The translations under genes and the position numbers were made by a program. The notes under the pieces were generated by a model. It ran no database searches. It saw only the letters and a list, made by a program, of their open reading frames with translations, and was not told the DNA's origin. A DNA stretch of 64,000 nucleotides from Macrostomum lignano (Eukaryota): the NCBI GenBank assembly GCA_002269645.1, contig NIVC01002247.1, positions 1 to 64,000 of the forward strand, given 5' to 3'. Shown in pieces: positions 1-64,000 of this stretch. How positions within the stretch are numbered: the stretch's first letter is position 1; each line of letters opens with the position of its first letter.

Positions 1-534
1 TGGCCTTTTATTCTATTATCCCACCTCAGTTTACTCATCAAGCCATTCAACGTCAACCTGTTTTGCCTCAACACCTTTAGCTATGAATATTGCTTTGCAG
101 TGGGTGAAGAAATGAATGAGGCGTTGAGCACGGAGGTGGTTCAATCCCTGAGGTTATTTAGATGTTTGGTTAGTCAGGGAAGAGATTGATTTTAGCTTAG
201 TGCCTGGCGTATATATATATTTATACAATTATAACATACTGTATTATGTGCAGAAACTATTAGAAGAAAATGCAAAAAATATGCATACAGCTAATAATTA
301 AACGATGAAGAATACGCAGTTTATGTACAGAAATCTTTTGTTGAGAAAGTTGGAAGAAATGCGAAGAAAATTATTTTTGACTAGCATAGGAATAATTACT
401 ATTTATGGAAAGCGCTGACGTACGGAAACTTCTAGGCGCTGCTAAATATACCCAGATGCGACAATTTCATCCCCTTAATTCACCTTAGTTCTCTGAAACT
501 AGATTACTAACCACCTCATCACGCACGAACGCAG

Positions 535-3500
535 TGAAAGTGGGGGCCAACGTAACTACGAACGCATCGACTCTGATCGGCTTCAGCGACCGGCCACTTT
601 ACCAGGGCCCGTTTCCGTATGTAGCCAGCTCTGTGGAAGTCTGCGTGATCGCCACGGACAGCTACGGAGCCACAACCACGGCTTGCATAGCGACAGTATC
701 AGTGAGCGCCTTGAGGGTTGTTATAATGGAATTCAAAGGACCCCTGTTAGTCTAACGTGACGTAAAACTCAAAGATCGTATAACTTTTTTGGAGGCCAAT
801 TTCTATGAAAAAATACACTGTGGAGATATTTTTTAATCCCAAAATCAATGAAGGCAGGGCAGTGAAGATTACCATTTCTTTAATTTAGCATGTTACTCTG
901 TTATATTTTAATATACCTGTGTATTAAAAAAATTATTAAAAGAAAATATTTTGAAAATGAAATTTTCACTACACACCTATATACGATACAACAGAGTAAC
1001 ATGCTCTTCACTGCCCAGATGCAATGAAATCATTGATTATGTGATTTAAAACTTTTTTCTATCTGCGCCGTGTATTTTTCTAGGAAATTGGCCTCCAAAA
1101 AATACACAATCTTAGAGTTTTTTCGTCCTGTTATCAGATACAGTGGTCCTTGTGAAATATCTGTGCAGCAAAAGCAGTAACGCAATGTTTTTCAACTTCA
1201 GCTGTCAGAGCCGTCTGGCAGCTACTCGGCGAGCGAGCTGCAAAAAATTATCCGCGGCAGCTCCTCGATTTTGAAGACAGTTCACAAGGGCAACCTGAAG
1301 GAGACCAGCCAGTTGGTGCAGGGCCTGGCCGCGATGATTGTGTCGCTGAGTCGCAACAGCATCAGCAGTGAGTACCTGCAGTGATGCACCAGCGAGGTTC
1401 CCCAAATCACCTCAAGAGTGGGCAAAGCGAAAATAGAGTTGGATAACGTAGTTAATAGATCGGAGTCTTCGGAGTTTCAGGAACAGCTTTTGGGCTGTAG
1501 GACAGACCACTCTTTCACCAAGAAGCATTTAGGGTCGTTTATCTGGTGAAAGCAACAACAAGAAAAACAACAACAAGAACAACTGGATTGTTCTGCATTA
1601 AAAATGTGAATGATCGTCAAATTGCTAAACAATGAAATCGTTAGCCAATGTACCTATTTAGCAGCCGTCTCCGAGGCCCTAAAAACCCCGGGGTTTGGGC
1701 CACAGACACCAGCTGCTGCTGCATCAGTAAAGCGGCCGCGCCAGCCAGATTTCTACTAACGCTTGAAAGCTGCAGAAGCTACAGTCTATGGTCATAACCT
1801 GGGGTTTTTGCGCTGCGGCCAGAAAATCCTGAAGTGGAATGCATTGAATATATCGAATCTGTATAGGTGAAAGTACGAGGCAGAGATGAAAGCGCTCAGT
1901 AGACGCAGAATCAAAAACAATTGAAGCTGCGACTGAAAGTCTACCAAACGTATTTATTTTCATCAAAGTCTACCGACTACGGGCCTGCGTAACCTATGGA
2001 AACTAATGAATGACTGTGGGGAGTCACTTTTTAGCCCGCTCAGCAGCCATGCGACTCGGAACTAAATGATGGTCCAGTTGAATCAGAGAGCAGGGAGTAG
2101 AGAATCGACAAGCTATTTTTTAGAAAAGCGTTGGTTGACTGAGCAAAGTCAGTGGGATTCTGCTGGGATTCACTTATCCTGATTTGTTTTCCCGCTCCGC
2201 CCTGCTCTTCCCAGGCCTGACCGGATCCGAGTCAGTCACCACGGCAGGCAGCGGTTACGACGAGATCAGCCTCAACGGGATCACTGTAAGCTGCTGCGAA
2301 AGCATTCAATCGAGGGATAGCAAGCCACTCCCAGTTGACAAGCTGCTTAGGGCTTTTAGGATAAAAAATTGGACAGTTCCAGGAGTCGCGTGATTAAAAC
2401 ACCATGTGTGCCGCTCTACTGCTGGAATAGGCGTGGGTCCTCTAGGAGTCAGTGCTCGGGCCACCTCAAGATTGCATCCCTTGTGGGTTGGGTGACCCAA
2501 CTGCGAAGACGCCTTAATGGTTGACCAGCTGGCCTGCACAGGTCAGGTCCCCTAGCCACAGACGTCGCAGGACCACCGAGCCGGGCTCGCCAAGGGACAC
2601 ACCGGCCTTCTCTCTACGGCCTTCTAGGGAAAGCTGATACTGGATGGTGGTTGACACATGGACAGCTGAACAGGGCCCGCTACACTCGATCCAGTTTTTC
2701 GAGAAATTTCGAAGAAAATCGAGTGTAGTGTCCCTCTGCTGCAGTTTTCCATGGTTAAAAAATCAAAATAACTCGAGTCTTTGAATTGTTAAATAAGATT
2801 ACATACTATTCATAATTTTAGCTTGAAAAGGTAAAAGTCTGCAGTTTATGTTTATCGTATTTATTAATTAAGTTCGCTCCACATGAAACACCGATACACA
2901 TCACAGTTTGCTCGACAAGGTGCACCAGTTGATTTCGTTGAATGCCCTCAATTTTGCCTCCTTGCAATGAAGATCTTTATTTAAGTTGCGAAATTTTTAT
3001 ATTAATTTTTTATTCTATACGCTTGTATCTACCGTGACGGACATCTTTCTACTTAGAAATGGCATGCAAATTTGCTTCTGCTCTGCCAATGCTTGCAGAA
3101 ATCAAAAAACCAACCCATCGGAGGCGCTTACCGGGTAAGACCGGGCACTCGCGAAATCCGCTTTCATTGTCTTGTCTCGCTTCCCGAGCGCGCGCTTTTT
3201 ACCGTGATGTCTCTGCGCACTGCTGCATGCTGCGTTCGAATTCGACCCCACCTACTCCACCTTGGCTTATCCGGAATAATTGCCCTTCCGATTCGGATTT
3301 TCTCGGATTTACTCACACGATGGCAAACCGTGTGAAATTTTGCTACTGGTTACACATAGAGAGCATTTAAATGATTATCTATACCTTATTTTTACCCCTA
3401 AAATAGGCGCTCTGGTTGTTATTTTTTCCGCCGAAACCATCTGGAAATAAAATTTGACAATTTATGAACTCTTGGTAGCAATCGCCTCCTTTATCGGCAC

Positions 3501-6500
3501 CGCCAGCGGTTCGTCAGTTCTAATGGCATTGTCAGCTTTCAATTCACCTTCGCCTGCACTCGCAGCTGCGTTTGTCGGGACACTGCTTTGCTTTGATTGT
3601 TCAGTGCAGCTGTTCATGTGAAGTGTCGACCCTTTAATCTGCTTTTTTTAATTGAAAATTTCTGATCCATCATTTTTATTGCTTCTAATCTGCAAAATGA
3701 GGGTCCCAGCTTTGAGGCATCTTTCTCTTGCTAGAGTGGAGGGGGTTTGGGCTGCTGTCAGGAGCTCGAATCTCACATCGTAGAAGACACCAAACTTCAC
3801 AAACTCGTAACTTTGTAGTGTCACAAAGTGAAGTTTTGAATTAACGCAAGTGACTATTAGCAAGAAATTTATCGACTATGTGAAATTTCAATCCAGCGCG
3901 ACGTGAGTATTGAGTAACGCTTTTATTTAGAATGAATCCAGTCCAAAAATATGTTTGCTGTAAGACTGTCTTGCTGCAGCTTGCATCTCGCGCACTACAA
4001 AGACACATTATGCAAGCTTCACCCGCAAACACCCCGCGCAACAATCCTAGAAACTGAAGTCGTTGTCCAGAAGGAGAAAGACGCCTACGAACGCAGCAGA
4101 GACGAACGCGCACAGGTCCTGGCTATGCTGTCTGAGACCTTCGCCACCATGACCTGCGCTAACTACGAGCAGATTCGTCTAGTCTCAAATACGATACAGG
4201 TGGTGAGCACAGACGCTGACGACCTCTCCAGGACGACACAGGTGAGCGCTGTTACCGTTCAGATACCTATGCTATGCCTGAATACTGAAGTAAAATACAA
4301 ATGAGCCACAGTCAATGCAAACCACAAACATTGTAGATAAACTGCAAGAACAAACTCGTGGAGGTGGCCGATGCGGTAGTAGGCCTCAGCGGCTCTCTAT
4401 CCAAGGAGCGCCTGACTGAACTTTCGATGCCCGTGTTGGCCACTTTGTCGCAAATAATTACAGTGAGTCACGTACCCGCCCTTTACAGGGAGACTCGAAT
4501 CCTTATCTTTTTCACTTGCAATTGATAATTCGAACAATACAAAATGCTATCCTATCAATCACTAACCCGCACAACACCAGGCCTCAAACGTGCACGTGTC
4601 GCATGGAACCCTGACTGATAAGCGCTCGTCCATGGCTACCCCGTTTGGAGACTACGACACCGACTGGGAGTCAAGTCGCGACGGCTTCGCCAACAAACCC
4701 TTGAGTCAGGCCAGCAGCGCATTCGTGGATGAGACAAACGGCGTTGTGCAGACCCAGGTTTCGACCGAGGTCACCTCTAGCTGTATGTCCTCGATCACCA
4801 AGCTGACAAAGTCGATGACTTCTAAACTAGTGATGAATGACAAGCCAATGAACATAAAATCGTCCCAGCTCAGTCTGGTGCTGCAAAAGTCCGAGCCCGC
4901 CAGCCTGAGCGGTAGCCTGGTGCGCACGGGTCGTTCCAGGGTCACTCTCCCAACAAACATGTGCAGCGTTACCGGCGGTCCGGAGGGTCGCTGCACCGGA
5001 GCACGCAGCTCTGTCAGCCTGACTGCCATGGCAACTCCGACTAATCCATACGTCAGCGCCGCCACCAACAACGGCGATTGCAGCGTGTCGACCACTTCGG
5101 AGGTTGTGACGCTGAACCTGTCGGATGAAAACGGCACCGAAATTTCCGTAACTGACACGGGAAGCAGCTTCTTCGACATTTTTCTGCGCAAAGATCCAAC
5201 GTTCGAGGAGCCGAATTACATAGATCCCAATCCGATGCAGCCGATACCTCGCATTCCCGAGGGGATAGAAATCCCAGGTACCGCTGATGGGCCGTTCGGC
5301 AAGAATCGCATTGCTGAGCAGAAGCTGATCCTGCACGAGTTCCAGCTGACCGGCTCTGACCAGTCCGTGCACTTCCAGCTGCGGTTCGAGAACTTCACAC
5401 TTGGCGTCACTCCTTGTCGGCAGTTTCTTGTGGTTGGCCGTCTCTGGAAGCCGCCATCGCTGACAGACGCAAGCGAGGGCTTTGATTGGTGGGGCATGAT
5501 CCCCTCCCACACGCGCTTCTGCAACGAGACGCCTGAACCAAACGACCCGGACCCTTTCACCTTCTTTGTGACCAATGCCGAGTACAAGGAAGCCAAAGCT
5601 CGTGTAAAAAAATCGGCATCCGACTGGGATCGAAGTATCGACAAGCTCAAGTTCGGTGTCAGGGAGATGTCTCAGGCGGAGTGGAACCGCTACGGTCCGC
5701 TCACTCGGCCTTCGATTCCTTATGAGTACACCAACCAGTTCAGCATCAAGTATACCGTGCGCATCTTCTCCGCCAGCTGCTACGCAATTAAGCCAGGCCA
5801 GCCCTCCTGGAATACCGGAGGTTGCACGGTCGGACCGCTCACAACGGTTCGCGTCACGCACTGCCAGTGCACTCACTTGACCTCGTTCGCTGGCGGCTGG
5901 GTTGAATCGCCCAACACTATCGATTGGAACTACGTGTTTTCAAACTTTGATTTCACCAAGAATCCGACTCTGTTTGTCACGGAGATCGTCATCGCTGTAA
6001 TCTTCATTGCCGTTTTTGTTTGGGCGCGTCGATCCGACAAAAAGGATCTGGAAAAGGTAAGAATGGGTTAAGCCTAAATACATGTAAGACAAAAAAGGAG
6101 CACAAAAAGGGGATGTGCGGAAACAACCCGAGCAAAAGCTCGAATCAAAAGTATTGTACTCGTATATTTAGCGTAACGAATGCAAACAGCGATGCAAGAA
6201 AAATGGGAAAAATTGTAGCTAAACATTTTTGATCTCACGCACTCAGCCAAGTTGACACTGGCAGGGCAGAGCAGGGCAGAGCAGGGTTTAAAACTGGTTA
6301 GTGACTATTAAAAACCAGTCGCAAACCATCGCATGTTTTATTTGTAGCTAGGAGTGGCGCCTCTTCCGGACAACAACCCGGACCACAAGTACCTGTACGA
6401 GATAGTCGTCAGCACCGGCATGCGCCGGGGCGCCGGCACCGACTCCAAGGTGTTTTTCATCCTTAGCGGCGAACGTGACGAGACCGACACGCGACACTTG

Positions 6501-9500
6501 ATGGACAGAAGCAGAAAAGTGTTGCAGCGCGGATGTGTTGACCGGTTCCTGCTCGCCGTGGAGAGGTGCGTAGACGGGCCTCCTGCTTAATTTACGCACT
6601 TTAGTAGCCAAACCCATTCAAACCTATTTTTATCTATATCCTCCACAGACCTCTTGGATCGCTTAACTTTCTCCGTTTGTGGCACGACAATAGCGGCGAA
6701 GGCTCCGCCGCCTCTTGGTACTGCAACTACGTGTCTATTATTGACTTGCAGACGAGGCGGCGATACCACTTTGTAGTCAACCGGTGGATGGCGGTCGAAG
6801 AAGACGACGGAGCGGTGGACCGGGTCGTACCGGTAGCGGGCAACCAGGAACTGGGTGATTTCAGCTATTTGTTCTCGATGGACACAAAGAAGCGACTGAC
6901 TGACGGTCATCTGTGGCTGTCTGTCATGGCCAGACCGCCGGAGTCCCGGTTCACGAGGGTTGAGCGCGTGGCGTGCTGCCTGATGCTCCTGTTCCTGTCC
7001 ATGGTGACGACCTGCATGTTCTACCAGAGGGAGGGCCCGTCAAAGCCGGCTGCTAGTGACGGTCTCACAATCGGACCGTTTCTACTGACACCTAGAATGA
7101 TATACGTGGGTGTCGTGACCAATCTGATCTCGTTCCTGCCGCTCTTTGTTGTCATGGAACTGTTCCGTCGGTCGAAACTTCGAGTTGGTTACATCAATCA
7201 GCTGAAGAAGGCCATCAACGACCACTTCGACGGGGCTGACTGGGGCAAGGAATCGCAGCAGGGCGACAGAGCCAAGTACGCCGAGAGTCCGGCAGCAGCC
7301 GTGAATCCTCCGGCGTCAGTTCGGCAAGTGGACGTCGAGGAGAAAAAATTACCGAAGCAAGTTCGCTTTCCGTGGTGGGTGCGCATTATTGCGTGGTCAA
7401 TTCTGGTGATAGGAACGGCGGTCTCCGCTTTGTTCACCACCTTCTATGGCATCCAGTTTGGGGATGAAACTTGCAAGAAGTGGATCTCCTCGCTTTTCAT
7501 CTCGTTTTTCTCTTCCGTGATGTTGTCGCAGCCGCTCAAAGTGCTTATGATGGCAGCTTTTATGGCCTTGCTGTGCAAGAAGAACTCTGTAGACGAGGAG
7601 GAGTTTTTGGACGATGAGGAGGAGGTGCTGAATGAGCTGGGCCAACGAAACGGGCTGCAAATGGACGAGGAGTGGCTTCACGAAGACGATTTGGAGGGAC
7701 AGAGAGGCCAGTGCAGGTCTGGAATCCAGCCGCCATCGGGAGAGTTGCTGGAACGCGCCCGGGAGCGACGCTTGAAGGAGAAGAAAATGTTCGACATTCT
7801 TCGCGAAATCAGCTTTTACATGCTCTTTTATTTCTTGCTGCTTTTCGTCACCTTCGCCTTCCGCGATCCGAACGCTTACGTTCTGAAGGAGCAGATGGAG
7901 AGACTGCTTCTGCCCGACTTGGGAATGACCAGTGGCGAGGGCATCCCCGGCATCTCCACCGAGGAAGAGTTCTGGAACTGGATGCAGACCAAATTCATGC
8001 CAGGAATCCGGGCCGGGCCGTGGTACAACAACGATCCACCGCTGCTGCAGCGCGGCTTTACCGGGGACCGCGTTGCCCGGCTGGTCGGCTACGCCATCAT
8101 GCGGCAGAAGCGAGTCCGCATGGACACCTGCTCGGTGCTGCCCAGCGTACGCTATCTAGTTGGTCACTGCGTCGAGAGCTACAGCTTCTCGGCCGAAGAG
8201 AAGAGTGATTTCAGTCCCAAGTGGCAAGCTTACGATCCGAACAAGACCTCATCGAAGCCGCAATACGAGGCTTTCAAATTCACCAGCGGCTCAGCGCTAA
8301 AGAACTTGGGGCCCTACATGGCTCGGCAGTACACCTATGCCTCTGGCGGCTACGTGTTTCAGTTCCGGGGCTCGCTTAGCGCCATGCAGGCTAACATAAA
8401 CGAGCTGAAGACACTGCAGTGGCTGGACAGGCAAACACGGGCCGTGTTCATTGACCTGGCCTTCTACAACCCCAACGTGAACCTGTTCGGCATCGGGACC
8501 ATCGTATTTGAGCTCTCGGGCACTGGCGGAATGGTTGGAATCTACCGGTTCCAAGCAGCTAACTTGCTCAGCTTCCTGGGTTCAGGCGTGAAGTCGTTCG
8601 AGATAGCCTGCCAGGTGCTTTTCTGCCTCATGCTACTTGGAATGATTATCAAGGAGCTGCGCAACATCTACAAGCAGCGCAAGGCCTACTTCTGGAGCAT
8701 ATGGAATATTGCTGAACTATTTATCCTATTCGGCAGCGTGCTCAGCATTGCCGCCTATGCTTACGTGATTTACGAGACTTCGAAACTGACGGAAGAGTTC
8801 AGCAAGTATGGTGGCAACGTCTATCTGAACTTCCAGTACGTGGCCTTCTGGAATGAGTACCTGACGTACTTCACCGCATTTATCGTGTTTGTGTCCACGC
8901 TAAAGTTCATCCGGCTGCTCCGCTTCAACAAGCGCATGGGCATGATGGGCGACGTTGTGCGCATTGCCGCCAAGGACATCCGCCAATTCTTCATCATGTT
9001 CTTCATCATGTTCTGCGCCTTTGTGCAGACTTTCCATCTCATCTTCTTGCAGCGTCTGTACGGCTACAGCACCTTCCTGTACACCATGGAGCAGCTGATG
9101 CAGATCGCGCTGGGCAAGTTCAAATTCCTCGAGCTGTACGAGTCCGAGCCGATCTTGGGACCTCTGATTTTCGCCATGTACGCCATCTTCGTCATCTTCA
9201 TCTTGCTGAATATGTTCGTCTCTATCCTGAACGAGGCCTTTGCCAAGGTTAAAGACGACGTTGAGAAGCAGGAGAATGAGCACGAGATGGTCGACTTTAT
9301 GGTGCAAAAGTGAGTAAAGTTTTTGCCTAGCGACCAAAATTCTTATATTTGAGTGCATCAGTTAGTTTTTAGGGGGTTGTGGCTGCTTCTAGTCTGGGAC
9401 AGTTGTGCCACAGACAGCCTGGCATGCCCGTTGTGCCGACTCTAGACACAAATGACCCGCAAGGTGGTGCAAATCTTGGCCTCTGCTTTTCATTGTCAGG

Positions 9501-11492
9501 CCAGTGCAAATACCCTGTATAAGCCATTCTAGCCCCAGTCTGTATGCGGAAACATTTGCCTCAGGATTGTAGGCAGTGCGTTGTAGAAGAAATTTCATTC
9601 GCAATTCACTGGCTCCGACTTTACTTAACCGTTTCTAAGTGCGATTCCTGGTGAATTTACTCTTTTTAACAGTCCCCACTCAGTTGCTAAAATAAACTTC
9701 CTTTGACGCATGCAAAAGGCTCCGCTTGCGTGAGCAGCTGAACCTGTACCTTTACCAGTGTCTTCCCAGTGCTGGCTTCCCTGATGAGACATGCGGAGAC
9801 AGCATGAGGTGGGGCAAAAGATTCAGGCGGGGTGTCGCGGAGGGCCCCTATTGTTCCTTGCGGAGTGCCGCCATCGTGGTGGGACTCAAAACTGAGACGC
9901 TGCTCCCCAGCCCAGGCAAAAAAGAAATGGAGACAAGCTGCCTGCCCACACAGGGAACCTGTGAGGGTCCAAGTTGCCCCCGCAGCTGCTTCTGACTTTG
10001 TAGCCTTACAATTTGCCTGCACTAGGCTTCAAGTGAAGCGACAAGTTACAACGCAAGGACACTTTAAAGCTAATAGCTAATGCAGCTAGGCTGCCTGTTG
10101 GCCGGCTTTTAATAGAAAAGCAACTGTTCCCAGTAGGCAATTAAAAATTGTTGCTATGCTCCGCTGCGGCGGAATTGGCTATTTTAAAGAGTACTAGTCG
10201 GCCTCTTTTACTTGCAGAAAATTTTTACAAAAATGCTTCTATCTAGTTCACCTGAGGGATAGTTCCCCTGAGGAGTAGCTCACCTGAGGGGTAGTCCACC
10301 TGAGGGATAGTTTACATGAGGGGTAGTTTAACTGAGGGGTACTTTACATGTGGGATAATTCACCTGAGGGGTAGTTCACCTGAGGGGTAGTTCACCTGAG
10401 GAGTAGTTCACCTGAGGAGTAGTTCACCTAAAGGGTAGTTCACCTGAGGGGTAGTTCACCTGAGGGGTAGTTCACCTAAGGGGTAGTTCACCTGAGGGGT
10501 AGTTCACCTGAGGGGTAGTTCACCTAAGGGGTAGTTCACCTAAGGGGTAGTTCACCATGAGGGGTAGTTTAACTGAGGGGTAGTTTACATGAGGGTAGTT
10601 TTCCAAGGGGTAGTTCATCTGAGGGGTAGTTTACCTGAGGGGTAGTTTTCCAAGGGTAGTTCATCTGAGGGGTAGTTCACCTGAGGGGTAGTTTACATGA
10701 GGGGTAGTTTACATGAGGGGTAGTTTTCCAAGGGGTAGTTCATCTGAGGGTAGTTCACCTGAGGGGTAGTTTACCTGAGGGATAGTTCACCTGAGGGATA
10801 GTTCCCCTGAGGAGTAGCTCACCTGAGGGGTAGTTCACCTGAGGGATAGTTTACATGAGGGGTAGTTCACCTGAGGGGTAGTTCACCTGAGGGATAGTTC
10901 ACCTGAGGGATAATTCACCTGAGGGGTAGTTTACCTGAGGGGTAGTTCACCTGAGGGATAGTTTACATGAGGGGTAGTTCACCTGAGGGGTAGTTCACCT
11001 GAGGGGTAGTTCACCTGAGGGATAATTCACCTGAGGGGTAGTTTACCTGAGGGGTAGTTCACCTGAGGGGTAGTTCACCTGAGGGATAATTCACCTGAGG
11101 GGTAGTTTACCTGAGGGGTAGTTCACCTGAGGGGTACTTTACATGTGGGGTAGTTCACCTGAGGGGTAGTTTTGAGCACAGTGATGGAGAATCAGTGAAA
11201 AATCATTCCAATGGAGTTTGCCTCCGCTTGTCTCCGCAGGGCCATGATGTTTGTCGGCCTGGGCCAGAGCCGGGCCGCCAGGGCCTACTTCGGTCACAAC
11301 CTGGCCAGCACCGACTACCGCAACCAGAGCCTGGACGAGCAGCTCAACGTCACCCTGCCGAGCCGCGTGGACAAACTGCTGGCCTTCATCAACAAGACCT
11401 ACCTGCGCGGCGGTCCCAAGGCGAAGCCCTACAAAGTCGAAGCGCCGGAGCTGGAGGAGCCGCAGCAGAAGGTGAAGGTCGCAGCCGAGTGA
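535..11492 (+). CDS. PKD1-like (polycystin-1 family, PKD1L/PKDREJ-type) protein, 3' portion; 5' end lies left of the window
   Basis: Phase-consistent exons: 535-701, 1202-1367, 2215-2285, 4071-4241 (acceptor least certain), 4337-4462, 4581-6056, 6348-6565, 6649-9309, 11240-11492 (TGA). Motifs: REJ-like VCVIATDSYGA; GPS WNTGGC...CQCTHL|TSFAG; TM1; PLAT (YEIVVSTGMRRGAGTDSKV...LRLWHDNSG...SWY); FTRVERVACC; polycystin channel (WLDRQTRAVF...YNPNVNLF, KFIRLLRFNKRM, LGPLIF, LLNMFVSIL). Confidence 0.93.
758..1128. mobile_element. Foldback/MITE-like palindromic element in PKD1-like intron
   Basis: Left arm aaaactcaaagatcgtataacttttttggaggccaatttc...aaaatacac matches the reverse complement of the right arm gtgtatttttctaggaaattggcctccaaaaaatacacaatcttagagtttt. 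Inner arms gggcagtgaag/cttcactgccc and agcatgttactctgtt/aacagagtaacatgct also pair. Confidence 0.7.
10245..11170. repeat. 16-bp minisatellite (cacctgaggggtagtt), ~55 copies, last PKD1-like intron
   Basis: Directly visible tandem unit with variants (tttacatgagg, gataatt). Confidence 0.95.
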
Positions 11493-12574
11493 GAAACCGG
11501 AGGCCTCTTCAAAGCCGATTAGGAAAACAGCAGATTCCGTGATATTTTCTGCCATATCTGAACTCTAGAATACCCTCCAATTGCAAATCAAATCATATCC
11601 ACGCCAAAAATCAAATTCGCGCCTTTTCCTTAAAAGCTTTTTTGAACAAAGTTGGTAACGCCGCAAGGAATTTTAATCAATTTCAATGTAGATTTACGAG
11701 CTATATGAAATAATGTATAAAAGCATATTTATACACCTATAACCTTCTGGATAGCAAATCTACTCTCTTTTTTGTTGCTTGAACAAACTACTGAAACTCG
11801 AGAATAATTCTAACTCGCAATCGCTATTTACTACTTATGAGAATTTTACTGTCGTTTTCTATCCTAAATCCACAATTACCAATCGTTAAAAAATATAAAT
11901 AAAAATATAATCTCAATAATTTTGGTTTTCTTCTCTGTCCTCTACTGTCTGTCCTTTAACAAGTAGTATGAAAAGCATATATTTTGTTATTTTTCTGGGC
12001 TTTTGCAGACGAAACCGATAACTCTATTTATTTAAAATACAAGTCTGTAGCAGCCATGCTGTCTCTGCATTCAAAAACGCTTGTCGCTTCTGTTATTTTC
12101 AACAAAATAATATCTAATACTATATTTACTCAGATAATTATAAATAAAAATATTTTTGAGCACCGCTACGCGATCCGCTTCTGCTTAAACAAAAACATTT
12201 CGGGACGAAAAACCGGAGCCGGCCTGCCTGTTTACTGCGCAGCTTTAAAAACACCGGCGGAGAGGGGGCGCCCGGTGGGCCGTGGAGGCTTAAGCAAAGT
12301 GTCTGGAGTGGCCCCAAACCCCTCACTGTCAGGCATTCTGAAGCCAGCAGTGAGCAGTATGTTCAGTGTACTCATAGGGATTTTAATAAAAGTTTTGAAA
12401 GCAGTTCTTTACATATTTTTGTTTAACTTGAAGTCGTAGTTGTGCGCGGACATGTCCCCCCCAGTAAAAGCTATGGAGGGACACGCCAATGCTTTGTCCC
12501 CCCCCCACCCCCCGTGTGACCCGTTATGGAAATAAAAAATTTTGCTTCACGGCGACAAAACATAGCGCCTGCGC

Positions 12575-13295
12575 GGCGCCAAAATGAGTGACTGCGGCGC
12601 TAAAATGAGTGACTGCGGCGCTAAAATAAGTGTATGGGCGCCGAAATTAGTGTCTGTGGAGCTAAAATGAGTGACTGTAGCGCTAAAATGAGTGACTGCG
12701 GCGCTAAAATAAGTGACTGCGGCGCTAAAATGAGTGACTGCGGCGCTAAAATAAGTGACTGCGGCGCTAAAATGAGTGACTGCGGCGCTAAAATAAGTGA
12801 CTGGGCGCCGAAGTTAGTGTCTGTGGCGCTAAAATAAGTGACTGCGGCGCTAAAATAAGTGACTGGGCGCCGAAATTAGTGTCTGTGGCGCTAAAATAAG
12901 TGACTGCGGCGCTAAAATGAGTGACTGCGGCGCTAAAATAAGTGACTGCGGCGCTAAAATAAGTGACTGCGGCGCTAAAATAAGTGACTGGGCGCCGAAA
13001 TTAGTGTCTGTGGCGCTAAAATGAGTGACTGCGGCGCTAAAATAAGTGACTGGGCGCCGAAATTAGTGTCTGTGGCGCTAAAATAAGTGACTGCGGCGCT
13101 AAAATGAGTGACTGCGGCGCTAAAATAAGTGACTGGGCGCCGAAATTAGTGTCTGCGGCGCTAAAATAAGTGACTGCGGCGCTAAAATGAGTGACTGCGG
13201 CGCTAAAATAAGTGACTGGGCGCCGAAATTAGTGTCTGCGGCGCCAAAATGAGTGCCTATTGCGCTAAAATGAGTTGCCTACGGCGCCAAAATGA
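12575..13295. repeat. 20-21-bp minisatellite (gcggcgctaaaat[ag]agtgact, variant gggcgccgaaattagtgtct)
   Basis: Directly visible tandem array of ~34 units; the motif gctttgtcccccccccacc occurs on both sides (~12491, ~13371). Confidence 0.93.
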
Positions 13296-13929
13296 GTGAT
13301 GACAACACCGATTCTCAAAATAATGTACATGTAAGAATTTAGTTCAGTACATGTGCATGTAGAATTCCTGGCTTTGTCCCCCCCCCACCACAAAATCCAT
13401 GGCGGCGCCCCTTGAAATTTTTTTCAAAAAATTTTCAGTCTGGAAAAAAAACCGGCAATCCAAGTTTCATTTCTTTGGTGTCCTTGGCCGGGCCTGAATG
13501 CGCACAACTCACAAAGGCATCACAAAAGCAGACCTCAACAATGTCTGAGGTCACCTGAGGTGAGGCGCGGAAAGCTGTTGACAGGCAGGGAGTGGGGGAG
13601 GGCGGGTAGACCTGCTGCCGCTGAAGGCTGAGTGAGGAGGAGTTCTTGTCAAATTTTTGTTTACTTGAGCTGCACAATGGCGGCGCCCCTGCCTACTTAA
13701 AGAGGCAGCCGGCCCTTTGCCTGCCCAGGTCAAGTGTTAGAGAACTGCTGCTGTTATCTCTGTGAACTGGGCCTCAGCAACTTTATTATCGATTTAAATA
13801 TTCGCCCACTACCTCAGTCCTTTTTCAAGCCTGAGAACTCGACATGACCAGTGAGTCAAAATTTTAATTGGTGTAAATTTCTCGTATTTTCTATTGAAAT
13901 TGTGCAGCCTTTCCGATGAGACAGATCCT

Positions 13930-14016
13930 CAATTGACTGTCAGTGACAATTGGCTGTCAGTGACAATTGGCTGTCAGTGACAATTGGCTGTCAGTGACAA
14001 TTGGCTGTCAGTGACA
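13930..14016. repeat. 17-bp tandem repeat (caattggctgtcagtga) x5
   Basis: Directly visible. Confidence 0.9.
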
Positions 14017-14074
14017 GCTGTGCTTAATAGTCACGATGTACAGAATTGTGCTATCGATTGATTTTTGATTCAGA

Positions 14075-14652
14075 GACTATTTGGTCAGACAGTTTGGTCC
14101 GAGACAGTTTGGTCAGAGACAGTTTGGTCAGACAGTTTGGTCAGACAGTTTGGTCAGAGACAGTTTGGTCAGACAGTTTGGTCAGAGACAGTTTGGTCAG
14201 AGACAGTTTGGTCAGAGACAGTTTGGTCAGACAGTTTGGTCAGACAGTTTGGTCAGACAGTTTGGTCAGAGACAGTTTGGTCAGAGACAGTTTGGTCAGA
14301 AACAGTTTGGTCAGACAGTTTGGTCAGACAGTTTGGTCAGAGACAGTTTGGTCAGAGACAGTTTGGTCAGAGACAGTTTGGTCAGACAGTTTGGTCAGAC
14401 AGTTTGGTCAGACAGTTTGGTCAGACAGTTTGGTCAGAGACAGTTTGGTCAGAGACAGTTTGGTCAGAGACAGTTTGGTCAGAGACAGTTTGGTCAGAGA
14501 CAGTTTGGTCAGACAGTTTGGTCAGAGAGTTTGGTCAGAGACAGTTTGGTCAGAGACAGTTTGGTCAGACAGTTTGGTCAGAGACAGTTTGGTCAGAGAC
14601 AGTTTGGTCAGAGACAGTTTGGTCAGAGAGTTTGGTCAGACAGTTTGGTCAG
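14075..14652. repeat. 13/15-bp minisatellite (tttggtcag[ag]acag), ~40 copies
   Basis: Directly visible; the ORFs called over it are repeat artefacts. Confidence 0.95.
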
Positions 14653-14697
14653 ACTAGTAACAGAGCTCACAGGTGCAGCTGAATCTTCCCCTTGCAG

Positions 14698-17600
14698 GCG
14701 CCGAGCTACTTCTGCCAGAGCCCGCGGCGGTGCGGCAGCCGCTGGCGAAGGCCAGGTCTGGCCACCACGCCAAGACGCACCACCTGCAGCTGGTGGGCAG
14801 CGAAGCTGAGCAGCCAAAAGGCCTGGAGGCCATTTTCTCCCAATTCGAGTGAGTAGTGCAGTGTCCGTCTGAATTTTACTACTTTTGTCAGTAGGCAAAA
14901 TCCAATTTTAAATTATTACTTGGCCTTACTATTCAAAGCAAGAAGCTTCACCATTCCTCATTTGTTCCTGTTTTGCAGTCACTCCGTCTGCCTGCACCCC
15001 GGCCGTCGCGGTGGCCGCTTCCAGCTGCCGGAGGGCGGCTGCGTCGTTGTCCCGGAGGGCGCCTTCGGCCGACCCACCGACGCGCTGGAGGTGGCGGCGG
15101 TGCAGCCGGCCGAGCTCGCCGGTTTCTGTCCGGACCTGGCCGAGTTGGAGTCGGTGGTGTCGCCTGTGTACGTGCTGGCGACCAGCCGCGGCCGCCTGCC
15201 CTGCCAGCTGCTCCTGACGCTTCCACTGTTGAAACGTCCGGAGCCTCCGTTGAGCCGCCTGCGGCTGATGCACCGCGCCGAAGCTAAAGACGGCGAGGTC
15301 GACATCAGCGAAGGCGATTCGGGGGAGTGGCGAGAGCTGCCCGTGGCGCAGCCGTCGGCAGAAGATGACACCTTCGTGACGGTGGAGGTGGAGACAACCG
15401 GGGTTTATCTGGCGCTGCTGTCGCCGGTGAAGGAGCCGGTGCGGGTGACCCCGGAGGGGGGCATCATGCGACTCCAGCTGGACCCTCTGGCGTCACTGCG
15501 GGTGCCGAAGAACGCCTTCACGGAGCCGGGTCGCATCGACTTCTCGGTGAGGAAGATGCGCAGTTTGCATTGCAGAGTATGTGCATGGTGCGCGATGTAC
15601 ATGGCTGAGTGTTTAGTCACGTACTAACCGCGGCCAACATAGCTTAACTCAGAATTAAAATTAAAATTAAAAGAATTAAATTGCCCGTCCGGGAACAAAC
15701 CCGCAGATCATCCCGTTCTCGCCAGACCGCATGTCGCTTGTCCGCAAGCTGCACCGCTCCGAGACGCTGGACATCGCCTCGCTGTCCCCGATGTACAGCC
15801 TGGACTACGACGGCCCGCCCTGCCGGCGCGGCCTGACGGTCAAGCTACCGCTGCCCGACTGGATGTGCGGCGCCGAGAGGCGGGAAATCCTTGACCGCCT
15901 GGCCATTATGAGCCGGCAGCGGCCCGAGACCGCCTGGGCCGCCCTGGACGCCAAGAAGGCCTCCGTGCGGCTCACCCGCAAGTCCATCAGCTTCGAGTGC
16001 CGCCAGCCCGCGCGCTTCTGCCTGCTGGAGGCGGCCTCCCCCCAGTGGCTGCCCCGCGCCGCTCTCGGTTTTCCCCGCTGCGCCGAGATGAACGCCGCTG
16101 AGCCCGGCGAGCTGCTGCTGTTTGCCGCTTTTGAGCGGCGCCGCTGGGCCCTCGGCGCGCGCCTGGCGCCAATCAGCGAGGGGGACCAGCAGCCGCAGCA
16201 GCCGCGATTCGACATCGATGCCACCAGCGCCGGTGTGGAGTGGCGCCGGCTGGAGAAGAACCAGCCGAGGCAGTCGGAAGTCCAGGAGGTTATGCGGCAG
16301 CTGCGCCGGCGTCGCCGAGAGCGCGACACATCGGCGGCGGCGGCAGCGGCAGAGGCAGCCCTCGAAGAGGCGCGCAACCGTCGCGTGGAGGTCGAGCTGC
16401 GCGACGGCGCCACCGTGACGCTGCAGATGTCGGGTGACTTCCGTCTGCGCCACCTGGGCGAGTCGCGAGCCCGCGAGGAGGTCTGCGTGCAGTTCCACCG
16501 GCGCTTCGCCGACCGGATGGCGCTGTTCGAGATCGTGCCGACCGCACGGACGGCCACCATCACCAGCGACTTTTATGACTACCTGCTCGAGCTGGCGGCC
16601 GACTCTGGCGAGGCGCTGGACAACGACGAGAAGCTGGTGGATTTGGCGGGTCGCGAGACGCTGACGTTCAAGTGAGGCTTTGATTCATGCTTGACTCGGG
16701 TTCGAATCTGCTGTCCGAAACTGGGGGGTTCGAATCTGCTGTCCGAAACTGGGGGGTTCGAATCTGCTGTCCGAAACTGGGGGGTTCGAATCTGCTGTCC
16801 GAAACTGGGGGGTTCGAATCTGCTGTCCGAAACTGGGGGGTTCGGATCTGCTGTCCCGAGGATGGGGGTTCGAATCTGCTGTCCCGAGGATGGGGGTTCG
16901 AATCTGCTGTCCCGAGGATGGGGGTTCGAATCTGCTGTCCCGAGGATGGGGGTTCGAATCTGCTGTCCGAGGATGGGGGCTCGAATCCGCTGCAAGAGCT
17001 TGGAGCTTGAGTCTTCTGTCCGATCTTTTTACCCATCTAAACCCAAACAACGCATTCTCACACACAGAGGCGTGATCACCGTGCTCAGCGGCAGCGGTGA
17101 GCAGCTATCGAATCACGAGTTCACCATCGGCTTCCGAGATCTCAAAGCCTACCTGGACTTGAAGCCGCCACCTGCGCCGGAGGAGCCGTCGGATGGGGAG
17201 GCGGCGGTCGCGGCCACGCAGACGACACAGAACGCGAAGCCGGCAGAGCAGCGGCCGGCCTGGTACAGGTACTATCCGCGGCTGCTGGACCTGCGCATCT
17301 ACCGGCTGAAGCCCGAGGAGGCCAAGCAGGAGAGCCTGCAGCGGCTCACCGCGCCCAGGCGCACCGCCAGATCGCCGATCCGTGAGTGGCTGATGGCTGA
17401 ATTGTCTGACGGAACTCCCTGAAGGCTGACTGTTCCCTGAAGGTTTGCTGATAATCCCCTGTAGGTTTGCCGATAATCCCCTGTAGGTTTGCCGATAATC
17501 CCCTGAAGGTTTGCTGATAATCCCCTGGGGATTTGCTGATAATCCCCTGTAGGTTTGCCGATAATCCCCTGTAGGTTTGCTGATAATCCCATGGGGATTT

Positions 17601-18977
17601 GCTGACAATCCCCTGTAGGTTTGCTGATAATCCCCTGTAGGTTTGCTGATAATCCCCTGTAGGTTTGCCGATAATCCCCTGTAGGTTTGCTGATAATCCC
17701 CTGTAGGTTTGCCGATAATCCCCTGAAGGTTTGCCGATAATCCCCTGTAGGTTTGCTGATAATCCCCTGTAGGTTTGCCGATAATCCCCTGTAGGTTTGC
17801 CGATAATCCCCTGTAGGTTTGCTGATAATCCCATGGGGATTTGCTGATAATTCCCTGTAGGTTTGCTGATAATCCCCTGTAGGTTTGCTGATAATCCCCT
17901 GTAGGTTTGCTGATAATCCCCAGGGGATTTGCTGATAATCCCCTGTAGGTTTGCTGATAATCCTCTGTAGGTTTGCTGATAATCCTATGTAGCTTTACTG
18001 ATAATCCCCTGTAGGTTTGCCGATAATCCCCTGTAGGTTAGCCGATAATCCCCTGAGGATTTTCTGACGATCCCTCATCATCCAAGCTGTCAATCGAGAT
18101 CTGACTAAAGTTAATAGTGACCACAGCATGACCACCTGCCATGCATAGACACGATCTCATTAATCAACTGCACTTATTTAAGGTTTCGTGCGACTTCCCC
18201 CTCTGACAAAAACTGGACATCAACTGACGGCAGCACCTTGCGAGTACATTATCGTCTGTACATCTCATTTATGAGCAAATTTATATGTTGTGTAAATCGG
18301 ATATTTTCGAGACCTGTGAAGTCACCCTGCACAAAAATTCCACCTTGCACAAAAAAGAACTTTTGGTTCGAGTAAATCGAGTCACATGTTTCTGCACGCC
18401 ACTTTTCAAGCACAGCAGCACAATTCTATATGCCTGCCTTCCTTTCTCACTTAAATGTAGACTATTATTTTATTAATAATGTCCAACTCCTGGGCTACGC
18501 TACTTACTCCCGATCTGGCCAGTAGCATCTTAAGATAATTATTGTCCTAATTTTATAATATTCTACAACCAGTGATTTTCAGAATTTATTTTCAATTGTC
18601 ACACAGACGGCCGCGAGTCCAGGGCGCTGAGCCGCGCGTCTCTGCAGCACCTGGCTGGCCGGCTGTCCGGCAGCGAGGCGGCCGACCTGGCTGGCCAGCT
18701 GGGGTTGCCGGACAGCGCCATCTCGGTGCTGAGCTTCGAGTCGGCGCCGCTGCGCTACCCGCCAGCCGCGGCCAGCATCCCCTACCGGCTGCTGCTGTAC
18801 TGGAAGCGCGCCAGGGCCGCAGACGGCGCCGATGCGCAGGTTGAGTCTCTCGGCGACGCGCTGGATGGCCTCGGCCGGCGCCGTCTGGCTGGGCTGCTCC
18901 GTCGCTGCCACGCCGAAGGTCGCGAGCTGACGGCCGAGCGGCTGGCCGGGGCCGAGGACAAACAGCGCGAAGACTGA
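14698..18977 (+). CDS. ZU5-ZU5-UPA-death domain protein, DTHD1-like; N-terminal exon(s) not located
   Basis: Phase-consistent exons 14698-14848, 14979-15546, 15707-16671, 17068-17381, 18607-18977 (TGA). ZU5 motifs (GGRFQLPEGGCVVVPEGAF...VVSPV; VTPEGG...LRVPKNAF). C-terminal death fold (LQHLAGRL...LAGQLGLPDSAI...YRLLLYWKR...LGDALDGLGRRRLAGLLRRCHAEGRELT). Confidence 0.8.
16698..16990. repeat. 28-bp intronic minisatellite (ttcgaatctgctgtccgaaactgggggg), ~10 copies
   Basis: Directly visible; starts ~25 bp after the donor at 16672. Confidence 0.93.
17430..18062. repeat. 22-bp intronic minisatellite (gataatcccctgtaggtttgc[ct]), ~28 copies
   Basis: Directly visible. Confidence 0.95.
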
Positions 18978-19124
18978 GGGGTGGCAAACTGCACTTTTGA
19001 TGCACTTTTGTCCGGCACTGGGCTGGACTGATGATGCAAACTGGGTTGGGTTTTTCAAGTACTCATTGACCCCTCCTCTGACGCTGAGCAATACAGTATC
19101 AATTTTGCACGGACTTATCAAACA

Positions 19125-20999
19125 TCAATTGATCAACTGATCAATCTATCAAGAATCAACTGATCAATCTATCAAGAAAAAACTGATCAAACTATCAAGA
19201 AAAAACTGATCAAACTATCAAGAATCAACTGATCAAACTATCAAGAATCAACTGATCAAACTATCAAGAATCAACTGATCAATTAATCAAGAAGCAACTG
19301 ATCAATTAATCAAGAAGCAACTGATCAATTAATCAAGAAGCAACTGATCAAACTATCAAGAATCAACTGATCAATTAATCAATAATCAACTGATCAATTA
19401 ATCAAGAAGCAACTGATCAAACTATCAAGAATCAACTGATCAAACTATCAAGAATCAACTGATCAATTAATCAAGAAGCAACTGATCAAACTATCAAGAA
19501 TCAACTGATCAAACTATCAAGAATCAACTGATCAATTAATCAAGAAGCAACTGATCAAACTATCAAGAATCAACTGATCAAACTATCAAGAAGCAACTGA
19601 TCAATTAATCAAGAAGCAACTGATCAATTAATCAAGAAGCAACTGATCAATTAATCAAGAAGCAACTGATCAATTAATCAAGAATCAACTGATCAATTAA
19701 TCAAGAAGCAACTGATCAAACTATCAAGAATCAACTGATCAAACTATCAAGAATCAACTGATCAATTAATCAAGAAGCAACTGATCAAACTATCAAGAAT
19801 CAACTGATCAAACTATCAAGAAGCAACTGATCAATTAATCAAGAAGCAACTGATCAATTAATCAAGAAGCAACTGATCAATTAATCAAGAAGCAACTGAT
19901 CAATTAATCAAGAAGCAACTGATCAATTAATCAAGAAGCAACTGATCAATTAATCAAGAAGCAACTGATCAATTAATCAAGAAGCAACTGATCAAACTAT
20001 CAAGAATCAACTGATCAAACTATCAAGAATCAACTGATCAATTAATCAAGAAGCAACTGATCAAACTATCAAGAATCAACTGATCAAACTATCAAGAATC
20101 AACTGATCAAACTATCAAGAAGCAACTGATCAAACTATCAAGAATCAACTGATCAAACTATCAAGAATCAACTGATCAATTAATCAAGAAGCAACTGATC
20201 AAACTATCAAGAATCAACTGATCAAACTATCAAGAAGCAACTGATCAATTAATCAAGAAGCAACTGATCAATTAATCAAGAATCAACTGATCAAACTATC
20301 AAGAATCAACTGATCAATTAATCAAGAAGCAACTGATCAATTAATCAAGAAGCAACTGATCAATTAATCAAGAATCAACTGATCAAACTATCAAGAATCA
20401 ACTGATCAATTAATCAAGAAGCAACTGATCAAACTATCAAGAATCAACTGATCAATTAATCAAGAAGCAACTGATCAATTAATCAAGAAGCAACTGATCA
20501 ATTAATCAAGAAGCAACTGATCAATTAATCAAGAAGCAACTGATCAATTAATCAAGAAGCAACTGATCAATTAATCAAGAAGCAACTGATCAATTAATCA
20601 AGAAGCAACTGATCAATTAATCAAGAAGCAACTGATCAAACTATCAAGAATCAACTGATCAAACTATCAAGAATCAACTGATCAATTAATCAAGAAGCAA
20701 CTGATCAAACTATCAAGAATCAACTGATTAAACTATCAAGAAGCAACTGATCAAACTATCAAGAATCAACTGATCAAACTATCAAGAATCAACTGATCAA
20801 TTAATCAAGAAGCAACTGATCAAACTATCAAGAATCAACTGATCAATTAATCAAGAAGCAACTGATCAAACTATCAAGAATCAACTGATCAATTAATCAA
20901 GAAGCAACTGATCAAACTATCAAGAATCAACTGATCAATTAATCAATAATCAACTGATCAAACTATCAAGAATCAACTGATCAATCAATCAAGAATCAA
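19125..20999. repeat. 23-bp satellite with two main variants (atcaagaatcaactgatcaaact / atcaagaagcaactgatcaatta), ~80 copies
   Basis: Directly visible; no unique spacers. Confidence 0.96.
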
Positions 21000-21377
21000 G
21001 TATAAAAATTGACAACCTAACAATAATTCACTGAAGTGCCGATCGAAAACAAATCATTAAATATATCAAGGAGATTAATTTTTATTCTTCTTTTTAAAGC
21101 TTGCTACGATAATTAATTATAGAATTTCATATTTTCGTTTTCCCATTGATGAACGCTCCTAGTATTTGTGTATTTTTATTAGCAAGAAATCTTTCATCGC
21201 AGCCGCACCTGCTCCTTCAGAGATAGAACTCTCCTCCTGTAAATTATTTTAGCATAAAGTCCCAACATTTTCTCTGTACAAAACCGTAGCTAACAATTCT
21301 GTGCTAAATAAATTGACTGACTTGAACATCTCCGCTGGCTTGTGAGCAATTGTCTCTGCAGATCTTCATTGAAATTC

Positions 21378-22524
21378 TGGCAGTGTAAGTGTAGGGGGAA
21401 TGGCATTCTGGTAGTTGCCATGCGGTAAGTGTAGGGAGAACTGCATTCTGGTAGTTGCCATGCGGTAAGTGTAGGGAGAATCGCATTCTGGTAGTTGCCA
21501 TGCAGTAAGTGTAGGGGGAATTGCATTCTGGTAGTTGCTATGCAGTAAGTGTAGGGAGAATTGCATTCTGGTAGTGTAAGTGCAGGGAGAATGGCATTCT
21601 GGTAGTTGCCATGCGGTAAGTGTAGGGAGAATGGCATTCTGGTAGTTGCCATGCGGTAAGTGTAGGGAGAATGGCATTCTGGTAGTTGCCATGCGGTAAG
21701 TGTAGGGAGAATCGCATTCTGGTAGTTGCCATGCAGTAAGTGTAGGGGGAATTGCATTCTGGTAGTTGCTATGCAGTAAGTGTAGGGAGAATTGCATTCT
21801 GGTAGTGTAAGTGCAGGGAGAATGGCATTCTGGTAGTTGCCATGCGGTAAGTGTAGGGAGAATCGCATTCTGGTAGTTGCCATGCGGTAAGTGTAGGGAG
21901 AATCGCATTCTGGTAGTTGCCATGCGGTAAGTGTAGGGAGAATCGCATTCTGGTAGTTGCCATGCAGTAAGTGTAGGGAGAATCGCATTCTGGTAGTTGC
22001 CATGCAGTAAGTGTAGGGAGAATCGCATTCTGGTAGTTGCTATGCAGTAAGTGTAGGGAGAATTGCATTCTGGTAGTTGCCATGCGGTAAGTGTAGGGAG
22101 AATCGCATTCTGGTAGTTGCCATGCAGTAAGTGTAGGGAGAATCGCATTCTGGTAGTTGCCATGCGGTAAGTGTAGGGAGAATGGCATTCTGGTAGTTGC
22201 CATGCGGTAAGTGTAGGGAGAATCGCATTCTGGTAGTTGCCATGCGGTAAGTTTAGGGAGAATCGCATTCTGGTAGTTGCCATGCGGTAAGTGTAGGGAG
22301 AATCGCATTCTGGTAGTTGCCATGCAGTAAGTGTAGGGAGAATCGCATTCTGGTAGTTGCCATGCAGTAAGTGTAGGGAGAATCGCATTCTGGTAGTTGC
22401 CATGCGGTAAGTTTAGGGAGAATCGCATTCTGGTAGTTACCATGCGGTAAGTTTAGGGAGAATCGCATTCTGGTAGTTGCCATGCGGTAAGTGTAGGGAG
22501 AACTGCATTCTGGTAGTTGCCATG
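21378..22524. repeat. 40-bp minisatellite (tggtagttgccatgcggtaagtgtagggagaatcgcattc), ~29 copies
   Basis: Directly visible, with a few shorter deletion variants. Confidence 0.95.
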
Positions 22525-23024
22525 CCTAATTCAAGATCGAGCCACTTCTTTGGTGAAAAATGGCAAAATATTGCAGGAAAATCAGGAGAGCGATTTTCTA
22601 TGCAAAGAACGGCAAAGTCATTCTGCATTTCAAACAAACTGTTGTTAATTAGTTAATTTACTCGTCTTTAAATTCAAGCCAAAATCCCCAAAGCTTCCTC
22701 ACGCAAGCGAGACTCACCGCCCTTTCGTCTTTCTCGCTCTGCCCGTATCGGGCGGGAACGCGAATGGTGCTGGCTTGAGAACAGCTACACACACTGTGAG
22801 CAGGGAGGGCTTGAGGAGAAAAAAACCCAGTTGAAGCCCAGGGGAACAGGTGAAACGCTGCGCCGCCATAGAGAGTATCGGCAGTGTGGTGTCCGCTCGC
22901 TCTGGGTGGGGCGCTGCTGTCTCCTCCCAGGGCCGGCCCCAGGCCCTCGTCCCCTCCCTCCAAATGCAACTTGTGCTGAGGCATGGAGATCAAAATCCAG
23001 AGCCTGGAATGAAAAATTTCCTGG

Positions 23025-24110
23025 GAAACCTCCATTTGCATACAACTGTAGGCTGGCTGCGAAACTTTCTACATACAACTGTAGGCTGGCTGCGAAACTT
23101 TCTACTTACAACTGTAGGCTGGCTGCGAAACTTTCTACTTACAACTGTAGGCTGGATGCGAAACTTTCTACTTACAACTGTAGGCTTGGCTGCGAAACTT
23201 TCTACATACAACTGTAGGCTGGCTGCGAAACTTTCTACTTACAACTGTAGGCTGGCTGCGAAACTTTCTACTTACAACTGTAGGCTGGCTGCGAAACTTT
23301 CTACTTACAACTGTAGGCTTGGCTGCGAAACTTTCTACTTACAACTGTAGGCTGGCTGCGAAACTTTCTACTTACAACTGTAGGCTGGATGCGAAACTTT
23401 CTACATACAACTGTAGGCTGGCTGCGAAACTTTCTACATACAACTGTAGGCTGGATGCGAAACTTTCTACATACAACTGTAGGCTGGATGCGAAACTTTC
23501 TACATACAACTGTAGGCTGGATGCGAAACTTTCTACATACAACTGTAGGCTGGATGCGAAACTTTCTACATACAACTGTAGGCTGGATGCGAAACTTTCT
23601 ACATACAACTGCAGGCTGGATGCGAAACTTTCTACATACAACTGTAGGCTGGCTGCAATACCTCCATTTGCATACAACTGCAGGCTGGCTGCAATACCTC
23701 CATTTGCACACAACTGCAGGCTGGCTGCAATACCTCCATTTGCATACAACTGCAGGCTGGCTGCAATACCTCCATTTGCATACAACTGCAGGCTGGCTGC
23801 AATACCTCCATTTGCACACAACTGCAGGCTGGCTGCAATACCTCCATTTGCATACAACTGCAGGCTGGCTGCAATGCCTCCATTTGCATACAACTGCAGG
23901 CTGGCTGCAATACCTCCATTTGCACACAACTGCAGGCTGGCTGCAATGCCTCCATTTGCATACAACTGCAGGCTGGCTGCAATGCCTCCATTTGCATACA
24001 ACTGCAGGCTGGCTGCAATACCTCCATTTGCACACAACTGCAGGCTGGCTGCAATACCTCCATTTGCATACAACTGCAGGCTGGCTGCAATACCTCCATT
24101 TGCATACAAC
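23025..24110. repeat. 33/36-bp minisatellite (tacaactgtaggctggctgcgaaactttctac[at] switching to tacaactgcaggctggctgcaatacctccatttgca)
   Basis: Directly visible; unit type switches near 23650. Confidence 0.95.
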
Positions 24111-24655
24111 TCCAAAGCTCTGGTTCTGGGTCTCCATGGCTGAGGCGAGTTCTCCCCGCTCCGCGCTGACAATGCAGCAGCCCGCGGTGCACCAGTTGTT
24201 TATTGCCGGGCCGCGCCAGTCCCCCGCATTTCCCCTTTCTCCCCTTAGCTTGGCGCGCAGGGAGGCGGGGTTGGGCGCCACTCCGGCCAACTGAGACTCT
24301 TCCTCAAGCCGATCTTCTCTTAGACTCCTCCCGGCCACCCCCACCCGGCTACACTGGCGCGTGTAAGTCTGGGATAAGTTTTGCTCTCACAGCTCGGCCT
24401 CTCGCTCCTCGCTACTCGAATCACCGACCCCTAGGTGACCCCGGGGCAGCTACTCGAAGTCTTCTGGAGCACTACTCAACACCTGCTGGCCGGCACTGCA
24501 CTAACAGCAGGGATTATTATCCCCTGAGCTCCAAAAGGACTGAAGTGGGCTCGCTGGCTGCACTGACGGTTGCTGGTCCCCGGCCGGTATAACTGCAGCA
24601 GCGACTCGGCGCCCGGGCCAATGAAGCCGCTGCACTGGCCGCCAGAGCTGCTGTG

Positions 24656-26161
24656 ATGACGGAGCCGGCGTCCCAGCCTGCGCAAGTTCAGGCGATGGAA
24701 CCGGTCCCCACCGCCGCTCCCACGCCGATTGATCACCAGCTGCTTGAGGTGCTGCCGTCGTCAGAGGCTCAGGTCGAAGTCGATGGCCAGCCCAGCAATG
24801 CCAATGAAGAAGAAGAGGAGAGCGAGGACGAGGAGGAGGATGAGGCAGCCATGGGCGACTACGATCTCAGCTGCTCGGGCTACCTGCGCCGAAAGCTACG
24901 GTCCCTCCTGCCTCCGCTCTGCTGGGGCCTCGCCGCCGCCTGTTGCTGGGCCGTGGCGATCTGGTGCGCCGGCCAGCTGGGCCGGGTTCGAGCCCCCAGC
25001 CACCAGCTGCTGTTCGCCGCTGGGGCGCCGCTCTGCCTGGTCGCCTGCGCCGGCCTCCTGCTGCGCCACTTCCAGCACGGCAACGTGGCGCCAGCTTTGC
25101 GCTACCACTGGCGCCCCATGCTGTTCTCGGCGGCGCTGCTGTGCGCCAGCTGCCAGCTTGGCCTGCGCGCCGCCCAGCGCCTGCCGGTGACGGCCGACGC
25201 AGCCTGCATTTTCTTCAGCTACGCCGGGGTCATGTCGCTGCCGCTGTGCTTCGTGCTGCAGACGGCGTGCACCAAGTACGGCCTGCTCGCTGCCGCCGTC
25301 ACGATCGCCAACCTCGGCCTGCTGGCTCGGCCGGCTTTTCTTCGGTCGGCGCTGCTGGCGGCGAGCGCCAGCAACATCACGGCTGTCGCTGAGGCTCCGC
25401 TGCCGCCGACGCCGCCGCTGGAGTTCGCCGGATGTGCCGCCGCCGCCGTTCTACTGGCTGTGGCCGTCACTGTCGTCTACTGGAAACTGGGTGGCGTCTC
25501 CTCGCTGCCGCTGCTGGCGCTGACAGCCAGCCTTCTGTGCGCCTCCTCGTTGGCGCTCCAGCCGCTGCTCTTGGCCCGGCCGCTCCGTCCACCGCCGCTG
25601 CAAGCTGCGGACGCTCCGCTGCTCTTGGCGGGAGTCGGCGGCCTGGCAACCGGCCTGCCGATGCTGCTGCACTGGCTCCGCAACGAGAGGTCACGCCTGT
25701 TCCAGCTGGGCTGGAGCCCCACCGCGTCTCTCGTGCAGCTGGCCGGCTTTTTGGTGGCCGGACAGCGGCCGGACTCCATCAGTCTGATCGCCGCGGCCCT
25801 GGTGCAGGCAGCCACAGCGCTGGTGACTCTCGGCCAGTTGCGGCACGAGTCCTGGCTGCAGTACCGAGAGGACAGCCGCTGCAAGTACTCCCGCCTCACC
25901 ATCCTGCCCGACACGCCGTTCCATCACGGCGGCAACGGCACCCTCGTCGGGAATGAAGCCGGCGCCGGCAACGGATCGGCGATGGCGGAGACCAGTTTCA
26001 ACTCCGTCACGGTGAGGCGCCAGTCGGACTCGAGCATGGGACCTAACGGGGACGCTTTCTTCCAGGAAGTGAGCCTGGCCGAGACGGGAGGCCAGCTGGT
26101 CAACGATACCGAGACGGCTAGCGGGGCGGACGGCACTTGGAAGCCGTTGAAGTTGAACTGA
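24656..26161 (+). CDS. EamA/DMT-superfamily multi-pass transporter, SLC35G-like, single exon
   Basis: Uninterrupted ORF of ~500 aa with GC3-rich codons, an acidic N-terminal tract and about 9-10 hydrophobic segments. DAACIFFS...LGLLARPAFL and VAGQRPDSISLIAAALV resemble SLC35G/EamA motifs. Confidence 0.7.
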   Translation: MTEPASQPAQVQAMEPVPTAAPTPIDHQLLEVLPSSEAQVEVDGQPSNANEEEEESEDEEEDEAAMGDYDLSCSGYLRRKLRSLLPPLCWGLAAACCWAVAIWCAGQLGRVRAPSHQLLFAAGAPLCLVACAGLLLRHFQHGNVAPALRYHWRPMLFSAALLCASCQLGLRAAQRLPVTADAACIFFSYAGVMSLPLCFVLQTACTKYGLLAAAVTIANLGLLARPAFLRSALLAASASNITAVAEAPLPPTPPLEFAGCAAAAVLLAVAVTVVYWKLGGVSSLPLLALTASLLCASSLALQPLLLARPLRPPPLQAADAPLLLAGVGGLATGLPMLLHWLRNERSRLFQLGWSPTASLVQLAGFLVAGQRPDSISLIAAALVQAATALVTLGQLRHESWLQYREDSRCKYSRLTILPDTPFHHGGNGTLVGNEAGAGNGSAMAETSFNSVTVRRQSDSSMGPNGDAFFQEVSLAETGGQLVNDTETASGADGTWKPLKLN

Positions 26162-28480
26162 TGAGCGCGATGGCAGCTTCGGAGCATTTCTAAGAAACAC
26201 TGCAGCAGCTTTAGGTGACTTGCTTTGCATGGGCTTGCAGTTGTAGATAAATGCTGATAAATTTTCCACCTTGGATTTTCTCTGAAGCCGCACGAAATAC
26301 GCGTGCTTTACTTCAAGTTCGCCTGACAGTCGGTTTCAGTATTGCTCAAATGTGTCCGTAAAAAATCTCGAGAGTGTTGAATTGGCCGAAAATTATTTGC
26401 TGCTGATACTATATCGTCTTTTCTGTCATGTGTGCAAACAAATGTATTATTTTTTGGTGGTGGCTAAAAATTATATATCTTGATTCTTGATTCTTCGAAT
26501 TACATGTATCGCAAAGCACAAGCGTCATACTTTGCTTCGATGGCATCCTTCATATGTCAGGAAAGGACCATATGTACAGAATAACAAGATATCTTTTTGT
26601 CGCCTTAATTTGAAGTGTCTTTTAATTATGGCCTTAAGCAATCAAGAATTCTAGAATCTATATAAAATGCTTTGCTATTTCACAGCGCTGATTTGACACT
26701 AAATTGTGTTGATAATTCAACGTAAAATGCTTTGAAACATTTGTATTCATTTTTTTATCTAGACAGAAAAAGTATCATGACCACGCGCCGGCGAATTTTT
26801 GAGTGGAAAACTTCATAGTTAATTTCTTCCGATACGTTCATATCCTAGACCAGCAAGACTTGGAAACAACAACAAAAAGAACAGAAGGCAGATATTTCTT
26901 CTGCATGTAGGAGCGTGTATGGGTATGAGAATGGATACATGTACATATAAGGCAGACAGAGTGGAACTACTCGTACAAGGAAGTATAATTTACATCGTTC
27001 ACTTTCATGTTATGGGCATCCGTTATTAAAGCTATGTATCAATCATACTAAGCAAAAGACTTTTGGCACGGTATGTGATCCAGCCAACCCTAGGCTTTTC
27101 CTACTACTACCTGTGGCTCTATATAGTGCCTATTGAGTGCCTTTTTACATTTGTTACAGACCGTTGAAACCGAAACCGAGTTAAAAATCAAATTATTAAT
27201 TAATCTCTAGAAAAGCTCGCATGAGCAGAATTATTGTAAAAACCACAATGTCATTAGACGTGCTAGGACGACGGGTTTTACTTTTCTGGTAGGGTATTTC
27301 ACTACCTGCATCATTTAGATATTTTTACTATTCATTCGATTCTAAACCCAGGCCGGGTTCGTTCAAATTAGCGGGTGAAATTTTATGGAATGATTAAACA
27401 AAATATCTTTGATCAGCCTCTTAAGGTTGCAGAAAAATCCTTAATGAAACTATTTCGGCGTATGCAGTCCTTCAATTCTCAAAATCAAATCACAAATGAC
27501 TTTCTAATAGCAAATACTGAACAATGCACAATTTTTATTTCTGAAATACGTGGCGTGGAATCTGTAAATTCTGTTATGTGTTTCCACATATCTAAACAGT
27601 TTCCATATTAAACAATAATTAATCAAATATATTTCCACATAATTAAACGCTAGCCGCAGCCACAATAAATACTCAATAAATATCAATGCTCTAGTCTATT
27701 CAAGTATAAAATTTAAATTAAGGCTCAAAATAAATGATTGCTTCTAAATTGATAAAAAATAGGTTGATTGCGGCCATAATAAGCCTATTAATTTTAGACT
27801 AGTACTAAATGCTTTAAAAGCGTCATACTTTGCTGAGCTGTAATTGTTAGAGCCACTTAACTAAGCCACCTAAAATATATCTATTCTAGTTGTATATATA
27901 TACTGGAAACTAAGTTTAATAAGACAATGACAAGTACTAAATAAGCCTAGATATAATAATTTGTAGTATAATAATAAATGTATATTTTTATTTTTTGTCA
28001 TCAATTTTGCAATTTACCCTTGGTCTATCATAATTTATGCTAGCTACATCAATCAGGTTGGTTGGCATTGGCAACTGCCTATGCATGCCTAAAGCCAAGG
28101 GGTTATTATTTTAACTCTAAGGTAAGGATGACAAAAGCCAAAAAGGTATAGATAAAAAATATTTGGTTTATATTTTGATTTTATTAGGCCTATTCTAACC
28201 ACTTGGAAACATATAACCCTATCTGCTAAAGATAATTTTTTTCTAATAAGGAATAGCTTACATAGGCTTAGACCAATAGCAAGTCAATTCACTGAAAGTA
28301 AGTTTTTTTGCCAAAGTTTTGTGATATAGGCCTATGCCCATTGTAAAATGAACAAGTAAACAAATTACATTGCAATTTTAAATTTTAAAATGTTAAAACA
28401 TTAAAATGAAGGTCTTATTTTTCTAATTATCTCCTAGACTAGAGCCTATATCCTACCCTATATGGCTATACTATGTGCAC

Positions 28481-29328
28481 TAGGGAATATAATCTTAGGA
28501 TTCTAGGATCTTAGAATCTTGGGATTAGGCCTAAATCTTGGGATTCTGAATCCCAGGAATATCGTTAGACCTAAATCCCAAGATTAAATCCTAGGATCAC
28601 AACTGTCTAGGATTGACCATTGAGATCCTAATACCATTTTGCAATAATTCAATCATTCATTTTCAAGTTAATATCTGCAGCTAAGATATTTTTCAATTAA
28701 AAAATGATAATATAGTTGTCCTACTTTGATTTTTTAAACTTTTGAGCAAGTGAGTAGAAGGTTATAATAAGGCTATAGAGATAAATAAATAGAAGCTATT
28801 ATTAGGTTATAAAGGTATTTAAAGTGTAATAACATAACTATATAATCTTTACCTTCAAAATTCTTTGGCTATGATTGGGATTAGAACAGTAGGACCTTAC
28901 TATTGGACTATAACCCAAGCAATCAATTCTCTATCTAGGGTAGATGCTCCTGGGAAAATAAGTTCTGATCTCTTTTAACCCTGGCCTAGTATTAGTATCT
29001 TAGGCCATAGCTCTATAAGGTATCATTCTCCAGGTTATATCACAATCAAATGTGATTTTAAGCTAATACTAACAAGTAAAAAAGCATATCTATTATGCTA
29101 GCCTATATATCACACTCCAACTCAGAGCTTACTGTCAGTTTCTTGTTTTCAAAATCTTTTATTTTATTCTACTTTTATCTGATCATTAAAAGCCCTTTAA
29201 AATTAGATTAGATAGCTTTGTAAACCAACTGATACCAATAAAAATTAGAAACCTTTTAATCCTAGGATCCTGGCTAAATTTTCTCTAGGATTCTAGGATT
29301 GGCAAAACTTGGGATTTTATATTCCCTA
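28481..29328. mobile_element. Degenerate hAT-type MITE with 11-bp TIRs and imperfect 8-bp TSD
   Basis: TAGGGAATATA (28481-91) / TATATTCCCTA (29318-28). Flanks ATGTGCAC (28473-80) vs ATATACAC (29329-36). Subterminal degenerate (t/c)gggatt/ctaggat motifs at both ends. Confidence 0.65.
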
Positions 29329-30307
29329 ATATACACTTGTATGATTTATTCAAATTGTCTTTTAATACATATTGGCTCAATTGCAAAGCCCATCAGTGGC
29401 TGTTGTTGCACCTTAATATTTTATAGATAATAATAAAAGCCTATTCTTCATTTAAGTGATTGTTTAGATATTTTCTTATTAAAAATATATAAAACTTAGA
29501 CTTTACAACTAAATTATAAGACTTCCTAGGTTTTTTATAGATTTTTTATATTGGTGCTATAAATATTAGATTTTTTGGCAATAAATACTTTTTTAAAATA
29601 CCTACAAATAGTTTTTAATTGTTAGTTTGTTTGTTTTAATCCCAATATCAAGTTATTCATTGAGCATTGCCTAGAAACTATATCTGTTTTTCATTATATT
29701 CTTCCTAGACTAGGAAGATAAATAGGTAAATAATATTAGATTTGCCCATGGTTCTCTTTATAATTGCAAATTTTACTCTAATTTTATAAATATTGCCAAT
29801 TTGACATCTCAACTTTCCTTTATTGTTTGGCATCTTGTCAATTGCCATTAAAGTCACTGTCTAATACTAATCCTAACTTTACCTTTGAGTATTGAAATTT
29901 TTGAACTCCTTGAATCATAGCTTCTTATCAAAACTCAAGAAGCCTTGAAGACATGACCTTGTCTTGTTGTCAAGATATTCTTGTTATAAAAGAAGTTCCA
30001 ATTCTGAAGATCCCAATTTGAAAATAGATAATGGTTTACAATTTTGTTAATATTATTATATCACTCAGTAGTACGGATACCCGAGTGTGCAAAAGTATGG
30101 TTATTGAATCATCCCAGTCACTCACTTAAACATTTCAGTCATTGTTTATTTATTAAATTTGACTCAACAGAAACAGCCTACAGCTCTGCTAGCACTGACT
30201 GCAGGCATATCAGCAGATAAGTGAGCTATTTTAAGCAGCTCAGTTCTTCAGCATTGAGCCCAATAGTCAGTGACGCACTGCCAACAGTAAAGAAAGCGGG
30301 GGCAGTC

Positions 30308-33300
30308 ATGGCCGATCCAAACGCCAGTCGCTACCAACAGTACACGCCAGGATTCTACTATCCCCAGCAGCAGCAGCCGCCTCATGCCAGGCAGGACTCG
30401 GAGCCCTTCTGCCCCACCTCCGTGCCGCTCCCAGACAGGAACGGCTCGCACTTGTCCACCCCGGCTCAGGCGGAGGACCCGCCAAGCGGCGGCCAGGCCA
30501 GCGCCGGCTTCCAGTACCGGGACAACTCGGCCGGCTCCGAGTTCTCACCCGCACCGTCAGCTGCTGGATTCAAACCATATAACCGTTCTGCTGCTGGTAA
30601 CAATAATGCTCAATTGGCTTCCTCTTATGGACAAGGTACTAACGCGTCCAGCTTCCAGCCGCTTCATCAGCAACAGCAGCAACAGCTGCAGCAACAACAG
30701 CAGCAGCAGCAACAGCAGCAGCAACAGCAGCAGCAGCTGCAGCAACACCACAGCGCCGCCAGCAGCTTGGCAAAGCAGTATGACGACTATTTTGACAGTT
30801 GCATTCTGGCCAACCCGCAACAGGCCGACTATTATAGGCAGCAGAAGCAGGAGTACAGGCAGTACTTTGCCCAGCTCGGAGTCTTCACTGCCTGGGTGAG
30901 TGCGATGGGGCTGTGACTGGCGCTACCCCTCTCAAGCAGGGTGTTACAGCGACCCTGACTTCTCGTATTTCAATTCTGTAACCCAAATCGTGATAGAAAT
31001 ATTACTATTTAATTGCTTACCCGTGGGCCAGCTCTGCAAGTTAAGCAAACTTGCCCGCGGTTAGTACGCAGCTGAAATTTGCTGTTTGCGTCAACTGCAG
31101 TTCACCCTGCTGTGATTGGGCAGCAGCTCTGAGCTGCAGTTCACTCTGCTGTGATTGGGCAGCAGCTCTGAGCTGCAGTTCACCCTGCTGTGATTGGGCA
31201 GCAGATCTGAGCTGCAGTTCACTCTGCTGTGATTGGGCAGCAGCTCTGAGCTGCAGTTCACCCTGCTGTGATTGGGCAGCAGCTCTGAGCTGCAGTTCAC
31301 TCTGCTGTGATTGGGCAGCAGCTCTGAGCTGCAGTTCACCCTGCTGTGATTGGGCAGCAGCTCTGAGCTGCAGTTCACTCTGCTGTGATTGGGCAGCAGC
31401 TCTGAGCTGCAGTTCACTCTGCTGTGATTGGGCAGTCGGGTGATGCAGAGTGAAGTAGCGACCCCCCCCCCAAAAGTGCCAGCGCTGCACCTGTTGCCTG
31501 GCCAATTTGATTTTAAAAGTTAGCCCTGCCAATTTTCATCAAAGACTCTCAAAGACTTGCTTGATAGTCAACAGAGAATAATATCTATCACATTCAATGC
31601 CAGGGCGACACCTCGTCAGAGGCGGAGCCTGCCGGCCGCTGCACGCCGCTGAAGTTCAGCTTGCCGCACGCCCGCCTGTCGCTCTCCTGTCCTGGCCTGG
31701 CCGTCCAGGTGCCACCGTCCCGGCCGGACGAGGGCGAGCCGGCCAGGGTGCACCTGTTTGACAGCGCCTGTCTAGCGGCCGACTGGGACCGGGTGGACTT
31801 CTCCGCTTATCCCGGACCGCTGGTGCCCGGCGAGACACTGAAAAGCGAAGTTCGGGCCTTCCTGAACGCCAAGCTGGTGGAGATGCACGAGCGGCTGGCC
31901 GACACCGACTGGGAGGACGCCGCCCTGCTGATCGGCTTCCTGGACTTCCTTGTTAGGAATAATGGCGTGAGTGTGGCAGCTGGCTGGGTACTCTCTGATT
32001 TTTAAGACCTGGATAGACCTGTGTCCCCGAAATCCCCTATAAGGTCCTGTGCTCTAATCCTAAAACTTAAAATCCCCTTTTTATTAGAGGCTGGGGGCTA
32101 TGTGCACCCTGGCGTACTTTAAGCGACATTGTCGCACAACACAAGCGCGAGGATACGTACGCAGTCATGCGCAGAGGCACACACTCACACGAGTGTACAG
32201 CGGCCCAACTTTATTTATCGTTAGGCATGTACACTTCACTGTGCCCTGGGGGTTCGCCCTCTAGGCCGCTAATTGCACGAGCAGAGCCAAGCCGAGATTT
32301 CAATTTAGCTCCGGATTAATGTGACTGCACTTGGAATCGAGCCTGGGCCGCGGGAACATCAGAACGCCGCGCTTGATTACTAGGCAATGGCACCTTGCTA
32401 AAATCCTGAATTTTAGAGTCAGAAGGTCCTGAGTTCGAATATTTTGAGACTACAAAAATTCACTAATTCTCACAAGTCTCCAATCTGTGTTCGAATGGGG
32501 GGGGGCTGTAGGGCTAGCTACTCATAGGGCTAGCTACTCATAGGGCTAGCTACTCATAGGGCTAGCTACTCATAGGGCTAGCTACTCATAGGGCTAGCTA
32601 CTCATAGGGCTAGCTACTCATAGCGCTAGCTACTCATAGGGCTAGCTACTCATAGGGCTAGCTACTCATAGGGCTAGCTACTCAAGTCCTCGACTTGTGA
32701 GCGTTCAGACTTCTTTATTTCACTATGGGATTATGGAGTTTCGAGCCCCAGGCCACTGAAATCCCCAACTGATAGAGTCAGAGTCAGGGCCAAAATTGTC
32801 AGTGGCATCCCGACCCCCTCAACCGCAGATCGCAATGGGCAGCGACCTGTCCGACCTGCTGCTCGAGGGCCACGAGCTGCGCACCGCCACTACCGCAGCT
32901 ACAATGCTGCCTCCGGCCTTGACGCCTCCGCCGCCGACGTTGCCATGGACGCCTTCGCGTCGCTGCCACCAAGCGAGCCGGCGAGCGGCCGCGCCAGTCC
33001 GAACTCCGCCCAGCAGCAGCAGTCAGAGCTGGCCTCTGCGGCCGCTGCCGCTCTGTCCCAAGCCAGCCGTCAGCGCGATGACGCCGAGGCTGAGGCCGAG
33101 AAGCGGCTAGACAGATTCCGGAAGTTGCTGATGTACGGCCGGAAGCGCGAGGCGCTGGAGTACGCTAGTAGGCGCGGCCTGTGGGGCCAGGCTCTGTTTC
33201 TGGCTCACCAGATGGACGCGGGGCTGCACGCTCGGATGCTGGAGAGATTCGCTGCCAGAGCCATGCAGCCCGGGGACCCTCTGGTGGCGCTGTACCACTT

Positions 33301-36300
33301 CATGCAGGTCAGTGGGATCGATTTTGTTGCTTGGGTGGGAGTGGGGCTTAGCGGGGATGGGAGAGTGGGAGAGTCTTCACGCCAGATCGACAGGCTGGTC
33401 GAGGTGGCATCGAGCGTCGGTTTGATCGTCAACACGCTGAAGACCGAGGTGCTGATTGTGCCGGCCGACATCCCAGCGGACCTGACGTGCCGCGGCGCAG
33501 ACGGGCAGACGACCAGGCTCGCACGCTGCCAGCGGTTCACCTACCTCGGCGGTCTGATGCCCCACGTGGAAGAGGACCTCCGGCGGCGCAGAGGACTTGC
33601 CTGGGCGGCCTTTCGTTCGATCCGAGCCGTCCTCCAGTCCGAAGCGCTGCCCGACCGCCAGAGGGCTCGGCTGTGGCAGGCGGTGGTCGAAACCGTCCTG
33701 CTATACAACGCCGAGACGTGGACGCTGACGGCTACGCTGGAGCGGCAGCTGGACTCGGCGCACTCAGGGCTGCTCCGTGCGGCCTTTCGAGTTGACGAGA
33801 GCGTCGGGACCGAGGCCCTGTACGATCGGGCCAAGCTGCAGCGCCCGTCCATCATTCTGCGCCGGCGGCGACCTCAACTGGCGGGTCACGTGATCCGGGC
33901 TGAGGGCTACTGCCCCCAACCTGTTCAGGACGTCCTGCTGCTCACCTTGCAGGGTCCGTTCAGACGGGGTCAGGCCCGACCCGTCGATACGTGGACTGCC
34001 TGCTGTGCGACGCTGGGGCGCCCACACTGCCAACGGAGCGGACTTTGTTCGCTCCCAGGCTCTGCGGCGCGCCATCTGACGCGCCCTGTTCTAACTGCGA
34101 CTGTACATGCGGGGTCGCGTATTTTGTTGTTGTTGTTTGTTGAGAGTGGGGCTTAGCGGGGTGGACTCAGCAGTGGGATAAAAGAGGATGGGGAAGGGGA
34201 ATAAAATGATATTATTACCCCGTGACGCGCCCAGGGCCGGGAGCCGGAGCTGGCGGACCTGCGGCAGTGGCGGCCCTTCCTGGCCATGCTGCTGGCTAAC
34301 CGGGCTGACCGACCCCGCCTGGCCGCCGCCGCCGTCGCCCGCCTCGGCGACCGCCTGCTGGCCGCCGGGCGCCTCTACGCCTCCCAGCTGTGCCACCTCC
34401 TTGCCGGCGGCTGCGTTGCCCTTGACGACGCTACAGACGTCGACGGGGACAGCTTCGATGCCAAGTCGCTGGACCCGTTCCGGCCAGGCGGGCCCATCGA
34501 GCTGATCGGCTTCGACTCCGCCGCTGCCTCCGTCGCAGCCTCTGCCGGCTCGGCTTCGTCTGTTGCGGCGGCCGTTCCCAACGAAGCCGTGCAGCTCACC
34601 GAGGTCTTCGAGTTCGCTGTCGGCCTCCGCGATAGACGTCGCCGGCTCGACGGCGTCTGCCAGCGCCGCTTGTCGGCACGCCTGCTGCCCTACAAGTTTC
34701 TGTACGCTGTGCGGCTGCTGGACGCCGGCCTGAGCGAGGAGGCCTTCCGCTACTGCCGCAACGTCGGCCGCTGCCTGGTGCAACTGGACGGCTCCGAAGA
34801 GATTAACAAGTCCTCCACCCATTTTGAGTCGCTGATGTTGGAGATTCTGCGACTGGCCGAGCGGCTGCGCTGCCATCCGGCAGTGTCCGAGCACCTGGAC
34901 ACTGATTGGCTGGCTGAGCTGGCCGAACTGGCTGCTGGGCGGCGCAGGTGGCGACAGCAGCAGCAGATTCTGCCGCACCGGCCGTTCCAGCCTCCGCCTC
35001 CTGGGAATCTGCATCATGATCCCGCATCCTGGCGGCCGCCTCTGCAGCAGCAGCAGCAGCAGCCTCCTGTCTCGTGGACGCAGCAGCAAAGCTCGGCGAC
35101 GCCTGCCGCTGCAGCGTCTGCATCCTCGGTTCAAGTGGCATTTGACGCATTCGATGAGCCGGTATGACCTAACTCCGCTTAAACCCCCATATAGTTACTC
35201 GCATCAGAGTCACTTGCGTTGCCCCAGAGTCGTTTCAGGTAACACAGACAAAATAGGAAAGAAGTGACTCTAGATGACTCAATGGACAAGATGCCAGGTT
35301 ACCAGTGGCTAAAAATCGTCAAAGAGTCGCATAAGAGTCAATTTGAGGTGTTATATGACTCTGGGGCCGTAGAGTCTGATCTGAAGTGTGCTGCAGTCGC
35401 TGTAGAATCACGGCTTTGCAACTCACGTGATGCGCTCGTGACTCAACAGTTGCCTCTCCGTCGCATTACGGTTGTTTGAGACGTTTTCAACGAGCCAACT
35501 CCAAGGCACACAGAATTCCCCTGTACACCCTGTGTGAGCGTGTGTATGAGTGCGTTCCTGTGTACAGTATTGGCGCGCTTGTTTGTGCTCGGGAGTCTGT
35601 GGAATGAGCAGAATTGCTTCAGCGCTCCGGTTGTGGGACCGATGTCGCCGAAGGCTTTGCGCCATGGTGGCCGCAGTCCTCCTGCATTATTATCTTATGT
35701 ACACAATCCACCTCGCTGGTTTCCCATCTCAGGCCTCGCAGATCCCCGACTATCAGCGCCGGCGCGCCCTGTCCAGCAGCGCCTCGTCGCATGGCGGCGA
35801 ATCGTCGGCTGTCCAGGGCGCCGGCAGCGGCGCTCATTCGCGCCAGACATCGCCGGCACCGTCGTCGCCGCCTTCGTCGCCGGTGGCGCGACCACCGTAT
35901 GCGGTGAGTCGCGTGTACTGTATTACACTATATTCTTAGTCCTGTGGCTTTAGCACCCTCCCCTCCCCACCAAGCCTTGGCTGAATCCCAGATAATGTGG
36001 TGCCACTCAAAATTTTTTCATCTCCGCAGCCTCCGCCTGCCCCACCGCCTCAGCCGCCGCCGCTGCTGAAGTCGCAGCCTCCGCCTCAGCACCCGGTTCC
36101 GCCTGTGAGCCGTGGAGCCGCGAGGAGTCGGGATTCCAGCCTGAGCTCAGGCATGAGCCACCCGCAGCAGCGGCAGCAGCAGCAGCCCTATTCGCAGTAC
36201 CCAAGCCAGTCTGACTCGCACAACCAATACCAGCTCGGCCAACAGCGCTATCCCGTGCCGCAGTCCCAGCCTGAGGAGGCAGCAGCTCACGAGGAGCATC

Positions 36301-36634
36301 CGCAGTCGCTGGAGTTCGAACAGCAGCACCAATATCACCAGCAGCCGCCTCAGATGTATCAGCAATCGCAAGGGGCTTCTTATCAACCGCAGGCGCAGCC
36401 GCCTCCACCACAGCCAGAGGCTCAGCCGCCATCGGAGCACTATGGGCAGCTTCAGCAGGCTGAGCAGACTCAGCAGCCGCAGCAGCTCCATCTGCAATAC
36501 CAACAGCAGGCACAGCGGCAGACCCCACCATACCCACAGCCTCAGCCACCGCAGCAGAAGCAGCAGCAATACCCACAGCCCCAGCCACCGCAGCAGCAGC
36601 AGAAGCAGCAGCAATACCCACAGCCCCAGCCACC

Positions 36635-36667
<33 letters not shown>

Positions 36668-37754
36668 GCAGCAATACCCACAGCCCCAGCCACCGCAGCA
36701 GCAGCAGCAGAAGCAGCAGCAATACTCACAGCCCCAGCCACCGCAGCAGCATCAGCAGCAGAAGCAGCAGAAGCAGCAGCAATACTCACAGCCCCAGCCA
36801 CCGCAGCAGCTGCAGCAATACCCACAGACTCAGCCACCGCAGCAGCAGCAGCAATACCCACGAACTCAGCCACCGCAGCAGCAGCAATACCCACAGGCTG
36901 AGCCACCGCAGCAGCAGCAATACCCACAGTCTCAGCCATCACAGCAGCAGCAATACCCACAGTCTCAGCCGCCGCAGCAGCAGCAGTACCCACAGACTGA
37001 GCCACCGCAGCAGCAGCAATACCCACAGTCTCAGCCGTCGCAGCAGCAGCAGTACCCACAGACTGAGCCACCGCAGCAGCAGCAATACCCACAGTCTCAG
37101 CCGCCGCAGCAGCAGCAGTACCCACAGACTGAGCCACCGCAGCAGCAGCAATACCCACGAACTCAGCCACCGCAGCAGCAGCAGTACCCACAGACTGAGC
37201 CACCGCAGCAGCAGCAATACCCACAGTCTCAGCCGCAGGCTCCGCAGCCGACGACGCTGCAATACCAGCAGCAGCAGCGATTCCAGCCGCCTCCTCGTCC
37301 GTATCAAGTGGGCCAGCCAGTGACACAGCCGCCTCCCCAGCAGAGTCAGGCGCAGTCTCAGATGCAGTCGTCGCAGCAGAATCAAGCTGCTCAGCAGCAG
37401 CAATTGCAGCCGCCTCAACAACAGCAGCAGCCGCCGCCGCAGCAGCAGGCCAGCCAAGGCATGTTCTCTCGCATGTTCGGTAGGATGTTTGGCGGCGGCG
37501 GCGGCAGCGGTGCTGACAGCCAGCCGGAGCCAAGTCAGCAGGAGCCGCAGCAGCAGCCTCCGCCACCGATGTACATGCAGGCTTCGCAGCCGCAGCAGCA
37601 GCCTCCGCCACAGATGTACATGCAGACTTCGCAGCCGCAGAGGCAGCAACAGACATCAACTGCGGCCCCCGGCGGTCCGCCGCCGCCTCCGCAGCCGCTG
37701 CATTACTACGCCGCTGGTAAAAGTATTTTCTCCCCAGCGCCGGTGCCTCAGTGA
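30308..37754 (+). CDS. SEC16: COPII ER-exit-site scaffold Sec16 (apparent 1-nt frameshift at ~32883)
   Basis: Exons 30308-30895, 31604-31966, 32829-33307, 34235-35161, 35733-35903, 36030-37716/37754 (3' end uncertain: donor-like G|GTAAAA at 37717 or stop at 37754). Sec16 motifs: RCTPLKFSLPHAR, YPGPL, LVRNNG|IAMGSDLSDLLL, FRKLLMYGRKREALEYA...LWGQALFLA, QWRPFLAMLLANR, LGDRL...YASQLCHLLAG, LTEVFEFA, LLPYKFLYAVRLLDAG...AFRYC. Confidence 0.9.
31094..31435. repeat. 39-bp intronic minisatellite (ctgcagttcac[ct]ctgctgtgattgggcagcagctctgag), ~9 copies
   Basis: Directly visible. Confidence 0.93.
32075..32394 (-). mobile_element. tRNA-derived SINE-like element in Sec16 intron
   Basis: Minus strand begins GGTGCCATTGCCTAGTAATCAAGCG...CCCAGGCTCGATTCC (A-box-like and B-box-like), followed by a non-tRNA body ending near taataaaaagggg. 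Confidence 0.45.
32508..32685. repeat. 16-bp tandem repeat (agggctagctactcat), ~11 copies
   Basis: Directly visible. Confidence 0.92.
33357..34143 (+). mobile_element. 5'-truncated RTE-clade non-LTR retrotransposon in Sec16 intron
   Basis: RT C-terminus (VGLIVNTLKTEVL, FTYLGG, GLAWAAF, VLLYNAETWTLT, LAGHVIR), a (TTG)n-like tail, and an exact 18-bp TSD GAGTGGGGCTTAGCGGGG at 33339-56 and 34144-61. Probable frameshift near 33978. Confidence 0.9.
35215..35495 (+). mobile_element. Interspersed repeat copy A (gagtc/gactc-rich, MITE-like)
   Basis: ccagagtcgtttcaggtaacacagacaaaataggaaag and caactcacgtgatgcgctcgtgactcaacag match the reverse complement of 39980-40322. Confidence 0.65.
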
Positions 37755-38529
37755 CCGGCGCCTCTGGCCTAGCATGATAATCAATGATTTGCTAACTGAA
37801 AACCGCTCTACATGTAGCCCAGTGCTTTATTGTTGAATCATTTCGATTCAGCTCTCCTGCAATGTCTCATGCATCGTATTTTATAAGCCATTGCTTGTCG
37901 TCTGCTTAGGCCATAGTAATTTTTTTGTTGTTTTTTTCGAATAGAATTAAAGATTTCCAGAATGATGGTTGCTTGGCTTTAGTATTTTTGTGTCCACTAT
38001 CTTGCACTTATTCCCTAGAGTTCTTGATCGGATACAAATATTCTTCATGGATCAATTTCAAATCAGTCAGTGATTGCTAATTGGTGTGAGTCTTTCCTCA
38101 CCAAGTCCCTTTCATTTCGGTGCATAGAGCTATTATTATATACATATAATTAAATTTTTGTTTATTTAATTTGATTTCCGTGTGCTTCTGTACACCATAG
38201 CTCATACTATGTATATAATTAGCTGGCTTAAAAATCTGTTTGTGATGTAGCTGTTTTGTATTCGTGTGGTCCAGGTTGCGCTCTTGATTCTCATTCCCTA
38301 ATCTTCTTGGTTAGCTTCACTGGTTCATGGCCGTTAATTATATTCATTTTCAATTCGTTGTCCGTCTGTGTTGCATTTCTGCATGCAGAGGTGAATTGGC
38401 CAAATATAGTAACACTATACTACTGACACTAATCTGTTGCAGTCGGTCACTGCAGATTGTGTTTCCGCTCCAACATTTGCCCGAGATATTGAACTTAATG
38501 ACCTCGTTTTTTGTTCAAATATGTAGTGA

Positions 38530-39345
38530 CAATCCACATCCTTCCATTGTCACGCCAGCTGTCCCACATCCTTCCATTGTCACACCAGCTGTCCCACACT
38601 CTGCAATAGGCACACCAGCTGTCCCACACCCTTCCATTGTCACACCAGCTGTCCCACACCCTGCAATTGTCACACCAGCTCTCCCACACCCTGCAATTGT
38701 CACACCAGCTCTCCCACACCCTTCCATTGTCACACCAGCTGTCCCACACCCTGCAATTGTCACACCAGCTCTCCCACACCCTTCCATTGTCACACCAGCT
38801 GTCCCACACCCTTCCATTGTCACACCAGCTCTCCCACACCCTTCCATTGTCACACCAGCTGTCCCACACCCTGCAATTGTCACACCAGCTCTCCCACACC
38901 CTGCAATTGTCACACCAGCTCTCCCACACCCTTCCATTGTCACACCAGCTGTCCCACACCCTGCAATTGTCACACCAGCTCTCCCACACCCACACCAGCT
39001 CACCAGCTCTCCCACACCCTTCCATTGTCACACCAGCTGTCCCACACCCTTCCATTGTCACACCAGCTCTCCCACACCCTTCCATTGTCACACCAGCTGT
39101 CCCACACCCTGCAATTGTCACACCAGCTGTCCCACACCCTGCAATTGTCACACCAGCTGTCCCACACCCTGCAATTGTCACACCAGCTCTCCCACACCCA
39201 CTCCAGCTCACAAGCCCACACCAGCTCTCCCACACACTTCCATTGTCACACCAGCTGTCCCACACCCTGAAATTGTCACACCAGCTGTCCCACACCCTGC
39301 AATTGTCACACCAGCTCTCCCACACCCTGCAATTTTTACACCAGC
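38530..39345. repeat. 30-bp minisatellite (cacaccagct[gc]tcccacacc[cttcc/ctgca]attgt), ~27 copies
   Basis: Directly visible; lies between the convergent 3' ends of Sec16 and the NCOA-like gene. Confidence 0.95.
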
Positions 39346-39979
39346 CGCCCCAAATAAGCACAATACAGAAAGTCGGTCTGGCATTTAATTATCGCTAACA
39401 ACGGCTAAAGAAAACGTAATGAAACTGCATGAAAATGAAAATGTCACTCTAAAAAGGAAAAGCTAAAATGTATTTACAGACGCCAAAATAATATGGCTTA
39501 GTTGACAATTAATAAAATTTGATGAGGCAAAATAATGCAAATGTTAATACAAAATTAGATATTCTAATAAAACAATAAAAAGACCAATAATGAAAATATA
39601 TACAAAATAATGCTCATGCTACTAATAGTAATATAATGAGAGAAAATAGCCATTCGCTTTGCGCAGCTCAATTTCACAGCCTGCTACAACAGTGAAATAA
39701 CAAAAAACTTTGCAAACCGCAGAGTTGCAGCAGCCAATGGGGATGAGAAATCAAACAATATGGTATGGCTCACTGCCTGTGCTCATTCAATAAATACACG
39801 ATATGGACTTTACACGCGACTGAAAGCAGCAAATAAAAGACAACACAAATCTAAGTAATCAAGCACAAAGCAGGGAACTCTACGGGGAAAACTATTTATT
39901 TGTACATCTGGCACCTGCACATTAGATGAAACAATATGTACATACATGACACTGCTGCTCCTACCATGAGAACGGTACA

Positions 39980-40322
39980 CCCGTTGAAAACGTTACCGTG
40001 ACAAGAATCGCTAGAGTGATTGCAAACAACTGGGAGTGACGCTGGCGACTCTGTTGAGTCACGAGGGCATCACGTGAGTTGTAGAATCGTCAGAGTCCCG
40101 AAAAAGTCGTCCAAGAGTTTTGTTAGCGCTTAACTTTCTACTAACTCGCGTAAACTAAATATTGTTGCTATAAATGCAAAATGCGTTTTTTAATTCATAA
40201 AGTGACGCTGATCTCTTTGAACACTTTTTAGCGACTTGTACCGAGAAACATCATCGTTTGAGTCGTCTAGAGCCACTTACTTCCTATCTTATCTGTGTTA
40301 CCTGCAACGACTCTGGAACGCT
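39980..40322 (-). mobile_element. Interspersed repeat copy B, inverted relative to copy A
   Basis: ctgttgagtcacgagggcatcacgtgagttg and cttcctatcttatctgtgttacctgcaacgactctgg are reverse complements of copy A segments. Confidence 0.65.
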
Positions 40323-40607
40323 TATTGGCCTTTGGTACCGTTTTCATCGAGATAGTAGTGTATGAATTGTATATTTCACTATATTTCATACTACTATCAC
40401 CCACTTAGTAAAAAGTAGTGTGTTAAGCGACTGACTTCTAACTATAGCTACAGCTTCTAACTATAAAGAAAGGAAGGCATTTCAAAGCTAATTCTAAGCA
40501 TATTAAAAGTAAATTAACACGAAATCGAATCACGAAGCGAGCGCAAGCAATGGCAATAATAGCTTGTACATCGAGCGTAAGTCGCCTTCCCCACGCTTTG
40601 CAGCATC

Positions 40608-42742
40608 TCAGCTGCTTAGCAGCTTTTCAAGTAGGCCGCCTCCGCTGTTTGACGGCGGCGCGGCCGGGGCGGACGGCGAGGCTCCGACGCCGCCGGATCC
40701 GCTGCCTGCGCTGCCAGGCGTGGTGGAGTCCGGCGCCGGCTGCCTGTGCCGCTCCTCCATATCCAGAATGATGTCCAGCACTACATCTTCGGGCAGTTCG
40801 GCGCTGCCTGCAATGTCCACCGGCTGCGGCTGCTGCGGCGGAGTTGGTGGCGGCAGCGGCGGAGGCGGCTGCTGAATCAGCGCAATGGTCACAGCCGGCT
40901 GTTGCTGCAGCAGCTGCTGCTGCTGCTGTTGCTGCTTTAAATCATCGATGCTCTTCAAGATGCTGTCCAGCACGCCGGTCTCCTCCCCTCCGTTACCGTT
41001 GTCGCCGCCTCCAGCCGCGATGGCCGCGGGTGCAGCCGGTCCGCGATTCGCAGCAGCCGACGAAGCCGCCGAAGTCGTTGCCGCCGCTGCCGCCGAATCG
41101 CTCAGCAGAGCCGCCAGCAGCTGCGTGCCGCCTGGTGGCTTTCGCTTGCCTCCGCCGAGCTGCTGCGTGCTGCTGTCCACGTCTCCGCCTCCACCGAGTT
41201 CCTCCGGCCAAGACGGCTGGCGCTTTCTGCCCGGCGTGCTCGGCGTGGCCGTGGTGGAGCTCACCTGCTGCTGCTCGGCCATTCGAGTCTGCGTCTCCTT
41301 GGCGCACAGCAGCTCCTGTGTGGGATCGGGGTTGGGAGATGGGAGTTGTGCGCTGTGTGCCCAGCAGTACAGGATGCGCGACCTAGACTAGGGACTGCCC
41401 CCCACACAGATTTCTGTGTGTGCTGCCAGCCCCCAACCCCAGATTTCTGTGTGCGCTGCCAGCCTCCCAACCCCAGATTTCTGTGTGTGCTGCCAGCCCC
41501 CAACCCCAGATTTCTGTGTGCGCTGCCAGCCTCCCAACCCCAGATTTCTGTGTGTGCTGCCAGCCCCCAACCCCAGATTTCTGTGTGCGCTGCCAGCCCC
41601 CAACCCCAGATTTCTGTGTGCGCTGCCAGCCTCCCAACCCCAGATTTCTGTGTGCGCTTCCAGCCCCCAACCCCAGATTTCTGTGTGCGCTGCCAGCCTC
41701 CCAACCCCAGATTTCTGTGTGCGCTGCCAGCCTCCCAACCCCAGATTTCTGTGTGCGCTTCCAGCCCCCAACCCCAGATTTCTGTGTGCGCTGCCAGCCT
41801 CCCAACCCCAGATTTGTGTGCGCTGCCAGCCTCCCAACCCCAGATTTCTGTGTGCGCTGCCAGCCTCCCAACCCCAGATTTCTGTGTGCGCTGCCAGCCC
41901 CCAACCCCAGATTTCTGTGTGCGCTGCCAGCCTCCCAACCCCAGATTTGTGTGCGCTGCCAGCCTCCCAACCCCAGATTTGTGTGCGCTGCCAGCCTCCC
42001 AACCCCAGATTTCTGTGTGCGCTTCCAGCCCCCAACCCCAGATTTCTGTGTGCGCTGCCAGCCTCCCAACCCCAGATTTCTGTGTGCGCTGCCAGCCTCC
42101 CAACCCCAGATTTCTGTGTGCGCTGCCAGCCCCCAACCCCAGATTTCTGTGTGCGCTGCCAGCCCCCAACCCCAGATTTCTGTGTGCGCTGCCAGTCCCG
42201 CCACTAAAACTTCAGCAGCGAACCTGCAGCGTGTTGGATGTGAGGCTGACAGCGCATGAGTGCTGGCTCGGCCCATTGAGTAGCTTCATCAGCAGGGAGG
42301 CCGGCTGCTGGCCGCTGGTTGTCAGGGTTGATAGCGATGATGAAGCGTCCGTCGTACGCGGCAGCGCCGACAGGAACAGCGCCGGTGCCGGAGTCTGCGG
42401 CTGAGCCTGGGGAGGCTGCGGTTGCTGCTGCTGCTGAGAGTCCGACCACAAAGCCAGCATGCGGTTGCGCAGGGCCTCCGCCCGGTCCGGGTCCTGCTTG
42501 GCGCAGCTCTTGTACAGGGCGCCCAGGCTGAGCAGCTCCTGGCGTTCGCGAGGCCCCAGAGAGGGACGGGGCTGCGGCTGCGGCTGCTGCTGCAGCGACG
42601 CCGCCGGTGGGCTGCTGCCGCTTCCGGAGCCGACCCGGCGCAGCAGACTGGCGGACGGAGCGCCGCTGAGATCCGCTTCCGAGTCGCAGAATCTGCGCGA
42701 ATAAAGCATATCCTACTGTTTAACTAGCTTAGTAGTAGTAGC

Positions 42743-42801
<59 letters not shown>

Positions 42802-42902
42802 TAGTAGTAGTAGTAGTAGTAGTACCAGTAGTAGTAGTAATAGTAGTAGTAGTATTAGCATTAGTAGTAGTAGTATTAGTATTTAGTAATAGTAGTAGTA
42901 GC

Positions 42903-42955
<53 letters not shown>

Positions 42956-43053
42956 TAGTAGTAGTAGTAGTAGTACCAGTAGTAGTAGTAATAGTAGTAG
43001 TAGTATTAGCATTAGTAGTAGTAGTATTAGTATTTAGTAATAGTAGTAGTAGC

Positions 43054-43094
<41 letters not shown>

Positions 43095-43116
43095 TAGTAG
43101 TAGTAGTAGTAGTACC

Positions 43117-43163
<47 letters not shown>

Positions 43164-46100
43164 TAGTAGTAGTAGTAGTAGTGGTAGTAGTAGTAGTAGT
43201 AGTAGTACCAGTAGTAGTAGTAATAGTAGTAGTAGTATTAGCATTAGTAGTAGTAGTATTAGTATTTAGTAATAGTAGTAGTAGCAGTAGTGGCAGCAGT
43301 AGTAGTATAGCGCCGTCCTGGCCTCTCCAAACGACCAGTTAGCTCCTGTTTCTTGGAAAGTGCCACCAATATTTAAGTTTACATATCGTCGCTATGGCCT
43401 ACCTGATAATGCAGTGGGTAGATGTGAACTGGCCAGACTGCTGGTCGGTCAGGTAGCTGCGACTTTTTACAAAGGCCATCTGACCGGCCGCGGTCACCAG
43501 GCAGCGGTAGATGCCGCTGGACAAGGCATCGCGGCTCGACACTGCGAGTGGGGCGGGTTGGAGTAGTGGGAATTTAACCAGAACTCGTACTTTTATCTAA
43601 GAAACGGACAGGCTGATTCAACGAGAAAGAGCAGCTGGGTGTTAATAGTTCATGCCAAGCATAGAACCCGAGACTACAACCGTGTCGGCCCCCTGAACTC
43701 ACCGACATCCTCAACGTGGCGCTGCCAGATGGTCCGGTCGGCCGGGAGCACCAGGTTGCACCAGCGCCGGCCAATGAAGAAATCCGATCTCACAGACAGC
43801 TTGTTGGCCAGGGCGGAGCTGCTCAGAAAGGATTGGATGACAGACTGGCAGGTTGAGATTTGCGTTGCCACACAGATACAGTCTTGGTGTCCGCAGCTGT
43901 CTACCCGTCTGTGTCTCAGTGTCTGTCTGAGGTCTATATGCTTGCTTGTCGGTTTGTCTGTCAGTTTCAGTCTAGTTATCTGACAGTTTCTGCCATATTG
44001 TCTCCTATTGTCTGCCATAGTGTCTCCTATTGTCTGCCATAGTGTCTCCTATTGTCTGCCATAGTGTCTCCTATTGTCTGCCATAGTGTCTCCTATTGTC
44101 TGCTATAGTGTCTCCTATTGTCTGCCATAGTGTTTCCTATTGTCTGCCATAGTGTCTCCTATTGTCTGCTATAGTGTCTCCTATTGTCTGCCATAGTGTC
44201 TTCTATTGTCTGCCATAGTGTCTCCTATTGTCCTGCCATAGTGTCTCCTATTGTCTGCCATAGTGTCTCCTATTGTCTGCCATAGTGTCTCCTATTGTCT
44301 GCTATAGTGTCTCCTATTGTCTGCCATAGTGTCTCCTATTGTCTGCCATAGTGTCTCCTATTGTCTGCCATAGTGTTTCCTATTGTCTGCCATAGTGTCT
44401 CCTATTGTCTGCCATAGTGTCTCCTATTGTCTGCCATAGTGTTTCCTATTGTCTGCCATAGTGTCTCCTATTGTCTGCTATAGTGTCTCCTATTGTCTGC
44501 TATAGTGTCTCCTATTGTCTGCTATAGTGTCTCCTATTGTCTGCTATAGTGTCTCCTATTGTCTGCTATAGTGTCTCCTATTGTCTGCCATAGTGTCTCC
44601 TATTGTCTGCTATAGTGTCTCCTATTGTCTGCCATAGTGTCTCCTATTGTCTGCCATAGTGTCTCCTATTGTCTGCCATAGTGTTTCCTATTGTCTGCCA
44701 TAGTGTCTCCTATTGTCTACCATAGTGTCTCCTATTGTCTGCCATAGTGTCTCCTATTGTCTGCTATAGTGTCTCCTATTGTCTGCCATAGTGTCTCCTA
44801 TTGTCTGCCATAGTGTCTCCTATTGTCTGCCATAGTGTTTCCTATTGTCTGCCATAGTGTCTCCTATTGTCTACCATAGTGTCTCCTATTGTCTGCTATA
44901 GTGTCTCCTATTGTCTGCCATAGTGTCTCCTATTGTCTGCTATAGTGTCTCCTATTGTCTGCCATAGTGTCTCCTATTGTCTGCCATAGTGTCTCCTATT
45001 GTCTACCATAGTGTCTCCTATTGTCTGCCATAGTGTCTCCTATTGTCTGCCATAGTGTCTCCTACTGTCTGCCATAGTGTCTCCCATTGTCTTTCAGTGT
45101 CTTCCATTGTCTGTCATAGTGTCTTCTATTGTCTGCCATAGTGTCTCCCATTGTCTCCTATTGTCTGCCATAGTGTCTCCTATTGTCTGCCATAGTGTCT
45201 CCCATTGTCTGCCATAGTGTCCCCCATTGTCTGCCATAGTGTCTCCCATGGTCTGCCATAGTGTCTCCCATTTTCTGTCAGTTTCTGTCTGCCAGGAACA
45301 CTGGAACATCAGCTGGCCGGCCCCTTACCTGCACACGGCCTGCAGCACCTCATTGCTGCCCGAGCAGGAGTGCTGGCAGGAAATATAATCAGACAGAGAA
45401 TGCGGCTGAGGCGGCGGCTGCGGCTGACTCCGGGAACCCGAGATAGACAGTGAAGCCCTGGTAGTAGTTGGAGGCGGCTGGGACGACTGGATCGGCAAGG
45501 ACATCTGCTGCTGTTGCTGCTGCTGCTGCCGCTGCTGCGGAGGCGACGGCTTCATCAAGCAGACCAGGTAGCGCCGAGATAAGCCTGATCAGTTTGAAAA
45601 TGCAAACTAATTAACCTACAGATTCAGTCCCACAGCAGTCAGGAAGCTGTCAGGCGCTTACCGGGCGAACTTGATTGGCTGTCGGACAGCGACTGGACTT
45701 TCAGCGTCGCTTCCAGCGCGAGCGGCTGACGGGCCGCCGATCCGGCGCGAGGAGCGCCGCCTGGGTGCCAGTTGGGCAGCAGGCGCAGGACAGCGCGGCT
45801 GGAGTGCGGATTGACTGGCGCCATTCCTGCGGAAATTCGAGCCAAAAAGTGAAACCTGGACTGGAATTCGAGCACTAGTAGGGCCTAGGACACTGAAAGC
45901 TGGAGATGAGGCTGTGGGATTCGAGCACTAGTAGGGCCTAGGACACTGAAAGCTGGAGATGAGGCTGTGGGATTCGAGCACTAGTAGGGACTAGGACACT
46001 GAAAGCTGGAGATGAGGCTGTGGGATTCGAGCACTAGTAGGGCTTAGGACACTGGAAGCTGGAGATGAGGCTGTGGGATTCGAGCACTAGTAGGGCTTAG

Positions 46101-47440
46101 GACACTGGAAGCTGGAGATGAGGCTGTGGGATTCGAGCACTAGTAGGGCCTAGGACACTGAAAGCTGGAGATGAGGCTGTGGGATTCGAGCACTAGTAGA
46201 GCCTAGGACACTGGAAGCTGGAGATGAGGCTGTGGGATTCGAGCACTAGTAGGGCCTAGGACACTGAAAGCTGGAGATGAGGCTGTGGGATTCGAGCACT
46301 AGTAGAGCCTAGGACACTGAAAGCTGGAGATGAGACTGTGGGATTCGAGCACTAGTAGGGCCTAGGACACTGAAAGCTGGAGATGAGACTGTGGGATTCG
46401 AGCACTAGTAGAGCCTAGGACACTGAAAGCTGGAGATGAGGCTGTGGGATTCGAGCACTAGTAGAGCCTAGGACACTGGAAGCAGGAGATGAGGCTGTGG
46501 GATTCGAGCACTAGTAGAGCCTAGGACACTGGAAGCTGGAGATGAGGCTGTGGGATTCGAGCACTAGTAGAGCCTAGAGCAGCCCCTTACCAGCCACAGA
46601 GGCAATGAGCGGCTGAACCAGCTGTCTGTCTTCGTTATGCAGAATTGTATAGAGCGGCCTGTGCACCAGATCCTCCGCCATATAGTCAGTGTAGGCAGCA
46701 ACATTTTGCGAGGCGAAGTCAATGATAGCAGATTCGTTCACAACCAGCAGGAAGCCTTCGACAGTCTGTAGCGGTGGTTTGCATTTCAAATATAATTATG
46801 AAATATTGTAGACTAATTATAAATATTAGAGCGTCGGACTCGCGACTGAAAGGTCGGGGGTTCGATTCTTGACCCCACTCGGAACTATTTGTGTCATTTA
46901 GCAAGACACTTAACTCTGCATTGCTTCAGTTCACACAGCTGTAAAATGGGTGCCAGCATTAGCTGGGGTAATTGAGGGTGTGTGGCGACCCCCCAGTCTA
47001 TGGACTGAACAGCCGTACAGAGCCTTTCAGACGCGCCGCGCAATAGCTGCGGCTGAGCTGTCGGTTGCACATCTGCCCATTATGACAGGTGTAATCAATT
47101 TTATTAATATTATATTAATTTAAGAAGTCATACATCTCAAATCCAGACTTTCTAATGGTAACTAAGCAGTCCCAAAACTCATATCCAGACTTTCTAAAGG
47201 TGACTAAGCAGTCCCACAACTCACATCCAGCACCATCTGGCCAATCAGGTGCCCATAGCTGAAGCCCCCAGTCGCAGCAGACTGCAATGCTGCAGACGTG
47301 GATGATGACAGACCAGCCGATGTTGATGGCTGTATATCCGGGAGGCTGGCAAAAAATGAGAACTCATCCTCAGCATTGGCAGCTTCAACAATGTTGAAGT
47401 CCATTTGGTACTCTCGCTTAACATTATTGTCAGATGACAT
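40608..47440 (-). CDS. Nuclear receptor coactivator (NCOA/SRC/Taiman-like) PAS-A/PAS-B protein with LxxLL motifs, ~747 aa, no bHLH seen
   Basis: Phase-consistent exons (minus): 47440-47225, 46765-46591, 45826-45662, 45584-45329, 43818-43703, 43541-43403, 42692-42224, 41315-40608 (TGA). PAS-A: IGQMVLD|TVEGFLLVVN...ASQNVAAY...LYTILHNEDR...RYLVCLM. PAS-B: DYISCQH...FIGRRWCNLVLPADR...IYRC...VKSRSY...FTSTHCIIR. LxxLL: SLLMKLLN, TLQELLC, QLLAALLS, GLLEKLLS at the C-terminus. Confidence 0.82.
41400..42195. repeat. 33/34-bp intronic minisatellite (ccagatttctgtgtgcgctgccagcc[t]cccaacc), ~24 copies
   Basis: Directly visible. Confidence 0.95.
42726..43308. repeat. (AGT)n microsatellite with a higher-order repeated interruption block
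   Basis: Directly visible; the block accagtagtagtagtaatagt...ttagcattag...atttagtaat recurs three times. Confidence 0.96.
43990..45270. repeat. 22-bp intronic minisatellite (ctattgtctgccatagtgtctc), ~58 copies
   Basis: Directly visible. Confidence 0.96.
45866..46577. repeat. 53-bp intronic minisatellite (ttcgagcactagtagggcctaggacactgaaagctggagatgaggctgtggga), ~13 copies
   Basis: Directly visible; fills almost all of the intron splitting PAS-A. Confidence 0.95.
46828..47000 (+). mobile_element. 5'-truncated tRNA-derived SINE (SINE2-like)
   Basis: gagcgtcggactcgcgactgaaaggtcgggGGTTCGATTC (B box) followed by the SINE-core-like tgtgtcatttagcaagacacttaactctgcattgcttcagttcacacagctgtaaaatgggt. 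Confidence 0.6.
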
Positions 47441-49469
47441 TGTTGAATTTCAAGATGTTAGCAGGGTGGCAGAACAGCTTTGCAATCTGTTACATGGCCA
47501 AGCTGGTTCAAGCTGAAAACTGCACGTTTTTTTGGCTTGAATTGGCTAAATATTGAATACATCATTTACAGAAGTAGACTGAGAAATATGGTTTGCAGTT
47601 ATTATCATAGGCTAGGTTTTTTTTACTGCGTCATGACATATCCTACTTGTACTTCATTTGAAGTATCAATAGTTATAATTATTGGGATAGGGTCACATAG
47701 GGTGGAGCAAAGCCTAGTGATACAGTGTGGTACTAAGATTGAATTCAAGTTTAGTCATATTTGGAGCTAAATTTGAATCTTAGCTTGGTTTTGCTTATGC
47801 AATTTATGCCCTTGATGATCAACTTTTAAGGCATAATAAAGTGTATATATGCTTAAATATAAATAAAGCTAGGCTACTATATACTTTTATATAAAAACCT
47901 ATTACATAACTATATATCCAAAGGCTCCCTATTGGAATACAATTTCAAATCCTATGGATATATGGCATACATTTGTAAACATGCTTAGGCACAGTAAATA
48001 TTATATATAAATATTATTAATTTTATAGTAGTGCAAGATGGAATCAAAATTTTATAACTTTGTATAGCATATAGTCATATACTATATATGCAGTTATTCC
48101 AATAGGGCATAGGCTTATATCTACTTAGGGAAATTGGTAGAGTGGCAGTGATACTACATTAAGTATAAGGGTATAATATATAATCATTTTATTTAATTCA
48201 AGAAAGATAAGAATTAACATTAATATACATTTTAAAAAGCTCTAGAATGCAAGTCTAATAGAATTTTATAAGAAATAAATTGATTTATATTATGAAACTT
48301 CTTATTTTTTAAATTTAAAAGAAAAAGAAATTATTAAGGGGTTAAGGCATTAAGCCACTTGACTTAATTTCCTTTATAATTATCTATAGAATATTATAAG
48401 ATAATCATATATGTATTATATACATCTATATAAACAATTATTTATAACCATTTATTTAAATTACAAAAAAGTTATAAATAATCTTAGAAATATTAGATCA
48501 AAGAAGATGAAATATACAAATACAAAAAATATAGGCCTAACTATATAAGATTAAGAATATAAAAAGTTATAAAAATATAAAGAAAACAAAACTATCATAG
48601 GCATAGGCATAAAAACAATTTAAAAACATCAAGTTACAATGTTAATGGAAGAATTATCATAGGCACATGCACATCTCGTTATTAAAAACTTGCACGTTAG
48701 AGCAAACAAAGCTTATAGGCTAGGGGCCTATCCGCTATCCACTATACTTAAATAAAAAATCCATTTAAAGATATTTACTTAACGTTTTTAATATTAGGCC
48801 TAATACTAAAAGGCAAAAGATACAATAAAATACATTTAACTTAAAGATAAATGTAAGTTAGGCCTACACCTTCGTCGCAGCCACATTGAATCTGACTGGG
48901 CCTGGTTTACAACAAATTTTGTTATGTTTCTTTAGGCGATTCACAAGCTGTTAACGTTCTGTACGCTGAGAAACGCTGACTTCATAAATTCCGAATATTC
49001 ACTGGTTTTAGGCATAATCAGCAACCTAAAATCTTTCCTAGGCCTACTCGTTCTTGAACAATCCATCGTCTACTGGTCTGAGTTTGACCTGTGGACAAGT
49101 GAAGTGGAATGACGTTACACACTATTTTCTTAGAAATGAGATGGAGTTCATTAGAGAACGTATATTCACGTATATACAGTGGTCCTTGCGTATATTTTCG
49201 TATTGCTGTAGTTCAGTAATGCAGTTAGCATGGTCTCGAGAAATCACAATTTTCTAAATGGCGAAACCTACTTTAGTGCTTCTACTGCTGTCGAGGCATA
49301 CGAGATTTTTGCTAGAGCAAGGACCACTGTGTGTAGTCCTTGCGCTAGAGTAGTAGTATATTCTGCTGTTTCGATCATTTCGTTTCGTTCGATCATCAGT
49401 CGATCATTTGTTAAAAATTACGCAAAAATGGTGATTCTGGTTCATCCCACCAAGGTAATGAGACATGGA

Positions 49470-52400
49470 CAGGGGTGTCGGAACCGGGGGGGCACGGGGG
49501 GGCTGGAGCCCCCCCACTTTTTGAAAGACCCTTAAAAGTGCCCTTTTAAAATTTTAAAGTGCCCCGGTAAATTTTCTAAGTGCCCTGTGTCCTAGGACCT
49601 TAGTTGCCCCCAATAAGCACAACCCAAGTAGGGCCAAGACCCCCAAATCCATTAAAGTTAAACCATTCACTTTGATTTGAATGTACAGTGCTTAGTGTCC
49701 GCTACTCCTTATCCTTCCTTTCTGTCTCTTGTTTATTGCTAAATCTTGACTGGACTGCACTCAAGTTTTCCTTTCCTGTCCTGCCCCCTCTCCACTCCAG
49801 AGATTCTGACCCTGCCCCCTACAGTGGACCGGCAAGGGCCCCACGTAGATGTACATAGACAGTACATTCATGAATCTTGCCAGTGGTCAGTGGAGAGCGG
49901 GGAATGTGGGGAGTCCACTGAGGACGAAATAATAAGACAGTGGGTAAATAAGCAACTTTACTGGGATCTGAGAAAGACAGACAGTGTTTAAAGCTTTTAA
50001 ATAAAAAATACTATACGAATCACTACACCTGGTATTGGGCTGGGCTTAAAAGCTTGGCTTCAGAGCCTTCAGGGAAAATTCAGAGCCGTACAGACCTATC
50101 AGTTTCAGAAAAATACAATCTAAAATAAAATGCCAACGGCTAAAAGGAGAAAGAAACAACATGAAGAGGATATGAAACAGGCAGCCAAAAAGTCAAGGAA
50201 AATGACTAACTGGTAAGTACGTAATCTAAATGTATGAAGATATGATACTGTGTTGATATTAAGCTGTACGCTCGTATGCTGCTTGTTAATTGCTGTTTTT
50301 TAGGCTTGTTTCTCCTATTGAAGCTAACTCGAATGCTCCATCTGGCACAGCTGCTGCTACTAAAGCTGACTCGAGAGAGCTTACTGCCCCTGCCGCTGCT
50401 GCCAATGCTGACTCGAGAGAGCTTACTGCCCCTGCCGCTGCTGCCAATGCTGACTCGAGAGAGCTTACTGCCCCTGCCGCTGCTGCCAATGCTGACTCGA
50501 GAGAGCTTACTGCCCCTGCCGCTGCTGCCAATGCTGACTCTACTGCCCCTGCCGCTGCTGCCAATGCTGACTCTACTGCCCCTGCCGCTGCTGCCAATGC
50601 TGACTCTACTGCCCCTGCCGCTGCTGCCAATGCTGACTCTACTGCCCCTGCCGCTGCTGCCAATGCTGACTCTACTGCCCCTGCCGCTGCTGCCAATGCT
50701 GACTCTACTGCCCCTGCCGCTGCTGCCAATGCTGACTCTACTGCCCCTGCCGCTGCTGCCAATGCTGACTCTACTGCCCCTGCCGCTGCTGCCAATGCTG
50801 ACTCTACTGCCCCTGCCGCTGCTGCCAATGCTGACTCTACTGCCCCTGCCGCTGCTGCCAATGCTGACACTACTGCCCCTGCCGCTGCTGCCAATGCTGA
50901 CTCTACTGCCCCTGCCGCTGCTGCCAATGCTGACTCTACTGCCCCTGCCGCTGCTGCCAATGCTGACTCTACTGCCCCTGCCGCTGCTGCCAATGCTGAC
51001 TCTACTGCCCCTGCCGCTGCTGCCAATGCTGACTCTACTGCCCCTGCCGCTGCTGCCAATGCTGACTCTACTGCCCCTGCCGCTGCTGCCAATGCTGACT
51101 CTACTGCCCCTGCCGCTGCTGCCAATGCTGACTCTACTGCCCCTGCCGCTGCTGCCAATGCTGACTCTACTGCCCCTGCCGCTGCCAATGCTGACTCTAG
51201 AGAGCCTACTGCCCCTGCCGCTGCTGCCAATGCCGATGTTGGTGAGACTGTTGTATCTGCAACAAAAAATACCATTCTTAGCACTAGCACATCTAATCCA
51301 TGCGAAATGTTAGACTGCGGATGCTGCCAGATTGCATTGCAAAATCGGCCTGATTCCATATCTGGTTTCAAGCAAGGAGGGAGTGGGAGCAGCAATGCAG
51401 GTCGATCATGCCAACTACAATGGTTTGTGCAGTTTGACTGGCTTACATACTGCTCATCTCAAGGCACCCTTTTTTGTTTTTATTGTCGCTTTGCGGTAAA
51501 CTCAGGCATGAAGCTATCAAGAAGTTGTGGAGAGAGTACATTCACCTCTCGCGGCTTTTGTGACTGGAAGAAAGCAATTGAAAAGCTAAAGAAACATAAT
51601 AACAGTCATTTTCACCAAGAAGCCTACGAAAAGGTGTACACTCGACTGAAATTACAATCTACAATAGGAGCACAATTAGATGCTATTCATTCTCAACAGC
51701 TATTACAAAATCGGGAAAATCTGCAGCGGGTTTTTAGCTCGTTGCGATATCTTATGCGTCAAGGAATGGCAATAAGAAATAGTAAGGAGATTGAAGGCAA
51801 TCTTAGACAGCTGCTTATTTTAAGGTCTGAAGATGTGCCTGAACTGCAATCTTGGCTAAAGGATTCCAAGTACTTGAGTGTTGATGTGATTGGAGAGATG
51901 ATGGAAATCATGGCACATCAGGTTCTCCGAAGTTTGTTACTTGACATTAGTGAGAAGTCAACGACATTCGCATTGATTGCTGATGAATCACGTGACGTAA
52001 GCTGCAAGGAACAAATGTCAGTGTGCATTCGGTGGGTTTCAAAGCCAGATTTACAAGTGCACGAAGACTTCATTGGCATGCATGAACTATGCGGAACTGG
52101 AGCTGAAATTATTACTTCAACCTTAAAAGACATTCTAACACGTTGTAACTTGAAGCTTAGCAACCTAAGAGGTCAAGCATATGATGGTGCTGCAAGTATG
52201 AGTGGTAGACTGACAGGCACGGCAACTCGCATTAAAGAAGAACAACCACTAGCATTGAGTGTTCATTGTGCCAACCACTGTCTGCAGCTGACCCTTCAAA
52301 GGTGCGCTCGAGAATCAAGTGTCATCAGTACCGCGTTAAGTACTGTACAAGAGACTGCTGTCTTCATCAAAGCCTCTCCAAAGCGCTTTGACCTATTTCA

Positions 52401-54056
52401 TACCTTGAATGAGTCGTTTTTTATTGAGGAAGAGCAGGGCTACAGTATTCACATGCTCTGCCCAACGCGATGGAGTGTTCGTTGTAAGGCAATTTCGTCT
52501 GTATTGCACAGCTACAAGCACTTGCTTAACTGCTTGGCCGAAATCGCTGGTGAGTCATCTGGAGAGAATCGATCAAAGGCAGAAGATCTGAAAAAATCCC
52601 TTATGAAGTTCTCTGTTTATTTTGGAATTTGCGCAGCGCGAGTGATTTTTACATTATCAGAGCAGCTGGCTATTACTCTTCAAAGCACTAGTGTCACAGC
52701 AGAGTCCACTATCACCGGAGTAAACTGCCTCAAAGAGGCACTTTTGCGTGAGCGAAGCATGTTTTCAGAGCGGTTTCAGGAAGTAGTCGAGGGTGCAGAG
52801 GCAGTCGGCATTGAACAAAAGCTACCAAGAGAACGAAGGGCTCCAATACGACTCGAACATGAAGGCAGTAAAATGCATCCGTTTCAGCATCAATCTAACT
52901 CTGTAAAAGAATACTACAGGCAGCATTATTATACCGCTATTGATGCTTTAGTTCGCGAACTAGACAGTAGATTTGACCAGGAAGCATATAATGTGCTTAA
53001 AGACATGGAGAAGCTTCTTATTCACGCGGCCAATGGAGCAGCACCTAATTCTATTCCAGCATCACTGATGGCGTACCATCCTGTGGATTGGAATGCTGAC
53101 AATCTTCAAGCACAGCTATGTTTGCTGCATGGATTTGTCAAGCGTTGTTCACCTGAAGTAAAGCTCATTTCAAGGTTGACAACTCTGCATGACATATTTA
53201 CAAGAGAACAGATTCACCAGCCGCTCTTTCGAGATGTACTTGCAATGCTGCACGTCTACTTGGTAGTGCCAATGACATCTGCCACTGCAGAAAGGTCATT
53301 TTCAGCCCAACGACGGATCAAGAATTACTTGCGAAGTACTATGACTGCCAAAACATACAACAGCTTCATGTTACTTAATGTGCATAAGAATCGTACTGAC
53401 AATCTGAACCTCGCACAAGCTGTTCGCGAGTTTGTAAGTCGCAACAGCCGTCGGCAAACTTTTTTTGGCAGAGTGTGAAATTTGGAGCTTCTGACTACTG
53501 ACTTTTATTCAGTTTTCATAGTTTGCTACTACTACTGGCTACCTACTGCTATATATTTTTGCATTACGAGTATCTGATATGAACGTGACTTGCTTAATGG
53601 AGCAAATTGAAATTCAAATGTTCATTTCATATTCCTATAAACTTACATGTACTGTCAACATCAAATCAATGCAATACCTGCGTCCTGCAACACTTCAATA
53701 AACTATTGCTCTAATGATCAGTAATTTATTTGCTCCACTACATATACATGTATAGTTCTATGAGTATCTAAGTACAGTACAATTAGTTGTAAATTTTTGT
53801 TTTTTTTAAACTGCTGTCGCTGTCTGCTCATTGTGTAAACTAAAATGCACAACTAAATAGTAAATATATAGTTATTTTACGAGTTTTATTAGCTATATGT
53901 AATGGGTTGTACTTTGTTGTGAAATTAAATTACTTTTTAATGCATGAATGAACTTACATTAGTTGAAATTTTTGCCCCTCGATTTGCATTGAAGTAACTC
54001 AGATCTGCCCTTTTTTATTGAGCCCCCCCACTTTGAAAGTAGTTCCGACACCCCTG
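49470..54056 (+). mobile_element. Full-length autonomous hAT DNA transposon (4587 bp)
   Basis: Perfect 15-bp TIRs CAGGGGTGTCGGAAC / GTTCCGACACCCCTG. Exact 8-bp TSD GACATGGA (49462-69, 54057-64). Subterminal gagcccccccacttt motif at both ends. Confidence 0.96.
50130..53478 (+). CDS. hAT transposase (ZMYM1-like, TTF zinc finger + DDE + dimerization domain), ~1085 aa, two exons
   Basis: Exon 1 50130-50212 (MPTAKRRKK...KSRKMTN-W) and exon 2 50304-53478. Motifs: FDWLTY...FCFYC...KH...FH; IADESRD; GQAYDGAASMSG; HCANHCLQL; TRWS; SATAERSFS. No stops. Confidence 0.93.
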
Positions 54057-55064
54057 GACATGGACTTGATCCACGCCGTCTGACTCAATCTACAGATTTT
54101 ATGTTGCAATTCGAGACTACTCTCGATCCTGTGATGTCCCACACGTCGACCCCATACATTTGGGTGCTTGTTGTCATCGTGATGTTCAAGGCAGAGATCC
54201 TTGGGGCTGCTGAACAGAGGCTAAGCAACAGGCTTAGCTAGTGACCAATCCTAGTAACCATCATCTAGTAGGGCTTTAGTAAAATATGAAAGGGCAACCT
54301 GAACTTGAAAAATGAAATTAATGTTTGCCTTAAATCCTTAATAGAAATGACATCTGCGGTGCATAAAAAATGCAATGCCCATCATGCATGCACTTTGTTG
54401 GACGGTTTGCGAGAAACTGTTTCGTTCGGGTGACCTCTGCATGAAGTAACTCGCCCGCTCCTTTGTGGCAGAGGCGACGAAAATGCCAAGAATATGTTGG
54501 TTGCCAACGTCTGGTATTTATAACATAGAGAGACCTTGCAGAGACAAAACCGTCTTTGGGAACCTAAGAACATCTCTCGACTCGCATGCACTAAGAATAC
54601 TTCTGCTTAAGGCGGCTGTGTATAGTTCTCACAATGAAAAGTGTGCAAGACCGGCCTGGCCCTGGGCCCGTTAAACTGACCGAGAGGGTAGTTATGAGTA
54701 AATTTCATTGTAAAAAATCGGGCTCAATGGCTCTCTTACAGGTAAAAGTTGCCTGTTACCAGGCCGCAGTGCCCCAATAGCCAGATGCCTGCCTTGTTTC
54801 TATGACTTATAAATGGGGACAAAACTTGGGTACGTGCCCAACGCCTCCGAGTCAAGGGGGTTTCAAGTTCGAGTTTTATCGACAGAGAGTAGGTCCTCAG
54901 ATCTCCACTATAAACTTTCTGCATCTGCTGAACGAACTCAGTTATTGAAAGCAAGGTAGTTCGTAATTTATATTAATTTTTAACTTTTAGTGCATTCGTT
55001 TACATGCATGACTAGCTTCCAGCCCCATTCTTGTCTATGAGCTAATCTAATCTTGGCCGAATCT

Positions 55065-55640
55065 CATACCACCGAATCCCACCGAATCTCTCCGAATCTC
55101 TCCGAATCTTATTTCACCGAATCTCGCCGTATCTCACCAAATCTCATCTCACCGAATCTCACCGAATCTCACTAAATCACTCCGAATCTTACCGATTCTC
55201 ATTTCATCGACTCTCATCACACCGAATCTCACTGAATCTCACTGAATCTCACTGAATCTCACTGAATCTCACTGAATCTCACTGAATCTATGCAAATTTC
55301 TCTGAATCTCATCTCACCGACTCTCATCTCACCGAATCTCACTGAATCTCACTGAATCTCACTGAATCTATGCGAATCTCTCTGAATCTCATCTCACCGA
55401 CTCTCATCTCACCGAATCTCACTGAATCTCACTGAATCTCACTGAATCTCACTGAATCTCACTGAATCTCACTGAATCTATGCGAATCTCTCTGAATCTC
55501 ATCTCACCGACTCTCATCTCACCGAATCTCACTGAATCTCACTGAATCTCACTGAATCTCTCCGAATCTCATCTCACCGAATCTCATCTCACCGAATCCC
55601 ACCGAATCTCTCCGAATCTCACTTCACCAAACCTAATTAT
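55065..55640. repeat. 10-bp-based satellite (tctcactgaa / tctcaccgaa) with higher-order units
   Basis: Directly visible, just upstream of the TRP ORF. Confidence 0.9.
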
Positions 55641-55804
55641 TTAATCGAATCTCATCTCGCAGGCTCTCATCCTACTGAATCTTGTCTCACACCTCATATC
55701 CCATATCGCTGTAGCTCGTATACCTAAAAAACTACTTTCTTTAACCCTCGTTGTCAGCGAACTTCAAAATTCATGAATGTACTCCATACATTTTGCCGCC
55801 AGCG

Positions 55805-58800
55805 ATGGCTGCCGCTCGCTCCGCCGCCCCACCACTGGGTCCGGGTGCCCCAGCCGGAAGCAGCCACGCCATCTTCGACGGATTCGACCAGTCTGATTGG
55901 CCCGAGAAACCGATGCCGCCGGCGGAGGTGCCCGATCCGACACCCAGAGAAGACAACAGTGTCCAGACGAAAGTGCGGCCGGCTGTGAAGTACCGATTCA
56001 CGGACAAGTTGCTATTCATGGACGAGTTGTTGATTCACGCCAGCGATAAACAATTCAAAGAAGCGTTGAAATTTGCTATCAGCAAAGACGAAAGCGCTCT
56101 GAAGCTGCACGAAGATGAGCACTCGAGAACTGCGGCTCACTATGCTGCAATGAGCTCCGAAGGAGAAGAACTACTCAAGACGTTGATCGAGAAGGCGGGT
56201 AAATCTTGCCTTGACCATCGAGACTCGAACTCAGCTACTCCGCTTCACTACGCTGCTCAGAACTATCGTATTGAGCAGTTTCGCCAGTTGCATCCCGACG
56301 CCGAGCAGGAGCTGCGGAGCTCAAAGATGAGGGATCAAGCTGGGGACACGCTGGCCCACTACGCTGCCAGAAACACTACAGATGAGTCAGTCCTGAGATC
56401 GGCGCTTCACGAAAATCTCCCTGCTATGCTATGGGAGAACAATAGAGGTCATACGGTACTTCATGTGGCCGTTGAGCACTGCGGTGATGAGCTGGTGAAC
56501 CATCTGCTCGAACAGGCCAGAGAGCACCTTGGGAATAGGATAAATGAAGAAAAGATTGCAGTTGACAACGACGGAGACACGCTGGCTCACTGTGCCGCTA
56601 GGAACGAAAATCCAGGCTGCCAAAACGATGAAGTGTTTGAAGAAGTGAAGACATTTTTCGGCAACGAGTGCCTCAGCTGGAAGGATTCGGCGGGACAGTC
56701 AGTGCTGAAGACAGTCATTCAGCGTTGCGCCGACGAAACGGCTAAGCAGATGGTGGATGCGTTTGCTGACAAAAAATTGCAGCAACTAAGAAAATATGCT
56801 GATGAAGAGAAAAACAGCTACCTGCACATTGCGGCAATGAGCGAAAAATGCGATACATTCGCCAGAATATTAGAGATCCTGAAGCAAGCCAGCACTGAAG
56901 ACGAATGCATTAAGCTAATTAGCGAAGAAAGAAATGACGACGGCCAAACAGTATTGCATATCGTGGCTGGCGGTGACAAGAAACTCTTGAAAGCAATTCG
57001 GGAAAAGTTGACAACCCTCAAATTAAATAACTTCATTGCCGATCGCGATGGCAGAGGCAGAAATATGCTCTTCTACGCTTGCATGGCGTGGAATTATTCG
57101 CTCCTGAAGATCCTGCAGAGCCAATCAGACGCTTTCAAAGAAGTTGATGCCGACGAGAATAGCCTCTTGCACGCCATGTTCTTAAATCACAGAGTCGATG
57201 AACTTGTTTCTTCGGAGGAATTTTTCCAAAACGTGGCCTTTCTTGCCGAGAAAATGCCAAATGGCGTGAATCACGAGAACAATCTAAAAAAGAACTTTCT
57301 TCACTGCTCGCAATTAAAGGAGAAAGTTCTCATTAAAATTTTAAGTGCCGCGGTCGATAGTCCGATTTTGAAAAAAGTTTTTCTTAACAAGGATGGCGTT
57401 CACGTAGTTCACGAGTTCGCGAGCCGGTACAACCTGGAGAATCTGATCGAACCTCTCGCCTCGATTGCGAATGCCGAGAAAGCCGAACTACGCAGCAAGG
57501 TAGTGGAACGGGGTCCCAACAAAGGTGCCAATTGCCTGCACTTCGCTTGTCAAGCAGGCCACCAGGCCAACATTGCCTATTTAACGAAAAACGGCCTTAA
57601 AATAACTGACATGGACCACGATGGGCTGACTTGCATCGACTACGCTCGCGATGCTGACCAGCTGAAAAAGTTAGTGGAGGCCCAGGGCTTCGAACCGAGC
57701 GAGGCTTGCTGTCTTTTTGATCCACTGCACCGTGCAGTGAAGCTGCCTGACCGGCCGGCCGCGATGCAGCACATTGCTCGAATTGTCGACCAGGTGGTGA
57801 AAGAAAAGTTAGAAAGAGGCCCATCAAGATTTAAAAGGGAGAACCAGTCCTCACAGGGGGTCTCCGTGTTGCAGGCAGCCTGGGGTGATGACTCGCCGCA
57901 AGCGTTTCGCAGCGCACTAAAACTAAGCTTATTAGGGGCAAAGACAGAGGAAGGATTCATTCGACAGTGGATCAAAGACCACCCAGATGATAGTTCTATA
58001 GATAAAAATCCAACGGAGATGCAACTAATTGACCTTGCACTTAAACACAACAAACTCGATCTTCTGCCTGACCTCATCATCACGAGGCAGTTCGAACTGA
58101 TTCCCAGCTGCATTCGACTAATCATTCAGCTGAAGAGAAAGATAAAAAAGCACGATGTTTATCACGACCAGCTAAAGAGTCTCGCAAGCAAAGTCATCAG
58201 CATAGCCGTAAACACGCTTGACCAGCTGTATGCAAATTCAGATGACAAAGATAGAGAGCTTTTATTCAATTACATCAGAGGCGAACTCAGAGGTCTGAAG
58301 TACAGCATTGACGAAAATGAAAACAGTAGAGCGACCATATGCTGCAGCGGTGAGTCTCAACAGTACACAGTTTTGGAACTCGTTGAAATTGCTGAATGCG
58401 AGGACCTGTTTGCTACAGACTGCATCTACAAACTGGCTAAGGAGGAGTGGAAGAAGGCAAAGAACTGCGGAAGTCCAACTACCCACTTCGGATTTAGCCT
58501 AGCTACCTACATCGTATTCATGTTGTACTTTGCTTGGTTTGTTACCGACTTTAAGACGACATTCAATTCGTTTGTGAGCGACGCAATTCTGACTGCGTTT
58601 GCGCTGCTGTTTCTTGTGCTCGAAGTATTTGACTTTACCTCGCTGCCACCAAAAGCAATCTGTTGTGGTGGTAGGTCGAGTAAGTGCTCGATGTACTGGA
58701 GAAATGTGTACAATGTGTTTGACTTCATAGCTCTATTGCTTCTGTGGCTTGGCATCGTCTGGAAGTGGTCCATTTTTGGAAACCCTGGTGACGTCACTGC

Positions 58801-59434
58801 TTACGCATGCCAGTGCATTCTAAGCACGTCATTCCTTTTCTGCGGATTTCGTTCTGTTGCCTTCCTAAGCTCATGGCAAAAGACGGGGCACGTTATCGTC
58901 ATGCTGAAGAAGCTAATGATCGGAGACTTGGGACCGTTCCTTGCGATCAGTGCGATCATTTTTCTATCGTTTGGAGTGTTTTTCTTCAATTTGCTGTTCC
59001 CATCAACCACCGCGCAGTCGAGCGAGACGCAGGCCGAGTTCTACTGGTGGCGAGTCATGCTGCAGATTTTTACGATGCCGTTCGACCTGCTGTTTACCAA
59101 CTTTGAACGCATTCAGTTTGACACTCCTAGAAGCGACTTGAGTCAGGAAGTCGGATCAGTGGCCAACGCTATCGGTCTGTCTTGGTTCCGCAATCTCACG
59201 CTATTTGTTTTCCTCCTGCTGGTAAACATTGTGATGGTTAACCTGCTGATCGCTCTGTTTAACCTTCGGGTGAGCACGCTTCACAGCAAGGCCATCGGAA
59301 TCTGGAGACAGGGATATTTTGAGCTGCTTCGCGAGTACCAGGGGCGAGCTGAACTGTACTGCTGTTGCATCAACCGAAAATGTTCTCGGGTTGGTCCCGA
59401 CAGAAAAGTAGAGTCTGTGAGTACGGGCTTGTAA
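55805..59434 (+). CDS. Ankyrin-repeat TRP cation channel, divergent (TRPC/TRPN/TRPM-type transmembrane region); 3.6-kb exon
   Basis: ORF of ~1200 aa. About 12 ankyrin-like motifs (RTAAHYAA, ATPLHYAA, DTLAHYAA, HTVLHVAV, NSYLHIAA, QTVLHIVA, ANCLHFAC), then 6 TM with WRNVYNVFDFI, GHVIVMLKKLMIGDLGPFL, NIVMVNLLIALFN and TRP-box-like IWRQGY. Probable donor TCT|GTGAGT at 59417. The first in-frame ATG is at 55805, though the frame is open from 55751. Confidence 0.88.
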   Translation: MAAARSAAPPLGPGAPAGSSHAIFDGFDQSDWPEKPMPPAEVPDPTPREDNSVQTKVRPAVKYRFTDKLLFMDELLIHASDKQFKEALKFAISKDESALKLHEDEHSRTAAHYAAMSSEGEELLKTLIEKAGKSCLDHRDSNSATPLHYAAQNYRIEQFRQLHPDAEQELRSSKMRDQAGDTLAHYAARNTTDESVLRSALHENLPAMLWENNRGHTVLHVAVEHCGDELVNHLLEQAREHLGNRINEEKIAVDNDGDTLAHCAARNENPGCQNDEVFEEVKTFFGNECLSWKDSAGQSVLKTVIQRCADETAKQMVDAFADKKLQQLRKYADEEKNSYLHIAAMSEKCDTFARILEILKQASTEDECIKLISEERNDDGQTVLHIVAGGDKKLLKAIREKLTTLKLNNFIADRDGRGRNMLFYACMAWNYSLLKILQSQSDAFKEVDADENSLLHAMFLNHRVDELVSSEEFFQNVAFLAEKMPNGVNHENNLKKNFLHCSQLKEKVLIKILSAAVDSPILKKVFLNKDGVHVVHEFASRYNLENLIEPLASIANAEKAELRSKVVERGPNKGANCLHFACQAGHQANIAYLTKNGLKITDMDHDGLTCIDYARDADQLKKLVEAQGFEPSEACCLFDPLHRAVKLPDRPAAMQHIARIVDQVVKEKLERGPSRFKRENQSSQGVSVLQAAWGDDSPQAFRSALKLSLLGAKTEEGFIRQWIKDHPDDSSIDKNPTEMQLIDLALKHNKLDLLPDLIITRQFELIPSCIRLIIQLKRKIKKHDVYHDQLKSLASKVISIAVNTLDQLYANSDDKDRELLFNYIRGELRGLKYSIDENENSRATICCSGESQQYTVLELVEIAECEDLFATDCIYKLAKEEWKKAKNCGSPTTHFGFSLATYIVFMLYFAWFVTDFKTTFNSFVSDAILTAFALLFLVLEVFDFTSLPPKAICCGGRSSKCSMYWRNVYNVFDFIALLLLWLGIVWKWSIFGNPGDVTAYACQCILSTSFLFCGFRSVAFLSSWQKTGHVIVMLKKLMIGDLGPFLAISAIIFLSFGVFFFNLLFPSTTAQSSETQAEFYWWRVMLQIFTMPFDLLFTNFERIQFDTPRSDLSQEVGSVANAIGLSWFRNLTLFVFLLLVNIVMVNLLIALFNLRVSTLHSKAIGIWRQGYFELLREYQGRAELYCCCINRKCSRVGPDRKVESVSTGL

Positions 59435-60329
59435 TTACTTGACTTCAAGGACTACTTAAGTAGAAGGACGGGAGACCATGAGCTACGTTTACTGAAAATT
59501 TTAAGAGGCAGGTTTTTCCGAAAAAATACATTACGGAGGTAGGAGAGATTTTAATTTTCCAGCACGAGAATTATTATTGCATTTGAAACTCGTAGGAGAC
59601 AGACCCAACGTTCATCTTTTAATACGTCTTGTTTTTCTTATAGCTCTATTGATATTCATAGAGTTTTTGATTGGAAAATTAGGATTCTATGTTAATTTTA
59701 TATCCTACGTACAATCGTAGATTTTCCAAATAACTTTTTTTAGATATGTATAGTTTCCCATCATTCTACTTGGAGTAGTCCTTGCTTGACTTGGCTGCAA
59801 GGGGCTCCGGTAATCCGGATGCATCGGGGAGGCATTGATGCCTATTTGGCCAACAGCCTGGCGACCTCGTGCAGCTAGTGCTTCCCGTTTGAAGAGTGGA
59901 TGATACTCGCCTTATAGCCCTTAGATTGCTAATCATGTGGCGGAAATTCTCGGGTCTGAAAACTTCAGGGACATCCATGTTTGGGCCGAGGTAGTTTAGT
60001 TGAGGCGATGCAGTTACAGATGAAGTGCCCCGCATCCTCGACGCCGGAGAGGCAAAAGGGAATTCCTCATTGCAGATTTTCCCTGGAAATCGCGATGACT
60101 GTCGATGCCAGAGAGGGCGGCTTCTCAGGGGCTGTTCAAAAATGTAACGGTTATCCTGAGAGTGTAAGGGATATAGACGTTAAACTTCTTCAGGTTTGGG
60201 AATGAGCTGAACGAAACGCTAGAAAATGAATTTCATGTGCTGATTTGCAATTTCCAATAATTACAGGTGTTGCGTGGTCGGAACCTAGATCCAAAACGCT
60301 AGAACACAGTAGAGCATTATCTTTTATAG

Positions 60330-60789
60330 TAAAAATCCTCCGCCTGCCAACTCTTTAAAGGAAAAAGACGCTGATCAAGGTGGACCAAAGTACTCCGCGA
60401 CTTTCCTGCAGTATCTGTATTACCAAGCTCTGCTGTTGCGTAGGATTCGTCCGAAACTGTCGCGAGAAGTGGAGAAAAATCGAAGTGGCTTCGAGCAGCT
60501 GAAAGCGCATTGCGAGAATAACCTGGCAAGAGTGCATGCTGAGATTAGCGAGGATCTGACCTACTTAAAACGCAGAATAAAGGAAGTCGAGCACGCTCAG
60601 AATCTGCCTGAACGCGACCGAAACAAAGCGAGGCAGTTTGAAAAATATCCGAGACCTACTGACCGATCCCAGAGCCAGCAGAGGACTGCAGCTGGATCTG
60701 CAGAACGGCAGCCGAGCCAGCAGAGTGTAGGAGGAGCGAGACCAGAACACCGACCACCGGAAAATGGCAGGCCACTGTGGGTAAACTAG
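60330..60789 (+). CDS. Probable terminal exon of the TRP channel (coiled-coil tail)
   Basis: Acceptor-like cttttatag at 60329. Open frame KNPPP...YLYYQALLLRRIRPKL...LARVHAEISEDLTYLKRRIKEVE to a stop at 60789. The link to the 59417 donor is not phase-resolved. Confidence 0.5.
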
Positions 60790-62129
60790 CAATGTAGCAA
60801 GGAAACTATACAGACTCGTATTTCCAAGAAACAAGCGGTTAAGTCGCAAAATGAATCCCGATTGTGAGTTCACTCAGTTCTTACGCTTTTATGTTATTGA
60901 TAATTAGCGATGAACAGAATTAGCTGAGATTAGATTTCCGGGAAAAGCATTCCAATTAATAATTTTGGCTTCTGGATGAACCGCCAACTTAATAAAATGT
61001 CTGCTTCTTAATTGAAGATCTTTATTCCTGATAAGACTAATTCTATTTGTATGAATCTGAAATATTGACAAAAACTGTTAACAAAGACACTAAAGACAAA
61101 TTTGATGTATCATCATTAGCACTAGTGGATGCCATGATAATCTGGTTACTTTAAACTAAATATGTTTTAAATGCACCTGTCAACCCCAGTCTAATATACT
61201 TTCTGTGATACTCTATCGAATATTTCAGATCTACAACAATTACTACTATACTACACTTTTTGTGTTATTAATATTGCATATTTTCCTCTTTCTATAATCG
61301 ACTTCCTGTCTAATGCAGCATTCAAGATTGTTAGTTTTTAAAAATACAATAAAATATTGATACATGGAACTTGCTGTGAGTACACAAAAAGCTTGTATGA
61401 GTAGCATTCATTTGTCGTAATTTTAATTATCACCAATGGCGCGAGTTCTTGAATGGGCGCGGTTGTTGTTGTCATCATAATTTTTACTACCTCCATATCA
61501 CCATTAATTCAACTTAGGTAAATTTGTTTAAAAATACAATAATTTTCCATAATCCCATTGATTTTGTACTCATTATTGCTAAAACATCAGTGTAAAAAGG
61601 AGTCAACTTAGTTCGAAAATCTTCCAACAACACTTTTACCTGCTACTTGCTCAATCCCAATAACAACGTCATTTTCTTGTCTCTAAAAAATTCGAACATA
61701 CTACTTCTACAGGCAAACTGCTCAATCCTCTGCATCGAGAATGCAATGTGAATTCTTCAAACCCCATTCCCTTTGCTGGCAAAACCGGATCACCGCAACT
61801 TTCAACGTCCCAGCAGCTCATGGTCCACACCTCTGAAAAAAATACGATAAAAACATTTCTTGTTGTCTCACCAGTCTCCTACTCCGTCCAACTTCACCCA
61901 ATTGTATAAATGAAAACACCAGTGCAAGAAGGAATGCGTTCGGTACATGCAAAGTTCTGGCTCCAGGTAGAAATTGCGCTAAGTGGAGAAATACTTAATC
62001 TGTGACGTTCGGGTTTCGGTCATGCACAGGTCAGCAAAAATGTCCCTGCTAAGCCCTTGGAGGACAAAGTATAGACGGTAATTTTTTGCCCTTTCAGATG
62101 ATTTCTCACAGACACTGTCATTTCATCGC

Positions 62130-62337
62130 CATCGAAATAGTATTTATGCTTGTTATCAAAATCGATCACCCAGCAAACCCAATGAAAATCCGGCCCATCA
62201 GCGGTATCAAAGTTCATGATACCGCATTCCCTTTCAGAGGGGACTCGGCCTCGGTCCTTGCACAGTTCCTTTCTGCCATAGCGCAGTTTCGTATTGTGCT
62301 TTTGCAAGAGAGTTTTAACAGCGCCCATGAGTTCCAT
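62130..62337 (-). mobile_element. Fragment of a Maverick/Polinton (adintovirus-like) cysteine protease
   Basis: ECGIMNFDTADGPDFHWVCW...KYYFD resembles the adenain-like GIxNxD..GxHWV...YFD motif; similarity stops before the catalytic Cys region. Confidence 0.55.
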
Positions 62338-64000
62338 ACCAGGATCAGATATGCGATTTTTTCTGGTTAGGTGGGGATCACAGATACTAGGATAACTAGA
62401 TGGGCCACTCAGGCATATATACTTAGCAAAACAGCTTTCTACTTTCAGTTCAGTAGCAATGAAGAATATATATGGTATTTTATAGGAATAAAGGCAGCTG
62501 AGATGACTTTGATAAGTTTAGAAGCCAAGTGTCACGTTATTGGCGTAGCGGCTAACTATGGCTGTGACCCTTAAAAGGGCCATTTTAACAAGCGTTGCAG
62601 TAAGTCGTAGTCCCAAAACAAGTTGAAGTCAACTCTTGCAAAGCGGATTGTGTAGCGGAGCACTTGGCAATAAAGGCAGGAAACTGCCGTAGTTGTTTTT
62701 ATTGTTAATATCAATATTAGGCTTGGTTAGGACTGTCAATACACAGACTATGGCTTTCTGGGCACTGGCGGCGGCAACAACGGGTTGAATATAATTTGGA
62801 TATGAAGCCAAGTGACAGGCGAATGATGCAATGACGACGTAACGTGGTGAGCAGTGGCAATGAGCACAGTGGAGGCAGTGAGTAGCAGTGGCGAGATTGG
62901 CGTCAGCCGTGGCGTGAGACAGTCAAGTATGCGTGTGAGTAGGCTGGCCCAGACGGAGGGGCCGTGGCGAGAAATAAGGAGGCTCGAGGCAGCCAGACAG
63001 AGAGAATGAGGCAGGCACAAGGCCAAGGACCAGAACAGACAGGAACAGACAAGAACAGATAAGGACAGATAAGAACAGATAAGGACAGATAAGTGAGGAG
63101 GGCCCGCCGCCAGGCGGGGGTTTAATAAAGGAGCGCAGAGGGGGGCAGCGCGAAGCACGAGTGGTTTTCATTGGCTGGCGAGAGAACTTAAAATTATCGA
63201 TCGTGCCAATTTTATACGGTCGCGAGAGAGGATAGCAAAATATACAGTGAATTAGAAATTGCCACAAAATCGTTGGGCACTACTACAAGTAAACGTCGCA
63301 AAAACAAATGGAAAAGTTTAGTTGAAACGGTGAAACTGAAGGGTTGAAACTATAGAGAAACAGCAGTCCGACGGCCCTTTTCGGGACCACCTTAAACTGG
63401 CAACGTCACACCAAGCTTATAGACGTAAACAGCTTGCTAATTGGTTCAGCCATAGTGTACGAGTACATTAGCCACTGAAATGTACATGGCAGATTTAGGC
63501 AGGAACAACCGAGAAGGGTAATAAAAATTGGTTGGCGGGGGAAGGGGTAGAGTTGGTGGGGCGTTTCCTGTGTCTTAGCGTCTTCCTTTGTCTTAGCGTC
63601 TTTAAGCTTGGGGGTTAGGAGTCAATAAATAAGCCTTGTCTTTAAAAATACATTAAAATGCTTCGGTTTAACTTCGTACTGAACTGAAAGTAAATTTCGC
63701 ATTTAGCTTCTACTCGTATGAGCGTGGAAATACAAATATATTTAAAAATACATTTAGTTTAGACAGCCACTTTTCTACTGTATCTTTAGTTCCTTACTTA
63801 GTGCCATGAGTTTTCTGACTACAGCTTACCTATACAAAGTATTTTCGTAAAGTGCTTTTAGTGTCTCGTCTGATATTTTTAGTAAATAATTTTTAGTATA
63901 TTGGAAGTATACTATATTTTAATTAGTAAACAATTATTAGAAAATTCACGGTCCAACCCGTGCTTATATGCACATTGTGTACTAGAAAAGCTGTCGCACC

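Follow-up and report, generated by a model that had tools for sequence, protein, structure and literature searches.

A 2251-bp block of A+T-rich DNA at the 5′ end of the Sec16 gene of the flatworm Macrostomum lignano carries a single CG, has a sharp left edge and is present in the subgenome copies of the locus. Old repeat fragments that could be polarised indicate heavy C-to-T change on both strands, with a distinct sequence context, inside blocks of this kind; neighbouring DNA does not share this erosion regime, and simulations with the observed mutation spectrum recreate most of the unusual composition. We put at about an even chance the reading of the block as a domain-restricted CpG desert, eroded from C to T on both strands through germline deamination of 5-methylcytosine (5mC). 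The DNA under study was M. lignano Mlig_3_7, NIVC01002247.1:1-64000 (hereafter the window, 64,000 nucleotides).

Table 1. Features of the window and related copies at other loci (L001, L006, L007).
Feature	Coordinates	Strand	Remarks
Minisatellite CG-free gaps	10244-11171, 14070-14653, 19134-20999, 38534-39352, 42730-43307, 43989-45277		tandem-repeat mask
Left flank, internal control	26170..27822	.	GC 0.345, CpG o/e 1.0
CpG-free A+T-rich block (Sec16 block)	27823..30073	.	non-tandem, non-coding, single-copy apart from subgenome copies
Family-2 fragment in Sec16 block, old interspersed repeat	27991..28060	-	0 CG
TAGGCCTA palindrome, signature motif of the block class	28185..28192, 28327-28334, 28526-28533	.
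Foldback, MITE-like hairpin	28434..28617	.	in window copy, absent from L001 copy (alignment gap)
Proximal part of Sec16 block	29601..30073	+	2.7% divergence between subgenome copies
Segment from block to ATG	30074..30309	+	4 CGs; acceptor-like AGs 30137-30138, 30169-30170 (sequence inspection)
Sec16 first coding exon	30310..30905	+	CpG-rich; 3′ end approximate
Family-1 non-block copy in Sec16 intron	32192..32338	-	GC 0.52, 9 CG
Block 2, the window's one other non-tandem CpG-free block	47631..48676	-	GC 0.245, 0 CG vs 15.5 expected
Family-1 copy in block 2, C>T-eroded derivative	47741..47885	+	GC 0.26, 0 CG
Homeologous copy of Sec16 block	L001 13185-15152		CG-free
Family-2 related copy outside blocks	L006 3468-3717		12 CG
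Homeologous copy of block 2	L007 8017-9801		CG-poor

A sharply bounded CpG-free block at the 5′ end of Sec16

Base composition (GC 0.29) predicts 46.7 CGs in the Sec16 block, and the only one present, at 28563, gives an observed/expected ratio (o/e) of 0.021. The Poisson probability of one or fewer is 2.5e-19, or 1e-16 with the o/e of 0.87 of other A+T-rich DNA, and the bordering CGs lie at 27821 and 30074. The preliminary description of this DNA had already reported the solitary CG and the retention of CGs in two comparison stretches, and both observations hold (CpG o/e 1.18 in 11560-12150 and 0.96 in 39400-40500). Because the left flank, as A+T-rich as the adjoining block, has a CpG o/e of 1.00 (26300-27822), the block edge is sharp. 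Among non-tandem A+T-rich DNA of matched GC content the blocks are clear outliers, with CpG o/e of 0.00-0.02 as against 0.87.

Chance or low complexity cannot account for the gap (P ~1e-19 in a non-tandem block). TRF detected no tandem array in 27823-30073, and the lack of tandem periodicity excludes a degenerate minisatellite without CG in its unit, the class to which all but one of the other long CG-free gaps of the window belong. Coding, organellar or foreign DNA was likewise rejected, since the block has no ORF of at least 100 aa, no match in Rfam and two subgenome copies. A single transposon or MITE was rejected as well: neither terminal inverted repeats nor target-site duplications bound it, no convincing terminal repeats were seen at 27823/30073, and there are no other copies in the sample. 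Element-like pieces are internal only, namely the family-2 fragment and a foldback that holds the sole CG of the block (1 CG vs 7.4 expected; RNAfold MFE ~-70 kcal/mol over 28425-28625).

The block immediately precedes the first coding exon of Sec16, as originally proposed; this was corroborated by the ATG at 30310, where the annotation places the start of the homeologous gene, and by matches to the Pfam domain TPR_Sec16 in the exons downstream. Two AGs between block and ATG are, from their sequence, candidate cis- or trans-splice acceptors; SL trans-splicing affects ~39% of M. lignano transcripts (PMC5730564). The block may be either promoter-upstream DNA or a 5′ intron/outron. Its distal part (27823-29600) diverges by 7.9% between subgenome copies, against 2.7% in the proximal part, which may be a promoter, a regulatory segment or else the 3′ portion of a 5′ intron/outron. 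The proximal parts of both the Sec16 block and block 2 are highly conserved between copies.

CpG deserts of kb scale appear to recur in the M. lignano genome, with a preference for gene 5′ ends, where they occupy the first intron or the DNA just before the ATG. In ~225 kb of M. lignano DNA, a small and partly redundant sample, we counted six independent non-tandem CpG-free blocks, four of them at gene 5′ ends: in three cases an ATG follows at a distance of 80-240 bp, and the fourth block is in a first intron, directly after a 10-nt ATG micro-exon. A block precedes the ATG in only 3 of the ~13 gene starts sampled, and upstream CpG is normal in 10/13. Homology among the six blocks, searched with BLAST (word sizes 7-11) and with a custom seed-and-extend search in the purine/pyrimidine alphabet, was confined to two short old repeats. 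The blocks are not copies of one repeat family, as only these two short old families are common to other loci. A PAS-domain gene on the minus strand has its ATG (47440) 190 bp downstream of block 2; a young hAT insertion ~800 bp from the block shows no C>T erosion.

We compared the Sec16 block between two subgenome copies, those of the window and of L001; L007 ends ~400 bp short of it. At the corresponding position the L001 copy (93% identity) lacks CGs for 1,970 bp, and over ~2 kb not one CpG is common to the two copies or simply gained, whereas in the left flank 41 CpGs are conserved and 10 differ. CpG-gain-type differences between block copies number 2 vs ~6-9 expected (p ~0.007-0.05), and removal of new CpGs is possibly still continuing. 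Recent divergence between copies reaches 5.1% in blocks vs 3.7% outside. A transition excess in this divergence, seen in global alignments (Ts/Tv 1.67 vs 0.93), was rejected after a BLAST-based comparison with more data (1.39 vs 1.13, p = 0.45). Since recent divergence is only modestly raised and the Ts/Tv excess is not significant, the erosion may be largely historical. The copies of block 2 also differ by A+T-rich indels.

Mutation direction and context in old repeat copies

Copies of two old repeat families inside and outside blocks made it possible to polarise the changes, in short fragments of 143 + 253 aligned nt, ~70 bp of which lie inside the Sec16 block and the remainder in sister blocks. 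The copies outside blocks have a GC content of ~0.5 and 7-12 CpGs. With the consensus of the two non-block family-1 copies (32192..32338 and L005 16909-17062) as reference state, the family-1 copy in block 2 has C>T or G>A changes at 31/75 G/C sites vs T>C or A>G at 1/68 (Fisher 1.6e-9). The former make up 31 of its 41 changes, and 6 of its 9 transversions also go from GC to AT. Both strands are eroded in this one 143-nt fragment (18/34 C sites, 10/33 G sites). Erosion declines with the 3′ neighbour from CpG (8/12, 67%) and CpA (10/20, 50%) to CpT (5/18, 28%) and CpC (4/16, 25%), and a 5′ G is protective (GpC 5/26), with 54-58% eroded after other bases (ApC 7/13, CpC 9/16, TpC 7/12). A loss of 25-50% of the non-CpG cytosines is far above the product of ordinary CG methylation.

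Former CpGs of family 1 appear as TG, CA or TA in 6/7 cases against L005 and in 6/9 against the window copy at 32192, and nucleotide identity between block and non-block copies rises from 68% to 93% in the purine/pyrimidine alphabet. For family 2, the 12 CpGs of the non-block copy became TG (6), CA (3), TA (1) or other dinucleotides (2) in the block copy; the two CpGs alignable to the fragment in the Sec16 block are both TpG there. CG>TA double changes are also present in block repeat copies. These alignments show that the pieces of repeat in the blocks descend from relatives with normal GC and with CpGs.

Outside blocks, three subgenome copies served to polarise changes at non-coding sites of Sec16 introns, which go from GC to AT at 0.021 and from AT to GC at 0.024 per site, with an equilibrium GC of 0.53 and equal C>T at CpG, CpA, CpC and CpT. 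Exon substitutions favour GC most (equilibrium GC 0.72).

When the observed erosion spectrum was simulated on ordinary M. lignano sequence, it yielded CpG 0.01, TG/CA 0.93 (observed 1.05), TpA 1.09 (observed 1.01) and 5.0 CTAG per kb (observed 4.7); with 5′-G protection added, the AC/GT and TC/GA deficits were reproduced as well. The simulation indicates that TG/CA near 1 (~1.0 in block DNA, where AG/CT is 1.14-1.22) is to be expected once erosion extends to CpA. Three other models (classical RIP, uniform C>T, CpG-only) failed, RIP weights giving a CpG o/e of 1.8 and TG/CA of 0.29 vs the observed 0.01 and 1.05.

As for individual motifs, the preliminary description had found TA, CTAG and TAGGCC(T) abundant. 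The Sec16 block is indeed enriched in CTAG (19 vs 9.1 expected from a first-order Markov model), in TAGGCC and GGCCTA (4 each vs 0.5) and in GCCTA (11 vs 2.4). TpA shows no excess over the composition-based expectation (o/e 1.02), although its o/e exceeds that of the rest of the window (0.74-0.87). The palindrome TAGGCCTA reaches 1.1 per kb in blocks vs 0.16 in other A+T-rich DNA and 0.02 elsewhere. Erosion was rejected as the source of TAGGCCTA, GCCTA and GGCC, which the simulations do not yield, and no erosion model reproduced the CC/GG excess in blocks. Inspection of the alignments revealed no special conservation of TAGGCCTA between block copies.

Possible origins of the block

Ordinary non-coding DNA at the Sec16 5′ end, part of it old transposon debris, would have been the starting material. 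Heavy two-strand C>T change, in the order CpG > CpA > CpT ≈ CpC and with cytosines after a G protected, would have lowered GC from ~0.5 to ~0.28 and eliminated essentially every CpG; the whole block was probably made by the same process as its repeat fragments. We infer, purely, a 5mC step: the chemistry would be 5mC deamination in a patch densely methylated in the germline, with full CG and partial CH methylation by DNMT1/DNMT3. M. lignano keeps DNMT1 and DNMT3, with 5mC at low level (PMC11292947, PMC9246332, PMC10658182), which makes 5mC deamination the most likely cause. The block would stand as a methylated patch within a genome mostly free of methylation, a mirror image of the vertebrate CpG island, with most of the erosion preceding the split of the three subgenomes and new CpGs maybe still being removed. 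Several findings weigh against this reading: the heavy loss of non-CpG cytosines, the only modestly raised recent divergence, the excess of TAGGCCTA, GGCC and CC/GG, and the CpG-replete state of the left flank and of Sec16 exon 1, at a distance of ~240 bp, which would demand very sharp edges of any methylated patch. So does the rate required, for we estimate that ~99% CpG removal needs CpG loss at least 50-100x the average site rate, several-fold above mammalian 5mC decay. In its favour, methylation-linked CpG loss goes along mainly with AG/CT enrichment and not with TpG/CpA (bioRxiv 10.64898/2026.09.02.747768), and AG/CT in the Sec16 block is 1.22.

The strongest alternative, which we nonetheless consider unlikely, is RIP-like hypermutation of a targeted patch by a DNMT-family enzyme or deaminase in a single germline event or very few, with no need for long-term stable methylation. 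A change of 41% of G/C sites on both strands, CG>TA double changes included, is of the size known from RIP and goes far beyond usual 5mC decay; block edges are sharp, and change that largely predates the subgenome split, followed by modest divergence, fits a burst. However, the context is CpG-first and not CpA-first, so that RIP weights fail the simulation, and there is no sign of a duplication trigger, the triplicated surrounding DNA and the young hAT beside block 2 being unaffected. An APOBEC/AID form is opposed by the lack of TpC or WRC preference and of strand coordination, and RIP is regarded as fungal (PMC12543289). It seems similarly doubtful that M. lignano possesses an animal counterpart of RIP, that is, DNMT-dependent or otherwise enzyme-driven, irreversible cytosine hypermutation of separate kb-scale patches that contain transposon debris and frequently sit at gene 5′ ends, for which TAGGCCTA might be a targeting or boundary signal. 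The part of the preliminary interpretation that survives is the sharply bounded cytosine-hypermutation domain at the Sec16 5′ end, borne out by polarised repeat copies and unaffected neighbours, whereas the CpA signature of fungal RIP is contradicted by the index of 1.31 and by simulation. A gene-marking or genome-defence function of the blocks is speculation.

We judge it improbable that the blocks are a relic, the oldest neutral DNA from a past genome-wide, A+T-biased and CpG-depleting regime, with all other DNA either younger, such as transposons and minisatellites, or constrained. Wasik et al. are said to have found, in 2015, that ~75% of the M. lignano genome consists of repeats with fast turnover. 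Such turnover would suit a relic, as would the large structural divergence of the subgenomes, 32-36% counting long insertions (PMC10733133), the 9 transversions of the family-1 block copy vs ~2 per non-block lineage, and the mildly raised present-day divergence of blocks. But since the current regime outside has neither A+T bias nor a CpG effect, blocks should have regained CpGs; ~3-4 per copy were due back since the subgenome split and 0-1 are observed. Changes other than GC>AT in the family-1 block copy (4/143) are comparable with those of non-block copies, so that the block copy is not much older. A relic also conflicts with the left flank, equally A+T-rich and common to both copies with a CpG o/e of 1.0, and leaves the link with gene 5′ ends unaccounted for.

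There is little likelihood that intrinsic composition and selection made the block, whether through A+T-rich, CpG-poor mobile or foldback elements favouring gene 5′ ends, through promoter-near CpGs being selected away, for instance to render an essential gene immune to methylation silencing, or through both. The foldback insertion, CpG-poor and polymorphic between Sec16 block copies, the A+T-rich indels of block 2, the 5′-end location and the highly conserved proximal parts agree with it. Yet the block has no terminal inverted repeats, target-site duplications or copies elsewhere in the sample, its repeat fragments stem from GC-normal, CpG-containing relatives, selection against each of ~47 CpGs over 2 kb is implausible, and 10/13 gene starts have normal upstream CpG. 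A cold spot of GC-biased gene conversion, with A+T-biased mutation everywhere and GC and CpG unrestored in small recombination-free patches, would accord with kb-scale swings of GC from 0.25 to 0.70 and with outside substitutions that favour GC, most strongly in exons, but is very improbable, since edges are sharp within tens of bp and the left flank combines low GC (0.345) with normal CpG, so that CpG loss is separate from GC content.

Comparison with known systems

If such blocks occur genome-wide, a free-living flatworm with low-level methylation carries sharply bounded, CpG-free, C>T-eroded islands beside genes, an inverted form of the vertebrate CpG island whose mutation load is matched only by fungal RIP. 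They would reveal the sites at which DNMT1/DNMT3 are or were active, in a phylum with essentially undescribed methylation patterns, and offer a sequence-only footprint for mapping germline-silenced patches. An animal RIP-like mutational genome defence would become testable in a laboratory model with the existing assembly, bisulfite data, RNAi and transgenesis. The blocks also matter for annotation, as they sit where promoters and 5′ introns/outrons get picked for transgenes.

AID/APOBEC clusters (kataegis, edited retroelements) resemble the blocks in their clustered C>T changes in DNA, but theirs are strand-coordinated and prefer TpC/WRC, whereas in blocks both strands are affected within one fragment and it is chiefly the 3′ neighbour that decides, the 5′ effect being limited to protection by G. 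Fungal RIP is closer: massive two-strand C>T/G>A change turns GC-normal sequence, transposon fragments included, into sharply bounded A+T-rich blocks, CpC is least affected, and DNMT-family enzymes are the suspected agents. It differs in targeting CpA, the preferred context in blocks being CpG, with CpA second. RIP signatures comprise a high TpA/ApT and a (CpA+TpG)/(ApC+GpT) below ~1.03, and neither the indices of the Sec16 block (1.05 and 1.31) nor the RIP-weighted simulation agree with them. Moreover, no duplication trigger was seen, blocks being single-copy in our small sample apart from subgenome copies, and they lie at gene 5′ ends. We know of no RID homologue in this animal and, to our knowledge, of no RIP-like genome defence in animals. 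In its context, the RIP-like hypermutation of TpCpG in basidiomycetes (PMC3318451) comes nearer, although blocks show no 5′ T preference.

Methylation-driven CpG decay, as in vertebrate bulk genomes and transposons or in the mosaic domains of invertebrates, shares with the blocks the CpG>TpG/CpA changes, perhaps the raised AG/CT, and the CpG-replete neighbours, which for that decay are unmethylated, as well as a host organism with DNMT1 and DNMT3. The blocks, known from sequence alone, depart from it in extent (CpG o/e 0.01-0.02 vs ~0.2-0.5, with 25-50% of non-CpG cytosines lost) and in being small, sharply bounded and at gene 5′ ends instead of in gene bodies or genome-wide. Vertebrate CpG islands, too, are kb-scale, lie at gene 5′ ends, contrast in CpG with their surroundings and are thought to reflect the germline methylation state; the M. 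lignano blocks are their inverse, CpG-free and A+T-rich in a CpG-replete genome, at a minority of genes.

CpG-free blocks in the Sec16 locus and beyond

The block directly upstream of the first coding exon of Sec16 (2251 bp, GC 0.29) contains, as the preliminary description had read it, a single CG (28563), against 46.7 predicted by base composition (o/e 0.021; Poisson P(≤1) = 2.5e-19). The nearest CGs outside it lie at 27821 and 30074, and its left edge is sharp, since the similarly A+T-rich adjoining flank (26300-27822, GC 0.345) has a CpG o/e of 1.00. The two A+T-rich stretches put forward earlier as CpG-replete are indeed so (o/e 1.18 in 11560-12150 and 0.96 in 39400-40500), and the reported abundance of CTAG (19 versus 9.1 expected) and TAGGCC (4 versus 0.5) was recovered, together with 11 GCCTA versus 2.4 expected. 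By contrast, the abundance of TA held only in part: TpA exceeds that of the rest of the window but, at 1.02, is not enriched given the composition. The other long CG-free gaps of the window are, with one exception (block 2), explained by minisatellites whose repeat unit lacks CG; block 2 is the only other non-tandem CG-free stretch. Minisatellites crowd this locus, mostly in introns and intergenic DNA, with units of 15-53 bp and up to 80 copies, and there is also a (TAG)n microsatellite of ~190 units.

We extended the survey from the window to its two copies and to four unrelated loci, giving ~225 kb of M. lignano DNA in all. With a minimum length of 400 bp, six independent CG-free blocks that are not tandem repeats were present; three of the unrelated loci had none. 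The block-2 region has additional CG-free stretches in its copy on contig L007. The blocks have a common composition (GC 0.24-0.30, CpG about 0, GpC 1.55, CC/GG about 1.5), and sequence comparison found no general homology among the six. Three of them stop 80-240 bp upstream of an annotated ATG, namely those of Sec16, of a minus-strand PAS-domain gene (block 2, 190 bp from the ATG) and of a gene for a 1406-aa protein in locus L006, with an acceptor-like AG 35-100 bp past the block in each case. A fourth lies in a first intron, directly after a 10-nt ATG micro-exon. Only 3 of ~13 independent gene starts in the sample have a block upstream of the ATG. As ~39% of M. lignano transcripts undergo SL trans-splicing (PMC5730564), the blocks at gene starts could, judged from sequence, equally well represent outrons, 5' introns or DNA upstream of a promoter. 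The gene-proximal ~700-900 bp of block 2 are almost identical between subgenome copies, as judged by eye from the alignment. A ~300-bp segment of the L007 copy, missing from the window, contains only one CG and has ends that look inverted-repeat-like by eye (GCTTGCATGCATGGCAGC...); it may be a MITE inserted into block 2.

Coordinates of blocks, repeats and neighbouring features (L001 and L007, contigs with copies of the locus; L005 and L006, other M. lignano loci)
Feature	Sequence	Position	Details
Sec16 block	window	27823-30073	CG-free block
Block 2	window	47631-48676	CG-free block
Block 2 counterpart	L007	8017-9801	
Further CG-free blocks	L006	3742-4281, 5943-6690, 23212-24839, 25742-26261	
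Family 1, block-2 copy	window	47741-47885	GC 0.26, 0 CG
Family 1, non-block copy	window	32192-32338	GC 0.51-0.52, 9 CG
Family 1, non-block copy	L005	16909-17062	GC 0.51-0.52, 7 CG
Family 2, Sec16 block copy	window	27991-28060	
Family 2, non-block copy	L006	3468-3717	12 CpGs
TAGGCCTA sites	window	28185, 28327, 28526, 48532, 48795, 48859, 49039	
TAGGCCTA sites	L006	24528, 24566	
TAGGCCTA sites	L007	5560, 7239, 7331, 8421, 8537, 8601, 8822	
Foldback segment	window	~28434-28617	190 bp
Possible MITE	L007	~8640-8935	
hAT transposon	window	49470-54056	TIRs at about 49470 and 54056
Minisatellites	window	10244-11171, 14070-14653, 19134-20999, 38534-39352, 43989-45277, many others	
(TAG)n microsatellite	window	42730-43307	
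Reverse-transcriptase-like sequence	window	~33350-34150	within ORF 32945-34156
TRP-like channel gene	window	55805-59434	single exon
Polycystin-1-like gene	window	4590-9313	single exon
Three-way compared region	L007; L001	28856-34813; 15474-21497	

Two-strand C>T erosion

Sensitive BLAST searches turned up two families of old interspersed repeats that occur within blocks as well as outside them. For family 1, we took as ancestral the sites agreeing in the two non-block copies, which are 8.7% apart. The block copy shows C>T or G>A at 31 of 75 G/C sites (41%) and T>C or A>G at 1 of 68 A/T sites (Fisher p = 1.6e-9), plus 9 transversions, 6 of them also GC>AT. Its identity rises from 68% to 93% when recoded as purine/pyrimidine. 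Changes other than GC>AT amount to only 4/143, similar to the non-block copies, so this copy is not simply much older. Both strands were mutated (18/34 versus 10/33). Loss depended on the 3' neighbour (CpG 8/12, CpA 10/20, CpT 5/18, CpC 4/16; CpG+CpA versus CpT+CpC, p = 0.024), and a 5' G was protective (GpC 5/26; ApC 7/13, CpC 9/16, TpC 7/12). In family 2, with copies in the Sec16 block and in one L006 block (L6c), the 12 CpGs of the non-block copy became TG (6), CA (3), TA (1) or other dinucleotides (2) in L6c, and the two alignable ones in the Sec16 block copy are both TG. From short fragments that could be polarised and ~225 kb of genome, a small evidence base, the block is thus shown to belong to a class of sharply bounded, inherited and recurrent domains in which C>T erosion struck both strands, with the context order CpG >> CpA > CpT ≈ CpC and protection by a 5' G.

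Forward simulation, in which 64 kb of ordinary M. lignano sequence were mutated to GC 0.274 with weights CpG 4 : CpA 1 : CpT 0.4 : CpC 0.3, came close to the observed composition (simulated and observed values, respectively: CpG o/e 0.01 and 0.01, TG/CA o/e 0.93 and 1.05, TpA o/e 1.09 and 1.01, CTAG per kb 5.0 and 4.7, TC/GA o/e 0.86 and 0.80); adding 5'-G protection also yielded the AC/GT deficit. This spectrum therefore accounts for the abundant TA and CTAG of the blocks and for their lack of TpG/CpA excess. The simulation failed with uniform, CpG-only and RIP-type (CpA-dominant) weightings alike; with this failure and the CpG-first context, the RIP flavour of the preliminary description was not borne out. 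None of the simulated models gave the excess of GCCTA, GGCC or CC/GG.

The blocks are also enriched in the palindrome TAGGCCTA, often within TTAGGCCTAA and with non-conserved flanks. Its density of 1.1-1.4 per kb is 7-fold that of other A+T-rich DNA (0.16 per kb) and about 50-fold that found elsewhere (0.02 per kb). C>T erosion was rejected as its source, every simulated model giving only 0.03-0.06 per kb. A role as binding site or targeting signal is conceivable, and so is a remnant.

Subgenome copies, locality and age of the erosion

Just upstream of the Sec16 block, ORF 24656-26161 encodes a product 97% identical to an M. lignano protein, and the TRP-like ankyrin ORF downstream matches another at 100% identity. 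The locus recurs in diverged form on two more Mlig_3_7 contigs, L001 (NIVC01003390.1) and L007 (NIVC01000795.1). M. lignano is a neopolyploid with three subgenomes, S, L1 and L2 (PMC10733133), which the window and these two contigs match. L007 ends ~400 bp before the Sec16 block, and the block comparison is that of the window with L001, in which the block is 93% identical and has no CG over a gap of 1,970 bp. Divergence is 2.7% in the proximal part (29601-30073) and 7.9% in the distal part. The eroded state is common to the copies, so most of the erosion is older than the subgenome split. The only CG of the block sits in a foldback segment, itself CpG-poor and not in L001, which forms a hairpin (MFE about -70 kcal/mol) rich in CCTAGG/GGGATT; a 14-nt piece of it recurs at 29286, and it is possibly a miniature foldback element.

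The erosion regime is local to the blocks. Using the three subgenome copies, we assigned a direction to recent substitutions in the stretch of the Sec16 gene that lies 0.4-6 kb downstream of the block. Change there is balanced, with an implied equilibrium GC of 0.60 at all sites and 0.53 at non-coding sites (GC>AT 0.0213 and AT>GC 0.0241 per site), where C>T affected 6/401 CpG, 5/360 CpA, 8/393 CpC and 5/350 CpT. Other A+T-rich unique DNA has a CpG o/e of 0.87, and at its rates a 2.25-kb block is calculated to hold ~50 CpGs at equilibrium. CpG is likewise normal in a hAT transposon ~800 bp from block 2, a recent insertion since it is not present in the L007 copy. Its 15-bp terminal inverted repeats (CAGGGGTGTCGGAAC) are perfect, and its ORF, intact over 1062 aa with DUF4371 and hAT dimerisation domains, crosses a 33-bp minisatellite in its N-terminal part. 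Only 2 CpG-gain-type differences separate the block copies, versus about 6-9 expected at the rates of other A+T-rich DNA (p about 0.007-0.05, varying with scaling), which is suggestive of continuing CpG removal but falls short of deciding it. A transition excess first apparent in recent block divergence was not significant on re-analysis (p = 0.45).

The three copies are mosaic: identity between L007 and L001 is 99.2% in the 3' part of Sec16 but drops to 95.6% towards its 5' end, and taken over the entire three-way region L007 is nearest to the window (98.9%). This suggests inter-subgenome gene conversion or recombination, or chimeric scaffolds; 36% of the M. lignano assembly is reported chimeric (PMC10733133). 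An ORF that contains the start of the Sec16 central domain runs on in frame into sequence which, by eye, resembles a LINE-type reverse transcriptase in its C-terminal part ('...FTYLGG...LLYNAETWTL...'); a retroelement fragment within an intron is the probable explanation. The TRP-like channel gene (ankyrin-repeat and ion-transport) belongs to a sizeable family of M. lignano paralogues, seen also at loci L003-L006, with matches of 29-62% identity on at least 5 other contigs; the polycystin-1-like gene has GPS, PLAT and PKD channel domains.

Possible causes and known systems

Cytosine-5 methyltransferases that also have some activity outside CG would be expected to give the context order of the erosion. 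DNMT1 and DNMT3 are retained in M. lignano with low-level 5mC, of which the genomic pattern was called unknown in 2022 (PMC9246332, PMC11292947, PMC10658182). For these two reasons the cause that we prefer, by inference, would be a patch with dense germline methylation whose 5-methylcytosines were deaminated. A 2026 preprint names AG/CT rather than TpG/CpA as the principal correlate of CpG loss linked to methylation (bioRxiv 10.64898/2026.09.02.747768), with which the AG/CT value of the Sec16 block (1.22) would be in line. The size of the effect and the large loss of non-CpG cytosines go beyond what ordinary 5mC decay does; this counts against the preferred cause and leaves an enzyme-driven RIP-like burst a serious rival. 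Less likely causes are relic age, a gene-conversion cold spot, and the intrinsic composition of elements combined with selection.

The polarised repeat copies and the local regime thus support in substance the proposal that the 5' end of Sec16 carries a targeted domain of cytosine hypermutation; any defence or marking role is speculative, and methylation of the block is putative. M. lignano is an established model, and further tests of the block's origin are within reach of public data and standard experiments. In the genome papers on M. lignano that were searched, we met no account of domains of this kind, and a recent survey treats RIP as fungal (PMC12543289). Compared with known systems, the process operates as methylation-driven CpG decay does and resembles fungal RIP in magnitude, but departs from RIP in context and, within the sample, in duplication dependence, and from APOBEC/AID in strand and context; the block itself resembles an inverted CpG island.
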